DNA from: Candidatus Woesearchaeota archaeon
Lineage (GTDB): Archaea; Nanobdellota; Nanobdellia; SCGC-AAA011-G17; PNOQ01
Direction: 5' to 3'
NCBI GenBank assembly: GCA_964587005.1
Contig: CAZPJW010000003.1
Location: forward strand, 6,392 to 70,391
Length of the DNA stretch: 64,000 nt
Shown here: positions 1-64,000 of the stretch, piece after piece
Layout: the number at the start of each line of letters is the position of its first letter
Position numbering within the stretch: the stretch's first letter is position 1
Notes under the pieces: generated by a model
Database searches by the model: none
What the model saw: only the letters and a program-made list of their open reading frames with translations
What the model was told of the DNA's origin: nothing
Translations under genes and position numbers: made by a program

Positions 1-329
1 TTTTACAATGCTAATATATTTTTGAGTTAGGATAGAAATATCTATATTCCATGGGTCCATTTTTTCAGTTTTTATTAAGTCAAATAGAATGGTTTGCCAT
101 GTAATCTCATCCTCTTTTAGCAGCATATCTAAAATTTGATCTTGCATAGAAGAATTTAGTTATATTTAGTTATTAAAGTTTGTGATTATAAACCCTAGGC
201 AAGTCCCTCCGAAAAGGCACCGGTTGGGTCGTTTAAGACTTGCTTGGGGAAAAAGAGGTGATATACATATGGAGAATATTTATTATTTATAAATCTTTCG
301 GTATTTGCTACTTTAGAATAGTTACAGGA

Positions 330-521
330 TTATTCTTTTTTTACCTTGAATTCCACGTATCCACACTTTCCACAGTATAATCTGTCTTTGTGGTCTGCTA
401 GGAATACTCCTGCTCCGCATTTTGGGCATGTTGGCTTCCTAATTAGGTTATTATCCTTTACTTCGTATTTTGAGTATTTTTTACTCGTTGCTTTGTTCTT
501 TGGTTTCGGTTTCTTTGCCAT
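330..521 (-). CDS. rps27ae: 30S ribosomal protein S27ae (eS31)
   Basis: 63 aa; basic N-terminus; CPKCG...CGKCG zinc ribbon typical of S27ae; sits beside S24e as in the canonical archaeal operon. Confidence 0.8.
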
Positions 522-918
522 TTTCTTCCTTTACTTCTTCTTTTGGAGCTTCCTCAGCAGGCTTTTCCTCTACTTTCTCAGGTTCTGCTGGCTTTTCCTC
601 TTTTGGTTGCTCTTTAACAGGTTCAGTTTTTGGAGCTTCTTCTGCTTTTGGCTCTTCTTTTTTAGGTTCTTCGTATTTTTCTAGTTTTTTTAGTTCTTCT
701 AAACTATCATAAGCAAATGCTGAAATGATGGAGGTTCCTTCTCCAAATTTAGTATCTATTTTTTTTAGGATTATTAGTTCTTCTTTTGCTTTTAATTCTG
801 AAGCGATTAATTTCTTTATTTCATTATTTGAAGGAGTTGGTTTTCCTATGTGAGGAAACTCTGCTTCTATTTCAGTTCTATCTATTAATTTTGATTTTTC
901 TTTTTTTAGAATTTTCAT
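481..918 (-). CDS. rps24e: 30S ribosomal protein S24e with Glu/Pro/Lys-rich C-terminal extension
   Basis: N-terminal [29 protein letters not shown] matches the S24e family; the C-terminal ~50 aa are an [10 protein letters not shown] low-complexity tail; the 3' end overlaps the rps27ae start by 41 nt. Confidence 0.75.
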
Positions 919-919
919 T

Positions 920-1105
920 TTAAAGTTTGATTGCGTATTCTCCCTTCACTTTTATCCCCGTATTTTTTGCGATCTCTGATTTCTCTGCATTGATAACTAT
1001 GATTTTTCCTTTCCAAGAATCTGAGAATTGATCTGATTCACAAAGAGGACATTTTGGTTTATCTGTTAAATATTTACATGTTCTGCATGCTTTTTTATTT
1101 GCCAT
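920..1105 (-). CDS. spt4: Transcription elongation factor Spt4 / RNA polymerase subunit E''
   Basis: 61 aa; CRTC...CPLC zinc ribbon; KGKIIVINAEKSEIAK motif; immediately downstream of rpoE' as in the conserved archaeal operon. Confidence 0.8.
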   Translation of the reverse strand: MANKKACRTCKYLTDKPKCPLCESDQFSDSWKGKIIVINAEKSEIAKNTGIKVKGEYAIKL

Positions 1106-1658
1106 TCTTTTTCTCCTTCTGTTTTTTTAGATCTTCTTCAATCCATTTTAAGTTTCCAAGGAAAGGTTGTCTCATTGTTAATCCGATTTTTGGATTGTTA
1201 GCTTCTTTATATGACACGGCAATTACTCTTGCTCTACATACATCATTTGCTTTTAATACTCTCTTTGATTCTTTTCCAGTTAGCACGTTTTCTTTGCTGA
1301 ATGATACATAGTCATCCATTGTTTGTGAAACGTGAATCATTCCGTCTATTGGTCCCATTTCTAAGAATGCTCCGAAGTCTGTTATTTCGGAAATTCTTCC
1401 TAGGACAACTTCTTGTAATTCTGGTATGAATGTGAATACTGTGAATGTTGTTTCGTAATGTGCGGCTCCATCTCCAGGGATAATTATTCCTTCTCCGATT
1501 GTGTCTATCTGTTTTATCCCAATTACAAAACCTAATTCTTCTGAAACATAGCCTTCGAATTTCTCGTTTAGACTCTTTATTACAGATTCTTTTACAGATT
1601 CCTTGAATAGGTTTGGTGGAACTCTGATGTGTTCTTTTAATTTTAGTTCGTAAAACAT
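1095..1658 (-). CDS. rpoE: DNA-directed RNA polymerase subunit E' (Rpb7 homolog, S1 domain)
   Basis: MFYELKLKEHIRVPP N-terminus and a C-terminal S1-like fold (ARVIAVSYKEANNPKIGLTMRQ); the ORF track extends to 1679, the likely start is Met at 1658. Confidence 0.8.
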   Translation of the reverse strand: MFYELKLKEHIRVPPNLFKESVKESVIKSLNEKFEGYVSEELGFVIGIKQIDTIGEGIIIPGDGAAHYETTFTVFTFIPELQEVVLGRISEITDFGAFLEMGPIDGMIHVSQTMDDYVSFSKENVLTGKESKRVLKANDVCRARVIAVSYKEANNPKIGLTMRQPFLGNLKWIEEDLKKQKEKKNGK

Positions 1659-1704
1659 TTTGTTAGTTTTTTGGGGCAAAGTTTGGTTTATAAAGGTTTT
1701 TGTT

Positions 1705-2037
1705 TTATTCGGAGATATACTTCTTTTGTCTTACGGTTATTGTTTTGATTTGTTTTTCTTTTAATTGTTTTTTTAGTTTTTTATCTTGAGTTGCAACTAT
1801 ATCTTCTTTTGTTGCTTCTTCAAGAATTAAATCATCAACTATTTTGTCTTTCTTTGTTTTTATTACTTTGAATTTTTTTATTTCTATTAATTTTAATGCT
1901 GCTTTTGCGTTAGAATTGCGGATAGATTCTAGTTCTTCTATAGTTTTATCTATTATGCAAGGATTAGTTATTTCTTCTATATTTACCTTGTTTTTTATTA
2001 CATTTATTAGGAAATCTGTATCCAATATTGTTTTCAT
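1705..2037 (-). CDS. PIN-domain protein (putative ribonuclease)
   Basis: MKTILDTDFLI N-terminus with acidic residues typical of a PIN fold; a PIN-domain gene conventionally sits upstream of rpoE'/spt4 in archaea. Confidence 0.4.
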   Translation of the reverse strand: MKTILDTDFLINVIKNKVNIEEITNPCIIDKTIEELESIRNSNAKAALKLIEIKKFKVIKTKKDKIVDDLILEEATKEDIVATQDKKLKKQLKEKQIKTITVRQKKYISE

Positions 2038-2157
2038 AATTATTAGTATTTTTTAGTATTTATAAAGGTTTTTTAGCTTATTTTGTTTTTTATGAATTTT
2101 GGGAGTAGGGGGCTTGAAACGACCAAATTCTGGCAGAAAGTTTTATAAACTAAAGTG

Positions 2158-2165
2158 TATAAATA
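2158..2165 (+). promoter_or_regulatory. Archaeal TATA box (TATAAATA) about 25 nt upstream of the ATG at 2190, suggesting a leaderless transcript
   Basis: TATAAATA sits in the divergent intergenic region between the PIN gene and the LAGLIDADG gene; the spacing fits a TATA centred near -27. Confidence 0.3.
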
Positions 2166-2189
2166 ATACTACTTTTAGAGGAAATTTAA

Positions 2190-5037
<2,848 letters not shown>

Positions 5038-5038
5038 A

Positions 5039-5578
5039 ATGAAAGAGAAAGTTTATTTTTTTGATTGGATGGAGACATTGGCCAATGTTCGTGCTAGTGA
5101 GAAAGAAATACTTACTCAGAGAGAGCATGAATTGCTGTTGGTGACCCCTTTTGAAGAAGTTGAGTTTTCTGAAGGAAGGGCGGAAATTGTTCATGATTTC
5201 CTTACCGGAGTTGAACATTTCTTATATTCTGATAGTGTTGATGTTATGTCAAGATTGAAGGAAGAAGGATATCGTTTGGGGATTGTTTCTGATATGTATG
5301 ATTTAACAGAGGAGATTGTTCGAAGAGAGTTTAGTGATTTTATTGGAATGTTTGATGTTTTTGTGACATCTGTGGGGGCAGGATTTGCTAAGCCATCTCC
5401 AAATATATATTTATCCGCAATTAATCAGTTGAATGAAAAAACAGGCATCTATACTCTTCCTGGACAGATTACTATGGTGGGAGATAGTGAGAGAAGAGAT
5501 ATTGATCCAGCTTCTAGACTGGGTATGCAAGCAAGATTAATTGACAGATCTTATCAAGGTTTGGAGGAAGTTTTTTAG
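5039..5578 (+). CDS. HAD-superfamily hydrolase (subfamily IA-like, degenerate motif I)
   Basis: Motif I FFDWMETL has the nucleophile Asp but the second Asp is replaced; motif II IVSD, Lys in FAKPSP, motif IV VGDSERRD. Confidence 0.5.
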   Translation: MKEKVYFFDWMETLANVRASEKEILTQREHELLLVTPFEEVEFSEGRAEIVHDFLTGVEHFLYSDSVDVMSRLKEEGYRLGIVSDMYDLTEEIVRREFSDFIGMFDVFVTSVGAGFAKPSPNIYLSAINQLNEKTGIYTLPGQITMVGDSERRDIDPASRLGMQARLIDRSYQGLEEVF

Positions 5579-5582
5579 ACAA

Positions 5583-6170
5583 ATGATAAAAGCAATTGTT
5601 TTTGATTTGGCCGGGGTGTTGATGGATATTGGAGGCATATCTGACAGTTTTAATAAACTGTGTAATAGATATGGTAAAGATGATGTTGTTCCTTGGCGAG
5701 ATTTTAGAGAGGAATGGAATAAAGTTAAATTGGATGAAATTAGTTGTGAAGATTTTTATAAGGTGATTGCTAGAAAACTAGAAATTGATTTTGAAGAAGT
5801 AAAACGGACATTCTCAAATATAGAGGTAGATAAAGAAATGAAAGAGCTTGTTTTAAAATTATTAGAAAGTTATAAAATAGGTATTCTTTCAAACACAACG
5901 AAAGATATATTAAGAGAATTGTTGAAAATTTGGGATTTAAATGCAGTTGCGAAAGTGACTACTTCGTGTTATGATAAAGTTAAGAAACCAGATACAGAAG
6001 CTATTGATTTAATCATTAAGAAATTGAATGTTGAAAAAGATGAAATTATTTTTATCGATGATAAGCTTGAAACTATTGAAACATATTCGGAATATGGAAT
6101 TAAATGTATAAAATTTGATAGTAAAGAACAGTTAGTTGAGGATTTAAAAAAATTTGGAGTTGAAGTATGA
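5583..6170 (+). CDS. HAD-superfamily hydrolase (dehalogenase/phosphatase-like, DxA motif I)
   Basis: [13 protein letters not shown] motif I, ILSNTT motif II, KKPD lysine, FIDDK motif IV; the ORF track start at 5541 is probably an N-terminal over-extension. Confidence 0.55.
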
Positions 6171-8554
6171 ATAATAATAACAAAGTTCAGCAAAGGCTAA
6201 TTGAAGAAGAAATGAAAGAAGCGTACATAGATTATGCTATGTCTGTTATTGTTTCTAGAGCTTTGCCGAATGTTTGTGATGGTCTTAAACCAGTTCATAG
6301 AAGAATTTTGTATGCTATGAAAGATATGGGCATGCTTCATAATAAACCGTTTAAAAAATGTGCAAGAATTGTAGGAGAAGTTTTAGGTAAATATCACCCA
6401 CATGGAGATACTGCTGTTTATGATGCATTAGTTAGAATGGCTCAAGATTTTAGTTTGAGATATCCTTTGATTAATGGCCACGGAAATTTTGGAAGTGTGG
6501 ATGGAGATAGGGCGGCTGCAATGAGGTATACTGAAGCAAGATTGCAAAAGATGGCTTCTGATTTATTGGAAGATTTAGATAAGAATACTGTTGAATATGT
6601 TGATAATTTTGATGCTTCTTTGAAAGAGCCAGTTGTTTTGCCATCGAAATTACCGAATTTGTTAATTAATGGTTCTTCAGGAATTGCTGTTGGAATGGCA
6701 ACGAATATTCCACCACATAATGTTTCAGAGGCATTAGATGCTTGTATTGCTTTTGTTGATAACCAAGATATTTCTATTGATGAATTGATGAAATATGTAA
6801 AAGGTCCCGATTTTCCTACTGGCGGAATTATTTTGGGTAGTAACGGAATAATTAAAGCGTATAAAACTGGAAGAGGTTCTATTAGAATTAGGTCTGTTGT
6901 TGATATTGAAGATAATAAATTAATTATTTCGGAGATTCCTTATCAAGTTAATAAAACTACTTTAATAGAAGGTATTGTTAATTTAGTTAAAGAAAAAAGA
7001 GTTGAAGGCATTTCGGATATTAGAGATGAATCAGATAGAGATGGAATGAGAGTTGTTATTATTTTAAAGAAGAATGTTAATCCCGAATTAATTTTGAACC
7101 AATTATATAGGCTTTCTCAGTTGGAAGTTAGTTATGGTATGAATATGTTGGCTTTAGTTAATAATCAACCAAAAACTTTGTCTTTGTTTGATATGGTTAA
7201 ACATTTTGTTTTTCATAGAAAAGAGATTGTTGTTAGAAGAACGAAATTTGATTTAGATAAAGCTGAGAAAAGAGCACATATTTTAGAGGGTTTGAAAATT
7301 GCTTTGGAAAATATTGACGAAGTTGTTAAAACTATTAAATCTAGTAAAGATGTTGAAGGTGCTAGGAGATTATTAATAAGTAAATTTTCTTTATCTGAGA
7401 AGCAAAGCCAGGCTATTCTAGATATGAGATTACATAGATTGACTTCTTTGGAAACTAATAAGTTGAAGAATGAATATAATGATCTAATTAAGTTAATTAA
7501 GAATTTGAAAGAAATTTTACAAGATGAAAATAAAGTTTTTAAGATTATTAAAGATGAATTTTTGGAAATGAAGAAGAAATATGGCGACGATAGAAAAACG
7601 GAATTGCTTGATGTTGAAGAAGAAATTGAAGATGAAGATTTAATTAAAAAGGAGAATGTTGTTGTTACGGTTACTCATGATGGTTATGTGAATAGGTTGC
7701 CAGTTGAAACTTATCGTAGTCAGGGGCGTGGTGGAAAAGGTATTCGTGCTACCGGAACTAAAGAAGAGGATTTCGTTGAACATATTTTTACAACTAGTAC
7801 TCATGATTATTTGTTATTTTTTAGTAATTTGGGAAGAGTTTATTGGAGTAAAGCTTATTCAATTCCTTCTGGATCTAGATATGCAAAGGGAATGAATTTG
7901 ATTAATTTGCTTAGGTTAAGAGAGGATGAAAGAATTAAGACCATTATTCCAGTTTCTAGTTTTGAAGAAGGTTTTTTGAATATCATAACTAAGAAAGGTT
8001 TGATTAAGAAAACAGCTTTGAAAGCATACTCCAAACCAAGAAAAGGCGGAATTGTTGCGGTTAATTTGAAGCAAGGAGATAATTTAGTTGAAGTTATATT
8101 AACTAAAGATGGGGAGGAATTAGTTGTAGCTACTGCTAATGGTCGCGCTATTAGATTTAAAGATGAATTAATTAGGCCGGTTGGTAGGAATTCCCAAGGT
8201 GTTCGAGCTATAAAATTGAGGAAGGATAAAGTTATTGGCGTTGCTATTGCTAAAAATAGTTTACTTTCTGTTACCGAAAATGGTTATGGTAAAAGAACCG
8301 ATATTAAGGAATATAGTGTTATTGGTCGTGGTGGTTTGGGAGTTATTAATATAAAAACTTCTGATCGTAATGGAAAAGTTATTGGTATTAAATCTGTTAA
8401 ATCTGAAGATGATTTGATGTTGGTTACAAAGAAAGGTACGTTGATTCGTGTTTCGGCTAAGAATATTTCTAAGATTGGTCGTAATACGCAAGGTGTTAGA
8501 ATTATGAAGCTAAAAGAAGGCGATAAAGTTATTTCAGTTGCTAGAGTTTTTTAG
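6167..8554 (+). CDS. gyrA: DNA gyrase subunit A
   Basis: [28 protein letters not shown] and the active-site region [10 protein letters not shown]; C-terminal β-pinwheel repeats; start overlaps the preceding stop (ATGA). Confidence 0.95.
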
Positions 8555-8588
8555 TTAATCTTTTATACTTAGTTCATGATTCTAATAT

Positions 8589-9083
8589 ATGCCATACTAT
8601 GTTATTATTCGTGGACCTGTAGGCGTTGGTAAATCTGTTGTTGCTAAAAATTTAGCTAAACAGATTGAAGGTGTCCATATTTCTATAGATAGGATTTTAG
8701 AAGAGGAAAATTTTGAGGATGATTCTGAGGAGGGTTATATATCTAATAAAGGTTTTTTGAAAGCGAATGAATTTGCTGCCAAATTAGCTAAAGAACATTT
8801 GAAGAATGGGAAATCTGTTATTTTTGATGGGACTTTTTATTGGAAATCTCAAATTGATAGTTTGATTGAAACAATGGGATCGAGACATTATGTTTTTACT
8901 TTAAAGGCAGATTTTGATATTTTAGTTGGAAGGGATGATAAAAGAGAGAGTGGAAGTGTTGGTAAAGAGGCTCTTAGAGAAGGACTTAGCAAAGTTTCTT
9001 CGTTCTATGATGGATTTGTTATAAATACTAATAAGAAAAATTGTGAAGAAGTTGTTGGAGAAATATTATTTCATCTTAAATAA
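8589..9083 (+). CDS. P-loop NTPase, small AAA-type kinase (AAA_33-like)
   Basis: Walker A GPVGVGKS at the N-terminus; 164 aa; hydrophobic-Asp Walker B (VIFDG). Confidence 0.5.
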   Translation: MPYYVIIRGPVGVGKSVVAKNLAKQIEGVHISIDRILEEENFEDDSEEGYISNKGFLKANEFAAKLAKEHLKNGKSVIFDGTFYWKSQIDSLIETMGSRHYVFTLKADFDILVGRDDKRESGSVGKEALREGLSKVSSFYDGFVINTNKKNCEEVVGEILFHLK

Positions 9084-9114
9084 TTGAACCATATCCAATT
9101 AAAATTTTCTATTC

Positions 9115-9387
9115 TCAATTATTAAGAGACCTATACCACTCAGAGAATTCTTTTCTTTTCTTTTGGGAGAGCATTGTTGAAATTGGTTTGTATGAGAAGA
9201 CTATCCCAACCGCCCCGAAAAAAATAGTTATTGCTGCGGGCAAGTAGCCTATTTCTTGTTGTTCTGTTGGGTTTTTTATTTTTGGAGCAGAAAGTAATGT
9301 ATTCTCTAATTTATTAGCTTCTGTAAATCTGGGCGAACTAAGTGTTAAAGTTGAAATTAGAAGAGTGTTGTATAGTTTATTTTTCAC
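9115..9387 (-). CDS. Hypothetical small membrane/secreted protein
   Basis: N-terminal hydrophobic segment and a central TM helix ([14 protein letters not shown]); no recognisable domain. Confidence 0.3.
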
Positions 9388-10616
9388 ATTAACTCACCGT
9401 AACCAATTAATCTCCAACGTGCACCAAGCATTCTTGCGATTGTTATTCTTTCGTTTTTGAATGCGCAAACTGGTTTTTTTAGTTTGAGTTTTATAGAATC
9501 TTTTTTTAGTTCTGTTACTGTTCCTACTGTTGCCGTTGAATTTACATTAAGCATTAAGATTTCGTTCATTTTTATTGGTTCAACTACTAATTCATCTTTT
9601 GAACCTACAACTCTTTCTAGTAATGTTTGTTTTAAATTAAGTTCTTCTAAAGTTTCTGGCATTTTTCCGTGTAAACCAGCTACATTTCCAACTAATGAAT
9701 CTGATTTTACTAATGTTGGGTCTAGTTTTGTTTGGATTCCTGCAGAACCTCCAGGAGTTATTTCTGAAACTTCTTGGTTTCCGGTAATTAGAGATTCAAT
9801 TTGAGTTTGTATTGGTTCCCAGATTATTTTATTTTGTTTTTCTGTTTTTATTCCAGGTTTTATTTCAATTAAATCTCCTTTTTTTAATATTCCCGTTTTC
9901 ATTGCTCCACCTAAAACTCCACCCTTTAGACCTTTTATTACGGTTCCAGGTTTGTTGATGTCAAATGATCTTGCTACTAAGAATAAAGGATCTTTTTTTT
10001 GGTCTCTTTCTGGAGTCGGGAATGTTTCTTGTATTGTTTTGATTAGGACGTCAATGTTTATTTTGTGTTGAGCAGAAATAGGTATTATTGGCGAATCTTC
10101 ATAATTTGTTCCTTTTAGAAATTCTTTAATTTGTTTGTAGTTTTCTAAAATTTTTTCTTTATCTACTAAATCTATTTTATTTTGTATAATTATTACATTT
10201 TTTACTTCAGCTATTTCTAATGCCATTAAGTGTTCTTTTGTTTGTGGTTGAGGGCATTCTTCTGTTGCCGAAACCATTAATAATGCTGCATCCATGATTG
10301 CTGCTCCAGAAAGCATTGTTGCCATTAGTGTTTCGTGGCCAGGAGCATCTATGAATGAGACTTTTCTTAGTGGGATAAATTTTGGTTTTTTTTCTACTGT
10401 ATAACATTCTGGATCTTTTTTATCTGGATCTTTATAGAATGTAGTGTCTGCGTATCCTAATTTTATTGTGATTCCTCTTTTTAATTCTTCAGAATGAACG
10501 TCTGTCCATTTTCCGGACAAAGCTTGTGTTAAGGTGGTTTTTCCGTGGTCAACATGTCCAACTAATCCTATACTAATTTCTGGTTGTAATTCTTTGGTTT
10601 CATTTTTCTTAGGCAT
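9384..10616 (-). CDS. eif2g: Translation initiation factor 2 subunit gamma (aIF2γ)
   Basis: G-domain [21 protein letters not shown]; the zinc-knuckle region and domains II/III typical of aIF2γ. Confidence 0.9.
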
Positions 10617-10660
10617 AAGAATTTGATTTTTGTGATGGTTTATAAATATATTGGTAAGAA

Positions 10661-11173
10661 TTAAGGTAGTGACTTTTTTACAAGTTTTTTTAAATAGGCA
10701 TCTTTATATTTTCTATATCTTTTGCCGTCTCCCCCCGCATATTTGACTGCATTTTTTTTTATTAAGGAATACTTTTTTGCTTCATCCTTATGTTGATTTA
10801 GATAGTCTCTAACCGCAATCATTTCTTCCCATTTTTTACTGTTATAGTAAGTAAGCTGTATATGTACCCGTCTTTCTTTTTTATTATATTTTATAATTTT
10901 TTGAAGAAATTTTCTTTCTTCATCTCCAGTATATGGTTTGTAAACATATCTGTTATTCTGTAATTTTTTTATCGCTTTTTCTACTTCTGTTTTTGGAACA
11001 GAAATTGTTATATCAATTATTCCTTTCCCGCCGAGATTTTTTACTGCGGAGCTACCAATGTGTTCTATTTTTGATTTTGGAAGTATTTTTGATAATCTCC
11101 TCTTTTCTTTTTTGAATAATTCTTGGTATTTTTTTGAGTATCTTAAATAGATGTATTTCTCTTTTTCTACCAT
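10661..11173 (-). CDS. GrpB-family protein (nucleotidyltransferase fold, UPF0157)
   Basis: [20 protein letters not shown] motif characteristic of GrpB/DUF98-type proteins. Confidence 0.6.
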
Positions 11174-11244
11174 ATTTTCAAATTAGAATTCTTTATTTAT
11201 AACTATTTGTAATTTTTAATTAGGGGCAAGAATCACTTCTTCTT

Positions 11245-11700
11245 TTACTTTGGTTCCTCTTTAGGAGCTTCTTTTACTTCTTCAGTAGGTTTTTCTTCTG
11301 ATTTTGTTTCTTCTGCTGGAGCTTCGGGTTCTTTTTCTAAGCCTAAAACTTTTGGAAGAGTATCTTTACCGTATTTTTCAACCTTTAAATTTATTTGAGA
11401 AATTGATTCATCAATAGTATTTCCATGCATTGTTTTTCTTTGTTGCATTCCTTTGACTTTGTTTTTTACTCCAATGCCAGAAACGACTAAGGGTCTTTTT
11501 CTTCCAATTCCAGGAATATCGGATCTCATTGGAAAACCTTGTTTATCAGATCCTCCTGTTATTGTGAATTCATAACCTTTGAAACCAAATTCGTCACCAG
11601 AGATTTTTTCTCCGATTTTTTTATTTAAGAATATATCTGATTCTACTTCTTTCTTATATGATTTTTTTGCTTTTACATCGTTTATTGTTAGTTTGAACAT
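11245..11700 (-). CDS. rps6e: 30S ribosomal protein S6e with an EPK-rich C-terminal tail
   Basis: ITGGSDKQGFPMR and GMQQRKTMHGNTI conserved S6e motifs; the C-terminal EKEPEAPAEETKSEEKPTEEVKEAPKEEPK tail is low complexity. Confidence 0.8.
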   Translation of the reverse strand: MFKLTINDVKAKKSYKKEVESDIFLNKKIGEKISGDEFGFKGYEFTITGGSDKQGFPMRSDIPGIGRKRPLVVSGIGVKNKVKGMQQRKTMHGNTIDESISQINLKVEKYGKDTLPKVLGLEKEPEAPAEETKSEEKPTEEVKEAPKEEPK

Positions 11701-11703
11701 TTT

Positions 11704-13443
11704 TTACATACCCCACGTTGGATTTTCATTTCTTTTGATTTCGGCGATTTCTTTTAACAATTGGGTCTCTGATTCATTTAAATACTTTTTCATTAGTTTT
11801 TTAAGCTTTTTGAAGTCTCCTTGTGGAATATCTGAGTATAAAATATCATTTTCCTTGATTTGTCTGCCACAAGTTATGTTTGGTAAGGAAATAGCGACTT
11901 CTTTGCCTTGTTTTGCTTCTTGCACAGTTTCTTTATTGTCTTGTATTTCTTTTAGCTCGGTTAGTTTTTTTCCTTTTGATGTCATTAAAGGAGTTCCAGC
12001 TCTTGCTGTTCCTATTAATATATCTACTCCAACTACAGCAGGATTTAACTGTCTAAAAACACATCCGGGCATAATTTTTAGTTTGAAAGGTTTTACTAGG
12101 TCTTGAAATTCTTTTTCTTCTAATGATTTTGATGTTGTGTCTAAGTGTTTTGTAACATCATCGATTATTTTATAGATTATGTTGTTTGTAATTATTTTTA
12201 CTTCTTTAGATTCTTCTAAAACTTTTATGTTGAAACCAACTACTGTTTTGTTTAGTGGGTCTTCGTTTGAAGAAGCTTCTGCAATGTCGTTTTTTGTTAT
12301 ATTTCCGATTGCTGCCTTTTTTATTTTTATGTTTTTATCTTTTAATAATGAGATTAATGCTTCTAAAGAACCAAGAGTGTCTGCTTTTGCTATAATTCCT
12401 TCGTTGTCTGTGTCTATTGTGACTTCATCTATTTCTTGTTGAAGTTCTTTTATTATTTCTTTTTCATTTTCTTTATTTGAAACTCTTAATGGCATTCCGG
12501 GAATTGCTTCTTCTAAATTTGGTGAAGAAATTTTTATTCCTGCTGATGCATGTACTTCTTTTTTTTCTGTTAGTTTCGATTTTTCATATTTGAATAAACA
12601 TTTTACTTTTGTTTTTATTGGTTCATTTAAAGTTCCAATTACAATATTATCATTTTGTTTTATCTTTCCATCGTAAATTACTACATCTAGTGTTTTTCCA
12701 ATTCCTTTTTCTTCTGTTACTTCTAGTATTGTTCCTTTTGCAGGTTTTTCTAGATCTGTTTCTAAAGAAGATTCTAAGAATTTTTGAGCTAGCCCGGAAA
12801 TTACCATAAGCAATTCTGGTAAGCCATCTTTTGTTTTTGCAGAACAAGGGATTATTGCTACTTGTTTTGTGTAATCTTGTAATCTGTCAAATCTTTCTGA
12901 TTGTAGGCCGTGTTCGTGTAGAGTTTGAACTATTTTGTATAATTTTGTTTCGATATCAGTTGTTACATAATCTTGTTGATCTTTGATATTTTGCAAGATT
13001 GGTTTTTTTGGATCTGAAATAAATCCTCCAGATCTGTCTATTTTATTTGCTGCTACTACGAATGGAGTTTTTGAGTTTTTTAGAATTTCAATAGCTTCTA
13101 GTGTTTGAGGTTTTGCACCTTCGTTCATATCAATAACTAGGATTGCGATGTCTGCTATATTTCCTCCCCTTTTTCTTAGGGTTGTGAAAGCTTCGTGCCC
13201 AGGGGAGTCTATGAATAAAATTCCTGGAATTGTTAAGTTAATATTTTTTAATAAATCTCCACAGGTTTGTTTTATTTTATTTAGTTCTATTGAATGTGCT
13301 GTGATGTTTTGAGTTATTCCTCCGGCTTCTTTGTCTGCCACAGATGTCTCTCTAATTGAGTCTAGAATACTTGTTTTTCCGTGGTCTACGTGTGCTAATA
13401 ATACACATATTGGTTGTCTTAGCATTTTCTTAATATTAGGCAA
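11704..13443 (-). CDS. infB: Translation initiation factor IF-2 (aIF5B)
   Basis: AHVDHGKTSILD, DSPGHEAF, NKID G-motifs followed by β-barrel domains; 579 aa. Confidence 0.9.
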   Translation of the reverse strand: MPNIKKMLRQPICVLLAHVDHGKTSILDSIRETSVADKEAGGITQNITAHSIELNKIKQTCGDLLKNINLTIPGILFIDSPGHEAFTTLRKRGGNIADIAILVIDMNEGAKPQTLEAIEILKNSKTPFVVAANKIDRSGGFISDPKKPILQNIKDQQDYVTTDIETKLYKIVQTLHEHGLQSERFDRLQDYTKQVAIIPCSAKTKDGLPELLMVISGLAQKFLESSLETDLEKPAKGTILEVTEEKGIGKTLDVVIYDGKIKQNDNIVIGTLNEPIKTKVKCLFKYEKSKLTEKKEVHASAGIKISSPNLEEAIPGMPLRVSNKENEKEIIKELQQEIDEVTIDTDNEGIIAKADTLGSLEALISLLKDKNIKIKKAAIGNITKNDIAEASSNEDPLNKTVVGFNIKVLEESKEVKIITNNIIYKIIDDVTKHLDTTSKSLEEKEFQDLVKPFKLKIMPGCVFRQLNPAVVGVDILIGTARAGTPLMTSKGKKLTELKEIQDNKETVQEAKQGKEVAISLPNITCGRQIKENDILYSDIPQGDFKKLKKLMKKYLNESETQLLKEIAEIKRNENPTWGM

Positions 13444-13478
13444 GAATTTGGTTTTTTAAAGGTTTCTAATAAAAAGTT

Positions 13479-13486
13479 TTATAAAG
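13479..13486 (+). promoter_or_regulatory. Putative TATA box upstream of adk
   Basis: TTTATAAA lies about 21–28 nt upstream of the ATG at 13507. Confidence 0.25.
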
Positions 13487-13506
13487 AATACTCTTTGTTC
13501 ATTTCC

Positions 13507-14139
13507 ATGAAATTAATATTTTTGGGTGCACCTGGTGCAGGGAAAGGAACATATTCTTTTAAGATTAAGGATGAGATGAATGTTGCTCATATTTCTACTG
13601 GTGATTTATTAAGAGAAAATGTAGATCATGAAGAGCATGGTAGTATGATAAAGGAAACTATGTCTGAAGGCAAGTTATTTCCTGATGAAATAATGGCTTC
13701 TTTATTAATTGAAAGGTTATCTAAGGATGATTGTAATAATGGTTTTATTTTAGATGGCTTTCCAAGAACTGTTAGACAAGCTGAGATTTTAATAGAGAAA
13801 GGAATTGAAGTTGATAAGGTTGTTCAGTTAGATGTTAATGAAGAAACTGTTTTGAATAGATTATCTGGGAGACATACTTGTACTGGTTGTAAGAAATTAT
13901 ATAATGTTAATACTGGGATGTTGCCCGAACAAGAAGGAAAATGTGATGATTGTGGTGCAGAATTATTCCAAAGAGAAGATGATAAAGAGGAAACAATTAA
14001 AAAAAGACTTGCTGTTTATCATGAAAGTACTTCTCCTTTGATTGAATTTTATGAAAGCAAGGGCAAATTAATAAAACATGATTCAAATAGAGAAGTTACA
14101 GTTGTTATTCCTGAATTAATTGAAAGATTAAAAGAATAA
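13507..14139 (+). CDS. adk: Adenylate kinase (long type with zinc-binding lid)
   Basis: MKLIFLGAPGAGKGT P-loop, GFPRT, lid CTGC...CDDC; the ORF track start at 13495 is a TTG, the ATG at 13507 is the more likely start. Confidence 0.9.
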   Translation: MKLIFLGAPGAGKGTYSFKIKDEMNVAHISTGDLLRENVDHEEHGSMIKETMSEGKLFPDEIMASLLIERLSKDDCNNGFILDGFPRTVRQAEILIEKGIEVDKVVQLDVNEETVLNRLSGRHTCTGCKKLYNVNTGMLPEQEGKCDDCGAELFQREDDKEETIKKRLAVYHESTSPLIEFYESKGKLIKHDSNREVTVVIPELIERLKE

Positions 14140-14304
14140 TTATTTTTTAGTTGCCCATTTAAATTTAACAGGTTTTCTATTTAATTTTAATAAGTTTTTT
14201 TCACATTTATTGGAACAGAAGTTAAGAGTTTTTCCGGATTTGTATACATATAGCTTGCCGGTTCCCTTTTCTATTTCTTTTGAACAAAATGAACATTTAG
14301 CCAT
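14140..14304 (-). CDS. rpl24e: 50S ribosomal protein L24e (eL24) – 54-aa ORF absent from the supplied ORF track
   Basis: Hand translation of the minus strand gives [54 protein letters not shown] with the C4 zinc ribbon and the L24e consensus; it lies directly downstream of rps28e as in the conserved L7Ae–S28e–L24e operon. Confidence 0.8.
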
Positions 14305-14306
14305 CT

Positions 14307-14567
14307 TTATTTACCCTTTGAAGTAATTTTTCTAGCTTCAATTTCAGTTTCTCTTAGCATTAATAGGTCACCAGGTTTTATTGGGCCCTTAACATTTCTT
14401 CTAAGAACTTTATTTTGATCTCTACCTTCAAGAACTTTACATCTAACTTGGGTTATTTCGCCTTTCATTCCAGTTCTTCCGACTATTTCTTCAATTCTTG
14501 CTGGAACTGCTGGCTTGAATAAGCTAGTGTCTTCCTTTTTTGTTGTTTTTTTCTTCTCAGGAGCCAT
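14307..14567 (-). CDS. rps28e: 30S ribosomal protein S28e
   Basis: [37 protein letters not shown] matches S28e. Confidence 0.85.
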
Positions 14568-14569
14568 TT

Positions 14570-14863
14570 TTATTTCTTGCCTTCTTGGATAACTGCAACT
14601 GCTGAAGTTGATACTTGTAGCCCTGCTGCTGCCCCTAGCTCTTCTCTTGAGTCTACTTCAACGAAAGGAATTTTCTTTTCTTCGCATAAAGGTTTTAGGT
14701 GCATGATAACTTCTGCAGGAGAAACATCTTTTGCAACGACAATTAGCTTCGCTACACCTCTTTCAGCGGCTTTTGTTACTTCATTTGTGCCTTTTTTTAT
14801 CTTTCCAGATTTTTTTGCAAGTTCAACAGCTTCATATGCTTGATCTTGATTTATTTCTACCAT
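14570..14863 (-). CDS. rpl7ae: 50S ribosomal protein L7Ae (K-turn binding protein)
   Basis: [26 protein letters not shown]...EELGAAAG matches the L7Ae/L30e family. Confidence 0.9.
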
Positions 14864-14969
14864 CTTAACCCTCCTATCATTAGGTTAGAATTTTGAGACA
14901 TAGTGTTGTTTATAAATCTTTTTGTTAAAAGAAATCTACTTTTTAAGATGGTTTGGAGATTAAATGATA

Positions 14970-15305
14970 TTAGTTTCTTCTGTAGTCGATTCCAGGTGTT
15001 CCCAAATCTCTAAGTTTTAGGTCTTTTCTGTTTCTGTTATCGTAAGTTAATCCAGGGTTATCTTCTTCTACTTGGTCTTTATAATCTTCTACGGTTAAAT
15101 TAGTGCCTTCAATTTCTCTTCTTGCTACTCTTCTTAATTCGGTCCAAGAAACGATAACATCATCTAGAGTTACTAGCTTTGCTTCAGCTAATTCTTGCTT
15201 GTCTTCTTCTCTAGCCTGTTTTTCTGCCTTTACCTTTTTTATGTAATCACAGCCAGTACTTGCTAGTACAAGAGGTACTAATAATGTTAATAGTGTTTTT
15301 CTCAT
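14970..15305 (-). CDS. Putative lipoprotein (signal peptide plus ASTGC lipobox)
   Basis: MRKTLLTLLVPLVLASTGC: a hydrophobic h-region followed by a lipobox-like STG-C; the rest is charged and coiled-coil. Confidence 0.4.
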   Translation of the reverse strand: MRKTLLTLLVPLVLASTGCDYIKKVKAEKQAREEDKQELAEAKLVTLDDVIVSWTELRRVARREIEGTNLTVEDYKDQVEEDNPGLTYDNRNRKDLKLRDLGTPGIDYRRN

Positions 15306-15387
15306 TTTGTAGTACTTTTTAAGTAGTTACACTCTTTATAAAGTTTTCTATGGATAATTTTATATAGTTTATTTTGAGTAGAAAATT

Positions 15388-17022
15388 ATGGATAAAAGTG
15401 AGTTAAAGAGATATGTTTTGGATAATGCGGTTTTGTATAAAGGCAAGGCAAATTTGAAAGCAGTTGTTGGACATTTAATTGGAAAGTTTCCAGAAGTAAA
15501 AAAAGATATGAAGAATTTTATGAAAGATTTAAGGAAAGTTGTTGATGAAGTTAATTCTCTAGATTTTGAGAAACAAAAGAAGGAATTAGAAAAATTAGGA
15601 AAAGTTGAGAAAATTAAGAAAGAAGTTAAATTATTTGATTTTTTGAGGGTAAAAAAAGGAGAGAAAGTTATTACTGCTTTTCCTCCAGAACCAAGTAAAT
15701 ATTTACATATTGGTCATGCAAAGTCTATTTTTTTGAATTATTTGTTAGCTAAAGAATATAAGGGAAAGTTTTTTTTGAGATTTGAAGATACTAATCCAGA
15801 ATTGGTTGATAATGAATTTTATGATATCATTTTGGAGGACATTAAATGGTTAGGAATCAAACCAGATAAAGTCCAGTATGCTTCTGATAATATGGATTTG
15901 TTTTATGGGTTTGGAGAGAAGTTGATTAAAAGTGGAGATGCTTATGTTTGTTATTGCACATCTAATACAATTAGAGATAATCGGATGAAAAAGAATGAAT
16001 GTTCTTGTAGATATGTTGATTTAAAGAAAAATTTAGAAAATTGGAAGGGTTTTTTTAAAGCTAAGGAAAAAAGTTGTGTTGTTCGTTTGAAGGGAGATAT
16101 GAAAAGCAAGAACGGGGTTATGAGAGATCCCACTATTTTTAGAGTTATTAATAAAAAACATCCTAGGACGGGTAATAAATATAGAATTTGGCCAACTTAT
16201 GAATTTCAAAATTCTGTTATGGATGGTCATTTTAAAGTTAGTTATAGGTTAAGGGGAAAGGAATTTGAAGCAATGTCAGAGTTGCAGAAATATTTACAAA
16301 AATTACTTGGATTCAAACTAACTAAGACTTATGAATTTGCTAGATTTAATATGAAAGGAATTTTGAGTTCGGGTAGAATTATCAGAGAGAAGATTTCTAA
16401 GAAAGAATTGATCGGTTGGGATGATCCAAGGCTTACTACTTTGGTTGCTTTACGTCGGAGAGGATTTTTACCTGAAGCAATTAAAGATTTTGTTGTTTCT
16501 ACTGGGATTTCAAAAAGTGAAAGTACTATGACTTGGGATGATTTGATTATTAAGAATAGAAGATTGATTGATGATGTTGCTAATAGGTATTTTTTCATTG
16601 CTAAACCTAAGAAAGTTAAGATAAAAGGTTTTTCTGAGAAAAGTATTTCTGCACCATTACACCCGGATCATCTAGGTCGGGGGAATAGGAAGTTGAAAGT
16701 TAGTGATGATTTTTATGTTGAAGATAGTTTGAAGAAAAATAAGAATTATCGATTTATGCATTTATTTAATTTTAAAGATAAAGAGATTGTTTCTGAGGAG
16801 TTTGATAAAGATTTGAAGGCTCAGTTGTTACATTGGTTGCCAGTTTCTAATGATTTGGTTAAAGTTAAAATTTTAATGGATAATGGGAAGTTTGTTAATG
16901 GAATTTGTGAGCCGGATGTTAGTAAATTGAAAGTGGGGGATTTAGTTCAGTTTGTTAGATTTGGTTTTTGTAGGCTGGATAAGAAAGGAAAAGTTTTGGA
17001 GTTTATTTTCACACATAAGTGA
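15388..17022 (+). CDS. gltX: Glutamyl-tRNA synthetase (archaeal/eukaryal type)
   Basis: Class I HIGH motif (LHIGHAKS), a KMSKS-like segment (KISKKEL) and an archaeal-type N-terminal extension. Confidence 0.9.
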   Translation: MDKSELKRYVLDNAVLYKGKANLKAVVGHLIGKFPEVKKDMKNFMKDLRKVVDEVNSLDFEKQKKELEKLGKVEKIKKEVKLFDFLRVKKGEKVITAFPPEPSKYLHIGHAKSIFLNYLLAKEYKGKFFLRFEDTNPELVDNEFYDIILEDIKWLGIKPDKVQYASDNMDLFYGFGEKLIKSGDAYVCYCTSNTIRDNRMKKNECSCRYVDLKKNLENWKGFFKAKEKSCVVRLKGDMKSKNGVMRDPTIFRVINKKHPRTGNKYRIWPTYEFQNSVMDGHFKVSYRLRGKEFEAMSELQKYLQKLLGFKLTKTYEFARFNMKGILSSGRIIREKISKKELIGWDDPRLTTLVALRRRGFLPEAIKDFVVSTGISKSESTMTWDDLIIKNRRLIDDVANRYFFIAKPKKVKIKGFSEKSISAPLHPDHLGRGNRKLKVSDDFYVEDSLKKNKNYRFMHLFNFKDKEIVSEEFDKDLKAQLLHWLPVSNDLVKVKILMDNGKFVNGICEPDVSKLKVGDLVQFVRFGFCRLDKKGKVLEFIFTHK

Positions 17023-17064
17023 ATGTTATTTCTTTTTAGTGGTTACAGATGCAAAGATTTATAA

Positions 17065-17826
17065 ATGAGAATTAATTTAAAATTTTATAAAATTTTTAAG
17101 AAAATAAAAATGAAATATGGAATATTAAAGGGTCCGGAGATGCCACAGTCCTCGATAGATTTAGTTAGAATCCCTCATAAAGGGAAGCCTTTAATTATTA
17201 GCCCCGCGTTTGGTCCCTCTCACCTTAAAGGTGTTTTAGATGGAATGACTCAAGGAAGTTTTTATAACTCAGAACAATTCCCCGATGTGAGATTTAGAAA
17301 ACCATTAATACAGGAATCAATTTCGGCGCTGGTGTTTGAATTTGAAAGTGGAATTGGGCCGCGAACATTAGATTTGGGTTGGTTATACGCCGGAGAGGTT
17401 ATGGGTACCGAAGAAGGAATTTTTACTAATACGCGAGAGAGGAATACAGATAGATTGAAGCAATTATTAAATGGGACTACGAAGGTTAATGGAATTTATT
17501 TGATTAATGATAAAATAGCTTTTGCCCCCTTTGAATCTTTTGAAACTGGGGCTCAAGAAGGTAGAGAATTTGCAGAGGGAGGGTTGGCAAGAGCATTAGA
17601 ACACACCGAGACAAGAGTGGCCGAGGATTTATTGAAAATACTTTCAACAGAAAATTATCCCAGGGGTATAAGTATTTCTGGTTTTGATATGCCTGGTTTC
17701 GGAGTTAGTAGAGATGATGTGAAATTTAAATCCGATGGTTACTGTCCAGGAAGACTGGTCCTTGATGGTGGTAGAAGGGGAGGGGGCAGAAAGGATTTTT
17801 CATTTGGAGTATATCACTCAAATTGA
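17065..17826 (+). CDS. Hypothetical protein in a compositionally distinct (more GC-rich) stretch; Gly/Arg-rich C-terminus
   Basis: No recognisable motif; the sequence is visibly richer in G/C codons than its flanks; the real start may be the internal Met near 17110. Confidence 0.3.
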   Translation: MRINLKFYKIFKKIKMKYGILKGPEMPQSSIDLVRIPHKGKPLIISPAFGPSHLKGVLDGMTQGSFYNSEQFPDVRFRKPLIQESISALVFEFESGIGPRTLDLGWLYAGEVMGTEEGIFTNTRERNTDRLKQLLNGTTKVNGIYLINDKIAFAPFESFETGAQEGREFAEGGLARALEHTETRVAEDLLKILSTENYPRGISISGFDMPGFGVSRDDVKFKSDGYCPGRLVLDGGRRGGGRKDFSFGVYHSN

Positions 17827-17877
17827 TTTGTTAATTTGATACAAAAATTTATTAAGTCTTCTTTCTTTTGTACTTTT

Positions 17878-18321
17878 ATGAGAAATTTTGAATTATTAAA
17901 TAGTAAGGAAATTAAGAAGTTAAACAAACAATTAAAAGAACAATTTGGAAATGAGTTTAATTTTAAAGAGTATTTAACTTTTAAAACTCCCAGAGATAGG
18001 ATTTACATTGTTAATAAGGGATTTTCTGATGTTGATGTTGCTAAACTAAAAATAAACAATATTGGTTTATATTTTTTGAGTGTAATGGCCGATGGTTTAA
18101 GGCTTAGCATTGAAGGTTCGCAACTATTTAAAGCAAAGAAAAATATTTTGGAGTTAAAGAAAAGCGATTTTGAAGGGTGGATGACTGGTGAAGATTTAGA
18201 TTTAGAATATGAGAAAGGTTATGTTTTGATTAAGTATAAAGATGATTTTTTGGGTTGTGGGAAATCTATGGGAGAAAAAGTGTTAAATTACGTTCCAAAG
18301 CCTAGAAGAGTGAAGTTTTAG
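17878..18321 (+). CDS. Nip7-like ribosome biogenesis protein with a C-terminal PUA-like domain (tentative)
   Basis: About 150 aa; the length and the pattern MR.FE.L...E...L...L.EQFG...F.....L followed by a PUA-like tail (YVLIKYKDDFLGCGKS) resemble archaeal Nip7 homologs; the ORF track start at 17836 is probably an over-extension. Confidence 0.4.
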   Translation: MRNFELLNSKEIKKLNKQLKEQFGNEFNFKEYLTFKTPRDRIYIVNKGFSDVDVAKLKINNIGLYFLSVMADGLRLSIEGSQLFKAKKNILELKKSDFEGWMTGEDLDLEYEKGYVLIKYKDDFLGCGKSMGEKVLNYVPKPRRVKF

Positions 18322-18374
18322 TTGTTATTTTTGACTATAAAAAAACTTTTAAAGTTGTTTTTGTCTATTTTTTT

Positions 18375-18983
18375 ATGAAAGATAAGTTAAAAGAGGCTGT
18401 TAGAGTTTATGATAAAATAGCGTCGATTTATTCTAAATATAATTATGAAAAATTAATGCAATTTCAATTGACTAAGTTTGAATCTTTGTTGAAAGGAAAG
18501 AGGATTTTGGATGTTGGTTGTGGTGTTGGTCGTGATGTAGAATACTTAATGCAGGATGGTTATGAGGTTACTGGCGTCGATATTTCTGAGAATATGATTA
18601 AGGAAGCTAAGAAAAGTGTAAAAAAAGGCAAGTTTAAAGTTATGGATTTCAGGAAGATGAAGTTTAAGGCGAAATCTTTTGATGGAATTTGGGCCATGGC
18701 AAGTTTGTATCATATTGATAGGAAAGATGTGGAGAAAACTTTGAAGGAATTTTTTAGAGTTTTAGATGTTAAAGGTGTTTTATATTTGGCTTTGTATGAA
18801 GGGGGAGGAGAAGTTGAGGTTAAGAAAACTGAGTATGGTGAGAATAAGAGAACTATTTATTTGTATAAAGATGAAGAAATAAGAAAATCTTTAGAGAAAG
18901 TTGGTTTTGAAATTATTTCTTGTGAAGTTAATACTACTGAAAATCATAAATGGTTGGAAGTTTATGCTGAGAAAAAAGGTTAG
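18375..18983 (+). CDS. Class I SAM-dependent methyltransferase
   Basis: Motif I ILDVGCGVGRD and the acidic motif II loop (EVTGVDIS). Confidence 0.7.
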   Translation: MKDKLKEAVRVYDKIASIYSKYNYEKLMQFQLTKFESLLKGKRILDVGCGVGRDVEYLMQDGYEVTGVDISENMIKEAKKSVKKGKFKVMDFRKMKFKAKSFDGIWAMASLYHIDRKDVEKTLKEFFRVLDVKGVLYLALYEGGGEVEVKKTEYGENKRTIYLYKDEEIRKSLEKVGFEIISCEVNTTENHKWLEVYAEKKG

Positions 18984-19397
18984 TTATTCTCCGATTATTT
19001 TTATTAAAACTCTCTTTTTTCTTTGACCATCAAATTCTGCGTAATAAATTTGTTCCCAAGGTCCTAAGTCTAATGAGTTATTTGTTATTGCCATTGTAAC
19101 TTGGTGCCCCATTAAAGTTCTTTTTAGGTGAGCGTCTGCGTTGTCTTCTCCGGTTTGATGGTGTTTGTAATCTAAACCATAAGGAGCAAGTTTTTCTAGC
19201 CATTCTTGGAAATCTTGTATTAATCCAGATTCTGCATCGTTTACATAGACTGCCGCAGTTATATGCATTGGGTTAATTAAAACTAAGCCTTCTTTTATTT
19301 TTGAGTTTTTTATTACTTTTTCTACTTCATGAGTTATATTTAGAAAGTCTTGTCTTTTTTCAGTTTTGAAATATAAATATTCTGTGTGAGATTTCAT
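18984..19397 (-). CDS. YjbQ/UPF0047 family protein
   Basis: 137 aa; [21 protein letters not shown]...[19 protein letters not shown] matches the YjbQ fold signature. Confidence 0.6.
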
Positions 19398-20344
19398 TTG
19401 TAAGCTTTTCTGATGGGTGTTATGATCTTTATTAAATATTCTGATGTTGAATTTTTTAGGTCTAGTGGATGTATTTTTTTAGATGTGAATCCTTTTTCTA
19501 GTTCTTCGTATGTTTTGAATTTTAAATTTCCTCCAAATTTTTTGTCTCTTTTTATTTCGAAGGTTTTTGTTCTGGGGAAAATTATTAATTTAATTATTTC
19601 TAGAACTGGACTGTTTTTTTCTCCAGAGATACAATGTGTTTTGTTTATTTTTTTCTTTATTGATTCATTGGTGTCTCTTATTGAGATAAATGATTCTGCT
19701 TCCGAGGATGACATTTTTGAACCAGATCCTTTTAGGGAGTTAATTAAAGGAGTGTGAATGAATAATGGGGTTTTATAGTCTATTTTTGAAAAGATTTCGG
19801 AACCCATCATATGAATTTTTCTTTGTTCTATTCCAGATTGAACTGCATCTAGTTTTAAGTGTTTTATATCAACTATTTGCATAAATGGGTAGATAACTTG
19901 TGAGACTTTTGCGTTTTCTATGTCTCTTGCCACTTGTTGCATACTTCTTAATGCTCTATTGATTGTTACTGATGAAGATAGCTTTAGAACGTCTTCTTGA
20001 TATTCTTTTTTAGTTTGAAATGAACTTCCCACTACGAATTCTGCTTTACTTAGTCCTGCTGCTTTGAAACCTTTTTTCCAGTGTTTTACTTGTTCGTTAA
20101 TGAATTTCCAATCTCCTTTTTGATTTAGGAATGCGTGATAATCTGCAAATAGAATTACGACTTGGAATCCTGCTTCTTGCAAATCTAGTAATTTAGTTAT
20201 TGTTACTAGGTGTCCCAGGTGGATTTCTCCAGAAGGTTCGTAACCACAATAAACTCTTGGTTTTTTCTTTTTTAGAAGAGTTTTTAGTTTTTCTTCTGAG
20301 ATTATTTCTTGAGTATTTCTTTTTATTAAATCTAATTTGTTCAT
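19394..20344 (-). CDS. tyrS: Tyrosyl-tRNA synthetase (archaeal short type)
   Basis: HIGH-type motif ([10 protein letters not shown]) and KMSKS-type motif (KMSSSE); 316 aa. Confidence 0.9.
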
Positions 20345-20369
20345 GTTTAAGTTTTTGATTAGTTGATAT

Positions 20370-20762
20370 TTAAGCTTTTTCTTTTAGAACTAAATACGCT
20401 ATGATTAAAACCCCAATTACATTAAATGAGTCTGCTATATTAAAAATTGGCCAAACTTGTAAATCTATGAAATCTCTAACATAACCTAATGAAACTCGGT
20501 CTATTAAATTTCCAATTGTTCCTCCGAATAAAAAAGCTAAAGGAATTCTTAGATTTTTTTCTTTTTTTGCTAAGAAAAATATAAAAATTGCTACTAGGAA
20601 TGAGATTATTGTTAATAGAAATGTTTGATTTTGTAGTATTGAGAAGGCTGCTCCGGTGTTTGTTGTGTAGTTTATGAATAAAAAATGCTTATTTGTGAAT
20701 AAGTCTTTTGTTAGTTGATCTAGGAAGATTATTAATATTGAAATTAGGAGGAATTTTTTCAT
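20370..20762 (-). CDS. lspA: Lipoprotein signal peptidase (signal peptidase II, LspA-like)
   Basis: Conserved LspA blocks NTGAAFS, GGTIGNLIDR, GYVRDF and IFNIADS (catalytic Asp positions) across 4 TM segments. Confidence 0.75.
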   Translation of the reverse strand: MKKFLLISILIIFLDQLTKDLFTNKHFLFINYTTNTGAAFSILQNQTFLLTIISFLVAIFIFFLAKKEKNLRIPLAFLFGGTIGNLIDRVSLGYVRDFIDLQVWPIFNIADSFNVIGVLIIAYLVLKEKA

Positions 20763-20815
20763 AGTTTTATTGATTTAGAAATCTTTATAAATTTTTATAA
20801 TATGCCTTTTATACA

Positions 20816-21916
20816 GTGGAAACTTGTAAAGAACCACCAAAGAGACTTTCTATTATTGTTAAGCCGACTCATGATTGCAATATGGGCTGTGAGTATTGTT
20901 ACATTGATCCCGAAGCAGAACAAGGAGTTATGGATGAAGGAACATTGGAAAATATGGTTAATAAATCGATGTCTACCCATGATTCTGTTCATTTTATCTG
21001 GCATGGGGGGGAACCCTTGTTGTTACCCCTGTCTTTTTATAGAAAGGCTGTTGAATTTCAAAAGCAATTTGAAGGCAAAGGTGTCAGCAATGGATTTCAG
21101 ACTAACGGAACACTAGTAACTAAGGAAGTTCTGGATTTTTGCGAGGAGAATCAATTTAGTATGGGATTTAGTTTAGATGGTCCAAAACATATTAATGATG
21201 AAACTAGGCATTTTAAAGACGGAAGCAGTAGTTATCTAAAAACATTAAGAGCGATTAAGCGAGCACAAAAGAGAAAAGTGGGAGGGGGCGCTATTGTTGT
21301 TGTGAATAAAACAAATGTAGATAGGCTCCCGGAGATATATGAATTTGCTCAGAGGCAAGGAATAAACTTGAAATTGAATCCGTTGATTAAGGCAGGTTCC
21401 GCTCTTGATAGTATGGAAGATTTGGGTATTGGTCCCCTAGAATATGGTCGAGCTTTAGTAGATTTATTTGATAGGTGGTTTTATGATGATTCTAGTGTTA
21501 GAGTGGATCCCTTTGAAGATTTGATGGGCAATTTGTTAACTGGGAAACCTTGGGGATGTAATTATTCTGAATCTTGCCAAAATTCCTTTATATCTGTTGG
21601 TCCACAAGGAGACATATACCCTTGTGGGAGGTTTGATGGAGTTCCTGGATTTCATTTAGGAAATGTAAATGAGGGAGATCTTGCTGATGTTTTAACTTCG
21701 GAGAAAAGGTTACATCTGAGAGGAAGGGCCGAACGGATTGAGCCCTGTCAGCCGTGCGAACATAAGGATATATGCAATTCTGGCTGTATGCATAATGCTT
21801 ACATGAGGAGAGGCAGAGTCGATGATAGAGATTATTATTGCGCAAGCTTTAAATTGTTGTTTGATCATATTAATGAAGCGATGGATGCTGAGTTGGCTAA
21901 CGCGGAGGTGAAATGA
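20816..21916 (+). CDS. Radical SAM enzyme with a C-terminal SPASM domain (peptide-maturase type)
   Basis: CNMGCEYC CxxxCxxC cluster, GGEPLL, and a C-terminal auxiliary-cluster Cys array (CNYSESC...CGRF...CQPCEHKDICNSGC); more GC-rich than the flanks; stop overlaps the start of the first downstream small ORF (ATGA). Confidence 0.8.
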   Translation: METCKEPPKRLSIIVKPTHDCNMGCEYCYIDPEAEQGVMDEGTLENMVNKSMSTHDSVHFIWHGGEPLLLPLSFYRKAVEFQKQFEGKGVSNGFQTNGTLVTKEVLDFCEENQFSMGFSLDGPKHINDETRHFKDGSSSYLKTLRAIKRAQKRKVGGGAIVVVNKTNVDRLPEIYEFAQRQGINLKLNPLIKAGSALDSMEDLGIGPLEYGRALVDLFDRWFYDDSSVRVDPFEDLMGNLLTGKPWGCNYSESCQNSFISVGPQGDIYPCGRFDGVPGFHLGNVNEGDLADVLTSEKRLHLRGRAERIEPCQPCEHKDICNSGCMHNAYMRRGRVDDRDYYCASFKLLFDHINEAMDAELANAEVK

Positions 21917-22182
21917 TGGCTGAATTAGAGGGAATTGTTATGGTAAACGGAAGAAAAATTGATATAAGAAAGGTTAGTAATAAAAGAATGAGATATGTTT
22001 TAGGGGGATTTTCTGAATCCACCTCAGACGGATTTATGTTTCGAAAGAGAAATCATACAGATTACACTGACCATTCTGAATATGAAATAGGTATAGACTG
22101 TGATCCTGCGGACCATTGGGGGCATACGGACCATTCTAACTATAGTGACCATAAAGATAAACATACAGACAATCATAAGTAA
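21913..22182 (+). CDS. Putative RiPP precursor peptide A (leader plus HTD/YTD/YSD repeat core)
   Basis: 89 aa; leader-like NGRKIDIRKVSNKRMRYVLG...DGFMFRKRNHTD shared with the next two ORFs; core rich in H/Y-T/S-D/E triplets; start codon overlaps the maturase stop. Confidence 0.5.
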   Translation: MMAELEGIVMVNGRKIDIRKVSNKRMRYVLGGFSESTSDGFMFRKRNHTDYTDHSEYEIGIDCDPADHWGHTDHSNYSDHKDKHTDNHK

Positions 22183-22204
22183 TACTTTGTGAGGTGAAAT
22201 TGAA

Positions 22205-22435
22205 ATGGAAAGATTAGAAGAAAAAGTTATTGAAATACAAGGCAAAAAAATTGACCTAAATAAATTAGGAAATAAAAGAATGAGATATGTTTTAGGAAGA
22301 CTTGATTATTCTGACGGGTTTTTGTTTTGGAAAAGAAATCATACTGACCATCGGGAACACACGGATGAAGATGGAGGAATTGATTGTAGTCATATTAATT
22401 GGACCGATCATACAGATTATTCCGAGAATTGTTAG
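22205..22435 (+). CDS. Putative RiPP precursor peptide B
   Basis: 76 aa; QGKKIDLNKLGNKRMRYVLG...DGFLFWKRNHTDHREHTDEDGGIDCSHINWTDHTDYSENC; paralog of peptide A. Confidence 0.5.
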   Translation: MERLEEKVIEIQGKKIDLNKLGNKRMRYVLGRLDYSDGFLFWKRNHTDHREHTDEDGGIDCSHINWTDHTDYSENC

Positions 22436-22516
22436 GAATGGATAATTTATGGTTGTTGGGGTCAAAGTTTGAAAGGCATAAAGATTTGTATGGTGGTTCA
22501 AATAGGTAATTAAGAA

Positions 22517-22960
22517 ATGTCAAAGATAATAAGGTTTAATGGAAGGAGAATTGATTTGGGAAGGATCACAAACCTAAAATTAGTTGAAGTGTTTAAAGAA
22601 AGAGTTCATGATGGAAATAGATTTTTGTTTTTTCATAAAGATAATTATACGGAAGAACATACCGATCGTAGTAAAAGAAATTATGATGATTATTCTGATC
22701 ATTCTGAATACGGAGATCATCACGATCATAAAGATGGACACAGAGATTATGACAAATATTATGATCGTCATAATGATCGGGGCGAGGGGCATACTGATAA
22801 ATTTGGTAAATTTCATTTTAATAGGGATGACCATACTGACCACGGAGGAGTTCCCAGATTCCATAGGGATTCGGCGGGAGGAATAGGGAGAAGCCATGAA
22901 GATCATGGTGGTCATAAGAAAAATAAACATACTGATGATCATACTGATAAGACCAAGTGA
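22517..22960 (+). CDS. Putative RiPP precursor peptide C (extended His/Asp/Tyr-rich core)
   Basis: 147 aa; the NGRRIDLGRITN leader is homologous to A and B; the core has many HTD/YSD/HSE/YDD triplets and is His-rich. Confidence 0.5.
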   Translation: MSKIIRFNGRRIDLGRITNLKLVEVFKERVHDGNRFLFFHKDNYTEEHTDRSKRNYDDYSDHSEYGDHHDHKDGHRDYDKYYDRHNDRGEGHTDKFGKFHFNRDDHTDHGGVPRFHRDSAGGIGRSHEDHGGHKKNKHTDDHTDKTK

Positions 22961-23017
22961 GTTTGTTAAGGTGTTGGTGATAGAAATCTTTAAATACGTT
23001 TAAACCAGATTTTTAGT

Positions 23018-24535
23018 ATGGCTGAAATGAGTATAGAATCTGCTAGAGAGAAGTTGAAAGATAAGAAGACTTCTTTTAAAAAGAAAATTGAAATTAGGCA
23101 GAAACTTATTGAAAAACTAAGAAAAGAAAAACAGGTTAAGTTTTCTGTTGGAGACCCTGTTGAATATAAGATTATTTATGATACTTTTGCTGGTTCTTTG
23201 GAGCCAGTTTATTTTTGGACTTTAGATTTTTTAAGAAATAATAATCCTTCAGGATTGGGATTTGAGGTGGATAAGACTGCTGAAGAATTTGAGGCTACTG
23301 CTGGTGGAGGTTTTTTTGGAGAGTTAGGTTCAAGGGCTACTGTGATGCAGGAAAGGGGAATGAAAATATTAGAAACGGTTAATGCGGTTTTGAGAACAAT
23401 TATTAATTTAATTTATGATTTGAAAGAGTTTGAAATGAGATTGAATGCTTATGATGATGCGAATTCTGAAGATAAACAAAGAAAGGATGCTGGAGAGTAT
23501 TCTTTGAAAGGAATTTGGATGGATCAAGTTGATGTTAAAACAGGCTTAGGAAGTATTAATCAATTGACAAGGGGAGATTTACAATTTGTTACTTTGAGAG
23601 ATGCATTTATGCAGGCTAGAGTTTATAAGAAAAAGGATGGCTCTTTTAACAAGTCTAAAACTTTCAAGGATATAGGTGAAAGTGAAAAAGAAGGAATGGA
23701 TTTGAATAGAAGAGTTAAGGTTTTGTTAAAGAAAAAACTTGAAGAATATTTGAATTGGAGAGAGGCTAGTGAAAAAGAGCTGAAGAAAAGATTTGAGATA
23801 GAAAAAAATTATTTGAAAGCACAAGTTGATAGTTTGAAGTTGTATACTACGTGGGCAAAGCCTTATTTGAGGGCGGCCCAGAAATTAGGAATGAAAGAAT
23901 TTAAGACGGGTAGAGATTTGCCTGTTCCGGATATGGTTACAGCGTTTAATAGTATGCAAATGAATTTGAAATTGTTGGGCAGAAAAGAGTTTAAACCTAC
24001 GAAGGTCCATCCTTCTTTTGATAAATTTGATTTTGGAAAGAAATACTATTCATGCATTGAAGTAGAGTTTTTGTATAGGTCTGCTCCACAAGTGGTAAAA
24101 CAAGGGCAGAGCCAACATTATACCCACATGGGCACTGTTGAAGTTTGTTTTAAGGCGTTTGTTTTTGATGATAGGGATTTAGAAGATATTTATGCTCAAG
24201 AGGTTTATGAAGATATGGCTTTAGTTGAAGAATTAACTGAGACCTCTTTGAATGATTTGCAAGAAGATATAGAAAGATATATTTACCCGGATGAAAAAAA
24301 AGAAGAAGAGGATAATGGTCAGGACCTATTTAGTGGAATTTTGGGTGGTTTTAGTAGTTTGAAAAAAGTCTCTAAGTTTCCTAGTAAGATTATGAAACTT
24401 GGTCCTTCTGGAAAAAGAAATGCTGGAAGTTATGAAAAGAAAAAAGTTGTTCAAGAAGCTGGTGATAGTGCAAGAGATAGTTGTTATGTTTTATATGATG
24501 TTTTTAAGAAGTCACATGGAATGGTAACATGGTAG
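23018..24535 (+). CDS. Hypothetical protein (505 aa), start-coupled to the downstream Nfo-like gene
   Basis: No recognisable motifs; its stop overlaps the next start within ATGGTAG; charged coiled-coil segments. Confidence 0.3.
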   Translation: MAEMSIESAREKLKDKKTSFKKKIEIRQKLIEKLRKEKQVKFSVGDPVEYKIIYDTFAGSLEPVYFWTLDFLRNNNPSGLGFEVDKTAEEFEATAGGGFFGELGSRATVMQERGMKILETVNAVLRTIINLIYDLKEFEMRLNAYDDANSEDKQRKDAGEYSLKGIWMDQVDVKTGLGSINQLTRGDLQFVTLRDAFMQARVYKKKDGSFNKSKTFKDIGESEKEGMDLNRRVKVLLKKKLEEYLNWREASEKELKKRFEIEKNYLKAQVDSLKLYTTWAKPYLRAAQKLGMKEFKTGRDLPVPDMVTAFNSMQMNLKLLGRKEFKPTKVHPSFDKFDFGKKYYSCIEVEFLYRSAPQVVKQGQSQHYTHMGTVEVCFKAFVFDDRDLEDIYAQEVYEDMALVEELTETSLNDLQEDIERYIYPDEKKEEEDNGQDLFSGILGGFSSLKKVSKFPSKIMKLGPSGKRNAGSYEKKKVVQEAGDSARDSCYVLYDVFKKSHGMVTW

Positions 24536-26457
24536 ATAGATTTCATAAGGATGTTCAAGAGAATATGGATAGTTCTAATTCTATGAAGTTTGGAGATTTA
24601 AGTTGGACTACTAATCCTCAAAGTGCCAATCAATTGGCAGAGTTAGGTAAGAGATTAAATGAGGGAGTTAAGAATGTGGAAGTGGGTGCTTTGAGTCAAC
24701 AAGTTTTTGATGCAATTCCTCAGCAACATTTTGAAGAAATGAGAAGGCTTTCTAAAATGGGCGGCGTTGGTTTAACTATGCATGCCCCTTTGACTGATCC
24801 CGCAGGTTTTTCAGAAAGAGGTTGGGCAGAACATAGTAGGAATTTGGCTGGGCAAGAATTTAAGGATGTTGTTGATAGGGCACATAAGCTTAGCCCAGAT
24901 GGGAAAATGACAGTTAATTTTCATTCATCTGGCGGAGGTATTGCTGCCACAGTTTGGGAGAAGAAAGAAAAAGGGAAACCTGAAGAAAAACAATTTATTT
25001 CTGCAGTTAATACAAGAACTGGTGAGATTAAACCAATTCAACGAGATAAGATGGATTGGTTAACTGGGGAAAAGATAATGACTCCTCAAGATAAGTTAGA
25101 TAATCTAAATAACGTTTCTTGGGATCAAGATATTATGCAAGTAATGTCTATGAAACACCAAAAAGATGAAATTGATAATCAACAGATGAAATGGAGAACT
25201 CAAACTCCTCAAGGTTTACAGTTGCTTGAGTTGGAAATGAAAAAAAAGAAGGGAAGGATTACGGGGCAAGAAGAAAAATTGAGAAATGAATTGCTTTCGG
25301 AAGATAAATTTTTTGAAGCCCATAAAGAGGAAATTAATCAAGTTATGATGAGTCAGTTAAATAGTTTGTATAATGATTATAAGCATTACGCTGAATCCAA
25401 AGCAAAAGATGTAGAAGAGAATAGAGATTATCATGATAAAAATTTAAAAATGTTTGGGAAAATTAAGAAAAAGTATGCAGAAAGAAATAAATATATGAAT
25501 GAGAGACTTAAAACGGAAGATAAGAAATTTAAGGAATGGATTGTAAAAAATCCAAATGTTTCAACGGAAGAAATATTAGAAAAACAGGCTAGTATCCGTG
25601 AGGATGTGTTTAGAAAAGCTAAGGAAAAGGGATTGGATATTTCTCCAGAACGATTAAGTTTAATGTTGAAAAATATTGAAGCGCCCGAAAGGTTTAGGCC
25701 TGCAGATGATGTGGCTAGAGAAAAGGCCGCAGAAACTTTTGCTGATGTTGCTTTGCACGCACATGAAAAATATGGCGATAAGGCGCCCCTAATTGCTATT
25801 GAAAATGTTTATCCTGAATGGACCTTGTCTAGAGCAGAGTCTTTGAAGGGAATGGTTGGGGATTCTAAGAAATTACTTGTTAAGAAGTTAAAGGAAAAGG
25901 GAATTGGTGAAGGTGAAGCAAAAAGAATTGCTGAAACTAAAATGGGAGTTACTTGGGATCTTGGGCATATCAATCAATTAAGGAAGTATGGATTTACCAA
26001 AGAAGATATTGTTAAGGAAGCTGAAAAGATAGGGAAACATGTAAAACATATTCATATTACAGATAATTTTGGTTATTCTGATAGTCATTTAGCTCCAGGA
26101 ATGGGAAATGTTCCAATAAAAGAGCAACTTGAAGCCATTGAAAAGAAAGTTGGAAAAGATGAATATAGAAGAATGAAAGGAGTTATTGAGGGCGGAGGGA
26201 TGTTTCAACAATTTCAAGCTAATCCTGTTCCGTATACTATGGATGAGGGGGCGTTTAATAGCCCATTTTATACTTATGATGGTCCAAGTTGGGGTGATGT
26301 GAAAGATTTGTATTCGTCTTATATGTTTGGATTTGGAGATGTTTTGCCAGATGTTCATTTCAAAACCCAGGGGGCAGGATTTTCGATGTTACCCAAGGAG
26401 TTGGGTGGTGGAGGTGGTGGCGGAGATAAAGGGAGATTTGCGGATCAGAATCAATAA
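24529..26457 (+). CDS. Endonuclease IV (Nfo)/xylose-isomerase-like TIM-barrel protein with a large coiled-coil insertion
   Basis: Nfo-like metal-ligand blocks appear in the expected order: MHAPL, VNFHSSGG, then a ~300-aa K/E-rich insertion, then LIAIENVYPE, GVTWDLGHINQL, HIHITDNFG..DSHLAPGMGNVPI; poly-Gly C-terminus. Confidence 0.55.
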   Translation: MVDRFHKDVQENMDSSNSMKFGDLSWTTNPQSANQLAELGKRLNEGVKNVEVGALSQQVFDAIPQQHFEEMRRLSKMGGVGLTMHAPLTDPAGFSERGWAEHSRNLAGQEFKDVVDRAHKLSPDGKMTVNFHSSGGGIAATVWEKKEKGKPEEKQFISAVNTRTGEIKPIQRDKMDWLTGEKIMTPQDKLDNLNNVSWDQDIMQVMSMKHQKDEIDNQQMKWRTQTPQGLQLLELEMKKKKGRITGQEEKLRNELLSEDKFFEAHKEEINQVMMSQLNSLYNDYKHYAESKAKDVEENRDYHDKNLKMFGKIKKKYAERNKYMNERLKTEDKKFKEWIVKNPNVSTEEILEKQASIREDVFRKAKEKGLDISPERLSLMLKNIEAPERFRPADDVAREKAAETFADVALHAHEKYGDKAPLIAIENVYPEWTLSRAESLKGMVGDSKKLLVKKLKEKGIGEGEAKRIAETKMGVTWDLGHINQLRKYGFTKEDIVKEAEKIGKHVKHIHITDNFGYSDSHLAPGMGNVPIKEQLEAIEKKVGKDEYRRMKGVIEGGGMFQQFQANPVPYTMDEGAFNSPFYTYDGPSWGDVKDLYSSYMFGFGDVLPDVHFKTQGAGFSMLPKELGGGGGGGDKGRFADQNQ

Positions 26458-26498
26458 TTTTTTAAAGGTTAAAAATAAATTTGAGAGTAGGTGATTAA

Positions 26499-27407
26499 TT
26501 GGTAACGAAAAAAAAGAAGAGGAGTGTAAAAAAAGTTCCTAGTCCGGGCAAGAAAACTGGCAAATTAGAAAAGGCTCCTAAGCCCGGGAAAAGAAGTAAA
26601 AGATTGAAAACTGATAAAGATATTGCCTATGATTTTTCTTTAAAGGCTTATGAAGAATTTAAAGAGGTAATTAAGTCCGTAGTTCTTTTTGGAAGTGTTG
26701 CTAAAAATACTGCAAAAAAAGGAAGCGATATTGATATAGTTATAATTATTGATGATTGTGTTATTAATTGGGATCAGGAATTGATTGCTTGGTATAGACA
26801 AGAATTAAAAGAATTGATTGAAAAACAAAGCTATGCTGAAAGAATTCATTTAACCACTGTTACTTTGAGTGCATTTATGGAAGAAGTTAGAATTGGAGAG
26901 CCAGCTGTTATTAATATGATTAGATATGGTGAGACAATTTTAGATTATGGTGGTTTTTTTAATCCCATGAAAGTTTTATTAGCTAAGGGAAAAATTAGAC
27001 CAACTGCTGAGTCTATTTTTGTTGCTTTACGGAGAGCTCCGATGCACATAGCTAAAGCTAAGGTTGGTATTGTTGCAAGCATTGAGAATATTTATTGGAG
27101 CATGGTAGATAGTGCACATGCTGCTTTGATGGCGGCAGGACATGTTCCTCCGAGTCCAGAATATGTTAGCGAATTACTACAGAAAGTTTTTATTAGTAAT
27201 AAGAAATTGGATAAGAAATATATTTCTTGGTTTAATGAAATGTATACTTTAACTCACGATATTATGCATGGTAATGTTAAATATTTGAATGGTAAAGAAA
27301 TTGATTTATATTTAGATAGAGCTGAAGAATTTGAAAGGGTTATGCGAAAAATAACTACTAATTATATAGATAATGAAAAAATAATAAAAATAGAAAAAAG
27401 AAATTAA
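26499..27407 (+). CDS. Minimal nucleotidyltransferase (Pol β-type) fused to a HEPN-like helical domain
   Basis: LFGSVAKNTAKKGSDIDIVIIID NTase signature (GS...DxD); C-terminal domain with RRAPMH (Rx4H) and AHAALMAAGHVPPSPE; paralog of the 36507–38297 ORF. Confidence 0.55.
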   Translation: MVTKKKKRSVKKVPSPGKKTGKLEKAPKPGKRSKRLKTDKDIAYDFSLKAYEEFKEVIKSVVLFGSVAKNTAKKGSDIDIVIIIDDCVINWDQELIAWYRQELKELIEKQSYAERIHLTTVTLSAFMEEVRIGEPAVINMIRYGETILDYGGFFNPMKVLLAKGKIRPTAESIFVALRRAPMHIAKAKVGIVASIENIYWSMVDSAHAALMAAGHVPPSPEYVSELLQKVFISNKKLDKKYISWFNEMYTLTHDIMHGNVKYLNGKEIDLYLDRAEEFERVMRKITTNYIDNEKIIKIEKRN

Positions 27408-27409
27408 AT

Positions 27410-28102
27410 TTATTGTTTTTCTAGGTCTAGTTTGTCTAAGTATAGTTTTGCTGTCATAAATGCCCTATCTTCTGGTTTTTCTACACCCATTAATGTTTGA
27501 GTTGTAGATCTTGCTAGATAGTCTTTAGTTTTTCCAGCTCCTGACAGTGCTTCTTTCATACTTTCGACTCTTTCATTTGCTAGTATTGTTCCAAAGTGAG
27601 TTAGGAATACTTCACTTCCTGGACCCCTACTTGCTTCTGCAAAAGATCTTTCCCAACCTTCTGGTGCATAATTGGTTGCGAATTGTCCTAAAATATTAGT
27701 GTCTTTTTCAGTTAACCCACGTGCTAATTTTCTATATTCATCGTGATCTTGTGTTACTTGTGGTTTTTCGTAATCTGAAACGGGTGCAAGTACTTTTAGT
27801 TTACCTAGTGCTTCATCAAAATTATCGGTTGATTTTGCTTTTGCTACTTTACCTATTAATGCTTCATCAGTTATACCAACTAGTTCTTCTAGTTTTTTTG
27901 GAACGGCATCTGCTACAAACGCAACTCTTTCCCTTTTTAGAGTTCCTCTACCTTGTGTAAAATGGTTTTCGGGTAATCCATAAATATTTTCCCCATTTAA
28001 AGCAGCACCAATTTCGTCTGATGTGGCTTTCTCTGAATCTTGAGAAGCTTCATAAAATAGGTCGAATGCTTTTGCAATTGGATCGTATTGTGTTAATGTC
28101 AT
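27410..28102 (-). CDS. Hypothetical protein
   Basis: 230 aa, no recognisable motif, relatively GC-rich codons. Confidence 0.3.
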   Translation of the reverse strand: MTLTQYDPIAKAFDLFYEASQDSEKATSDEIGAALNGENIYGLPENHFTQGRGTLKRERVAFVADAVPKKLEELVGITDEALIGKVAKAKSTDNFDEALGKLKVLAPVSDYEKPQVTQDHDEYRKLARGLTEKDTNILGQFATNYAPEGWERSFAEASRGPGSEVFLTHFGTILANERVESMKEALSGAGKTKDYLARSTTQTLMGVEKPEDRAFMTAKLYLDKLDLEKQ

Positions 28103-28158
28103 TTTGTATTTTCCCCCTTTAATGTTACTACTTCATTGTAATTACTATTATATAAAGG

Positions 28159-30471
28159 TTATGATTTAGGCCTAGAAGGCTCAGAATGCCCAGATTTTTC
28201 AGTTTCAGAGACTAACTTTCTTATTTTCGTGATAGAATCTAAGTTTACAGAAAGAGAATCAATTCCTATTTCTACTAAGTATTTTGCCATATCTTCATTT
28301 GATGCCGCTTGTCCACAGATGCTAGAAGTTACTTTATACATTTTTGCTGTTTTTACTACTTTTTTTATTAATCTTAATACTGAGGGGTGCATTTCATTGT
28401 ACAATTCTTGGATTTCTGCATTATTTCTGTCTATTCCTATTGTGAATTGAGTTAGGTCATTTGAACCAATACTTACGAAGTTTACTCCTTCGTCTTTACA
28501 GATTTCGTGAATTATGAAGCAAGCTGCTGGAGTTTCAATCATTACTCCAAGATCTATGTCTTCCATGTTCATATCTTTTAAGATTTCTTTTGTTTTTTTT
28601 ATTTGTTCTAAATGTGAAATCATTGGAAGCATTATTGCAATTTCTTTATATCCTTTTTCTCTTAGTTCTTTGACTGCTTTTAATTCTGCTTTGAATAGTT
28701 TTAGTTCTTTTAGTGATTTTCTTATTCCGTGAAGGCCCATCATTGGGTTGGATTCATCTGGTTCTTGATCTCCGCCTTCAAGTTCTCTATATTCGTCTGT
28801 TCTTATGTCTGAAGTTCTTATCCAAACTGGTTTGTCTTTAAAATAATGTACAGTTTTTTCTATTTCTCTTACTAACATTTCGGTATATTCATCTTCTCTG
28901 TTTTCTCTTATGTATTTCATTGGGTGGATTTTATTTTGACCTATGATAAATTCAAGTCTCATTAATCCAATTCCGTCTGGTTTGAATTGAGAAGCTTTTT
29001 CTGCTATTTCTGAAATGTCTAAGTTTACTTTTATTTTTGTTTTGGTTTCAGGTATTTCTGTTGGAACTTCTAGTTCTTGTCTTTTTTCAATTTTTGTTAG
29101 TCCTTCGTAGACTTTTCCAGTTGTACCATCAACAGTTATTTCATCACCATCTTTTAGTTTTGCAGTTGCTTCTTTTGATCCCACTATTGCAGGAATTCCC
29201 ATTTCTCTACTGACTATTGCTGCATGAGAAGTCATTCCCCCTTCGTCAGTTAGGATTGCTGAAGCTTTTTTCATTGCTGAAACATAATCTGGATTTGTCA
29301 TTTCGGCTACTAAGACATCTCCTTCTTGGATTTTTTGTAAATCATCTATTGATTTGACTATTTTTACTTTTCCAGAACCAATTCCTGGAGATGCAGGTTG
29401 TCCTTCAAGAATTTGATTTTTACCTTCAAACTTTTCTTCACTTTTTTCAATATTGTCTATTTTTTTTACTGTTGTTATTGGTCTGGCTTGAAGTAGGAAT
29501 AATTTATTATCATCTATTGCAAATTCCATGTCTTGTGGTGTTTTATAATATTCTTCTACTTTTATTGCAAGTTGTGCGATATTTCTTATTTCTTGTTCGG
29601 TTAGAACTTGGGAAGTTGCTTTTTCATCGTTTAGAATTCTTTTTGTTGTTCTTCCAGTATTTTGATCTCTGAATAATAACCACTCTTTTTTGTTTACTTT
29701 TATGTCTGTTATTCTTAAGTCTTCTTTATCAATAGTATATTTATCTGGAGAGATTGATCCAGAGACTACTGCGTCACCCAGTCCAAAGGAAGCTTCTATG
29801 ATTACTTCTTTTTCGTTAGTACTTGGATTTATTGAGAACATTACTCCTGCTTTTGATGAGTCAATCATCTTTTGGACTACTACTGCTATATTTACTTTAG
29901 AATGTTCGAAATTGTTTTTTACTCGATAGTATATTGCTCTTGATGTGTATAATGATGCCCAACATTGGTGGATTGCTTGGATTACTTGTTCATTTCCTCT
30001 AATATTTAGGTATGTTTCTTGTTGTCCGGCGAATGATGCTTCGGGCAAATCTTCTGCGGTTGCGGAAGATCTTACTGCTACAAATGAATTTTCTCTTCCT
30101 GCTTTTATGAAATTTAATACTTCCGGGGCTTTGTTGATTAAATCGTTATTTACGTTTAGGTTTGAATATGCTTCAATTATTTCTTTTTTTATGTCATTTG
30201 GAATTTGATATGATAGAATTTTGTCTTGAATTTTTTCTGCTGTGTTTTTTAATTCTGATGCGTTTTCTACATCTAAATCCTTTAGGAGATTTGTTATTTC
30301 GGTTTGGATTCCGGATTCTTGAAGAAATTTTACGTATGCATCTGCAGTAACTACAAATGCATTTGGTACTGGGAACTCTGCATTATACATTTCTCCCAGG
30401 TTTGCTCCTTTTCCACCTACTTCTATTATTCTATCTTTAGAAATCTCTTTTAGCCAAAGTATATTTTTCAT
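28159..30471 (-). CDS. ppsA: Phosphoenolpyruvate synthase (pyruvate, water dikinase)
   Basis: N-terminal GGKGANLGEM, phospho-His domain GGMTSHAAIVSREMGIPAIVG, and a C-terminal PEP-utilising TIM barrel. Confidence 0.9.
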   Translation of the reverse strand: MKNILWLKEISKDRIIEVGGKGANLGEMYNAEFPVPNAFVVTADAYVKFLQESGIQTEITNLLKDLDVENASELKNTAEKIQDKILSYQIPNDIKKEIIEAYSNLNVNNDLINKAPEVLNFIKAGRENSFVAVRSSATAEDLPEASFAGQQETYLNIRGNEQVIQAIHQCWASLYTSRAIYYRVKNNFEHSKVNIAVVVQKMIDSSKAGVMFSINPSTNEKEVIIEASFGLGDAVVSGSISPDKYTIDKEDLRITDIKVNKKEWLLFRDQNTGRTTKRILNDEKATSQVLTEQEIRNIAQLAIKVEEYYKTPQDMEFAIDDNKLFLLQARPITTVKKIDNIEKSEEKFEGKNQILEGQPASPGIGSGKVKIVKSIDDLQKIQEGDVLVAEMTNPDYVSAMKKASAILTDEGGMTSHAAIVSREMGIPAIVGSKEATAKLKDGDEITVDGTTGKVYEGLTKIEKRQELEVPTEIPETKTKIKVNLDISEIAEKASQFKPDGIGLMRLEFIIGQNKIHPMKYIRENREDEYTEMLVREIEKTVHYFKDKPVWIRTSDIRTDEYRELEGGDQEPDESNPMMGLHGIRKSLKELKLFKAELKAVKELREKGYKEIAIMLPMISHLEQIKKTKEILKDMNMEDIDLGVMIETPAACFIIHEICKDEGVNFVSIGSNDLTQFTIGIDRNNAEIQELYNEMHPSVLRLIKKVVKTAKMYKVTSSICGQAASNEDMAKYLVEIGIDSLSVNLDSITKIRKLVSETEKSGHSEPSRPKS

Positions 30472-30655
30472 TTTTACCTCTTTTAATTTTGGAAGGTTTA
30501 GAATTTTATAAAGGTTTTGTTAATTAAAAAGAAAAAGAGAATTATTCTGTATCGTCGTCCGGATCTGAACAGGTCATTTTTCCGCCAAGCTCTGCCCCAT
30601 CATCAAATTTTATTGGTTCCATTGGTATCACCTCTTTATTTGTAGATATGATTAT

Positions 30656-30898
30656 TTATATTTGTTTTGGTGTTTTTTTTAATATTGTTAAAGCAACTAT
30701 TCCTAGTACAAAAACAGACATTATTAGTAATATGGGAAGTTTGTCTTGTGTTGGTGAAAATTTGTATATTTGTTTTGAGTCTTCTCCAGGCGAGAATTTT
30801 GCTTCTGTGTTTGTGGGCAGGTTTGAGCTTAAAATTATACTGGTAAGTAAAGTTAGTAAAATGAGACTTGATAATAGTATGGTTGTGGTTGCTTTCAA
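30656..30898 (-). CDS. Small secreted/membrane-anchored protein (signal peptide plus C-terminal TM anchor)
   Basis: N-terminal hydrophobic signal; C-terminal LPILLIMSVFVLGIVALTILKK anchor followed by basic residues. Confidence 0.3.
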   Translation of the reverse strand: MKATTTILLSSLILLTLLTSIILSSNLPTNTEAKFSPGEDSKQIYKFSPTQDKLPILLIMSVFVLGIVALTILKKTPKQI

Positions 30899-30947
30899 TA
30901 TATCACCTGATTAGTTTCTGATTTAGGTTTTTTTAAGTATTTTGGTT

Positions 30948-31463
30948 TTAAGAAATCTCTATTCCAACCTTACCAGCTATTCTTGGCTTTGTTTTTGTTA
31001 ATGCTTTTTTTGCAAATTCAACCCCGTCTTCAGGAACACATACGGTTAGTATTGTTTTTCCAGGTTTTAGTTGAGCTGCTGTTCCCATTGCTTTTCCAAA
31101 TGAGTGCTTCATTCCAGATTGCATTCTATCTGCTCCAGCACCGGTAAGCATCTTATTTTCTCTAAGAACATGGTGCGGAAATTGATTTATTGTGAATTTG
31201 TATCCTTTTGCTCCGAATCTAGCTTGTAATTGTCTATTTACTAGAGTTCTGCAAGATTCTAAAGAATTATGTCTAAGTTGGAATTTTTCTTTTGAAATCA
31301 ATTTTACTTTTTTTGGGAATTCTTTTTTTAAATCTCCCATGTTGTATTTAACTATCTTTCTTGCTGGCACTACTTTTATGAAACCTTTTTTCTTATATTT
31401 AGAGTTTCTTGTGTATGCTCTTGTTGTTTTCTTGTATGCATTTCCTTTTCTTAGTTGTGCCAT
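30948..31463 (-). CDS. rpl10e: 50S ribosomal protein L10e (uL16)
   Basis: MAQLRKGNAYKK...RFGAKGYKF...KMLTGAGADRMQ matches L10e/L16. Confidence 0.85.
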   Translation of the reverse strand: MAQLRKGNAYKKTTRAYTRNSKYKKKGFIKVVPARKIVKYNMGDLKKEFPKKVKLISKEKFQLRHNSLESCRTLVNRQLQARFGAKGYKFTINQFPHHVLRENKMLTGAGADRMQSGMKHSFGKAMGTAAQLKPGKTILTVCVPEDGVEFAKKALTKTKPRIAGKVGIEIS

Positions 31464-31465
31464 TT

Positions 31466-31723
31466 TTATTCAATTTTAACTTTTGTTCCTATTGCTTGTC
31501 CAGGAAGACCTTTTTCAAATTTTACTCTTACAGCGCCTTTATTGCCGTGTTCTTTTGTAATTGTACCTTTTATTTCTTTTTTTGTTGGTGTTACCCAAGT
31601 TACTGTTTTTTTTAAGAGTTCTTTAGCTTTTTCTTTAGTTTCTATTTCTTTTACTTTAATGATCATCTGATTGGGATGTTGCGTTTTGTGGGATCCCCTG
31701 TAATTTATAATTGTACCTTCCAT
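31466..31723 (-). CDS. rpl35ae: 50S ribosomal protein L35Ae (eL33)
   Basis: 85 aa; YRGSHKTQHPNQ...HGNKGAVRVKFEKGLPGQAIG pattern typical of L35Ae. Confidence 0.75.
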   Translation of the reverse strand: MEGTIINYRGSHKTQHPNQMIIKVKEIETKEKAKELLKKTVTWVTPTKKEIKGTITKEHGNKGAVRVKFEKGLPGQAIGTKVKIE

Positions 31724-31858
31724 ATTAAGAATTTGTGGCGATGTTTGGTTTATAAAAGTTTCTACGTGGATTTTTAGAAATGGAGTTTTTGTTATTATTG
31801 TTTGGTAGTTAAAATAGGAAGACTTATAAACAGTAAGATTTTTTATATTTTTATAAAA

Positions 31859-32539
31859 ATGACAACAATTTTAGGTTTAAAGGCTGCAAAAGGAAAATCG
31901 GGCATAATTATGGCTTCCGATTTGCAAGGTACTGCAGGTGATGAGAAGACTCTTACTAGGAAATTATATGTAAATGAGATAGGGGATAGTGTTGCAGGTG
32001 TTGCTGGAATTTATGATGCTATGTTTAGAGATTTTTTGGGAGAATTTGTTTCTGGAAAGTATGATATTGAAAGAATTGTAAAGAAAGGTGAATTTCCCCA
32101 ATTGAGAAAGATGAATATTGCTAGATGGGAAGGTAGAGAGCCCTCTAATGAAAAAGGATTTAACAGCATGTTATTAGGTACTAATATTGGAGGCAATCCA
32201 GAATTGTTTACTTGTTGGCCTCTTGGTTTAGTTGAGCCAAGGACTAATTGCTATATAGGGAGTGGTTCTAAGTTTGTTCAAGATTATTGGTTGGGTAAAT
32301 CTATTGTTGCTGATGCTGAGCAAGGAGCCCCAGTATTGGATCCAGACCATTTGAGTTTGGATGAAGGTATTGATTTGGCAGAAAAGGCCCTGGGGTTTGC
32401 ATCAAAGGATCTGTATTCAGTTGGTTTTGATATAGTTGTTATTGCTGATGAGATTTTTGAAGCTCCTGAATTGCATGAAGAATCAAATTTGGCTAGAAAT
32501 AGAGCCATAAAAAAGATTAAGAAAAAGATAAACAATTAA
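31859..32539 (+). CDS. Proteasome β-subunit/HslV-like Ntn hydrolase with no propeptide (Met-Thr-Thr N-terminus)
   Basis: MTTILGLKAAKGKSGIIMASDLQGTAGD with Thr directly after the initiator Met, as in HslV; a Lys near position 33–35, AGVAG and GSGS motifs; the ORF track start at 31802 is probably an over-extension. Confidence 0.5.
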   Translation: MTTILGLKAAKGKSGIIMASDLQGTAGDEKTLTRKLYVNEIGDSVAGVAGIYDAMFRDFLGEFVSGKYDIERIVKKGEFPQLRKMNIARWEGREPSNEKGFNSMLLGTNIGGNPELFTCWPLGLVEPRTNCYIGSGSKFVQDYWLGKSIVADAEQGAPVLDPDHLSLDEGIDLAEKALGFASKDLYSVGFDIVVIADEIFEAPELHEESNLARNRAIKKIKKKINN

Positions 32540-32550
32540 TTTTTATTTCT

Positions 32551-34329
32551 TTAGAGTTTTAATTTGCTACTAAATCTTTTGAACTTGGGATTTTTCTTAA
32601 TTTCTTCTAATGAACCTTGCGCGACGATTTTTCCGTTTTCAAATAAATAAATATAATCGAATAAGTTAAGCAAGTTTAATTTATGTATTGCAGATATTAC
32701 TGTTTTGTTTTTAAATTTTTTGAAAGTATTCTTGTAGATTTTTGTTTCATTTAAACTATCTACACTTGAAGTTGGCTCGTCCATTAATACTATCTCACTA
32801 GTTTTTGCTGCGAGTATTCCTCTTGCTAGAGCCAATCTTTGTTTTTCTCCACCGCTTAATGAAACTCCTTTTTCAAGAACATTTGTATCAAGCCCTTTCT
32901 CTAATCTATTTAGAACTGTTCTGAATTGTGCTAGATCTATTGCTTTTTCTAATTCTTCTTTTTTAGTTCTTATATCCATGGTTATGTTGTAACCAATTGT
33001 GTTGTTGAATATTTCGGGATCTTGGGGAATTAGGGTAACATGTTTCTTAAGATTCCAAAAATCGTTTTCTAATCTTTTTTTATTGCAGTATATTTTGCCC
33101 TTTTCTGGATGATAAAGGCCTCTTATTAAGGCAAGCATAGTGCTTTTTCCTGAACCAGATTCTCCAACAAAAGCTATTTTTTGTCCTTTTGAAATATTTA
33201 CATTAATATCATTTATTTGGTGTTTTTTCCCTTCTTTGTCATATGTGAAATGAACATTTTTTAGTTCGATATTTTTCCAGTTTAATGGGAGGGTTCCTCT
33301 CAATTCCTTTTTCAATTTGTCAAATTCGTCATCTATTGGACTTGCATTTTTTAGTTTGGCGTTTATTTCAACTAAATCTCCATATAGACTTGCAAAATTA
33401 TAGAAGGTGTAACCTACTTTGTCCAGATATCCATATAGCATGTACAATGTTCCAATCATAATCACACCAGTTGTTGTGAAATCCGTGTATGCTCTCCAGC
33501 TAAGTACTATAACGGTCATTATTGAAATTGCTATAGACGCGAAGGCCCATTTGAATTCGTTTACGATGGATGCACTTTTTATTGTGTCATATGCTTTCAT
33601 TACTTTTGAATCTATTTCTTTTTTTACGGTTCTTTTTAGTTTTAGTGTGATTATTGTTGTTATGTTGCTTAGATAATCAAAAATTGATGCTGCTGCTTTA
33701 TTTTCAAATTTATTTATTGCCTTGTATTTTTCTACGAGTCTTTTGTCAAATCTGAATATTATGAATAGAGTTGTTAATGCGAATACTAATGCGAATAGAG
33801 CGGCTTTTAGATCTATGAATAGTAGTACTATTACTGAACCGAATAAACCGATGATCCCCTCAATTATTCGGAAAGTCATCCATTGTGAGAATCCCCCTAT
33901 TCCGTTAGAGCTTTTGTTGATTTTATCGATAGTATCTCCGGAATGGTGATCCTTGTGCCAACTGATTGGAAGTTCTAGGACTTTTGATATCTTTTTGTTT
34001 AGAAAATTTCTTTTTACTAAAAATCCTGTTCTTGTTTCCATTACTCTAGCTGTTCCATGAAATGCCCAGAAACCAATTGTAACTGCTAAAAGGAGCATTA
34101 TTTTTAAGATTAGGCTAGTAAGTTCTGCGTTTGATGTAATTGTGTTTTGAATGGAGTTGAAAATTAGGCCGATTATTAATGGTTGTGCTAAATTAATTAT
34201 GTTCCCAATTATGAAGAGAGTTACATAAAGTATGAATGTTCTTCTTTCTTTTCCTAAAAATTTCCATTCCGTTTTTAGGAGATTGAAAATTGGATTTCCA
34301 GAATTTTCTTCTTTCATAATTATTTTCAT
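32551..34329 (-). CDS. ABC transporter, fused permease/ATPase (type I exporter, MsbA-like)
   Basis: 6-TM N-terminal domain; Walker A GESGSGKST, signature LSGGEKQRLALARG, Walker B IVLMDEPTS. Confidence 0.85.
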   Translation of the reverse strand: MKIIMKEENSGNPIFNLLKTEWKFLGKERRTFILYVTLFIIGNIINLAQPLIIGLIFNSIQNTITSNAELTSLILKIMLLLAVTIGFWAFHGTARVMETRTGFLVKRNFLNKKISKVLELPISWHKDHHSGDTIDKINKSSNGIGGFSQWMTFRIIEGIIGLFGSVIVLLFIDLKAALFALVFALTTLFIIFRFDKRLVEKYKAINKFENKAAASIFDYLSNITTIITLKLKRTVKKEIDSKVMKAYDTIKSASIVNEFKWAFASIAISIMTVIVLSWRAYTDFTTTGVIMIGTLYMLYGYLDKVGYTFYNFASLYGDLVEINAKLKNASPIDDEFDKLKKELRGTLPLNWKNIELKNVHFTYDKEGKKHQINDINVNISKGQKIAFVGESGSGKSTMLALIRGLYHPEKGKIYCNKKRLENDFWNLKKHVTLIPQDPEIFNNTIGYNITMDIRTKKEELEKAIDLAQFRTVLNRLEKGLDTNVLEKGVSLSGGEKQRLALARGILAAKTSEIVLMDEPTSSVDSLNETKIYKNTFKKFKNKTVISAIHKLNLLNLFDYIYLFENGKIVAQGSLEEIKKNPKFKRFSSKLKL

Positions 34330-34374
34330 TATTGTAGTTTTATAAATGTTTTTGAAAAAAAGAAAAATAAATGT

Positions 34375-34836
34375 TTATTCTTCTTTTATTGGATATTGGT
34401 CGTTTTTTATAATCCAATGCAATAGTTGGGAAGCTCTGTAAGATACTGATTTTGTTGGCCATCTTTCACGTAAGCCCTGTAAGCTAGTAAGTGGCATTCC
34501 TATTTCATCCGCTAATTTTACCAGAGGCTTATTTGTATAAATGATTTTTGTTAGGTCTTCCTGTTTAAGTTCTCTGTGTAATTCTTTTATCTTTTTTGTA
34601 TCTTCTTTACCTAGGTAGTTATCTGCCCTGTATCTTGTTAGGCCGTTTGCAGTTGGCGATTTGTCTGGCAATTTTGCGTGAACCCCCTGTATAAGTTTTT
34701 CTAAACCTTCTAAGGTTCTAGCTTTTTGGTAGATGGTAGCTTTTCCCATGTATATCTCTTTAAGACTGCCTACCCTGGCGTCGTAGAGTTCTTCCCATAG
34801 GTTTTCTAATTTTGTATCTTTTTCCATTTTAATCAC
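34375..34836 (-). CDS. Hypothetical protein with a possible C-terminal HTH
   Basis: No strong motif; the C-terminal LVKLADEIGMPLTSLQGLRERW resembles an HTH segment. Confidence 0.3.
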   Translation of the reverse strand: MIKMEKDTKLENLWEELYDARVGSLKEIYMGKATIYQKARTLEGLEKLIQGVHAKLPDKSPTANGLTRYRADNYLGKEDTKKIKELHRELKQEDLTKIIYTNKPLVKLADEIGMPLTSLQGLRERWPTKSVSYRASQLLHWIIKNDQYPIKEE

Positions 34837-34931
34837 TTAATAGTAATATTGTTTTGTTAATATTTATAACTATTTATTAAAAACTCAGTAAAAACACAAG
34901 ATTTATATAGTAATTATGTTAAATAACTGAT

Positions 34932-35891
34932 ATGGATGTAAAAGATAAAAAAATCCTTTTTGAACTTGAGAATAATGCCAGATTGAGTAATAAGGTAATT
35001 GGGAAGAGAATTGGTGTAAAACCGGATTTAGTTAGATATAGAATCAATAATTTAGTTGAGGAGGGAATTATCCAGAAATTTCTTACTTTTGTGAACTTTG
35101 CTAAACTTGGATATACTGACTACGGGGTCTTTGTAAACACCAAGAAGTTTACTAAGGAGAAGGAGAAAGAGTTCGTTTCCTTTGTAAAGAAAAATCAGAA
35201 TATTTCGTTTTTTTCTAGAGTTGGTGGGAAATATGATTTTATTATTGGGATCTTAGCTAGAAATGTTTTACATTTTAATCAGATTTTTTCAGAAATTATG
35301 AATAAATTTGGAGACTATATAACTAAGAGGGACATTGCTACAAGGGTTTTGTTGTTTCACTTTTCAAAGGATTATTTGGTAGATAAGAAGTCGGTTGGGG
35401 GGAAGATGCCAAAATTTGGAGGAGAAATTGATATGGTTGAGTTGGATGAGTTAGATAAAGACATTTTGGGTTATGTTTCTACAAATGCTAGGGCAAGTGT
35501 GTTGGATGTTTCTAGGGAATTAGACATTCCTGCATCTACTATTGCTTTAAGATTGAAAAATTTGTCTAAGGAAGGAATTATTGAAGGTTTCTTTACATTT
35601 ATTGATTCTTCTAAGTATGGTCATGAGAACTATAATTTGTTAGTGTCTTTTAATAAAATACCCAAGGAAATTGAAAATAAGTTTTACGAGTTCTGTAAAT
35701 CCAACCCTTATGTTTCTTGGTTAATTAAGACTGTTGGAAAATGGGATTACGAAGTTGGAGTTGATGTTCCTGATAGGGAGAATTTTCAAAAATTACTTGT
35801 TGATATAAGAGAGAACTTTTCTGAGAATTTAGTTGATTTAGATTTTGTTTCTATATTTGAAATTTATAAGTATGATTTGTATCCTTTTTAA
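34932..35891 (+). CDS. Tandem-duplicated Lrp/AsnC-family transcriptional regulator
   Basis: Two complete HTH_AsnC plus RAM-domain units (DKKILFELENNARLSNKVIGKRIGV... and DKDILGYVSTNARASVLDVSRELDI...). Confidence 0.7.
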   Translation: MDVKDKKILFELENNARLSNKVIGKRIGVKPDLVRYRINNLVEEGIIQKFLTFVNFAKLGYTDYGVFVNTKKFTKEKEKEFVSFVKKNQNISFFSRVGGKYDFIIGILARNVLHFNQIFSEIMNKFGDYITKRDIATRVLLFHFSKDYLVDKKSVGGKMPKFGGEIDMVELDELDKDILGYVSTNARASVLDVSRELDIPASTIALRLKNLSKEGIIEGFFTFIDSSKYGHENYNLLVSFNKIPKEIENKFYEFCKSNPYVSWLIKTVGKWDYEVGVDVPDRENFQKLLVDIRENFSENLVDLDFVSIFEIYKYDLYPF

Positions 35892-35900
35892 AGAAGTAAT

Positions 35901-36416
35901 TCAATATTTTTTCCGATTATTTTCTTTAACCCAAAGAATCTTCTTAACACCATTTTCATTTACATAAGATTTAACTTTTTTAAATCCTAATTTATTATTT
36001 ATTGAGATAACTCCCTTGTTTATTGCTTTGCACTGTGCGAAGATTCTTTTAAATTTCTTTTTAAGACCATATTGTAGTAATTCATTAAGTACTTTTGTTG
36101 CTAATCCCTTGCCTCTAAAATCAGGATGAATCCAAAGATGAACCCTTCCTTCATCTGAATTTGGGTCCCAATTTTGATGTTGTAAAACAATATTTCCTGC
36201 ATATTTTTCTTTAACCTCTATTGTAAAGTATTCAGAATCTTTATCTTTTACTTGTTTTAGATAATCTCTTATTTCTTGTTTTGCTTCTGCTAGGGAATTT
36301 GGGACACTTTCCATATTTCTTTTAGTCTCTTCATTTTGCATTACTTCAAAATAAGGTTTGGCATCTGATAGCCTTAAAGGTCTTAAAATGAAATCTTTTG
36401 TTTTTATGATAATCAT
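35901..36416 (-). CDS. GNAT-family N-acetyltransferase (RimJ/RimL-like)
   Basis: Acetyl-CoA binding motif HPDFRGKGLATKVLNELLQYG; 171 aa. Confidence 0.7.
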   Translation of the reverse strand: MIIIKTKDFILRPLRLSDAKPYFEVMQNEETKRNMESVPNSLAEAKQEIRDYLKQVKDKDSEYFTIEVKEKYAGNIVLQHQNWDPNSDEGRVHLWIHPDFRGKGLATKVLNELLQYGLKKKFKRIFAQCKAINKGVISINNKLGFKKVKSYVNENGVKKILWVKENNRKKY

Positions 36417-36506
36417 AGATATTTTAAAATTTTAAGTAAATATAAATATATCGATAAGAAAAATTACCTTCTTCTATTTTTAGGACTTCAAGTTTTTTGA
36501 ATCTAA

Positions 36507-38297
36507 TTACAACAATAATTCAATATCTTTTCCAATTATTTTTTTCAAATCTTCAAATAATTTAGTTGTTAAAGAAATAGATTGTGGAACTTCTACATCA
36601 ACTAATGTTTTGTCTAGTTCGTCCCGATTTGAATCTTTTAAGTCCACTAATTTTCCTTTAACTATATCTGCTTTTTGGATTTTGTCTTTTTGTTTTAAAT
36701 CTTTAATTATGAAAATTTGGTCTTTTAGTATTAAAATCTCTCCTATTTTTCCAGCGTGTTTAAATTTAATCTTGGCTCGTTCAATACCAAAGAATTTTTT
36801 CCTTTGAACATGTTCTGTTACTGCTCTTATGAATGTTCTGACTTCTCTCTTTACTTTATCTGATTCTGCTTTTATTAATTTTTTAGATTTGAAATCAGCG
36901 TATGCCTTATTGAAATATTTTAGACTATCTGATAAAGATTCTGGTAAGTTTTCTTTTTCTATGAATTTTTTGAATCCTAAATCTAGTTTTTTGAAGGGTA
37001 TTCCTTCCTCTGTTAATATTTTTTCAAGAGTATTATTTAGAGCACTATACATTTCTGTGAATGTTTCTTTTTCTGTTTTTTTCTCAATTTGTTTGAATAG
37101 TTTTTTTATTCTTGCTAAGTATGCTTCGGAATCTAATAATAATTGATCAATTTCTGCCCCCTTAATCTCTTTTACTTTTCCGTGTTCTATATTTTTGAAG
37201 AAAACTCTAATTTTTTCTAGAGTGTCAACATATTTTTGTTCTAGAATTTTTTCTTTCTTAACAAAGATTTCTTCTAATAGTTTAACGGTTTCTTTTGGTG
37301 TTGGTGGAGAAATTCCATAAAGCATTAATGCTGCTTGTGAGGGATTTAATATTCCGTAGTATAAATCTTCTCCGGCAATCATTAGTAATTTCTTTTTTGC
37401 TCTGTCTAGTAATTTTTCTCCCATATCCATTTGCATGTCTATTGCTTCCGGGGAAGGCCTGATTCTTCCCATATTTAATAATAATCTCCAGGGCGTGAAA
37501 ACTCCCCTATCATAAATTGGTACTCCGTCTCTTAGTAATGTGAATATAACCGGGTGTGCATCTTTTACAGATTCCCAGAAATCAGTTAAAATATATATTT
37601 GAACGTGGAAGTCTTTTTTTACACCAGTTATTGCGGATGCTTCAAAGCCTTGACTTATAATTAATGATCTTAATTTGTCTCTTAGTTCGGTACGTGTCAT
37701 TCTTCGGACATCGGTATCGTCTATTACAACATAAACATCGATATCATTTGATTTTTCTCCTCTAAATAATGAACCTGCTGCCACGTAGCTAACAATATAT
37801 TTTTCGAATTTTTGTAAGACCATGTTTTTATGGACTTCGGAGATTTTTAAGGCACCTAAAAAGTCCATTGGATCATAAAGAATTGCAGACATTGCCGTCA
37901 TTTGTAGAACTTCGTATTTTGAATCGAATAAGGATTCTTTTATTTCTGAGACAGTATAAACTTCTGGGTATATATCATCTGATTGTGCAACTTTATCTAA
38001 TTCTGAAAATACTTTATCTCTTAATTTGAAATCCGGTTGTAATTTTGATTTTGAATCATCAACTACTACAAGTACTTGAGTTTCTCTTTTGTTTTGTTTT
38101 GGTGGTTGGTTTGGTGCATTTGGTTCTGCTTTTTGTGGCGGAAGTAATGCAACCCCTAGAATTTGTTTTTTATGAGTTTTTAGAATTTTATCTTTGAATT
38201 TCTCTGCTTTTGCCTTAATTTTTTCTATTTTCGCCTTTATTTTCTCTTGTTCTTCCGGCGTAGGCAATTTTGGTGGTAAATATGGAGATTGATTCAT
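36507..38297 (-). CDS. Nucleotidyltransferase-domain protein (Pol β-type NTase plus helical domain) with long charged extensions; paralog of 26499–27407
   Basis: AAGSLFRGEKSNDIDVYVVIDDT NTase signature; the GRIRPSPEAI...SQAALMLYGISPPTPKE block aligns with the 302-aa paralog; Lys/Glu-rich N- and C-terminal extensions. Confidence 0.5.
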   Translation of the reverse strand: MNQSPYLPPKLPTPEEQEKIKAKIEKIKAKAEKFKDKILKTHKKQILGVALLPPQKAEPNAPNQPPKQNKRETQVLVVVDDSKSKLQPDFKLRDKVFSELDKVAQSDDIYPEVYTVSEIKESLFDSKYEVLQMTAMSAILYDPMDFLGALKISEVHKNMVLQKFEKYIVSYVAAGSLFRGEKSNDIDVYVVIDDTDVRRMTRTELRDKLRSLIISQGFEASAITGVKKDFHVQIYILTDFWESVKDAHPVIFTLLRDGVPIYDRGVFTPWRLLLNMGRIRPSPEAIDMQMDMGEKLLDRAKKKLLMIAGEDLYYGILNPSQAALMLYGISPPTPKETVKLLEEIFVKKEKILEQKYVDTLEKIRVFFKNIEHGKVKEIKGAEIDQLLLDSEAYLARIKKLFKQIEKKTEKETFTEMYSALNNTLEKILTEEGIPFKKLDLGFKKFIEKENLPESLSDSLKYFNKAYADFKSKKLIKAESDKVKREVRTFIRAVTEHVQRKKFFGIERAKIKFKHAGKIGEILILKDQIFIIKDLKQKDKIQKADIVKGKLVDLKDSNRDELDKTLVDVEVPQSISLTTKLFEDLKKIIGKDIELLL

Positions 38298-38416
38298 TCT
38301 ACTTTTAAGGGAAAATTTATTCTATTTAAAGCTTTTGTTAGTAAAATAATTCCTGAAGGGGAGAAGAGGAAGAAGAGGCATGTAAACCTATGAATCTCCC
38401 GCTCCAGGATATAAAT

Positions 38417-38611
38417 TTAAAAGTTTAGTTCGTCTAGGTCTATGTCGTCTGCTAGTTCTGTTTCTACATCATCTAGATCTTTTATGATATCTTCTTCTAT
38501 GTTGTCATCTATGGTTTCTTCATTATCGGCAATATTCTCAGTTGTTGCAAAAAATGTACAACTTGAAATCAATATGGTTGCCAATACTAAAGCGACTATT
38601 GCTGTTTTCAT
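38417..38611 (-). CDS. Small highly acidic secreted lipoprotein-like peptide
   Basis: Signal peptide with LISSC lipobox, then about 40 aa that are over 50% Asp/Glu. Confidence 0.35.
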   Translation of the reverse strand: MKTAIVALVLATILISSCTFFATTENIADNEETIDDNIEEDIIKDLDDVETELADDIDLDELNF

Positions 38612-38613
38612 TT

Positions 38614-39516
38614 TTAGTTAATATCTAGTTGTTCTTTTGGGGTTGTCGCTGCAGTTAGTGTTGGAAATTCACCAAGATACTCTCTGTATAGTTTTATTAA
38701 CTCTAACAGATTTTTGTGTGCGTCTCTTAAGTGTTCTTTTGCTTCGTTTAATAGATTCTTTATAGATTCTAAATCTCCAGTTAGGGATGCGGCATTTTGA
38801 TTTTTGTTAAAAATATCTAATGCGTCGTTGTATTTCCCTTTTGCAAGTTTTATGTTTCCATCCATTTCCGATAATATGTCTTGCATTTTTGAAACTTGTT
38901 TGTTATTTTGGTCTAACGAATCTATTTTTTTGTGTAGTCTTTCAGATAGTGCTTCTGTTCTTTCTATTGCATCGTTAACTTTTTCTATTAAGATTATTGC
39001 TGTGTGCACTCTTAATTTCTCTCTTACATCTTTCCAGAACTCTTTAATTTCCGAAGAAAGTTCTCTAAGTTCTACGATGTTGTCGGCATTTTCAACTTTT
39101 TCTTTATATTCCTTAAGTTGTTCTTTGTAGCCGTTTATTTCTTCTATTAGATCTTCATACACTACTTTGTCTGTAACTGATCTAACTAACCAGCTTTCTA
39201 TGATTTCTAGATGTCTTTCCATTCTTTCTAGAGTTTTTATTAAAAAGTTTTTAACTATGTTAACATGGTTAGCTGATGTTAAACTAGCTTGGTTATTTGT
39301 TAAAGTAGGTTTTATTGCCATATAACTATTTCTTGCTGCTTCCCACTCTGTTTTTGTATTTTGATATTTGTTTTTTATTACGTTGTATGCTTGTATTAAC
39401 TCTTTATTCTGAGCTTTTGTTATTGATCTACTTGATGTTGAAGGCTCAGCAGTTGTTAGTGGAATCATACCAAACATGAAGATTCCTACAAGCAAGATTG
39501 CTATTGTTTTTTTCAT
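38614..39516 (-). CDS. Secreted α-helical/coiled-coil protein
   Basis: N-terminal signal peptide (MKKTIAILLVGIFMFGMIPLTTA); the rest is predicted helical with heptad-like periodicity; no enzymatic motif. Confidence 0.35.
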   Translation of the reverse strand: MKKTIAILLVGIFMFGMIPLTTAEPSTSSRSITKAQNKELIQAYNVIKNKYQNTKTEWEAARNSYMAIKPTLTNNQASLTSANHVNIVKNFLIKTLERMERHLEIIESWLVRSVTDKVVYEDLIEEINGYKEQLKEYKEKVENADNIVELRELSSEIKEFWKDVREKLRVHTAIILIEKVNDAIERTEALSERLHKKIDSLDQNNKQVSKMQDILSEMDGNIKLAKGKYNDALDIFNKNQNAASLTGDLESIKNLLNEAKEHLRDAHKNLLELIKLYREYLGEFPTLTAATTPKEQLDIN

Positions 39517-39658
39517 TTTGTATCCTCCAATTATGATTTTGATACATGTGTATGGTGGATTTTGTTTATAAAGAAACTTTTTTTAATAGGTTTCTTAAGC
39601 TTTAGAAAGCTTTAATTCTATCATAAAGCTTTTAAGTTTGTATTTTTAGGGTATTTTT

Positions 39659-40297
39659 ATGAAAAAATTATTATTGTTATTTGTTATATTATTAGTACCT
39701 GTTTTTGCTAGTGCGGCAACCCTACATGGAACAGTTTATGATTTGGATTTTGAAGTTGTTGAAAATGCTGTTGTGGAGATTAATTCTAATCCCTTACAAA
39801 GTATGATAGCTGTTAATGGGGATTATTCTTTTGAGTTGAATGAAGGAGATTATATCTTGGAAGCTAAATATTATATTGGTCAGACTTTAGTGTCTAGTGT
39901 TTCTGAGGAAGTTAGCATAGTTGAAGATGGAGATTATGTTCTGGATTTAATCTTATTTCCTAATTTAGATGAAGAAATTGTTGATGATTTTGATTTTGAT
40001 GATGAGGAGACTAGAACGTCTTTAACTTATTGGATGATTGGACTTGCTGTCTTTTTTATTTTGTTTGTTTTGTTTAGGTATAAAAAACCTAAGAAAAAGA
40101 AATTTGATAGGGATGAGGCCGATGATGTTTTAGAGTTTATTAAAAAAGAAGGTGGAAGAACTACTCAGAAAGAGATTAGGAAAAATTTGGGTTTTGGTGA
40201 GGCCAAGATGAGTTTGATTATTGCTGAATTAGAACATAAGAAAGTAGTTAAGAGAATTAAGAAAGGTAGAGGGAATATTATTATTTTGAATAAATAA
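39659..40297 (+). CDS. Membrane-anchored winged-helix protein with an extracytoplasmic carboxypeptidase-regulatory-like β-domain
   Basis: Signal peptide, GTVYD...VENAVVEI (CarbopepD_reg-like), a single TM (WMIGLAVFFILFVLF), then a basic stop-transfer and a wHTH (VLEFIKKEGGRTTQKEIRKNLGFGEAKMSLIIAELEHKKVVKRIKKGRGNII). Confidence 0.45.
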   Translation: MKKLLLLFVILLVPVFASAATLHGTVYDLDFEVVENAVVEINSNPLQSMIAVNGDYSFELNEGDYILEAKYYIGQTLVSSVSEEVSIVEDGDYVLDLILFPNLDEEIVDDFDFDDEETRTSLTYWMIGLAVFFILFVLFRYKKPKKKKFDRDEADDVLEFIKKEGGRTTQKEIRKNLGFGEAKMSLIIAELEHKKVVKRIKKGRGNIIILNK

Positions 40298-40299
40298 AT

Positions 40300-40629
40300 T
40301 TATTTTGTTTTAAGGATGTGTTCGGACCACTCTCTTAAAGTTATTCCTCCCCACTCTTTTTCTCCGGGGGGGCAAAATTCTTGGGGGAATACTTGGATTC
40401 GATCAATTAATATTTCTAACTCGCCAGAGCTTTTTTCTTCTTTAAATGGACAGCCATTCCAATCCGGTTGTTCACCTTCCTTTTCCATTTGGCATGGTCT
40501 GTAGGAATCAATTACCAGGGCGCATTGGTTGCCATGTTGGTCCATCATCATTCCATTGGCTGCGAAGAAACCATAGAATGGACAGGTGTGCCTTTCTTTT
40601 TCTTTGTAAGGTTTTAATTCTTCTGGCAT
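40300..40629 (-). CDS. Hypothetical Cys-containing protein
   Basis: 109 aa, several Cys (HTCPFYG, NQC, RPCQ, NGCPF, FCPPG), GC-richer codons; no assignable family. Confidence 0.3.
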   Translation of the reverse strand: MPEELKPYKEKERHTCPFYGFFAANGMMMDQHGNQCALVIDSYRPCQMEKEGEQPDWNGCPFKEEKSSGELEILIDRIQVFPQEFCPPGEKEWGGITLREWSEHILKTK

Positions 40630-40717
40630 ATCGGAGGGAATTCATTTTTGTTTTTAATACTTCCTTTTTTACATAAATAGAAAGGTTTTTAAAATTAGAT
40701 TTTGTCTTTTTTGTTGT

Positions 40718-40790
40718 GAGCTCGTGGCGCAGCGGTAGCGCAACACGTTTACACCGTGTAGGTCGCCGGTTCGATCCCGGCCGGGCTCAT
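40718..40790 (+). tRNA. tRNA-Val (anticodon UAC)
   Basis: A manually folded cloverleaf: 7-bp acceptor stem (GAGCTCG/CGGGCTC), D-arm GCGC-AGCGGTA-GCGC, anticodon stem ACACG/CGTGT with loop TTTACAC, T-arm GCCGG-TTCGATC-CCGGC, discriminator A; no encoded CCA; a GC-rich island in an AT-rich intergenic region. Confidence 0.85.
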
Positions 40791-40799
40791 ATTTAAAAA

Positions 40800-41015
40800 A
40801 TGAAAAACAAAAAGATTATTTCGGTGATTCTTTCTTTCTTTGTATCTTTGGTTATATCTGGTATTGTTTATTACAATCAAGCTAAATGTCCCAATGAGGT
40901 CCAGTGCTCTCCGATGGGAACCATTTCTTACTTTTTTATTTTATTTTTATTTTTTGGAGGATGGCTTTTCTCATATTTTTTGATAATGTATGTTATGTCT
41001 CCAATGTTGGAGTAA
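40800..41015 (+). CDS. Small hypothetical membrane protein
   Basis: 71 aa with two hydrophobic helices. Confidence 0.25.
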   Translation: MKNKKIISVILSFFVSLVISGIVYYNQAKCPNEVQCSPMGTISYFFILFLFFGGWLFSYFLIMYVMSPMLE

Positions 41016-41053
41016 TTCCAAACTTTTAAATTCCTTTGTGTTGTATTAATAAT

Positions 41054-41800
41054 ATGGATTATTCAAGGCAAGAGTTGGTTATTGGAAAGAAAGCTCAAAA
41101 ACAATTAGAAAAGTCTAAAGTTGCTGTTATTGGAGTTGGAGCACTAGGCAGTTTGACTTCTGAATTATTAGTTCGCGGCGGAGTAAAGAAATTAATTCTT
41201 TTTGATAGAGATTTTGTTGAAATGAGTAATTTACAGAGACAACATTTGTATAAACTAGATGATGTGAATAAACCCAAAGTTAAGGTTGCTAAGAAACATT
41301 TGAAGGAAATTAACCCAGATGTTTCTATAAAAGGACATTTTGAAAGTTTGACTGCAAATAATATAAAAAAATTAAAAAAAGTTGATTTAATCTTAGATTG
41401 TACAGATAATATGCAAACTAGATTTTTGTTGAATGATTTCTGTGTTAAAAATAAAATAAATTGTGTTTTTGCTTCTGCTATTCAAGAAAAAGGATATGTT
41501 TATGTTTATGTTCCTAAGAAGGCCTGTTATAGTTGTATTTTTTCTGGTTTGAAATCGATAGACTCATGTGAAACCTTGGGGGTCTTAAATGGGATTAGTT
41601 CTTTAGTTTCTAGTTTACAAGTTAGTGAAGCTATAAAATTATTAATTGGAAAAAAGGCTGAAGAGGGTTTGATTCATGTTAATTTGGGGAAAAATGAGTT
41701 TAATAAAATAAAAGTTGAAAAGAGAAAAGATTGTAAAGTTTGTAAAGGAAAATTTGATTATTTAGAAGGGAAAATAAATAAAGATTTATGCGGAAGGTAA
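41054..41800 (+). CDS. E1-like ThiF/MoeB/UbaA-family adenylyltransferase with C-terminal CxxC pairs
   Basis: Rossmann GxGxxG (VIGVGALGS), DRDFVEMSNLQRQHLY, and CYSC plus CKVCKG zinc motifs. Confidence 0.8.
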   Translation: MDYSRQELVIGKKAQKQLEKSKVAVIGVGALGSLTSELLVRGGVKKLILFDRDFVEMSNLQRQHLYKLDDVNKPKVKVAKKHLKEINPDVSIKGHFESLTANNIKKLKKVDLILDCTDNMQTRFLLNDFCVKNKINCVFASAIQEKGYVYVYVPKKACYSCIFSGLKSIDSCETLGVLNGISSLVSSLQVSEAIKLLIGKKAEEGLIHVNLGKNEFNKIKVEKRKDCKVCKGKFDYLEGKINKDLCGR

Positions 41801-42013
41801 TTTTTCCATTGTATCTTCTAAGGAGTTGTGTTTTTGAGGATGGTTTGGGGTTTCTGGTAGTTTTTCGGCGTATAATGATAAATGTGTAATTCGTTTCCAT
41901 AAGTAAGGTATTAATCCCAGTGAATTTATCTCATGATGTTTTAGGCGTTCCAGGGAAAGATAATCTTCTCTCAGAAATGCTAACTTTGTTATTGGAATTA
42001 TTTCAGCTGCCAT
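41786..42013 (-). CDS. Hypothetical small protein immediately downstream of the GGDEF gene
   Basis: 75 aa; one-nt gap from the GGDEF ORF stop, suggesting co-transcription. Confidence 0.25.
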   Translation of the reverse strand: MAAEIIPITKLAFLREDYLSLERLKHHEINSLGLIPYLWKRITHLSLYAEKLPETPNHPQKHNSLEDTMEKLPSA

Positions 42014-42014
42014 T

Positions 42015-42587
42015 TTATGAAACTACCCTATTTCTGCCCCTTTCTTTAGCTTTATAGAGTTTTTCATCTGCAGATTTGTATAATTTTTCTATATCTGGTT
42101 TTTCTTTTGGTTTAAAATTTGATAATCCTATACTTATTGTAATTTTTTCTTTATTTTTGTAGAACTTTTGTATTGATTTTCTTAGTCTTTCTGCTACTTT
42201 TTTTGAATTTTTTTTATTTGTGTTTGGAAGTATTACTGCGATTTCTTCTCCACCATATCTTCCAATACTTTTTCCAGGGATATCGGTATCTCTGATTTGG
42301 GTTTTTAGTAGTTTTGAGATTTGTTTTAGGACTTCGTCTCCTTTATCATGCCCGTATGTGTCGTTTATTTTTTTGAAATGGTCTATGTCTATGAAAAGTA
42401 AAGATGCTTCTTGCTTTAGTTTGTAGGATCTATTTAGAACTTTTTTGAAGATTTCATCGAATGTTTCTCTTCTTAGTAAATTTGTTAGTTTGTCATACTT
42501 TGCTTTCTTTTTCCATATGATTAATTGTTGTTTTAGCTTTTTGTTTTCTACTTTTAGCTCTTCATTTCGTTTTTCTAATTTTTTCAT
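42015..42587 (-). CDS. GGDEF-domain protein (putative diguanylate cyclase) with an N-terminal coiled coil
   Basis: GGDEF-domain blocks RRETFDE, LLFIDIDHFKKINDTYGHDKGDEVL and RYGGEEIAVIL (GGEEI variant of GG[DE]EF); N-terminal leucine-zipper-like helix. Confidence 0.7.
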   Translation of the reverse strand: MKKLEKRNEELKVENKKLKQQLIIWKKKAKYDKLTNLLRRETFDEIFKKVLNRSYKLKQEASLLFIDIDHFKKINDTYGHDKGDEVLKQISKLLKTQIRDTDIPGKSIGRYGGEEIAVILPNTNKKNSKKVAERLRKSIQKFYKNKEKITISIGLSNFKPKEKPDIEKLYKSADEKLYKAKERGRNRVVS

Positions 42588-42640
42588 AGATTTATTTTAG
42601 AAAGAGCATATTTAAAGTTTATTAAAAAAAGAAAAAAAGG

Positions 42641-43291
42641 TTAAGAATTTAGTTCTTGTTCTATTAGTTGTTCAAAAGCACCAAATGGTTGTGCACCCGA
42701 TAAAGGAATTCCGTTTATGAAAAATGCTGGTGTTCCTCTTACTCCTGCTGCTGAACCATCTCGTAGGTCTTTTTGTACTTCGTCGTAGTTTTTTCCAGAG
42801 TCAAGACAATCATTAAATTCAGTTGTGTCTAATCCTATTTGAGAGGCGTATTGTTTAAAGGACTCAACACCCTGAGATACTCCTGACTCGAAAAGTTTGT
42901 CGTGCATTTCATAGTATTTCCCTTGGTCTCCTGCGCACTCTGCTGCTTCTGCTGCTTTTTGTGCGTTTCGATGACTACTTAATGGGAAATCTCTATAAGC
43001 GAATTTGACCTTTCCTGTGTCAATATATTTTTCTTCTATTAATTTTAGTGTTTGTGAATAGAATCTTGCACAGTAAGGACATTCGTAATCAGAAAATTCT
43101 ACGATTGTTACTGGAGCATTTGAATCTCCTTTTATAGTATCATCATCTAAAGATACTTGTACTCTTTGTACTACTTGTTCTTCTTGTATTGTATTTCCAG
43201 TTTGACTTGTTTCATTTGAATTTATAAAAAAGGTTGCTACTAACAATATTGCTAAAACTCCTACAGTTATCTTTAATCCTTTGTTTTTCAT
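42641..43291 (-). CDS. DsbA-like thiol:disulfide oxidoreductase (secreted/anchored)
   Basis: N-terminal TM/signal, then a thioredoxin fold with the CPYC active site (FSDYECPYCARF). Confidence 0.7.
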   Translation of the reverse strand: MKNKGLKITVGVLAILLVATFFINSNETSQTGNTIQEEQVVQRVQVSLDDDTIKGDSNAPVTIVEFSDYECPYCARFYSQTLKLIEEKYIDTGKVKFAYRDFPLSSHRNAQKAAEAAECAGDQGKYYEMHDKLFESGVSQGVESFKQYASQIGLDTTEFNDCLDSGKNYDEVQKDLRDGSAAGVRGTPAFFINGIPLSGAQPFGAFEQLIEQELNS

Positions 43292-43433
43292 ATTTTGCCT
43301 CCTTTATTCTACTAGAGAATTGTTTTAATAAATTAACAATTGTTTATTTATAAGCCTTTTGAAAGAAAAATCAGATTAATAGAAAGAACCTAGTGTTCGG
43401 TAAACTTATATATTGGAGGTAATTTCGTTTTAG

Positions 43434-43844
43434 ATGGTACCATTGTTAGAATTAGAAACTCCCGAGGCGATCTTTAGAAATGATATGCGTGGAGAAGGTC
43501 ATTTCTTTATTGATTGTAGTTGTGGTGGCATGGATGGAAGCTATTCTGGGTTTCATTATAAAAATACTGCCGATGAGGCAACTCATCGGGCAGATCATTA
43601 TGATGCAAGTGAGGAAAGCGATGCAAAAGAACATACTTTCTATATTGGCGAATTATTCTTCCTTATGGCTTTAGAGGCACAAGAGGAAGAGATGGGAGAT
43701 AAACCATTAGTTGTAGTATGTAATGATTGTCAAAGAGAATTTCCATTTACTTTAGACTCTTATGAGGAGTTAAATGAAAGAATGCGGGCAGAATATAGTC
43801 GTAGAGTGTTTGAAAAGGACCATCCCTCAGGCCAATCCAAATGA
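43434..43844 (+). CDS. Hypothetical acidic protein with CxC...CxxC motifs
   Basis: 136 aa; IDCSCGG ... VVCNDCQ; GC-richer than its neighbours. Confidence 0.3.
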   Translation: MVPLLELETPEAIFRNDMRGEGHFFIDCSCGGMDGSYSGFHYKNTADEATHRADHYDASEESDAKEHTFYIGELFFLMALEAQEEEMGDKPLVVVCNDCQREFPFTLDSYEELNERMRAEYSRRVFEKDHPSGQSK

Positions 43845-44099
43845 TTCTACGAATTTTGTTATTTGAGTATAACCACTTAGATAATTAAAACCTTTTTCAG
43901 TTAAAGAATAAGTTTTTCCTTTTTCATTTTTTAATTCGTTAATAAAACCTTTTCCGATTAGTTCATCTAAATATTGTTGCATCATTTGATGAGATAGGTT
44001 TGACTTGTAAAGAATGTGCGTGGGCTTTATTTTCTCTCCCTTATCCCTGATAACCTCCAGAATGTCATAAATGATCTGGAGTCTGTCTCGCTTTTTCAT
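43827..44099 (-). CDS. Small winged-helix DNA-binding protein
   Basis: 90 aa; predicted wHTH (THILYKSNLSHQMMQQYLDELIGKGFINE); 3' end overlaps the start of 43434–43844 and the start overlaps the upstream membrane-protein stop. Confidence 0.45.
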   Translation of the reverse strand: MKKRDRLQIIYDILEVIRDKGEKIKPTHILYKSNLSHQMMQQYLDELIGKGFINELKNEKGKTYSLTEKGFNYLSGYTQITKFVESFGLA

Positions 44100-44758
44100 T
44101 TCTTAAACACCATGATTAAATTGAGTAGGATGAGCACGTAACTTGCTAATTCGAGGTAATGCCCAATTACATAAAATAGACTATGGTTTATCGAAAATAT
44201 GAAGTGAACATCACTTAAGAAAAGAAGCAAGAATGCTATGAATACTAAAAATGTGTTGAATTGTTTTTTTTCTATAAAATTTTTCAAGTAATGATGTGAG
44301 ATGAAAAGTAAATATGTTGAAGAAATTATGAAAAATGTGTAAATTGGATCTTTTCCTAAATAAATTGGCAAGATTGAAATTAGGGCCAAAAGTAAAAATA
44401 TTTTTATGTTTCTTGGCTTTAGAGTTATTAAAATTATTAAAATTAGTCCTAATAACATGAAAATCATGTGGGTATATAGTGCATTTAAGCCCAAGTTAAC
44501 AACCTGACTTACTTGTTGCAGAACGTCTACATTTTGACTTAATTCAAATAATATCCCGATGTTTAAAATTGACTGAACGAAATATGATGCCGAAAATAAT
44601 AGGAAGGCCATACCAAATAAAACTGCAGATTTCTCCCTGGATGCTTTATATATTTTAAATGAATATAGTGAAACGAATAGAGTTATTATAGCAAAAGCTA
44701 ATTCAAAGATAATGCTTTGATTAAAGAACCAGTTCGGACAAAACCCTAAAGATACCAT
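44096..44758 (-). CDS. Integral membrane protein (about 6 TM)
   Basis: Highly hydrophobic; translationally coupled with the downstream wHTH gene. Confidence 0.35.
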   Translation of the reverse strand: MVSLGFCPNWFFNQSIIFELAFAIITLFVSLYSFKIYKASREKSAVLFGMAFLLFSASYFVQSILNIGILFELSQNVDVLQQVSQVVNLGLNALYTHMIFMLLGLILIILITLKPRNIKIFLLLALISILPIYLGKDPIYTFFIISSTYLLFISHHYLKNFIEKKQFNTFLVFIAFLLLFLSDVHFIFSINHSLFYVIGHYLELASYVLILLNLIMVFKK

Positions 44759-45105
44759 TGTCTAGTTATCAAAATGTAATGATGGTTAATTTTTAAGCTT
44801 TACGTATTTGGTTTCTTTATTTTCTTTCTGAAGCTCATTTTAATAATCCCTTTATAAGGAAAAATCTAATTTTTGTTTAAATGGAGGTGATTGCCATGGA
44901 TAAGTTGGATAATATAATTGAGTTGAAGTTTAAAGAGTATAGGATAGAGTTTTGGGAGAGATATGGTAAAATCTTAGAAAACGAGGAGGGGATATTGTGA
45001 AACGCAAAATAAAATACAGTAGGTATTATGTATCTAGGTTGTTTGAGATGGGATATTTTGGAGATGGGGATTTTGTGGATTCGAGAAATAGTGATTTGGT
45101 AGAAA

Positions 45106-45681
45106 TTAGTTAGTTTTTTCGTCTGAAGATCCGATTTTCTTGGTTACTATGAATCCTGCGCTTATACTAGTACCAGAGATTTTTTCTGTTGTTATGCCCG
45201 ATAATGATTTTCTTGTTTGTTCTCCAGTTCTGTTTATTATTGATAATATAAAATCTAGGTTTGCGCTATTTGTTTCTGCTAGGGTTTTTAATCCATATAG
45301 CTCAAATGCTCTTGCTCCGGTTTCAAGATAGTATTCTTCTGAGTTGGCTGGATGTGCCCTTTTACTTGAGCTGTAATCTACTATAGATGCTCCAAGAGAG
45401 AAACCATCAAAGTTTCTCTTTAGACCTAAACCATAGCCTCCAAGAAATTCTGTGCCTCCTTTGAAACCATTGTCCACTCTTATGCTTGATTTTAATATTG
45501 CGGTTAAGTCAAAAGGTAATGGGACCGGTAATTCTAATCCAACATTCATATTTCCTGCTGTTTGTTCCATTGGGAAATCTGCTTGTATCGGAATTTGGTA
45601 TTGAAAACATTGGTTATTAGAAGCAAGAGTGGCAGAAGTTATTCCTAAAAGAGCTGTCAATGTGGCTACTGCTTTGTACAT
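45106..45681 (-). CDS. Secreted hypothetical protein (signal peptide, Gly/Ser-rich β-strand-like repeats)
   Basis: Cleavable signal MYKAVATLTALLGITSATLA; alternating hydrophobic patterns suggestive of β structure. Confidence 0.35.
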   Translation of the reverse strand: MYKAVATLTALLGITSATLASNNQCFQYQIPIQADFPMEQTAGNMNVGLELPVPLPFDLTAILKSSIRVDNGFKGGTEFLGGYGLGLKRNFDGFSLGASIVDYSSSKRAHPANSEEYYLETGARAFELYGLKTLAETNSANLDFILSIINRTGEQTRKSLSGITTEKISGTSISAGFIVTKKIGSSDEKTN

Positions 45682-45718
45682 AGTAAATTAGGAAGTCTTA
45701 GGTTGCTTATAAATTTTC

Positions 45719-45916
45719 TTATCCTCCAGAAATAACTGAAAGGAATTTTAATTCATCGTTTTCTTTTAATTTTGAGGTTTCTGTTACTAAGGCATTATTT
45801 TTTATTATGATAACTTCTTCTAGATTTATGCTTAGCTTTTCGGCTGCTTCTTTTATTGAGGAAACGTTTATTTGTTTTTTTATGTCGTTTCTTTCGTCGT
45901 AAACTTTTATTTTCAT
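45719..45916 (-). CDS. Ubiquitin-like small archaeal modifier (ThiS/MoaD fold, C-terminal Gly-Gly)
   Basis: MKIKVYDERNDIKKQINV...ELKFLSVISGG; a β-grasp-length peptide ending in GG; the ORF track start at 45949 is an over-extension. Confidence 0.6.
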   Translation of the reverse strand: MKIKVYDERNDIKKQINVSSIKEAAEKLSINLEEVIIIKNNALVTETSKLKENDELKFLSVISGG

Positions 45917-46821
45917 TTTATTTGTTTTATTAGTTTGCAGGTTTGGCATTCTTCTTTTGATGAAGGTTCACCACAGGTTTTGCAATATTTTATTTTCCCT
46001 TTTTTATAATTTTCTTTTAGTAGTGGAAGTATTTCTATAAATGAGTTTATTATTGAATGTTTTGATGAAGGGTATTTTTTGTCTAGATTGTTTATTAGTT
46101 TCCTAATTTCATCTCTGTATGCGTTCTTTGCATAGGGGCATTCATTGTAATCTGATGAAAGGTTTTTTAGATAGGCATATGTCATAATTTCTTTTTCGGT
46201 TAGAAAATATAATGGTTTTATTCTTCTTATGAACTTTTTATCTTTTTTTATTCCAGTTATTGGTCCTAGTCTTGCTGAAGCGGCTACATTGTTTCTGAAT
46301 TGGTTCATTAAGATAGATTGGGCCTCATCATCTAGATTGTGACCGGTTGCAAGAACATCAAATTTTAATCTTTGAGCTAAACTATTTAATAGGTATCTTC
46401 TGAAAACCCCACATACCGAACAAGGCAGAATTTTATTCTTTTTAAGGATTTGATCAAGAGTTTTTCCAAATTCTTTTTTATATGAAGTTGTTTTTAATGG
46501 AATTTTTAGTTCTTTGCAAACTTTTTTTGCGAATTTTATTGTTTCATCTCTGTAACCTTTTATTCCTTCATCGATTGCTATTGCAGTTAATTTTGTTGTT
46601 TTTTGAGGTTTGGTTATTTGATTTAGAACGTAAAGTGTTGTTAGGGAATCTTTTCCTCCAGAAACTGCTATTCCTATATGTTGTCCTTTTTTGAAAAGTT
46701 TATACTGTCTGATTGTTTTTCTGACTTTTCTTTCAAAGTATTTTATGAAGCAAGTTTTACAAAGAGAGATATTACTATTTGGAAGCTTAATTACTGGTTT
46801 TAGTTTACAATTTTTGCACAT
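45913..46821 (-). CDS. ncsA: tRNA 2-thiolation PP-loop ATPase (NcsA/Ncs6/TtcA family)
   Basis: N-terminal CKNC...CKTC zinc finger, PP-loop SGGKDS, C-terminal CKTCGE...CQTC zinc finger. Confidence 0.8.
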   Translation of the reverse strand: MCKNCKLKPVIKLPNSNISLCKTCFIKYFERKVRKTIRQYKLFKKGQHIGIAVSGGKDSLTTLYVLNQITKPQKTTKLTAIAIDEGIKGYRDETIKFAKKVCKELKIPLKTTSYKKEFGKTLDQILKKNKILPCSVCGVFRRYLLNSLAQRLKFDVLATGHNLDDEAQSILMNQFRNNVAASARLGPITGIKKDKKFIRRIKPLYFLTEKEIMTYAYLKNLSSDYNECPYAKNAYRDEIRKLINNLDKKYPSSKHSIINSFIEILPLLKENYKKGKIKYCKTCGEPSSKEECQTCKLIKQIK

Positions 46822-46874
46822 AGAAAATTAGGAAGTTAAATGGTTTATAAAATTAATGAAAAAAAGAAAAAAGG

Positions 46875-47789
46875 TTAACAGCTTCCTGATGCTGTCCCTT
46901 GTGTGTCATCTAGTACTTCATCACAAATTCCTGGTGCGTTGTTAAATCCAGAACAGATTGCTGTTTTTATTCCGTCTTGTGTTCTTGCAGGACTTATTTT
47001 AACACCGTTTAGGAAAAATGTTGGTGATCCTCCAACTCCATTTTCATCTGCGTAGACAACATTTTCACTTAATAGATCTGAACCTTCGTTGTTGAAACAG
47101 TCTAATATTATTGTTGCGTCTATTCCAACTTGTTCTGCACATGTTCCCCAGATTGTGTCTAGATTTCTATAATCTTCTGCCACACATAGCAAATAGTCGA
47201 AATATTTTTCTGGGTAATTTTTCTCTACACATAACTGTCTTATATTTCCATCAACTTCAGGTTGTCCGTGTAGACTACTAAATGTTCCGTCTCCATTATC
47301 ATTTGCAATAAATCTTAGATTGAACTCAATATCATCTCCGAACAATTCTACCACCGGAAATGTGATTTCTTCTGCTTGTGTACCATATGGACATTGAGAC
47401 ATTACATATAGATCCAGAACTGGTTTGTCTGTTTTTGGTACGTTTGCTGGTGCTGGAGGTTCGGGTTTATCTTCTTGCTCAACTTCTTTTAGTTCTACTA
47501 ATGGTTGGACAAGATATTCTCCAGATTTTGTTATGTACAAGAATTGCGGTGCGCCATTTAGAGTTACGGGTACTTTATATAGGCCACCTTCAGTAATAAC
47601 GTCTCCAGTTATTTCTGCTTGCGTTCCTTCTTGCAATATTTCCATGTTAATAAATTCAATGGCATCCTTTGCTACCATATTGCCAGTTTTGAATGATAGG
47701 CCACAACCAGAGGTTGCAGTAACAAAGACAAATATGATTAGAATGGCAAAAGTACTAATTTTCCATTTGTTTAATTTTTTTTCTGTCAA
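46875..47789 (-). CDS. Secreted lipoprotein-like protein with a C-terminal thioredoxin-like (CPYG) domain
   Basis: Signal plus TSGC lipobox; the C-terminal LDLYVMSQCPYGTQAE resembles DsbA/thioredoxin-like folds. Confidence 0.45.
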   Translation of the reverse strand: MTEKKLNKWKISTFAILIIFVFVTATSGCGLSFKTGNMVAKDAIEFINMEILQEGTQAEITGDVITEGGLYKVPVTLNGAPQFLYITKSGEYLVQPLVELKEVEQEDKPEPPAPANVPKTDKPVLDLYVMSQCPYGTQAEEITFPVVELFGDDIEFNLRFIANDNGDGTFSSLHGQPEVDGNIRQLCVEKNYPEKYFDYLLCVAEDYRNLDTIWGTCAEQVGIDATIILDCFNNEGSDLLSENVVYADENGVGGSPTFFLNGVKISPARTQDGIKTAICSGFNNAPGICDEVLDDTQGTASGSC

Positions 47790-47835
47790 TTTTTATTCCC
47801 CCTTTCTTGTTCGTTTTGATTACTCTTAAAGTTTT

Positions 47836-48567
47836 TTAAATCTTTCGTATATTTTTCAAAACTATTATTGAGATTATAAATAACGGAATTGAAATCCATT
47901 GTCCATAAGTTAGTCCTGAAAAAATTACTTGGTCTTTGAAAAATTCTATTATAAATCTAAATAGAGAATAGAGTGCTATGAACATCCAGAAGATAACTCC
48001 GCGCTTTATATTTTTAACTTTGTAGAAGTTTAAGAGAATTATGAAAATGAAAAAATTCTTTATTGATTCGTATATTTGTGAAGGATGTCTTAGTCCTTCT
48101 AGATTATCATAATATATCCCCCAGGGAACGTTTGTTATTCTTCCAGGAAATTCTTGGTTAAGGAAGTTTCCTATTCTTCCTAGACTTAATCCTAATGCTA
48201 AAGGAATAACGATTATGTCTGCTATGTCGTAGAAATGTATTTTATATTTTTTACAGAAGAAATATGTTCCTATTATTGCTCCGAGTAAACCCCCATGAAA
48301 AGCCATTCCTCCTTGCCAGATGTAAAATACCCTTAGTAGATTATCTTGGTATAAATGGAAGTTGAGTATTACTGCTAAAAGTCTTGCTCCAATTATGCTG
48401 CTTGGAATTAAATAAACAAAATAATCATAGATTTGTTGTTTTGTTATATTTCTCTTTTTTGCAAGTTTTATTGAGATTGGGATTGCTATTAAGAAACCTA
48501 GGGCGAATATTATCCCATACCAATGTATCTGTAATGTTCCTATTGTGAATGCTATTGGATCAATCAT
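47836..48567 (-). CDS. lgt: Prolipoprotein diacylglyceryl transferase (Lgt-like)
   Basis: Lgt signature blocks: IHWYGIIFALGF, IGARL, WQGGMAFHGGLLGAI, GRIGNFLNQE, VPWG; multi-TM. Confidence 0.8.
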   Translation of the reverse strand: MIDPIAFTIGTLQIHWYGIIFALGFLIAIPISIKLAKKRNITKQQIYDYFVYLIPSSIIGARLLAVILNFHLYQDNLLRVFYIWQGGMAFHGGLLGAIIGTYFFCKKYKIHFYDIADIIVIPLALGLSLGRIGNFLNQEFPGRITNVPWGIYYDNLEGLRHPSQIYESIKNFFIFIILLNFYKVKNIKRGVIFWMFIALYSLFRFIIEFFKDQVIFSGLTYGQWISIPLFIISIIVLKNIRKI

Positions 48568-48637
48568 TGGTTTTTGTAGATTATTGATTCTTTTTAAATT
48601 TATAGAAATCTTTTTATATATCTTATTTATTTTTTAG

Positions 48638-49084
48638 TTGATGATATGTGTAATTGCAATGGTTGTTTTTGGAGTAATGGCAATATTTTCTGCGAGTCAT
48701 AGGCCGTTAGCGAAAGAAGCATTTGATTGTGTTTTTAGAAGAATTACTTTGAGGAGTTGTCAATCTGGTTTGGATGTTAAATTGAAAGCTAAATTGGTTG
48801 GTAGTTTAATGAGGAAGAATTCTAAGTTTGCCAGGCCCGTGTATAAACATTTTGAAATGGTTTCTTGGATATTTGTCATTATTTTCTTTGTAAGTTTAGT
48901 TTATTCGGGAGTATCTGTTTATAATTTAGCTGTGCATGATAATTGTGCTGGCCCAGATGCAGATCCAGAAGAATGTATTTTTGTTCCTAATAATGAAGCA
49001 GTAAGTTGTGGCGATCCTTTATGTGAATCTGGAGAATGTGAAGTTTGTGGAGAAGTATGTGGTTGTCATGAGTGTGAAGGTTAA
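48638..49084 (+). CDS. Membrane protein with a Cys-rich C-terminal domain
   Basis: Two TM helices, then CAGPDADPEECIF...SCGDPLCESGECEVCGEVCGCHECEG. Confidence 0.3.
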   Translation: MMICVIAMVVFGVMAIFSASHRPLAKEAFDCVFRRITLRSCQSGLDVKLKAKLVGSLMRKNSKFARPVYKHFEMVSWIFVIIFFVSLVYSGVSVYNLAVHDNCAGPDADPEECIFVPNNEAVSCGDPLCESGECEVCGEVCGCHECEG

Positions 49085-50760
49085 TCTCTTAAATTTACTC
49101 TGATTTGGTCTGCTCTTTCTTTCATTAATTCTTTGTGCTTTTTTTTATCATAGGTCGGGTCAAATGGAATAATTTTTGAACAATGGGTTTTGTCTGGACA
49201 GAACCCAATATAACCACATTTTGGAACCACTAATCCGGCCATATGATCTGGGAAGTCAGGTGAACCAGTAATTAATTTCATTTCTCTTTCTGTTAAATCT
49301 TGCATTTCGGGTTCTGCATGATTACATAGTCTTAAAGATGCGTATCCAGATGTTAGGTTATATAGGTCCCATTTTTTTGTAACTCCAACTTTCATTCCTC
49401 TTGGAACCACCGCTATTGCATCACTTTTTGGAATTCCCATCTCAATTAAAGCGTTATATGTTCTTACAGACTCATAAATTCTATCTCTCCAAAGTTTGAA
49501 GTTATCTTCATCAGATTCTACTGAAGCTGGAACGGAGGAAATTGACTTGAGCATGCCGAAATCCAGTAAGCCGGAAGACAACATTTTGTTTGCTCTTTCT
49601 AAAGCATCGTAAATGGACTCTACTGTTTGTGGCATTGTCCTATGTCTTTTTACTTCTCCCCAAACTCTCCAAGGAGTATTTGTAGCAGTTACTGCATCAA
49701 ATTCTGTATTGTGGTCATGGATAATATTGTCTAATTCTTTTAGTATGTTTCTCCACCCCCTTCTTATGTCCCCAGGCTCTCTAAATAATTCTTCTCTTCT
49801 TTCTAGATATGCTTTTACTCTTCTTTCTAGATCTTTTGTTGGAGTACTTGTTAGGGATAATAAAGCAGGTTCGTAAAGTGCATTTTTTTCGTTTTCTTCC
49901 ATAATTTCGTGAGCGTGATTCGTTCTTGAATGGAATAATTCTGGATTTGGACATCCAGTTCTTGCTGCTGCTTTTCTTGCTTCGTAAGTTATGCCCATTC
50001 CCCTTCCGTGAATGATTTTTTCTAATTCCGATAGAATTTCTAGCCCTTCCTTTGGGATTGATTCTTTATCCGCATCTGCACGAATTTTTAAGTTAATTAT
50101 TGTTTCTAGTGGGAAGAAAGCTTCTCCTCCTCCTCTTAAACCATATTGAACTATTTTGCTTGCTACTTGTTTTGGAACGCCATTGGCTTTTAGAGTTTCA
50201 TGTGCTTGAATATTTGATCGAGACGTGTTTAAGTATAAATCTAAGGCTTCTCCCCCCATATCTGCTATTGACTCAGGAACTAGTATTTGTTCTTTTTCAA
50301 TTGGAATTCTTCTTCCAGAAGGCATTAGTGCGCTCATGAATCTTGCACCGGTGAACAGGGAGTCAACAAATTTTGAAGTGTTTCCTTCAAGATAAACCCA
50401 TAATCCCGGGTTTGTTGCAATTGAAGCATGCCCTGCCCCAGCGGAAGCTATTAGGCCAGCGGTAACTTTCTCTGTGAAATCTTGTTCCATCATTTGTTCC
50501 ATTAATTCACCCATTACTCCGGTGTCTTTGTAAGTGATTAGAGAAGCTAGTTGGCCAATTTCATCTGGATTAATAGAATTGTGAATGCTTAATTCTGATT
50601 CAGGGATTAGTATTTTTCCATCTTGAATAAACTCTTTTGGTAGAATTACATTTCCTGCTTTTGTTCTCTTTACTTCTGCTGTTAATTCTCTTTTTAGAAC
50701 TTTTTCAGGACCATATCCCAGCAAGGTAACTTTTGGATCGATAACTTTTATTTCTGACAT
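49081..50760 (-). CDS. Large hypothetical protein (559 aa); weak ThyX-like N-terminus and an RHR motif, family unresolved
   Basis: N-terminus IKVIDPKVTLLGYGPEK resembles ThyX openings and there is an RHRTMPQTVES segment, but the ThyX SxNExSxRY continuation is missing and the protein is about twice ThyX length. Confidence 0.3.
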   Translation of the reverse strand: MSEIKVIDPKVTLLGYGPEKVLKRELTAEVKRTKAGNVILPKEFIQDGKILIPESELSIHNSINPDEIGQLASLITYKDTGVMGELMEQMMEQDFTEKVTAGLIASAGAGHASIATNPGLWVYLEGNTSKFVDSLFTGARFMSALMPSGRRIPIEKEQILVPESIADMGGEALDLYLNTSRSNIQAHETLKANGVPKQVASKIVQYGLRGGGEAFFPLETIINLKIRADADKESIPKEGLEILSELEKIIHGRGMGITYEARKAAARTGCPNPELFHSRTNHAHEIMEENEKNALYEPALLSLTSTPTKDLERRVKAYLERREELFREPGDIRRGWRNILKELDNIIHDHNTEFDAVTATNTPWRVWGEVKRHRTMPQTVESIYDALERANKMLSSGLLDFGMLKSISSVPASVESDEDNFKLWRDRIYESVRTYNALIEMGIPKSDAIAVVPRGMKVGVTKKWDLYNLTSGYASLRLCNHAEPEMQDLTEREMKLITGSPDFPDHMAGLVVPKCGYIGFCPDKTHCSKIIPFDPTYDKKKHKELMKERADQIRVNLRD

Positions 50761-50851
50761 TTTTTTGGAAATGTCTTTAAATTTATAAGGTTATACTATT
50801 TTTAAAATATAATTAGAAACATTTATTAATGGATTACATATTTGTCTTCTA

Positions 50852-51994
50852 ATGAATGTTGAGAAAATAAGAGGGGATTTTTCTGTTTTGAAAAAAGACA
50901 TTATTTACTTTGATAGTGCTTGTATGTCTTTGAAACCTAAATCGGTAGTTAATAAGATTCTTGAATACTATAAAGATTATCCCTCTTGTGCTGGGAGAAG
51001 CGTTCATAAATTTGGGATTAAGTTAGATGAAGAGATTAATTCTTCTAGAAAATCTATTCAAAAATTTATTGGAGCTAAAAAGTCTAATGAAGTGATATTT
51101 TCTAAGAATACTACCGAAAGTATTAATTTGATTGCTAATTCGTTTAAATTTGATAAAGTTTTAGTTAGTGATAGGGAACATAATTCTAATTTATTACCTT
51201 GGCAAAAATTTAAGTATGGTGTTTTGAAGAGTAAAAATGATTTTATGTTTGATTTGGAAAAATTTTCCGAAGCCGTAAAAAATTATGATTTCGTCTCATT
51301 TGTTCATACTTCAAATTTTGATGGGTATACTTTGCCCATTAAGGAAATTATTAAAATTGCTCATGATAATAAAACTAAAGTTCATTTGGATGCTGCTCAA
51401 GCTGTGCCGCATAAGGAAGTTAATGTTAAGAAGTTGGGAGTTGATTTTTTGACTTTTTCTGGACATAAAATGCTTGGGCCTACTGGTACTGGTGTTTTGT
51501 ATGCTAATGAAAATATTTTGGAAGATATGAAACCGTTTTTAGTTGGTGGAGAAACTGTTATTGATTCTAGTTATGATGGCCACGTTTTAGAAGAATTGCC
51601 AAATCGATTTGAAGCAGGTTTGCAAAATTATGCTGGGATTTTAGGTTTGGGTGAAGCTGCTAAATATTTGAAAAAAATTGGAATGTCTGATATTGAAGAT
51701 CATGAGAAAAAATTAGTTAAAGAAATAAGTTTAGCTGGTGTTGAGCAAGTTGGTTTTAAGGGCGAAAGAGGAATTTTTAATTTTAATATTCCAAAAATTG
51801 ATCACCATGAAGTTGCTGGAATTTTGAGTTCAAGCAAAAATATTATGTTGAGAAGTGGTATGCATTGCGCGCATTCTTGGTATAATGCTCATAATTTGAA
51901 AGGAAGTGTTCGTGCTAGTTTTTATTTATATAATAATTTAGATGAAGTTAAAATTTTTAATGAAGAATTAGAGAAATTAATGAAGTTGAGTTAG
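50852..51994 (+). CDS. Cysteine desulfurase (class V aminotransferase, SufS/CsdA-like)
   Basis: PLP-lysine motif FLTFSGHKMLGPTGTG and active-site Cys region RSGMHCAHSW. Confidence 0.85.
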   Translation: MNVEKIRGDFSVLKKDIIYFDSACMSLKPKSVVNKILEYYKDYPSCAGRSVHKFGIKLDEEINSSRKSIQKFIGAKKSNEVIFSKNTTESINLIANSFKFDKVLVSDREHNSNLLPWQKFKYGVLKSKNDFMFDLEKFSEAVKNYDFVSFVHTSNFDGYTLPIKEIIKIAHDNKTKVHLDAAQAVPHKEVNVKKLGVDFLTFSGHKMLGPTGTGVLYANENILEDMKPFLVGGETVIDSSYDGHVLEELPNRFEAGLQNYAGILGLGEAAKYLKKIGMSDIEDHEKKLVKEISLAGVEQVGFKGERGIFNFNIPKIDHHEVAGILSSSKNIMLRSGMHCAHSWYNAHNLKGSVRASFYLYNNLDEVKIFNEELEKLMKLS

Positions 51995-53034
51995 GGGACT
52001 AGCAAAGCTTCTAAATTGTTTACTAGGTTACTTCCTTCTTTTAAGATTATAAATTCGCACCCCAAATGTTCTGTTATTTCTTTTTGTCTTTGTTCGTCTT
52101 TTTCTTTTCTTTTATTATGTGCTTTTTCATAGAATTCTATAACTATGTTTTTTTCTGGGTCATAGCCATCTACCCAGTACCCTAGTTCTGGGATGTGACA
52201 TTCTCCATTCTCTCCCCTGATTATTAATTCGGTTTTGACTTCTTTTTTACTAGGTGTTTCGGCGTGAATGAAATTATAGCCATTTAATATTCCATATAGT
52301 TCAATAATTTCACAAGCATTCTGGTTATAATTTGGGCTTGCTTTTCCATTTTTTCTTTTTATGTCTTCGATTCTGTTTAACCTGCCTAATCTTGACATCA
52401 TTTTTTTGAATTTTGGATCTTCCCATCTTTTCAATAAACTTTCTTTCATTAATTTTCTATGTTTAGGATCTTCCCATAGATTTTTAGATTGCTGCGATAC
52501 TTTTTCTCTGTTTTCTGGGGTTTGTGCTCTTTCCCTGCTTTTTTCTTCCATCATTTTTCTATAATTCGGATCTTCCCATAGTTCTCTGGCTACTTGTACC
52601 ATCATCCCTTTATACAGGGGGTTTTCCCATCTTTCCCTCATTCTATCTTTAGCTCTTTCTCTATGTTCTGGATTTTCCCACCGGCTAGTTAGTTGTTCTA
52701 ATCTTTCTGACCTATACTCTGGGTCTTCCCATCTTTCCCTCATTCTATCTTTAGCTCTTTCTCTGTGTTCTGGATTTTCCCAAGTTCTCTTTGATACTTG
52801 AGACATTATTTTATCTCCCCTGTATATCCTATCTTCTTTTTCTAATAACCCCAATGCTTTCATGACTTGAGATTTACTGATATTATATTTTTCTATTAAT
52901 TCGGGGGTTGTGGTAAATCGACTTATTTTGCTTAGCCGGTGTAAATCAATTTCCTCACTTACTCTTGTTAGAATTTCTTCTCTTATTTTTGCATACTCTG
53001 CATTTGATAATTTTCTTTGAGTCATTTCCCCCAA
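51991..53034 (-). CDS. Putative site-specific/homing-type endonuclease: HTH plus NUMOD3-like repeats plus a C-terminal PD-(D/E)xK (DUF559/Vsr-like) domain
   Basis: Six or seven tandem ~20-aa repeats W(E/D)(D/N)P(E/K)(H/Y)R...; the C-terminal GYWVDGYDPEKNIVIEFYEKAHN...LGCEFIILKE matches the DUF559/Vsr-like restriction-endonuclease fold pattern. Confidence 0.45.
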   Translation of the reverse strand: MGEMTQRKLSNAEYAKIREEILTRVSEEIDLHRLSKISRFTTTPELIEKYNISKSQVMKALGLLEKEDRIYRGDKIMSQVSKRTWENPEHRERAKDRMRERWEDPEYRSERLEQLTSRWENPEHRERAKDRMRERWENPLYKGMMVQVARELWEDPNYRKMMEEKSRERAQTPENREKVSQQSKNLWEDPKHRKLMKESLLKRWEDPKFKKMMSRLGRLNRIEDIKRKNGKASPNYNQNACEIIELYGILNGYNFIHAETPSKKEVKTELIIRGENGECHIPELGYWVDGYDPEKNIVIEFYEKAHNKRKEKDEQRQKEITEHLGCEFIILKEGSNLVNNLEALLVP

Positions 53035-53990
53035 TCATAATCCCTAACTTTTTCAGTTGCAAAGAAAGTGGCATCATGTCCTCTATTTTGAACTAGGCTC
53101 CAAAGTAAAATTTCTTTTTCTGCTTTTGTTAGTTTTCTGGGTTTGGTTTCGTCTTTACCTTGTATTAAACAATTTTCAGATAACTTTCTATAGAAGTCTA
53201 CTGTGTCTTGAGTGGGAATTGCGAACTGACTCATTTCTAATGGTCTAATATTTTTTTCTTTTAACCAATAATGATCAATTATAGCTAAATAGGCTGCTGC
53301 TTCATGAGCACAGAAATTAAAAACTCTTGAACTCTCTTTATCATCTTTGAATCTATATCTTATGTCAAATCTTTTTCTATCACAAGTATGATCTGTTGCA
53401 ACGTTATGTGCTATTCCCCACTTTTCTTTAGAATCAACTACGGGAACTGAAGAAAATTTGAATCTATGTCTAGGTTGTTTTTGTGTTCTTGATGGTACAC
53501 TTACAATAATTTCTGCCCCTTGTGTTTCTACAGCTGCTGAATCATCGTAGGGTTTTACTTCTATGCCCGTTGCAGGATTTTGGTGCGAATATGCAAATAT
53601 TTTTGCCCCTTCAAGTTCTTCTACCAATGAAAATCTTCTTTTTCTTTGGTCTTTACCTACGAAAGGCATTATTGAATATCCTGGATGAAATGGATTTCTT
53701 ACTCCGTCGAAAGCCATTTCTCTTAGTTGTACTGGAGTTTTTCTGTATCTAATTGCATCTTCTAAACTTTTTCTTCTTGGTAGCATTACTTCTGGACTGT
53801 GTTTTAGAAAATGTCTCCCATTTCTGAAAGATTTTGGTATTAGATTTGCGTGTAAAATTAAGGCTTCATCTTCACATAAATTTTCAATTTCACTTACAAA
53901 ATTTCTAGAAATATCTCTAATTCTATCATAATGTTTTATATCTGCTGCCGTTGGTTCCTGAAAATATGATTTTCTGATAGTTTTGGCCAT
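53022..53990 (-). CDS. Hypothetical protein, start/stop-coupled to the downstream NUMOD/nuclease gene
   Basis: 322 aa, no recognisable motif; 13-nt overlap with the next gene; GC-richer codons. Confidence 0.3.
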   Translation of the reverse strand: MAKTIRKSYFQEPTAADIKHYDRIRDISRNFVSEIENLCEDEALILHANLIPKSFRNGRHFLKHSPEVMLPRRKSLEDAIRYRKTPVQLREMAFDGVRNPFHPGYSIMPFVGKDQRKRRFSLVEELEGAKIFAYSHQNPATGIEVKPYDDSAAVETQGAEIIVSVPSRTQKQPRHRFKFSSVPVVDSKEKWGIAHNVATDHTCDRKRFDIRYRFKDDKESSRVFNFCAHEAAAYLAIIDHYWLKEKNIRPLEMSQFAIPTQDTVDFYRKLSENCLIQGKDETKPRKLTKAEKEILLWSLVQNRGHDATFFATEKVRDYDWGK

Positions 53991-54221
53991 TTTTCATGAT
54001 ATTTCTGAGCTTATTTCTTTTATAAATCTTTCTGTTTGTTACTATGTTTAAGTAATTACTATTCCTTAGAAAGTTTTAAATAGTTCTTTTTCGAAATTTT
54101 GTTTAATGGCAGATAAAATTTTGTATGCGATCTTTGTGGTTATTGGTGCTATTGTTTGGCTACTTTTTTCTTTATGGTTTTTGAAAAGATCTTTTAAGAA
54201 ATATTCTCCATCTGTTCAGAT

Positions 54222-54911
54222 TCAGAAAAAAGTCTGAATTACAAGTAATAACATTGTGGTTGCTGCTAATCCTATTGAAAAAAAGGTTAAGTTTTCTCTC
54301 TTTTCTTCTAGAGGCATTATGTCTCTTGAGACTATATATAATAATGAACCTAATGCATAACCGAAAGCAGCTGCGAATAGTACTTTGTTGAATGAAAAGA
54401 ATGTTCCAACTAATGCTCCCAATACTGCTGATGATCCAAGGACTAATTTTGTTATTGGTGTTTTAGAGGTTTTGTCTATTATTTTTAGTAAAACGGATGA
54501 AGAGACTGTTAGTAGTATAAATGGGAGAAATAATAGTATTGAAACTAATGGCGTTTTAAAAGTTAGAGTTAACATAAATCCTAAAATAAAGTGTTCTATG
54601 AAGAATGCAACTATATGATTATTTCTAAATCTCGCTTTTAGTTCTTTTTTTGTTTTTATGTGTTTGAAATTATATGCTCTTATTGAGTGGAATGCTACAA
54701 AACCCATTAATGGGAATAAAAATAGTAATGGGTCGGTTTCTGTTACTAACTCTGAAAACTTTGGCAACATTTTTATGAAAATTATTGATAATAAAATTCC
54801 TGCTGCTAAACTCATTATTTTTACTATATGTTTTTTTGTGAAGTTTGCGAACACATCACTAATAAAATGGATTATACTTAATACTAATGCAAAATAAATT
54901 CCAAGCTGCAT
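54222..54911 (-). CDS. Integral membrane protein (possibly a ZIP-like metal transporter)
   Basis: Multi-TM with His-containing segments (FHSIRAYNFKH, HIVAFFIEHF); the assignment is weak. Confidence 0.3.
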   Translation of the reverse strand: MQLGIYFALVLSIIHFISDVFANFTKKHIVKIMSLAAGILLSIIFIKMLPKFSELVTETDPLLFLFPLMGFVAFHSIRAYNFKHIKTKKELKARFRNNHIVAFFIEHFILGFMLTLTFKTPLVSILLFLPFILLTVSSSVLLKIIDKTSKTPITKLVLGSSAVLGALVGTFFSFNKVLFAAAFGYALGSLLYIVSRDIMPLEEKRENLTFFSIGLAATTMLLLVIQTFF

Positions 54912-54946
54912 ATGTTAATTTTGGAAAAAATTGTTTATAAATGTTT

Positions 54947-55564
54947 TTATAATTTTTTTAACTCTTCTTTTATTTCTTCGAAAACTTTTTCTGGAGTTCT
55001 GCCCCCATCTATTATTTTTATGTTTTCTTTTTTTGAAGAGCCTTTGTCTAGGTATTTTGCATAGTAAGGCATTTTTAGATATATTTCTCTAAGTTCTTCT
55101 AAGAATTTTAATTTTTCAAATTTTTCTTCTTTGTTGCCTCTTGCCTTTAATCTTTTGAAAGCTGTTTTTGCAGATAAATCTATGATTATAGTTAGGTCTG
55201 GAACTAGAAATTTTTTTGACTGTTTTAGTATTTTTTTTACATCTGTTCCTTGGGCTTGTTGGTATGCAATTGAAGAATAGTAATATCTATCTAAGATTAC
55301 TATGTTTCCTACGTTTAATTGATGTTTTATTAATTTATTATGTTCTTTTCTGTCTTTTCGGTATAATTTTGTAAATAGTTTTGCATTTGATTTTGGGTAG
55401 GTTTGTTCCCTTAAGAGTTTTTTAATTAATTTTCCTGTTTTTAATGTTGAAGGCTCTTTTGAATAAAAGATGGGTTTGAAATCTTTTAAAAAATTTATAG
55501 TGTTGAGTATTTGAGTAGTTTTTCCACAACCATCTATTCCTTCGAATACTATAAATTTTGACAT
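54947..55564 (-). CDS. tmk: Thymidylate kinase
   Basis: P-loop FIVFEGIDGCGKTTQ, DRY motif region (VILDRYYYSS), and lid. Confidence 0.85.
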   Translation of the reverse strand: MSKFIVFEGIDGCGKTTQILNTINFLKDFKPIFYSKEPSTLKTGKLIKKLLREQTYPKSNAKLFTKLYRKDRKEHNKLIKHQLNVGNIVILDRYYYSSIAYQQAQGTDVKKILKQSKKFLVPDLTIIIDLSAKTAFKRLKARGNKEEKFEKLKFLEELREIYLKMPYYAKYLDKGSSKKENIKIIDGGRTPEKVFEEIKEELKKL

Positions 55565-55631
55565 CTGATTTTTGGAGTTCTGATTTGTTTATATAGATAT
55601 ATTTATAAGGAATCTATATTTTTTAGTTGCT

Positions 55632-55919
55632 ATGAAAGAAATTACCAAGGAGAAATTGGAGAAGTATTTTGCTGTTTCTAGTGAAGCTTATGAATTGGCT
55701 AAAAAGAATGTTAATTCGGAGTTTAAGGAAGTTGCTGAAGACTTTTTGGATATGATATCTAGATATTTGAGTGATGCTAAGCATTTTTTTGAGAAAGAGG
55801 ATTATGTGAATGCTTTTGCTGCCCTAAATTATTTACACGGATGGTTGGATGCTGGTGCTAGGGCAAAGATATTTTTGGTTAGTGATTCTAGATTGTTTAC
55901 GGTTGATGATAAAGTTTAA
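55632..55919 (+). CDS. Small conserved archaeal protein (DUF357-like, often tmk-associated)
   Basis: 95 aa helical protein located next to tmk; the motif match is weak. Confidence 0.35.
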   Translation: MKEITKEKLEKYFAVSSEAYELAKKNVNSEFKEVAEDFLDMISRYLSDAKHFFEKEDYVNAFAALNYLHGWLDAGARAKIFLVSDSRLFTVDDKV

Positions 55920-55943
55920 ATAGAGAGTATTTTTGTCTTTTTT

Positions 55944-56573
55944 ATGCCATTTACACCAGAAAAAGTGCAGGAATTGATCAGTAGTTTGGAATATGAAGAT
56001 GTTCCTTGGTCTGTTACTATTAATTCTGCTGAATCAACTTTGCGCAAGGGGTCTGGCAATTGTCTGGAGATTGCATTGGTTGCGGCGCTTTTGATGGAAC
56101 CTCTGGGCTTTCCACCAAAATTGTTAGAGGTTTCTTTGCCAGGTGAATGCCATGCAATGTATTATTATCAGACGTCAGAAGGGTATTCCGTAATGGAAAG
56201 AAATGAAGATTTTGCCTTAAATGGGAAATCTTTCAAGGATTTTAGATTTCTTTTATATTGTTATGAACTTGCTAGAAGAGAAAGACCCCATCATATGGAA
56301 GGATATAAAAAACAAGATGAAGAAGATGTTGCTAGGGTCGGGAGTTTTGCTGTGGGGTGGCATTTAGATCCAAAGCCTGTTGATTTGTTAGAATATGATC
56401 GGCGTCATCCCGAAAAAGATTGGAGAAGAGCAAAAGATGAACTTTATGAGGGGTATTTTCATAGGAATTGTTTAATGGCGCCCGCCAGGAAAAAGGATGC
56501 CTATCTGTTTTCTCCGCCCCCCTTTATTATTTGGCCAAGTATTGAGGCTTTGATTGACGGAGGGAAAGTTTAA
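55944..56573 (+). CDS. Transglutaminase-like/papain-fold cysteine protease-like protein
   Basis: GSGNCLEIALVAALL (Cys nucleophile context), downstream CHAM His and Asp candidates; GC-richer than the flanks. Confidence 0.45.
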   Translation: MPFTPEKVQELISSLEYEDVPWSVTINSAESTLRKGSGNCLEIALVAALLMEPLGFPPKLLEVSLPGECHAMYYYQTSEGYSVMERNEDFALNGKSFKDFRFLLYCYELARRERPHHMEGYKKQDEEDVARVGSFAVGWHLDPKPVDLLEYDRRHPEKDWRRAKDELYEGYFHRNCLMAPARKKDAYLFSPPPFIIWPSIEALIDGGKV

Positions 56574-56599
56574 ATAGAGAAGTTTCTAAAATTAAGTTA

Positions 56600-57274
56600 A
56601 TGAAAAAAATTGTGATATCTTTAGGTGGAAGCGTTATTATACCCAATGAAATTGATTATAATTATTTGAAGAAATTTAAAAGAATGATTAATGGCGTTTC
56701 TAAGAAAAATAAAATTGTTATTGTTTGTGGTGGTGGAAAGACAGCTAGGAAATATATTGGTCCTTTGATGAAAGAAAAAGCTGGGAGTACTGCTTATGCT
56801 TTGATTGGTATTGCTGCTACAAGAATTAACGCTAGGCTAGTTAGAGGTTTTTTTGGAATTACAAAAAGAGTTCCTGAGAGTGTTAAAGATGTTAAAAATG
56901 ATTTGAAAAAAAGTAATTTAGTTATTTGTGGTGCTTTGGGAATGAGAAAAGGAATGACTTCAGATGGTAATGCTGTTGAAATTGCTAGCGAGATAAAAGC
57001 GGATTTTTTTGTTAATATTACTGATGTTTTAGGATTGTATAATAAAGATCCGAAATTGAAAGGCGCTAAGTTGATTGAAGAGATTGATTATAAAGATTTT
57101 TTGAAAATGGTTAATAAAATTAAATTTAAGGCTGGGCAACATTTTATTTTAGATCAGGCTTCTGCCAAGTTAATTAAGAAGAATAAAGTTAAAACTTTGA
57201 TTGTTAGTAAAAACTTAAAGAATTTGAAGAAGGTTTTACGAGGAAAGAAGTTTAAAGGAACTGTTATAGGATGA
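56600..57274 (+). CDS. pyrH: Uridylate (UMP) kinase, archaeal type
   Basis: Amino-acid-kinase fold: IVISLGGSVI, IVIVCGGG, ICGALG. Confidence 0.8.
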   Translation: MKKIVISLGGSVIIPNEIDYNYLKKFKRMINGVSKKNKIVIVCGGGKTARKYIGPLMKEKAGSTAYALIGIAATRINARLVRGFFGITKRVPESVKDVKNDLKKSNLVICGALGMRKGMTSDGNAVEIASEIKADFFVNITDVLGLYNKDPKLKGAKLIEEIDYKDFLKMVNKIKFKAGQHFILDQASAKLIKKNKVKTLIVSKNLKNLKKVLRGKKFKGTVIG

Positions 57275-57756
57275 AAGTTATTTGTGTCTCTGGTTCTGTT
57301 GGTTCGGGTAAAACTACACTAAGCAAAAAATTAGCTAGATCTTTAAAATTTGAATATGTTGATGTTACTAAAGAAATTAAAAAAAATAAATTATCTTCTG
57401 GTTATGATGAAAAAAAGAAATGTGAAATTGTTGACGAAAAAAAATTAATTAAGTTTTTAGTTGAGAAAATAAAGGAATCTAAGAATTTGGTTATTGATTC
57501 TATTTTTAGTCATTTAATTCCAAAGAAATATATTGATTTGTGTATTGTTACAACTTGTGAGATTGATGTTTTAAGAGATAGATTAAAGAAAAGAAAATAT
57601 TCTCCTGAAAAGATTAAGGAAAATGTTGAAGTTGAAATTTTTGATAGCTTTGTTATTGAAGCTAAAGAGAAAAAACATGAATTATTGATTGTTAATACTA
57701 CTGAAGGTTATAAAATAAAAGAAATAATTGAGTTTGTTAAAAAAGAAATTTTATAA
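57271..57756 (+). CDS. Putative adenylate kinase (Fap7/AK6-like) P-loop NTPase
   Basis: MKVICVSGSVGSGKTT Walker A; 161 aa; start overlaps the pyrH stop (ATGA). Confidence 0.6.
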   Translation: MKVICVSGSVGSGKTTLSKKLARSLKFEYVDVTKEIKKNKLSSGYDEKKKCEIVDEKKLIKFLVEKIKESKNLVIDSIFSHLIPKKYIDLCIVTTCEIDVLRDRLKKRKYSPEKIKENVEVEIFDSFVIEAKEKKHELLIVNTTEGYKIKEIIEFVKKEIL

Positions 57757-57779
57757 ATGTTGAGTGTTTTCCGCTTTTT

Positions 57780-58592
57780 ATGAAATTAGATGTTAATCTT
57801 TTTGAGAGTGTTGATCCAAGGGTATTACAGAGCAGAGTTTTTATGGCACTTGAGAATGCATCAAGGTGGGGCCATGTTGATAAAGAATGGTTAAGTGTTC
57901 TTAAAAGAGATGTTAAACAATATCGATTTTGGCATGTTGTTAATGGGATTGATGATAATAGGGATATGATGGATAAATCTGCCGAGAGTATTTTTGATCA
58001 AGAGGAATTACAGTCCATTTTTGATTTTGTTGTAACTACTGCTGTCTATGGTTCTAATGTTCCTAACAAAATGGTTGTTGCTCCAGGGTTTTTTAGGGGA
58101 CATAGTATTTTGCATGAAAAAATTTCTGTTAATCCTAAGTCTGTTTTTTATGAATCAGTTACTCCAGAATTTGCAAAGAGATTAAATAATGGCAGGTTCT
58201 GGGAAGAATTGCCAGAGTTAATACCAAATATTAACGGTGGGAGGGGATATGGTGCATTGGAAGATGTGCTTGTTCAATATCCTTCTGATCTTGATCCTAA
58301 TTTTGCTGAAACTGGATTGGGATTGTTTGAGAGAAATGGCGGAGCTAAAGGAGGTTTTAGTCTTACTACTACAGGAAGATCACTTTCTGTTCGAGCCATG
58401 GAAAATTATAGAATATTTATAGAGGAAATTGATACTCGTCTTGAAGAGCTAGGTATTCCAAGAGAGAGATTTGCTCCGTTAGTATCGGCATATATGGGAG
58501 CATTAGGTTCTACTGACAGAGATGGAATTCCAGTATTTTCAGATTGGAGAGAAAGAGGAAAATCTACTTTGATTCAAAAATACTCAGAATAA
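57780..58592 (+). CDS. Hypothetical protein
   Basis: 270 aa, no assignable motif; GC-richer. Confidence 0.3.
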   Translation: MKLDVNLFESVDPRVLQSRVFMALENASRWGHVDKEWLSVLKRDVKQYRFWHVVNGIDDNRDMMDKSAESIFDQEELQSIFDFVVTTAVYGSNVPNKMVVAPGFFRGHSILHEKISVNPKSVFYESVTPEFAKRLNNGRFWEELPELIPNINGGRGYGALEDVLVQYPSDLDPNFAETGLGLFERNGGAKGGFSLTTTGRSLSVRAMENYRIFIEEIDTRLEELGIPRERFAPLVSAYMGALGSTDRDGIPVFSDWRERGKSTLIQKYSE

Positions 58593-58599
58593 AAAAGAA

Positions 58600-58914
58600 T
58601 TATTTAATGCAATTACAAGGTTTGTAACCTTTGTTCAAAGCAGAGTTTTTTGTTTTGAATGTAACTTTGCTTTTTGGTTTAATATTTTTTGCAAAAGGAC
58701 ATTCTCTTATATGGAATTTCTTTCCTTCTTTAGCTGCTACAAAAGTTTTTGTTTTTTTGGTTGTAGTTTTCTTAGTTGGTTTGTTTAATTTTTCGAGTTT
58801 TTCTACTATTACTCTTTGATTTCTAGACAACTCTATAACTTTGTTTTGTAGTTGAATAATATCGCTTTTTGCTAAACCAAATGATTTTAGTATGTTTTTT
58901 TCTATAGATTTCAT
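58600..58914 (-). CDS. Small basic protein with a C-terminal H/C zinc-binding-like motif
   Basis: N-terminal coiled coil; C-terminal HIRECPF...YKPCNC. Confidence 0.25.
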   Translation of the reverse strand: MKSIEKNILKSFGLAKSDIIQLQNKVIELSRNQRVIVEKLEKLNKPTKKTTTKKTKTFVAAKEGKKFHIRECPFAKNIKPKSKVTFKTKNSALNKGYKPCNCIK

Positions 58915-59001
58915 TTTGATTACCTAAAAGTAGTAATTTGGAGGTATTTTTAAGTGTTTCGAATTGGATAATTTTATAAGTATTTATGATAGTTTAGCAC
59001 T

Positions 59002-59496
59002 ATGTTAACTTTAAAGCAAAATAAGGACTTTGAAGAAAAATTGGGAATAAAGACAGAATTAGTTAGAATTATTGATGTTCCTTTGGATAAATTAAGAAAT
59101 GAGATTCAAAAAGAGAAAGGAAAAGTAATTATTCAAGGAGGTGATGAAAAAACAAATAGGGCAGTAGTAGAGAATAAGAAAGTTGACATTTTACTAAGTC
59201 CGGAAGTGAATAAGAAGAAAGATCATTTACATTATAGAAAATCAGGGTTAAATCAAGTTTTGTGTAAATTGGCTAGAGAAAATAAAGTTGCTATTGGTTT
59301 TGATTTTTCTTTATTGTTAAATTCTAAAGAAAGAAGTAAAATTCTGGGAAGAATGATGTTTAATTATAAATTATGTAAAAAATATAAAGTAAAAATGGTT
59401 TTTTCTTGCTTTTCTAAAGATAAATTTGAATTAAGAAGTGAAGATTCTATGAAAGTTTTTGAAAGAATTTTGGAAAAATACGCGAAAGATTTATAA
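59002..59496 (+). CDS. rnp3: RNase P protein component 3 (Rpp30-like), shortened
   Basis: SGLNQVLCKLARENKVAIGFDFSLLL...LCKKYKVKMVFSCFSKDKFELRSEDSM matches Rpp30 conserved blocks; position in the exosome/RNase P superoperon. Confidence 0.55.
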   Translation: MLTLKQNKDFEEKLGIKTELVRIIDVPLDKLRNEIQKEKGKVIIQGGDEKTNRAVVENKKVDILLSPEVNKKKDHLHYRKSGLNQVLCKLARENKVAIGFDFSLLLNSKERSKILGRMMFNYKLCKKYKVKMVFSCFSKDKFELRSEDSMKVFERILEKYAKDL

Positions 59497-59524
59497 ATAT
59501 GTTTTGTTATTTTAGTATTTCTTA

Positions 59525-60046
59525 GTGAAAATGGATGAAGAAGTAAAAGTTAATTTTTCGCGGCCTATGATGGTTTTGAAAATAAGGGAGACCTATAAAG
59601 CACCGTATCATAAGAATAAATATGTTACAGTGAAACCAATACATTTGGAGAATATTTTTGTTTTTAAGAAACATGTACAGCAATATACTGGGAATTGGAG
59701 CTCGGGTAGTTATGATTTACAATATATCTTGAAGGAAGGAACCTATATGCAGACTGCGATTTATGCTACCTTTTGTAGGATTGAGGTTAGAGATGGGAAA
59801 ATTTCTACGATTTTGAAGAATTCTCCGTATTCTAAGAAGCCATATCCGTGTTGGCAGTACATTGGGAAGGTTAAGAGGAAGAAGAAAGTAGTTAAGAAGA
59901 AGGGTGTTAAGGCTAAACCCAAGAAAAAAGTAGCAAAGAAGAAGGTTGTCAAGAAAAAGATAGTGAAGAAGAAGCCAGTTAAGAAACCAGTGAAAAAGAA
60001 AACTGTTAAAAAAGTTAAGAAAGTAGTGAAAAAGAAGAAAAAATGA
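59525..60046 (+). CDS. Hypothetical protein with a ~60-aa poly-Lys/Val histone-H1-like C-terminal tail
   Basis: Globular N-terminal ~115 aa with no assignable motif, then (K3-4 V/P/A)n repeats. Confidence 0.35.
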   Translation: MKMDEEVKVNFSRPMMVLKIRETYKAPYHKNKYVTVKPIHLENIFVFKKHVQQYTGNWSSGSYDLQYILKEGTYMQTAIYATFCRIEVRDGKISTILKNSPYSKKPYPCWQYIGKVKRKKKVVKKKGVKAKPKKKVAKKKVVKKKIVKKKPVKKPVKKKTVKKVKKVVKKKKK

Positions 60047-60201
60047 AAGGAAAATTTCCAGTATTTTGGGTGGTTATCTTGGTTTTCGGAGTTGTTTGGT
60101 TATTGAATGAGTTGTCTTTGATTCAGTTAGAATTACCGTGGTTTCCAGTTGTTTTGATAATTATTGCTATTGGCGCTATTTTTAATAGGTTTAATGATTA
60201 G
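60043..60201 (+). CDS. Small two-TM membrane protein (52 aa), not in the ORF track
   Basis: The ATG overlaps the preceding stop (ATGA); translation is MKGKFPVFWVVILVFGVVWLLNELSLIQLELPWFPVVLIIIAIGAIFNRFND. Confidence 0.3.
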   Translation: MKGKFPVFWVVILVFGVVWLLNELSLIQLELPWFPVVLIIIAIGAIFNRFND

Positions 60202-60282
60202 AAACATTTATAAATAACTTTTTTCTACTAATTCTGTCGTGAAAATAGAGAAGTGTTTTATCATTTACTTCTCGGTTATAAG

Positions 60283-60621
60283 ATGAAACCGATATTACCA
60301 AGCTTGAAAGAAAAGAAACGTTACGTCGTTTTTGAAGTTCTTTCAGACAAGAAAGTTTCTCAAAAAGAAATTGAGGAAGGAGTCCAAAGCAATGTGGCTA
60401 AATTTCTTGGTGAACTTGGAATTGCAAGGTCTGGTTTTGTCTTAATGAATGACACAATAAAAGGAAAAAAAGGAATAATAAGAACAAACGTAAAATATCA
60501 AGACGAAATAAAAATGGCATTGTCTTTAATAAAGAATATCGGAAAGGAAAAAGTAATAGTTAATGTTACTGGAGTTTCAGGTATTTTGAAAAAAGCAAAA
60601 GGGAAATTTTTGGAGGTGTAA
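60283..60621 (+). CDS. rnp2: RNase P protein component 2 (Pop5/Rpp14-like)
   Basis: LPSLKEKKRYVVFEV...GELGIARSGFVLM...GIIRTNVKYQDEIKMALSLI matches the Pop5 pattern; conserved position upstream of psmA; the ORF track start at 60253 is probably an over-extension. Confidence 0.6.
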   Translation: MKPILPSLKEKKRYVVFEVLSDKKVSQKEIEEGVQSNVAKFLGELGIARSGFVLMNDTIKGKKGIIRTNVKYQDEIKMALSLIKNIGKEKVIVNVTGVSGILKKAKGKFLEV

Positions 60622-60623
60622 AA

Positions 60624-61343
60624 ATGCAACAAGAATCTGTTCAACATCAAATGATGGGATATGACCGTGCGAGTACTATGTTTAGTCCCGACGGTAGGTT
60701 ATTACAAGTAGAATATGCAAAAAAAACTGTTAAGCAAGGAACTCCGGTGTTAGGAGTAGTTTGTAAAGATGGAGTTGTTTTAGTAGCCGATAAGAGGGTT
60801 ATTGATAAATTAATGGTTGTCGATAGCGTTGAAAAAGTTTTTCAAATAGATGAGCACATTGCTGCAGCTGCATCAGGAATTATGAGTGATGCAAGAATTT
60901 TAATTGAAAAAGCTCAAGTAATGGCACAACAACATAGAGTTACTTATGATGAGGCAATGGAACCTGCTTCTTTGGTAAAAGAAATTTCAAATTTAAAGCA
61001 AGCATACACACAATATGGTGGTGCTAGACCCTTTGGTGTTTCTTTATTGATTGCAGGATGTAATGATGAACCTAGATTGTTTTTAACCGATCCTACTGGA
61101 ATTCAATGGGAGTATAAAGCAACTGCTATTGGAGAATATGAAGATGAATTGAAAGCAATTTTAGCTAAAACATACAAAGAGAATATTAGTGTTGAAGAAG
61201 GTGTAAAACTAGGATTGAATGCTATAAAGTCTGTTTTGGGAAAAGATTTCAATTTGGATAGATTGGACGGTGCGTATATAAAAATGAGTGATAAGAAATT
61301 TAAGAGGTTAAATAAAGATCACTTGAAAAAAATAATAAAATGA
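60624..61343 (+). CDS. psmA: Proteasome subunit alpha
   Basis: GYDRASTMFSPDGRLLQVEYA α-subunit N-terminal signature; 239 aa. Confidence 0.9.
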   Translation: MQQESVQHQMMGYDRASTMFSPDGRLLQVEYAKKTVKQGTPVLGVVCKDGVVLVADKRVIDKLMVVDSVEKVFQIDEHIAAAASGIMSDARILIEKAQVMAQQHRVTYDEAMEPASLVKEISNLKQAYTQYGGARPFGVSLLIAGCNDEPRLFLTDPTGIQWEYKATAIGEYEDELKAILAKTYKENISVEEGVKLGLNAIKSVLGKDFNLDRLDGAYIKMSDKKFKRLNKDHLKKIIK

Positions 61344-62026
61344 ATGTTGAGAACTCGGTAATAGCAAGAATGAAGAAAGGAGACCAGAATTTTGAGATTT
61401 TGGTTGACTGCGAAAATGCGATGGCATTTAAGAGGGGCAAGAGCACATTAGATGAAACTTTAATTAGCGAGGATATTTTTAAAGATTCTAAGAAGGGAGA
61501 GCACGCTTCAGAAAATGACTTGAAAACTTTATTTGGCACAGAAAATAAGAGAGAAGTTGCTGAAAAAATTTTGAAGAATGGAGAAGTGCAGTTAACTGTA
61601 GAATATAAAAATAGATTAAGAGAGGAGAAAAAGAAAAAAATTGCCTTTTTGATCTCACAATATGCTGTTAATCCTCAAAATAATTTGCCCCACCCTTTGG
61701 AAAGAATAGAAAGTGCAATGGATGAAAAGAAGGTTAAGATTGAAGAATTTAAATCTGCTGAAGGGCAAGTTGAAAATGTTGTTGCTGAGTTAAGAGAAAT
61801 ATTGCCAATCTCTTATGAAACGAAAAGACTTAATTTAATAATTCCTGCCGAGGCTTCAGGAAGGAGTTTTGGAATTATAAAAAAATATGGCAAAATAATG
61901 AAAGAAAACTGGTTAAGTGACGGTAGCTTGTCAGTAGATATAGAAGTCCCTGCAGGTTTGCAGGCGGGCTTATTTGATGATTTAAACGATATAGCTCACG
62001 GAAGAGTTGAGTCGAAGGAGATTTAA
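61340..62026 (+). CDS. sdo1: SBDS-family ribosome maturation protein
   Basis: VIARMKKGDQNFEILVD...ISEDIFKDSKKGEHASENDLKTLFGTENKREVAEKILKNGEVQLT matches the SBDS N-domain. Confidence 0.8.
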   Translation: MNVENSVIARMKKGDQNFEILVDCENAMAFKRGKSTLDETLISEDIFKDSKKGEHASENDLKTLFGTENKREVAEKILKNGEVQLTVEYKNRLREEKKKKIAFLISQYAVNPQNNLPHPLERIESAMDEKKVKIEEFKSAEGQVENVVAELREILPISYETKRLNLIIPAEASGRSFGIIKKYGKIMKENWLSDGSLSVDIEVPAGLQAGLFDDLNDIAHGRVESKEI

Positions 62027-62031
62027 GAAAA

Positions 62032-62718
62032 ATGGGAAAAATATTAGTAAAAGAAAGACAGCTTGTCATTCCAGGAGAAGAGCTGGCAGAAGGAATAGAT
62101 TATTTACCTGGAGATGGAGCTTTTAGAGAAGATGATAAAATTTATTCTTTGAAAGTAGGATTAGCACATCTTGATAATAGATTAATGAAAGTTATTCCAT
62201 TAGGCGGAAAATATTTGCCTAAAGAAGGAGATGTTGTTATAGGAAAAGTAGTAGATATTACAATGCACGGATGGAGGATGGACTTTGGTTGGCCTTTCTT
62301 TGCAACAATTATGCTTAGAGAAGGTAGCAGAGAGTTTATTCCAAACGGAGCGGACTTAACCCAATATTATGATTTTGGAGATTATCTTGCTTTTAAAATA
62401 ATAAAAGTGAGTGGTTCTAAGATTTTGGATGGGAGTATGAAAGTTCCTGGTGCAAGAAAATTAACCAATGGAAGAATGATTGAAGTTCAACCAACGAGAG
62501 TTCCAAGAATTATTGGAAAACAAGGCAGTATGATATCTTTAATTAAAGATGCTACTGGATGTTTTATTGTTGTTGGACAAAATGGTTATGTGTGGGTCTC
62601 AGGAGGAGAACCTGAAAAACAACTTTTAGCAATTAGAGCTATTCAGCTTGTTGAGAAGGAAGCCCACGGAGAAGGATTGACTGACAAGATTAGTAAATTC
62701 TTAAAGGAGAATAGTTAA
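62032..62718 (+). CDS. rrp4: Exosome complex RNA-binding protein Rrp4 (S1 plus KH)
   Basis: LVIPGEELAEG...VVIGKVVDITMHGWRMD (S1), then a KH-like GKQGSMISLIKDATGC. Confidence 0.85.
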   Translation: MGKILVKERQLVIPGEELAEGIDYLPGDGAFREDDKIYSLKVGLAHLDNRLMKVIPLGGKYLPKEGDVVIGKVVDITMHGWRMDFGWPFFATIMLREGSREFIPNGADLTQYYDFGDYLAFKIIKVSGSKILDGSMKVPGARKLTNGRMIEVQPTRVPRIIGKQGSMISLIKDATGCFIVVGQNGYVWVSGGEPEKQLLAIRAIQLVEKEAHGEGLTDKISKFLKENS

Positions 62719-62719
62719 A

Positions 62720-63427
62720 ATGGCTTATACAAAACGATTTGACGGAAGAAAATTTGATGAAATAAGAGCGATGGATGCTAAAGTTGGTGTCATAGATCGA
62801 GCTATTGGCAGTGCCATGTTTAAAATGGGAAATACCATTGCTTATGCTGCGGTTTATGGGCCAAGAGATTTGTTTCCAAGTTTTTTACAAAATTCAAGTA
62901 GGGGAGTTTTAAGATGTTATTATGACATGTGGAGCTTCTCTGTTACAGATAGAAAGAGACCTGGTCCAACCAGAAGAAGTACAGAGATTTCAAAAGTTTC
63001 TGAAGCTGCTTTGTTTCCAGCATTAAAGTTGGGAGCATTCGCTAATACAACTTTTGATGTGTACATAAACATTACACAAGCTGATGCAGGTACAAGAACT
63101 GCAGGAATTAATGCTGCGGCTTTGGCTTTGGCTGATGCGGGTGTGCCAATGGAAGATTTGGTTTGTAGTGTTGCGGTTGGAAAGGTTGGAGATAAAATTT
63201 GCGTTGATTTGGACAAAGAGGAAGAGGATTTTGAAGAGGGAGCTACAGATTTACCTGTTGCTATCATGCCAAGATCTGGTAAAATAACTCTTTTACAAAT
63301 GGATGGAAATATGACCCCGAAAGAGATTAAGGAAGCTTTGACTATGGCTAAAAAAGCGATGGAAAAAGTAAAGAAAGTTCAAGTGAAAGCCTTAAGAGAT
63401 AAGTATAAGGGGGAGGACAAAAAATGA
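62720..63427 (+). CDS. rrp41: Exosome complex exonuclease Rrp41 (RNase PH-like)
   Basis: RFDGRKFDEIRAMDAKVGVIDRAIGSAMFKMGNTIAYAAVYGPRD; RNase PH fold. Confidence 0.85.
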   Translation: MAYTKRFDGRKFDEIRAMDAKVGVIDRAIGSAMFKMGNTIAYAAVYGPRDLFPSFLQNSSRGVLRCYYDMWSFSVTDRKRPGPTRRSTEISKVSEAALFPALKLGAFANTTFDVYINITQADAGTRTAGINAAALALADAGVPMEDLVCSVAVGKVGDKICVDLDKEEEDFEEGATDLPVAIMPRSGKITLLQMDGNMTPKEIKEALTMAKKAMEKVKKVQVKALRDKYKGEDKK

Positions 63428-64000
63428 ATACTGAAATAAAAGCATTGGCAGAGAAAGGACATAGAGTTGATGGTAGAAAATTTGATGAGTTAAGAAAACC
63501 TATTAAAATCGAAACCGGAATTTCTAATAAAGCAGAGGGCTCTGCAAGAGTTACTTGGGGGAACACAGTTGTTCTTGCTGGTATTAAAATGAATGTTGGA
63601 ACTCCTTACCCAGATAGCCAAGACCAAGGTGTTTTGATTACTGGTGCTGAATTGAGTCCTATGTCTGACCCAAGATTCTTACCTGGACCACCTGGACCTG
63701 AAGCTATTGAATTAGCTAGGATTATTGATAGAGGTGTCAGGGAAAGTAAGATGATCGATATGAAGAAACTCTGTGTTAGAGAAGGAGAATTGGTCTGGAC
63801 AGTCTTTTTAGATATATACCCAATAAATAATGATGGTAACTTAATTGATGCTGCCGCTTTGGCTGCTGTTGCTGCATTAAAGAGCGCGGTATTTCCTAAA
63901 TTAGATGGAGACAAAGTTCTTTTTGGAGAATTTACAAAGACAAAGATACCTTTGAAATTGCTTCCAATAACATGTACACTTGCTAAATTAGGAAACAAAA
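63424..64000 (+). CDS. rrp42: Exosome complex component Rrp42 (RNase PH-like), 5' partial running off the window end
   Basis: Hand translation from the ATG at 63424 (ATGA overlap with rrp41) gives MNTEIKALAEKGHRVDGRKFDELRKPIKIETGISNKAEGSARVTWGNTVVLAGIKM...; it continues beyond 64000 and is absent from the ORF track because there is no stop in the window. Confidence 0.8.
   Translation, partial: MNTEIKALAEKGHRVDGRKFDELRKPIKIETGISNKAEGSARVTWGNTVVLAGIKMNVGTPYPDSQDQGVLITGAELSPMSDPRFLPGPPGPEAIELARIIDRGVRESKMIDMKKLCVREGELVWTVFLDIYPINNDGNLIDAAALAAVAALKSAVFPKLDGDKVLFGEFTKTKIPLKLLPITCTLAKLGNK

Follow-up and report, generated by a model that had tools for sequence, protein, structure and literature searches.

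Does a woesearchaeal archaeon carry the enzymes with which bacteria mature their lipoproteins? A 2018 review and a Nat Commun paper of 2025 describe archaeal genomes as having no homologs of prolipoprotein diacylglyceryl transferase (Lgt) or signal peptidase II (LspA), and the field's view is that archaea use the unrelated AliA/AliB proteins owing to their different lipids. An Lgt-like ORF in a 64,000-nucleotide stretch of a Candidatus Woesearchaeota contig (hereafter the window, meaning that whole stretch) raises the questions of whether it is a genuine Lgt, whether it belongs to an archaeal chromosome and whether it has a partner and substrates. Sequence comparisons and structure models make it probable (about 0.8) that the window derives from a Woesearchaeota-type DPANN archaeon with a working bacterial-type lipoprotein maturation pathway. 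The features concerned are listed in Table 1.

Table 1. Features of the window that bear on lipoprotein maturation (positions within the window)
Feature	Position	Strand	Description and evidence
Archaeal markers left of both genes	9384..13443	-	aIF2-gamma, GrpB, ribosomal protein S6e, aIF5B; Pfam eIF2_C, Ribosomal_S6e, GTP_EFTU_D4 with IF-2
Candidate lipoprotein substrate	14970..15305	-	111 aa, N-terminus MRKTLLTLLVPLVLASTG-C19; lipobox scan
lspA homolog, signal peptidase II	20370..20762	-	130 aa; PF01252, 6RYO match, model
Candidate lipoprotein substrate	38417..38611	-	64 aa, canonical lipobox MKTAIVALVLATILISS-C18; lipobox scan
DsbA-like thioredoxin (CPYC)	42641..43291	-	N-terminal membrane anchor, no lipobox; Pfam Thioredoxin_4 132 bits, DSBA 72 bits
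GILT/DsbA-like extracytoplasmic thiol oxidoreductase	46875..47789	-	304 aa, lipobox-like ATSG-C29; Pfam GILT 35.6 bits, weak Thioredoxin_4/DSBA
lgt homolog, prolipoprotein diacylglyceryl transferase	47836..48567	-	243 aa, ATG start; Pfam/NCBIfam profiles, 5AZB match, model
Divergent lgt neighbour	48638..49084	+	148 aa, two TM, Cys-rich C-terminal tail; conserved, dN/dS 0.08-0.23
Archaeal markers right of lgt	60624..63427	+	Proteasome alpha, SBDS, exosome Rrp4 and Rrp41; Pfam Proteasome_A_N, SBDS_N, RRP4 domains, RNase_PH

The Lgt and LspA homologs

The sequence-only reading had named the ORF from four Lgt motifs. Its coordinates were exact, and all four motifs were confirmed, at residues 15-18 (HWYG), 84-93 (WQGGMAFHGG), 130-139 (GRIGNFLNQE) and 147-150 (VPWG). 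Profile searches upheld the identity: Pfam PF01790 (LGT), a profile of 240 positions, matched from position 1 to 238 with 247 bits (cut-off 24.9, E = 2.1e-73), the NCBIfam equivalog TIGR00544 gave 186.7 bits (cut-off 118.9), and the sequence of E. coli Lgt (5AZB) aligned with E = 2.1e-35. Motifs and profile scores together lie far beyond what chance would be expected to produce.

The substrate-binding and essential residues of E. coli Lgt have been listed by Mao 2016, who give the signature as G142-R-L-G-N-F-I-N-G-E-L-W-G154, including R143, N146, E151 and G154. The window protein reads G130-R-I-G-N-F-L-N-Q-E-F-P-G142 in this place, and E. coli Y26, H103, R143, N146, N149 and E151 correspond to Y17, H91, R131, N134, N137 and E139, while G154, H196, Y235, R239 and E243 correspond to G142, H161, Y200, R204 and E208. 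Outside the signature, five of the six essential residues are thereby matched (Y17, H91 within FHGGL, Y200, R204 and E208). The sixth, R246, is K211 in the window and is the sole essential residue changed. An R246K variant of the E. coli enzyme fails complementation (Mao 2016). Among the homologs compared, 64 of the 117 archaeal and 9 of the 29 bacterial ones have lysine here, and K211 reads as a natural variant. The same set of 117 comprises the full-length top matches of the radiation to which the window Lgt belongs and is archaeal wherever its members were named or tested; none of its members deviates at the equivalents of Y26, R143, N146, N149, E151, G154, H196 or R239.

An AF2 model of the window Lgt (pLDDT 92.2, pTM 0.88) predicts the seven-TM Lgt fold with its central cavity, and a Foldseek search of the PDB with this model returned 5AZB (TM 0.87, query-normalised; E = 1.4e-14), every other match having E of at least 0.8. 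The protein thus modelled shares with E. coli Lgt (PDB 5AZB/5AZC) the family, the fold, the signature G-R-x-G-N-F-x-N-x-E-x-x-G, the HGGL motif of arm-2, the Y26/R143/R239/E243 catalytic network and an LspA partner. It differs in being encoded by an archaeal genome, in carrying K for R246, possibly in a lipid setting of archaeal ether type, and in its compact form: it is 48 residues shorter, with shorter termini, a shorter L6-7 loop and a periplasmic head-domain insert (G154-H196 in E. coli) of 18 residues as against 41, that is, 23 below the E. coli length. By sequence and model, the ORF is a bona fide Lgt whose catalytic residues look intact. Its dN/dS of 0.04-0.09 is comparable to that of housekeeping TtuA and, being below 0.1, indicates that lgt is under purifying selection.

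The LspA homolog that had been proposed, which lies 27 kb from lgt on the same scaffold, also proved real. It matched Pfam PF01252 (Peptidase_A8) with 100.1 bits (cut-off 25) and the sequence of PDB 6RYO with E = 1.7e-15; against NCBIfam TIGR00077 it reached 70.5 bits, about 3.5 bits short of the equivalog threshold of 73.95. D97 (in VRDF) and D111 (in FNIAD) align with the catalytic Asp residues of solved LspA structures, and we take their counterparts to be the catalytic dyad in the bacterial structures. Both are among the positions invariant in 37 of 37 archaeal homologs, which are D15, K19, N35, G37, G81, N85, R89, V95, D97, F107, N108, A110 and D111. A structure search with the AF2 model (pLDDT 87.5) matched solely LspA chains (6RYP, TM 0.87; 6RYO, 0.85; 5DIR, 0.78). 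Compared with the enzymes of S. aureus (6RYO/6RYP) and P. aeruginosa (5DIR), to which it is related at TM 0.78-0.87, the protein keeps the four TM helices, the Asp dyad and the residue set D-K-N-G-G-N-R-V-D-F-N-A-D, and differs in its archaeal host, in its score below the TIGR00077 threshold and in its length (130 aa as against about 155-170 aa), the loops of the periplasmic beta-cradle being trimmed. It is therefore a minimal form with shortened periplasmic loops. The earlier proposal of a complete bacterial-style route thus stands in so far as both core genes are present and look catalytically intact, and holds at the gene level only.

The scaffold and the age of the genes

That the lgt region might be bacterial DNA, for instance from a Patescibacteria cell, misjoined to an archaeal contig or bin would fit the otherwise bacterial character of Lgt and LspA, as well as the nearest bacterial homologs, which come from Patescibacteria and thus from organisms that share habitats and low GC with DPANN. 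Against this, a single scaffold bears archaeal informational genes on either side, as had been noted from the sequence (Table 1), with L10e and Rpb7 as further markers inside the window and Rpb6, Spt4, S24e, S27e, Sec61-beta and NAC beyond it. An identical Lgt protein with the same gene order was found on at least 10 contigs from various ENA and JGI samples, at least 6 metagenome samples yielded the junctions in independent assemblies, and the synteny of the lgt region is retained in three other Woesearchaeota species. On a 346-kb contig from a different lineage, lgt adjoins the RNA polymerase operon of archaeal type, at a distance of about 1.7 kb from Rpb5/Rpb2/Rpb1 with a single intervening gene, and lspA is apparently present on that contig too; four more distant Lgt-bearing contigs also carry archaeal markers. 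In several lineages one contig carries both genes, and the GC content of the lgt region shows no anomaly relative to the host. Independent assemblies, synteny across species and flanking markers effectively refute a chimeric or misbinned contig, and we give this explanation next to no weight.

The window Lgt sits in a deep Woesearchaeota/Nanoarchaeota radiation with 41-79% identity, LspA is likewise a member of such a radiation, and neither gene is anomalous in composition. The depth of the radiation, the host-like composition and the purifying selection on lgt point to an old rather than a recent acquisition. The sequence-only reading had suggested that the genes came from a bacterial host or neighbour; the bacterial origin can be kept, but the recent event that this implied cannot, as recent transfer from a host is ruled out by radiation depth, host-like GC and low dN/dS. 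In a neighbor-joining tree (100 bootstraps), Bacillota and Chloroflexi split from a group of archaea, Patescibacteria, Proteobacteria and Bacteroidota in 100/100 replicates, Patescibacteria nest among the archaeal sequences, and archaeal monophyly was recovered in 0/100. The tree was built by neighbor joining, its sampling is biased to query-like sequences and most database matches carry no taxon label, so that it supports neither a particular donor nor a direction of transfer. We infer mostly vertical inheritance since an early Woesearchaeota/Nanoarchaeota acquisition, possibly with exchange with Patescibacteria.

Candidate substrates and the neighbours of lgt

At least three candidate lipobox proteins are encoded in the window. 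The four N-terminal strings reported from the sequence, ASTGC and LISSC in the two candidate substrates, TSGC in the GILT-like protein and CPYC in the DsbA-like protein, are all present. For the 111-aa candidate, 3/3 database homologs (100, 86 and 75% identity) retain both the Cys and the lipobox, and the 64-aa candidate is called as a gene in the independent assemblies L057 and L059; family profile searches returned no match for either protein. Among signal-like N-termini sampled from archaeal loci, Cys stands at +1 in 7 of 105 (6.7%) against a background of 1.1% (P = 1.6e-4), a statistic that comprises seven proteins selected with a crude regular expression. Reversed controls gave 1/69 and a bacterial positive control 4.6%, so that lipobox N-termini appear as enriched in the archaeal loci as in the bacterial control. 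SignalP-predicted lipoproteins have been described as prevalent in DPANN (Hong 2025, PMC12462473).

The immediate surroundings of lgt bear out less of what had been read into them. Several lipobox proteins had been placed within 5 kb of lgt, where one lipobox-like protein only was found. The DsbA-like protein has no Cys in its first 60 residues and a plain hydrophobic N-terminal anchor, and its CPYC is the thioredoxin active site rather than a lipobox. The GILT-like gene lies directly downstream of lgt, but its lipobox-like Cys is replaced by S/F/F in the orthologs of L001-L003, is absent from the more distant orthologs in L065 and L062, and occurs in 2 of 53 representatives of the family. As the lipobox of this neighbour is unconserved, no enzyme-substrate link can be drawn at the operon level. 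The proposed cluster of lipobox-bearing secreted redox proteins mostly fails, given the ortholog N-termini, the 53 family representatives and the DsbA-like protein without a lipobox. Homologs of lgt as distant as 52% protein identity still have a thioredoxin-fold gene as their neighbour. On the other side of lgt, the divergent 148-aa gene, which had no match in Pfam and NCBIfam searches, adjoins lgt in L001-L003 and lies near it in L065.

The proposed pathway, its rivals and the lipid donor

In the proposed pathway, secreted proteins bearing an N-terminal signal peptide with a terminal lipobox cysteine would be exported, and Lgt would then move the glyceryl-lipid moiety of a phosphatidylglycerol-type lipid to the cysteine thiol on the outside of the membrane. 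LspA, acting as an aspartyl protease through D97/D111, would remove the signal peptide right before the lipidated cysteine, and the mature protein would stay anchored on the cell surface. The genes would have been taken from bacteria early in the Woesearchaeota/Nanoarchaeota radiation. Among the points that we counted against this pathway are the K at R246, the LspA score 3.5 bits under TIGR00077, the unconserved lipobox of the neighbour and the small substrate statistic; further points are the lack of phospholipid-synthesis genes in about 100 kb, the difference between sn-1,2 ester and sn-2,3 ether lipids and a Lit-like gene that scores under both NCBIfam cut-offs and is missing from the window.

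The lipid recognised by bacterial Lgt is an sn-1,2 ester; the canonical lipids of archaea are sn-2,3 ethers. No phospholipid-synthesis genes of archaeal or bacterial type were found in the about 100 kb of scaffold. The donor that we tentatively favour is ester-linked diacyl phosphatidylglycerol, made or scavenged by the cell, with archaetidylglycerol as the alternative. In three related lineages, a Lit-like gene, recognised at the Pfam level, lies near lgt. One of these (L065:1231-1770) matches PF07314 with 58.7 bits (cut-off 24) and PDB 7B0O, the Lit of B. cereus, with E = 9.5e-4; its scores for TIGR01906 (59.8, cut-off 74.8) and for the Lit equivalog NF051877 (26.8, cut-off 400) are both below cut-off, so that, compared with Lit of Firmicutes, the relatives have a Pfam-level member of putative function. 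The window itself differs in having none: tblastn found no Lit homolog, which rules out such a gene here, and the syntenic slot holds two unrelated ORFs. The Lit reaction requires an ester-linked acyl chain. A patatin-like phospholipase, of an acyl-ester lipase type, is encoded on the scaffold of the window, lytic murein transglycosylases are encoded in relatives, and FabG/I/Z genes have been published for ODZ Woesearchaeota. Together with the Lit-like gene, these hint at an ester-lipid donor. We tentatively propose that these Woesearchaeota may make bacterial-style lipoproteins with an ester-linked fatty-acyl glyceryl group, some lineages forming the lyso-form via the Lit-like enzyme; this is a conjecture that we regard as possible rather than expected.

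Two other explanations would leave the identity of the enzymes intact and change what they do. Lgt may have adapted to an archaeal membrane and transfer the archaeol diether from archaetidylglycerol to the lipobox cysteine, replacing AliA where that is absent in DPANN and yielding the same product as reported for haloarchaeal lipoproteins. The phosphoglycerol head group that Lgt uses also occurs on archaeal lipids, and all informational genes mark the host as an archaeon. In addition, archaeal lipoproteins are thought to bear archaeol on the lipobox Cys, AliA occurs in DPANN "with some gaps", and some lipoprotein-rich archaea have neither AliA nor AliB (Hong 2025). However, Y26, R143, Y235 and R239 of E. 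coli Lgt hydrogen-bond the ester oxygens and glycerol backbone (Mao 2016), and because the corresponding residues carry no archaea-specific substitution, there is no sign of retuning to ether lipids, whose chirality is opposite. The Lit-like gene of the relatives, with its need for an ester-linked chain, and the patatin-type lipase on the scaffold also speak against archaeol transfer; no part of this evidence is decisive, and we consider such transfer unlikely. Alternatively, the Lgt and LspA homologs could have been recruited elsewhere, to a non-lipobox acceptor or to lipid remodelling, or be decaying, with no bacterial-type lipoproteins made. The unconserved lipobox of the gene adjoining lgt, the unusually short LspA with its score slightly under the cut-off and the K at the essential R246 position would agree with this. 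It is made highly improbable by catalytic and substrate-binding residues that are conserved across the radiation to 41% identity, by a dN/dS below 0.1, by the enzyme pair sharing contigs in several lineages, which fits a two-step pathway, and by lipobox-type N-termini enriched to the bacterial level.

A working bacterial-type pathway in these archaea would stand beside the one known from Haloferax volcanii, where AliA/AliB (arCOG02177/arCOG02178) are lipoprotein lipidation components (Hong 2025). The presumed role is the same, namely to attach lipid to the lipobox cysteines of proteins that archaea secrete; the window ORF is a canonical Lgt, which AliA, as described in that study, is not. We found no paper in which Lgt or LspA is connected with Woesearchaeota, Nanoarchaeota or DPANN in a search that covered subscription journals thinly, and an earlier mention is possible. 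The NCBI pipeline already auto-names such Lgt and LspA proteins in MAGs. DPANN are known to carry many bacterial genes, and the significance of the finding is tempered by both circumstances.

Contrary to the stated view of archaea, a large DPANN lineage carries canonical, conserved Lgt and LspA. For lipoprotein-bearing archaea without AliA and AliB, "additional lipidation pathways yet to be discovered" have been invoked (Hong 2025), and Lgt/LspA are a concrete candidate for those missing pathways. If the lipoproteins are ester-linked, the membrane would contain bacterial-type phosphatidylglycerol, scavenged from bacterial hosts (in line with the murein transglycosylases and the patatin phospholipase) or made with acquired Fab genes, and these archaea would in effect stand with bacteria across the "lipid divide". 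Two small, expressible genes make a question of long standing testable, namely whether an Lgt-type enzyme works on archaeal ether lipids or these symbiotic archaea contain bacterial-type ester lipids, and either answer would be informative on DPANN membranes, on their hosts and on how permeable the lipid divide is.

Identity of Lgt and LspA

The open reading frame assigned to lgt by the sequence-only reading was recovered exactly, with the signature blocks HWYG (residues 15-18), WQGGMAFHGG (84-93), GRIGNFLNQE (130-139) and VPWG (147-150). Its product matched Pfam LGT PF01790 end to end (E=2.1e-73, 247 bits, cut-off 24.9) and passed the NCBIfam equivalog TIGR00544 (186.7 bits, cut-off 118.9), the two profiles proposed as a check by that reading, and it also matched the crystallised E. 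coli enzyme 5AZB (E=2.1e-35). The AlphaFold2 model (54 sequences) had a pLDDT of 92.2 and a pTM of 0.88, and its only Foldseek match in the PDB was E. coli Lgt (E=1.4e-14, TM-score 0.87).

In E. coli Lgt, the signature motif is G142RLGNFINGELWG154, H103 lies in an HGGL motif, and Y26, R143, N146, N149, E151, E202, Y235, R239, E243 and R246 form a buried network that is mostly intolerant of mutation (Mao et al. 2016, PMC4728403). The alignment comprised the window protein, E. coli Lgt, 116 other homologs from the database and 36 that were translated from genome loci; at the signature, HGGL and network positions the window protein carries Y17, H91, R131, N134, N137, E139, G142, H161, E167, Y200, R204 and E208. 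Y26, R143, N146, N149, E151, G154, H196 and R239 (E. coli numbering) are invariant in 117 of 117 full-length top database matches, which are archaeal wherever source-named or contig-tested. The sole departure from the E. coli set is K211 at the R246 position. An R246K mutant fails to complement in E. coli (PMC4728403), but lysine occurs naturally at the aligned position in 64 of the 117 clade members and in 9 of 29 bacterial homologs, making K211 probably a tolerated variant. The two enzymes share family, fold and signature motif and differ in this lysine and in the periplasmic head, which is compact and smaller in the window protein given the 18 residues, as opposed to 41 in E. coli, between the G154 and H196 positions.

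The proposed LspA homolog was likewise upheld, by Pfam Peptidase_A8 (100 bits, cut-off 25) and solved LspA structures (E=1.7e-15). Both catalytic aspartates, D97 (VRDF) and D111 (FNIAD), are kept in alignment with the solved enzymes, and D15, K19, N35, G37, G81, N85, R89, V95, D97, F107, N108, A110 and D111 are invariant across 37 aligned archaeal homologs; these 13 positions are what we take to be essentially the strictly conserved residue set of LspA. The model (pLDDT 87.5) matched only LspA structures, with TM-scores of 0.85-0.87 for S. aureus and 0.78 for P. aeruginosa. The score against the TIGR00077 equivalog fell 3.5 bits under the cut-off, a shortfall consistent with periplasmic loops that are trimmed, as gaps in the alignment to LspA structures show.

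By every sequence and structure test run, the two proteins are members of the Lgt and LspA families, qualified by one natural residue variant in the former and a marginal equivalog score in the latter. They are predicted to be distinct from AliA and AliB, the archaeal lipidation factors described in Haloferax volcanii, whose similarity to Lgt is marginal (Hong et al. 2025, PMC12462473). According to a 2018 review and a 2025 Nat Commun paper, archaeal genomes encode no homologs of Lgt or signal peptidase II.

Features of the window discussed in the text
Feature	Position	Strand	Remarks
lgt	47836-48567	(-)	243 aa, ATG start
lspA	20370-20762	(-)	130 aa
Candidate lipoprotein	14970-15305	(-)	N-terminus MRKTLLTLLVPLVLASTG-C; 111 aa
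Candidate lipoprotein	38417-38611	(-)	N-terminus MKTAIVALVLATILISS-C
GILT/DsbA-like thiol oxidoreductase	46875-47789	(-)	lipobox-like …FVFVTATSG-C29
DsbA-like CPYC protein	42641-43291	(-)	
Membrane protein beside lgt	48638-49084	(+)	148 aa, two predicted TM segments
GGDEF diguanylate cyclase domain protein	42015-42587	(-)	stand-alone; 154.8 bits
ThyX-like protein	49081-50760	(-)	559 aa; Thy1 domain only residues ~350-496
ORF pair	51991-53990	(-)	347 and 322 aa, no family match
LAGLIDADG_2 homing endonuclease	2190-3158	(+)	free-standing; 137.8 bits
gyrB, gyrA	3139-8554	(+)	two HAD-hydrolase genes between
Radical SAM/SPASM-domain protein	20816-21916	(+)	divergent from lspA; no obvious lipoprotein-pathway link
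Protein without assigned function	36507-38297		596 aa

Archaeal host, distribution and age

Both genes are flanked on both sides by archaeal genes of the window, which include aIF2-gamma, aIF5B, S6e, L10e, Rpb7/RpoE, an archaeal-size TyrRS, GluRS, proteasome alpha, SBDS and exosome Rrp4 and Rrp41. Past the window edges, the 100,832-bp scaffold encodes Rpb6, S2, Spt4, S24e, S27e, NAC and Sec61-beta. At least 10 contigs, assembled from different metagenomes in ENA and JGI, encode an identical Lgt protein with the same neighbours, and the gene order 148-aa membrane protein, lgt, GILT-like protein, TtuA and ThiS is kept in three other species labelled Candidatus Woesearchaeota (Lgt 77-79% identical), one of which also has proteasome alpha and SBDS within a few kb. 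A more distant lineage, whose Lgt is 64% identical, has lgt on a 346-kb contig ~1.7 kb upstream of Rpb5, split-Rpb2 and Rpb1 with one gene between, and in the same sample lspA lies beside TyrRS, L7Ae and S28e, apparently on the same contig. No GC anomaly was seen around lgt. Archaeal flanks, repeat assemblies, synteny and ordinary GC together exclude a chimera or misbinning for practical purposes. The core of the sequence-only reading, that a genuinely archaeal genome encodes a canonical Lgt of bacterial type along with LspA, is correct and robust; the lipobox redox cluster and the suggestion of a recent acquisition are not supported.

A word-indexed protein search returned 4185 Lgt matches (E<=1e-10) and 893 LspA matches (E<=1e-8). 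Among the best 120 of each, every organism-named match is archaeal (Woesearchaeota, Nanoarchaeota, Nanoarchaeia, "archaeon", Nanoarchaeum sp.), and the NCBI names are prolipoprotein diacylglyceryl transferase or signal peptidase II. Six pairs of an Lgt and an LspA match agree in the length of their longest contig (262465, 172035, 80626, 346477, 178900, 90457), which indicates that Lgt and LspA co-occur on the same contigs. On contigs of Lgt homologs at 41-52% identity lie genes for deoxyhypusine synthase, archaeal ATP-dependent DNA ligase or ThrRS with an archaeal editing domain, and an LspA homolog at 48% identity shares its contig with L7Ae, S28e and L24e. As annotation pipelines at NCBI and JGI already give these MAG proteins their correct names, archaeal Lgt and LspA exist as a database fact; targeted literature searches found no paper linking either to Woesearchaeota, Nanoarchaeota or DPANN, and they appear unrecognised rather than undiscovered.

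The nearest bacterial Lgt proteins belong to Patescibacteria (43-45% identity, contigs with TsaD and UvrA), and other bacterial ones are at 30-40%. In a bootstrapped NJ tree, Bacillota and Chloroflexi split from everything else in 100/100 replicates; archaeal monophyly was recovered in 0/100, with Patescibacteria placed among archaeal sequences, and exchange with CPR bacteria is possible. Lgt is under purifying selection, with dN/dS of 0.04-0.09, similar to the 0.08 of the adjacent housekeeping TtuA, though dS is near saturation. Recent acquisition from bacteria is unsupported, since deep archaeal spread and purifying selection point to an old one, and we conclude that inheritance was largely vertical within the DPANN radiation.

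On a distant Lgt-bearing archaeal contig, genes for NiFe hydrogenase large and small subunits and for the maturation proteins HypA, HypC and HycI (L062:3759-5742 and neighbours) lie a few kb from lgt. Three MAGs (L004, L005, L007) labelled "uncultured Methanosarcinales archaeon" have a GC of 28-30%, and L005 encodes a 42%-identical homolog of the 596-aa window protein; their name seems questionable, and these MAGs may belong to DPANN.

Candidate substrates and neighbours of lgt

A PROSITE-like lipoprotein rule applied to all window ORFs gave three credible lipobox candidates (14970-15305, 38417-38611 and 46875-47789). In the 111-aa protein, L-[AV]-S-T-G-C is kept in 3/3 database homologs (100, 86 and 75% identity). 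Among 314 genes from archaeal loci, the residue after a signal-peptide-like N-terminus ending in [AGS] was cysteine in 7/105 cases (6.7%; background 1.1%, binomial P=1.6e-4), compared with 1/69 in reversed sequences. Bacterial loci, the positive control, gave 4.6% (reversed 1.8%); lipobox-type N-termini thus appear as enriched in these archaeal loci as in bacteria, in agreement with the SignalP-based prevalence of predicted lipoproteins in DPANN (Hong et al. 2025, PMC12462473).

The supposed cluster of lipobox-bearing secreted redox proteins is not supported. The DsbA-like CPYC protein has no N-terminal cysteine and so is not a lipobox protein. At the C29 position, orthologs of the GILT-like protein from three related species have ATSG-S, ATSG-F and VFSG-F; those of two more distant loci also lack the cysteine, and a lipobox-like cysteine occurs in 2/53 single-domain representatives of the family. 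Members of this family are usually attached through a signal anchor that is not cleaved, so C29 is at best a recent switch. Conserved instead, down to 52% Lgt identity, is the pairing of lgt with a secreted thioredoxin-fold protein on either side.

The 148-aa membrane protein has a Cys-rich C-terminal tail (…CGDPLCESGECEVCGEVCGCHECEG) and no match in Pfam or NCBIfam. Its gene is divergent from lgt and kept beside it in other species (dN/dS 0.08-0.23); the protein may act as a membrane redox partner, in view of the DsbA/GILT-like proteins encoded nearby.

Elsewhere in the window, the GGDEF protein, which recurs in related Woesearchaeota loci and close to lspA on the 346-kb contig, is predicted to represent bacterial-type c-di-GMP signalling in a DPANN archaeon. 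The homing-endonuclease ORF overlaps the start of the bacterial-type gyrB. The N-terminal ~340 residues of the ThyX-like protein have no family match, and its ortholog in a relative (L065) is a normal ThyX of 315 aa.

Proposed pathway and lipid donor

The archaeon encodes Lgt and LspA in intact, conserved form, and plausible candidate substrates exist. By analogy with the established bacterial pathway, Lgt would transfer the glyceryl-lipid moiety of a membrane lipid with a phosphoglycerol head group to the lipobox cysteine of exported prolipoproteins, and the signal peptide would then be removed by LspA. Y26 and R143 of the E. coli enzyme form hydrogen bonds with the ester oxygens of the lipid's sn-2 and sn-1 chains, and its glycerol backbone is held by Y235 and R239 (PMC4728403). 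The Lgt alignment has no archaea-specific change at these four positions.

Circumstantial observations point to ester lipids. In related Woesearchaeota, a Lit-like gene lies between thyX and an Aminotran_5 gene, a few genes from lgt (L065:1231-1770, also L064:818-1357). The 179-aa membrane protein passes the Pfam Lit threshold (58.7 bits), scores below the cut-offs of NCBIfam Lit and TIGR01906, and is weakly similar to B. cereus Lit 7B0O. Lit chemistry needs ester-linked acyl chains, and with this gene these archaea would have a third component of the bacterial lipoprotein pathway. Homologs occupy the syntenic position in two close relatives (L002:7141-7602, L003:7090-7545), and the window has no counterpart. 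Its ORF pair, which occupies that slot, may be a mobile insertion; in the first ORF, "WE[DN]PE[HY]R…" is repeated in tandem about eight times, and the C-terminus resembles an endonuclease.

On the window's own scaffold, ~1.6 kb past window position 64000 and beside enolase and Rpb6, lies a patatin-like phospholipase gene (L068:12868-13812, Pfam 123.9 bits). This family hydrolyses ester-linked acyl lipids, and would be unexpected in a cell with ether lipids only. Murein-type lytic transglycosylase genes (SLT, one with LysM) occur near lgt in two other archaeal lineages (NcO5H_M3 contig; L067:13848-14768 and 16331-end), consistent with interaction with bacterial cell walls; such genes have reportedly been seen in Woesearchaeota before. 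FabG/FabI/FabZ and "cyclopropane fatty acid phospholipid synthesis" genes are described in oxygen-deficient-zone Woesearchaeota MAGs in a 2024 mBio paper that does not mention lipoproteins or Lgt (PMC10936187). In the ~100 kb of scaffold examined, phospholipid-synthesis genes of archaeal or bacterial type were not seen. An ester-type donor would seem somewhat more likely than archaetidylglycerol.

Archaeal Lgt and LspA contradict a stated generalisation and are a candidate for the missing lipidation route of some archaea, and the lipid-donor question becomes experimentally testable.
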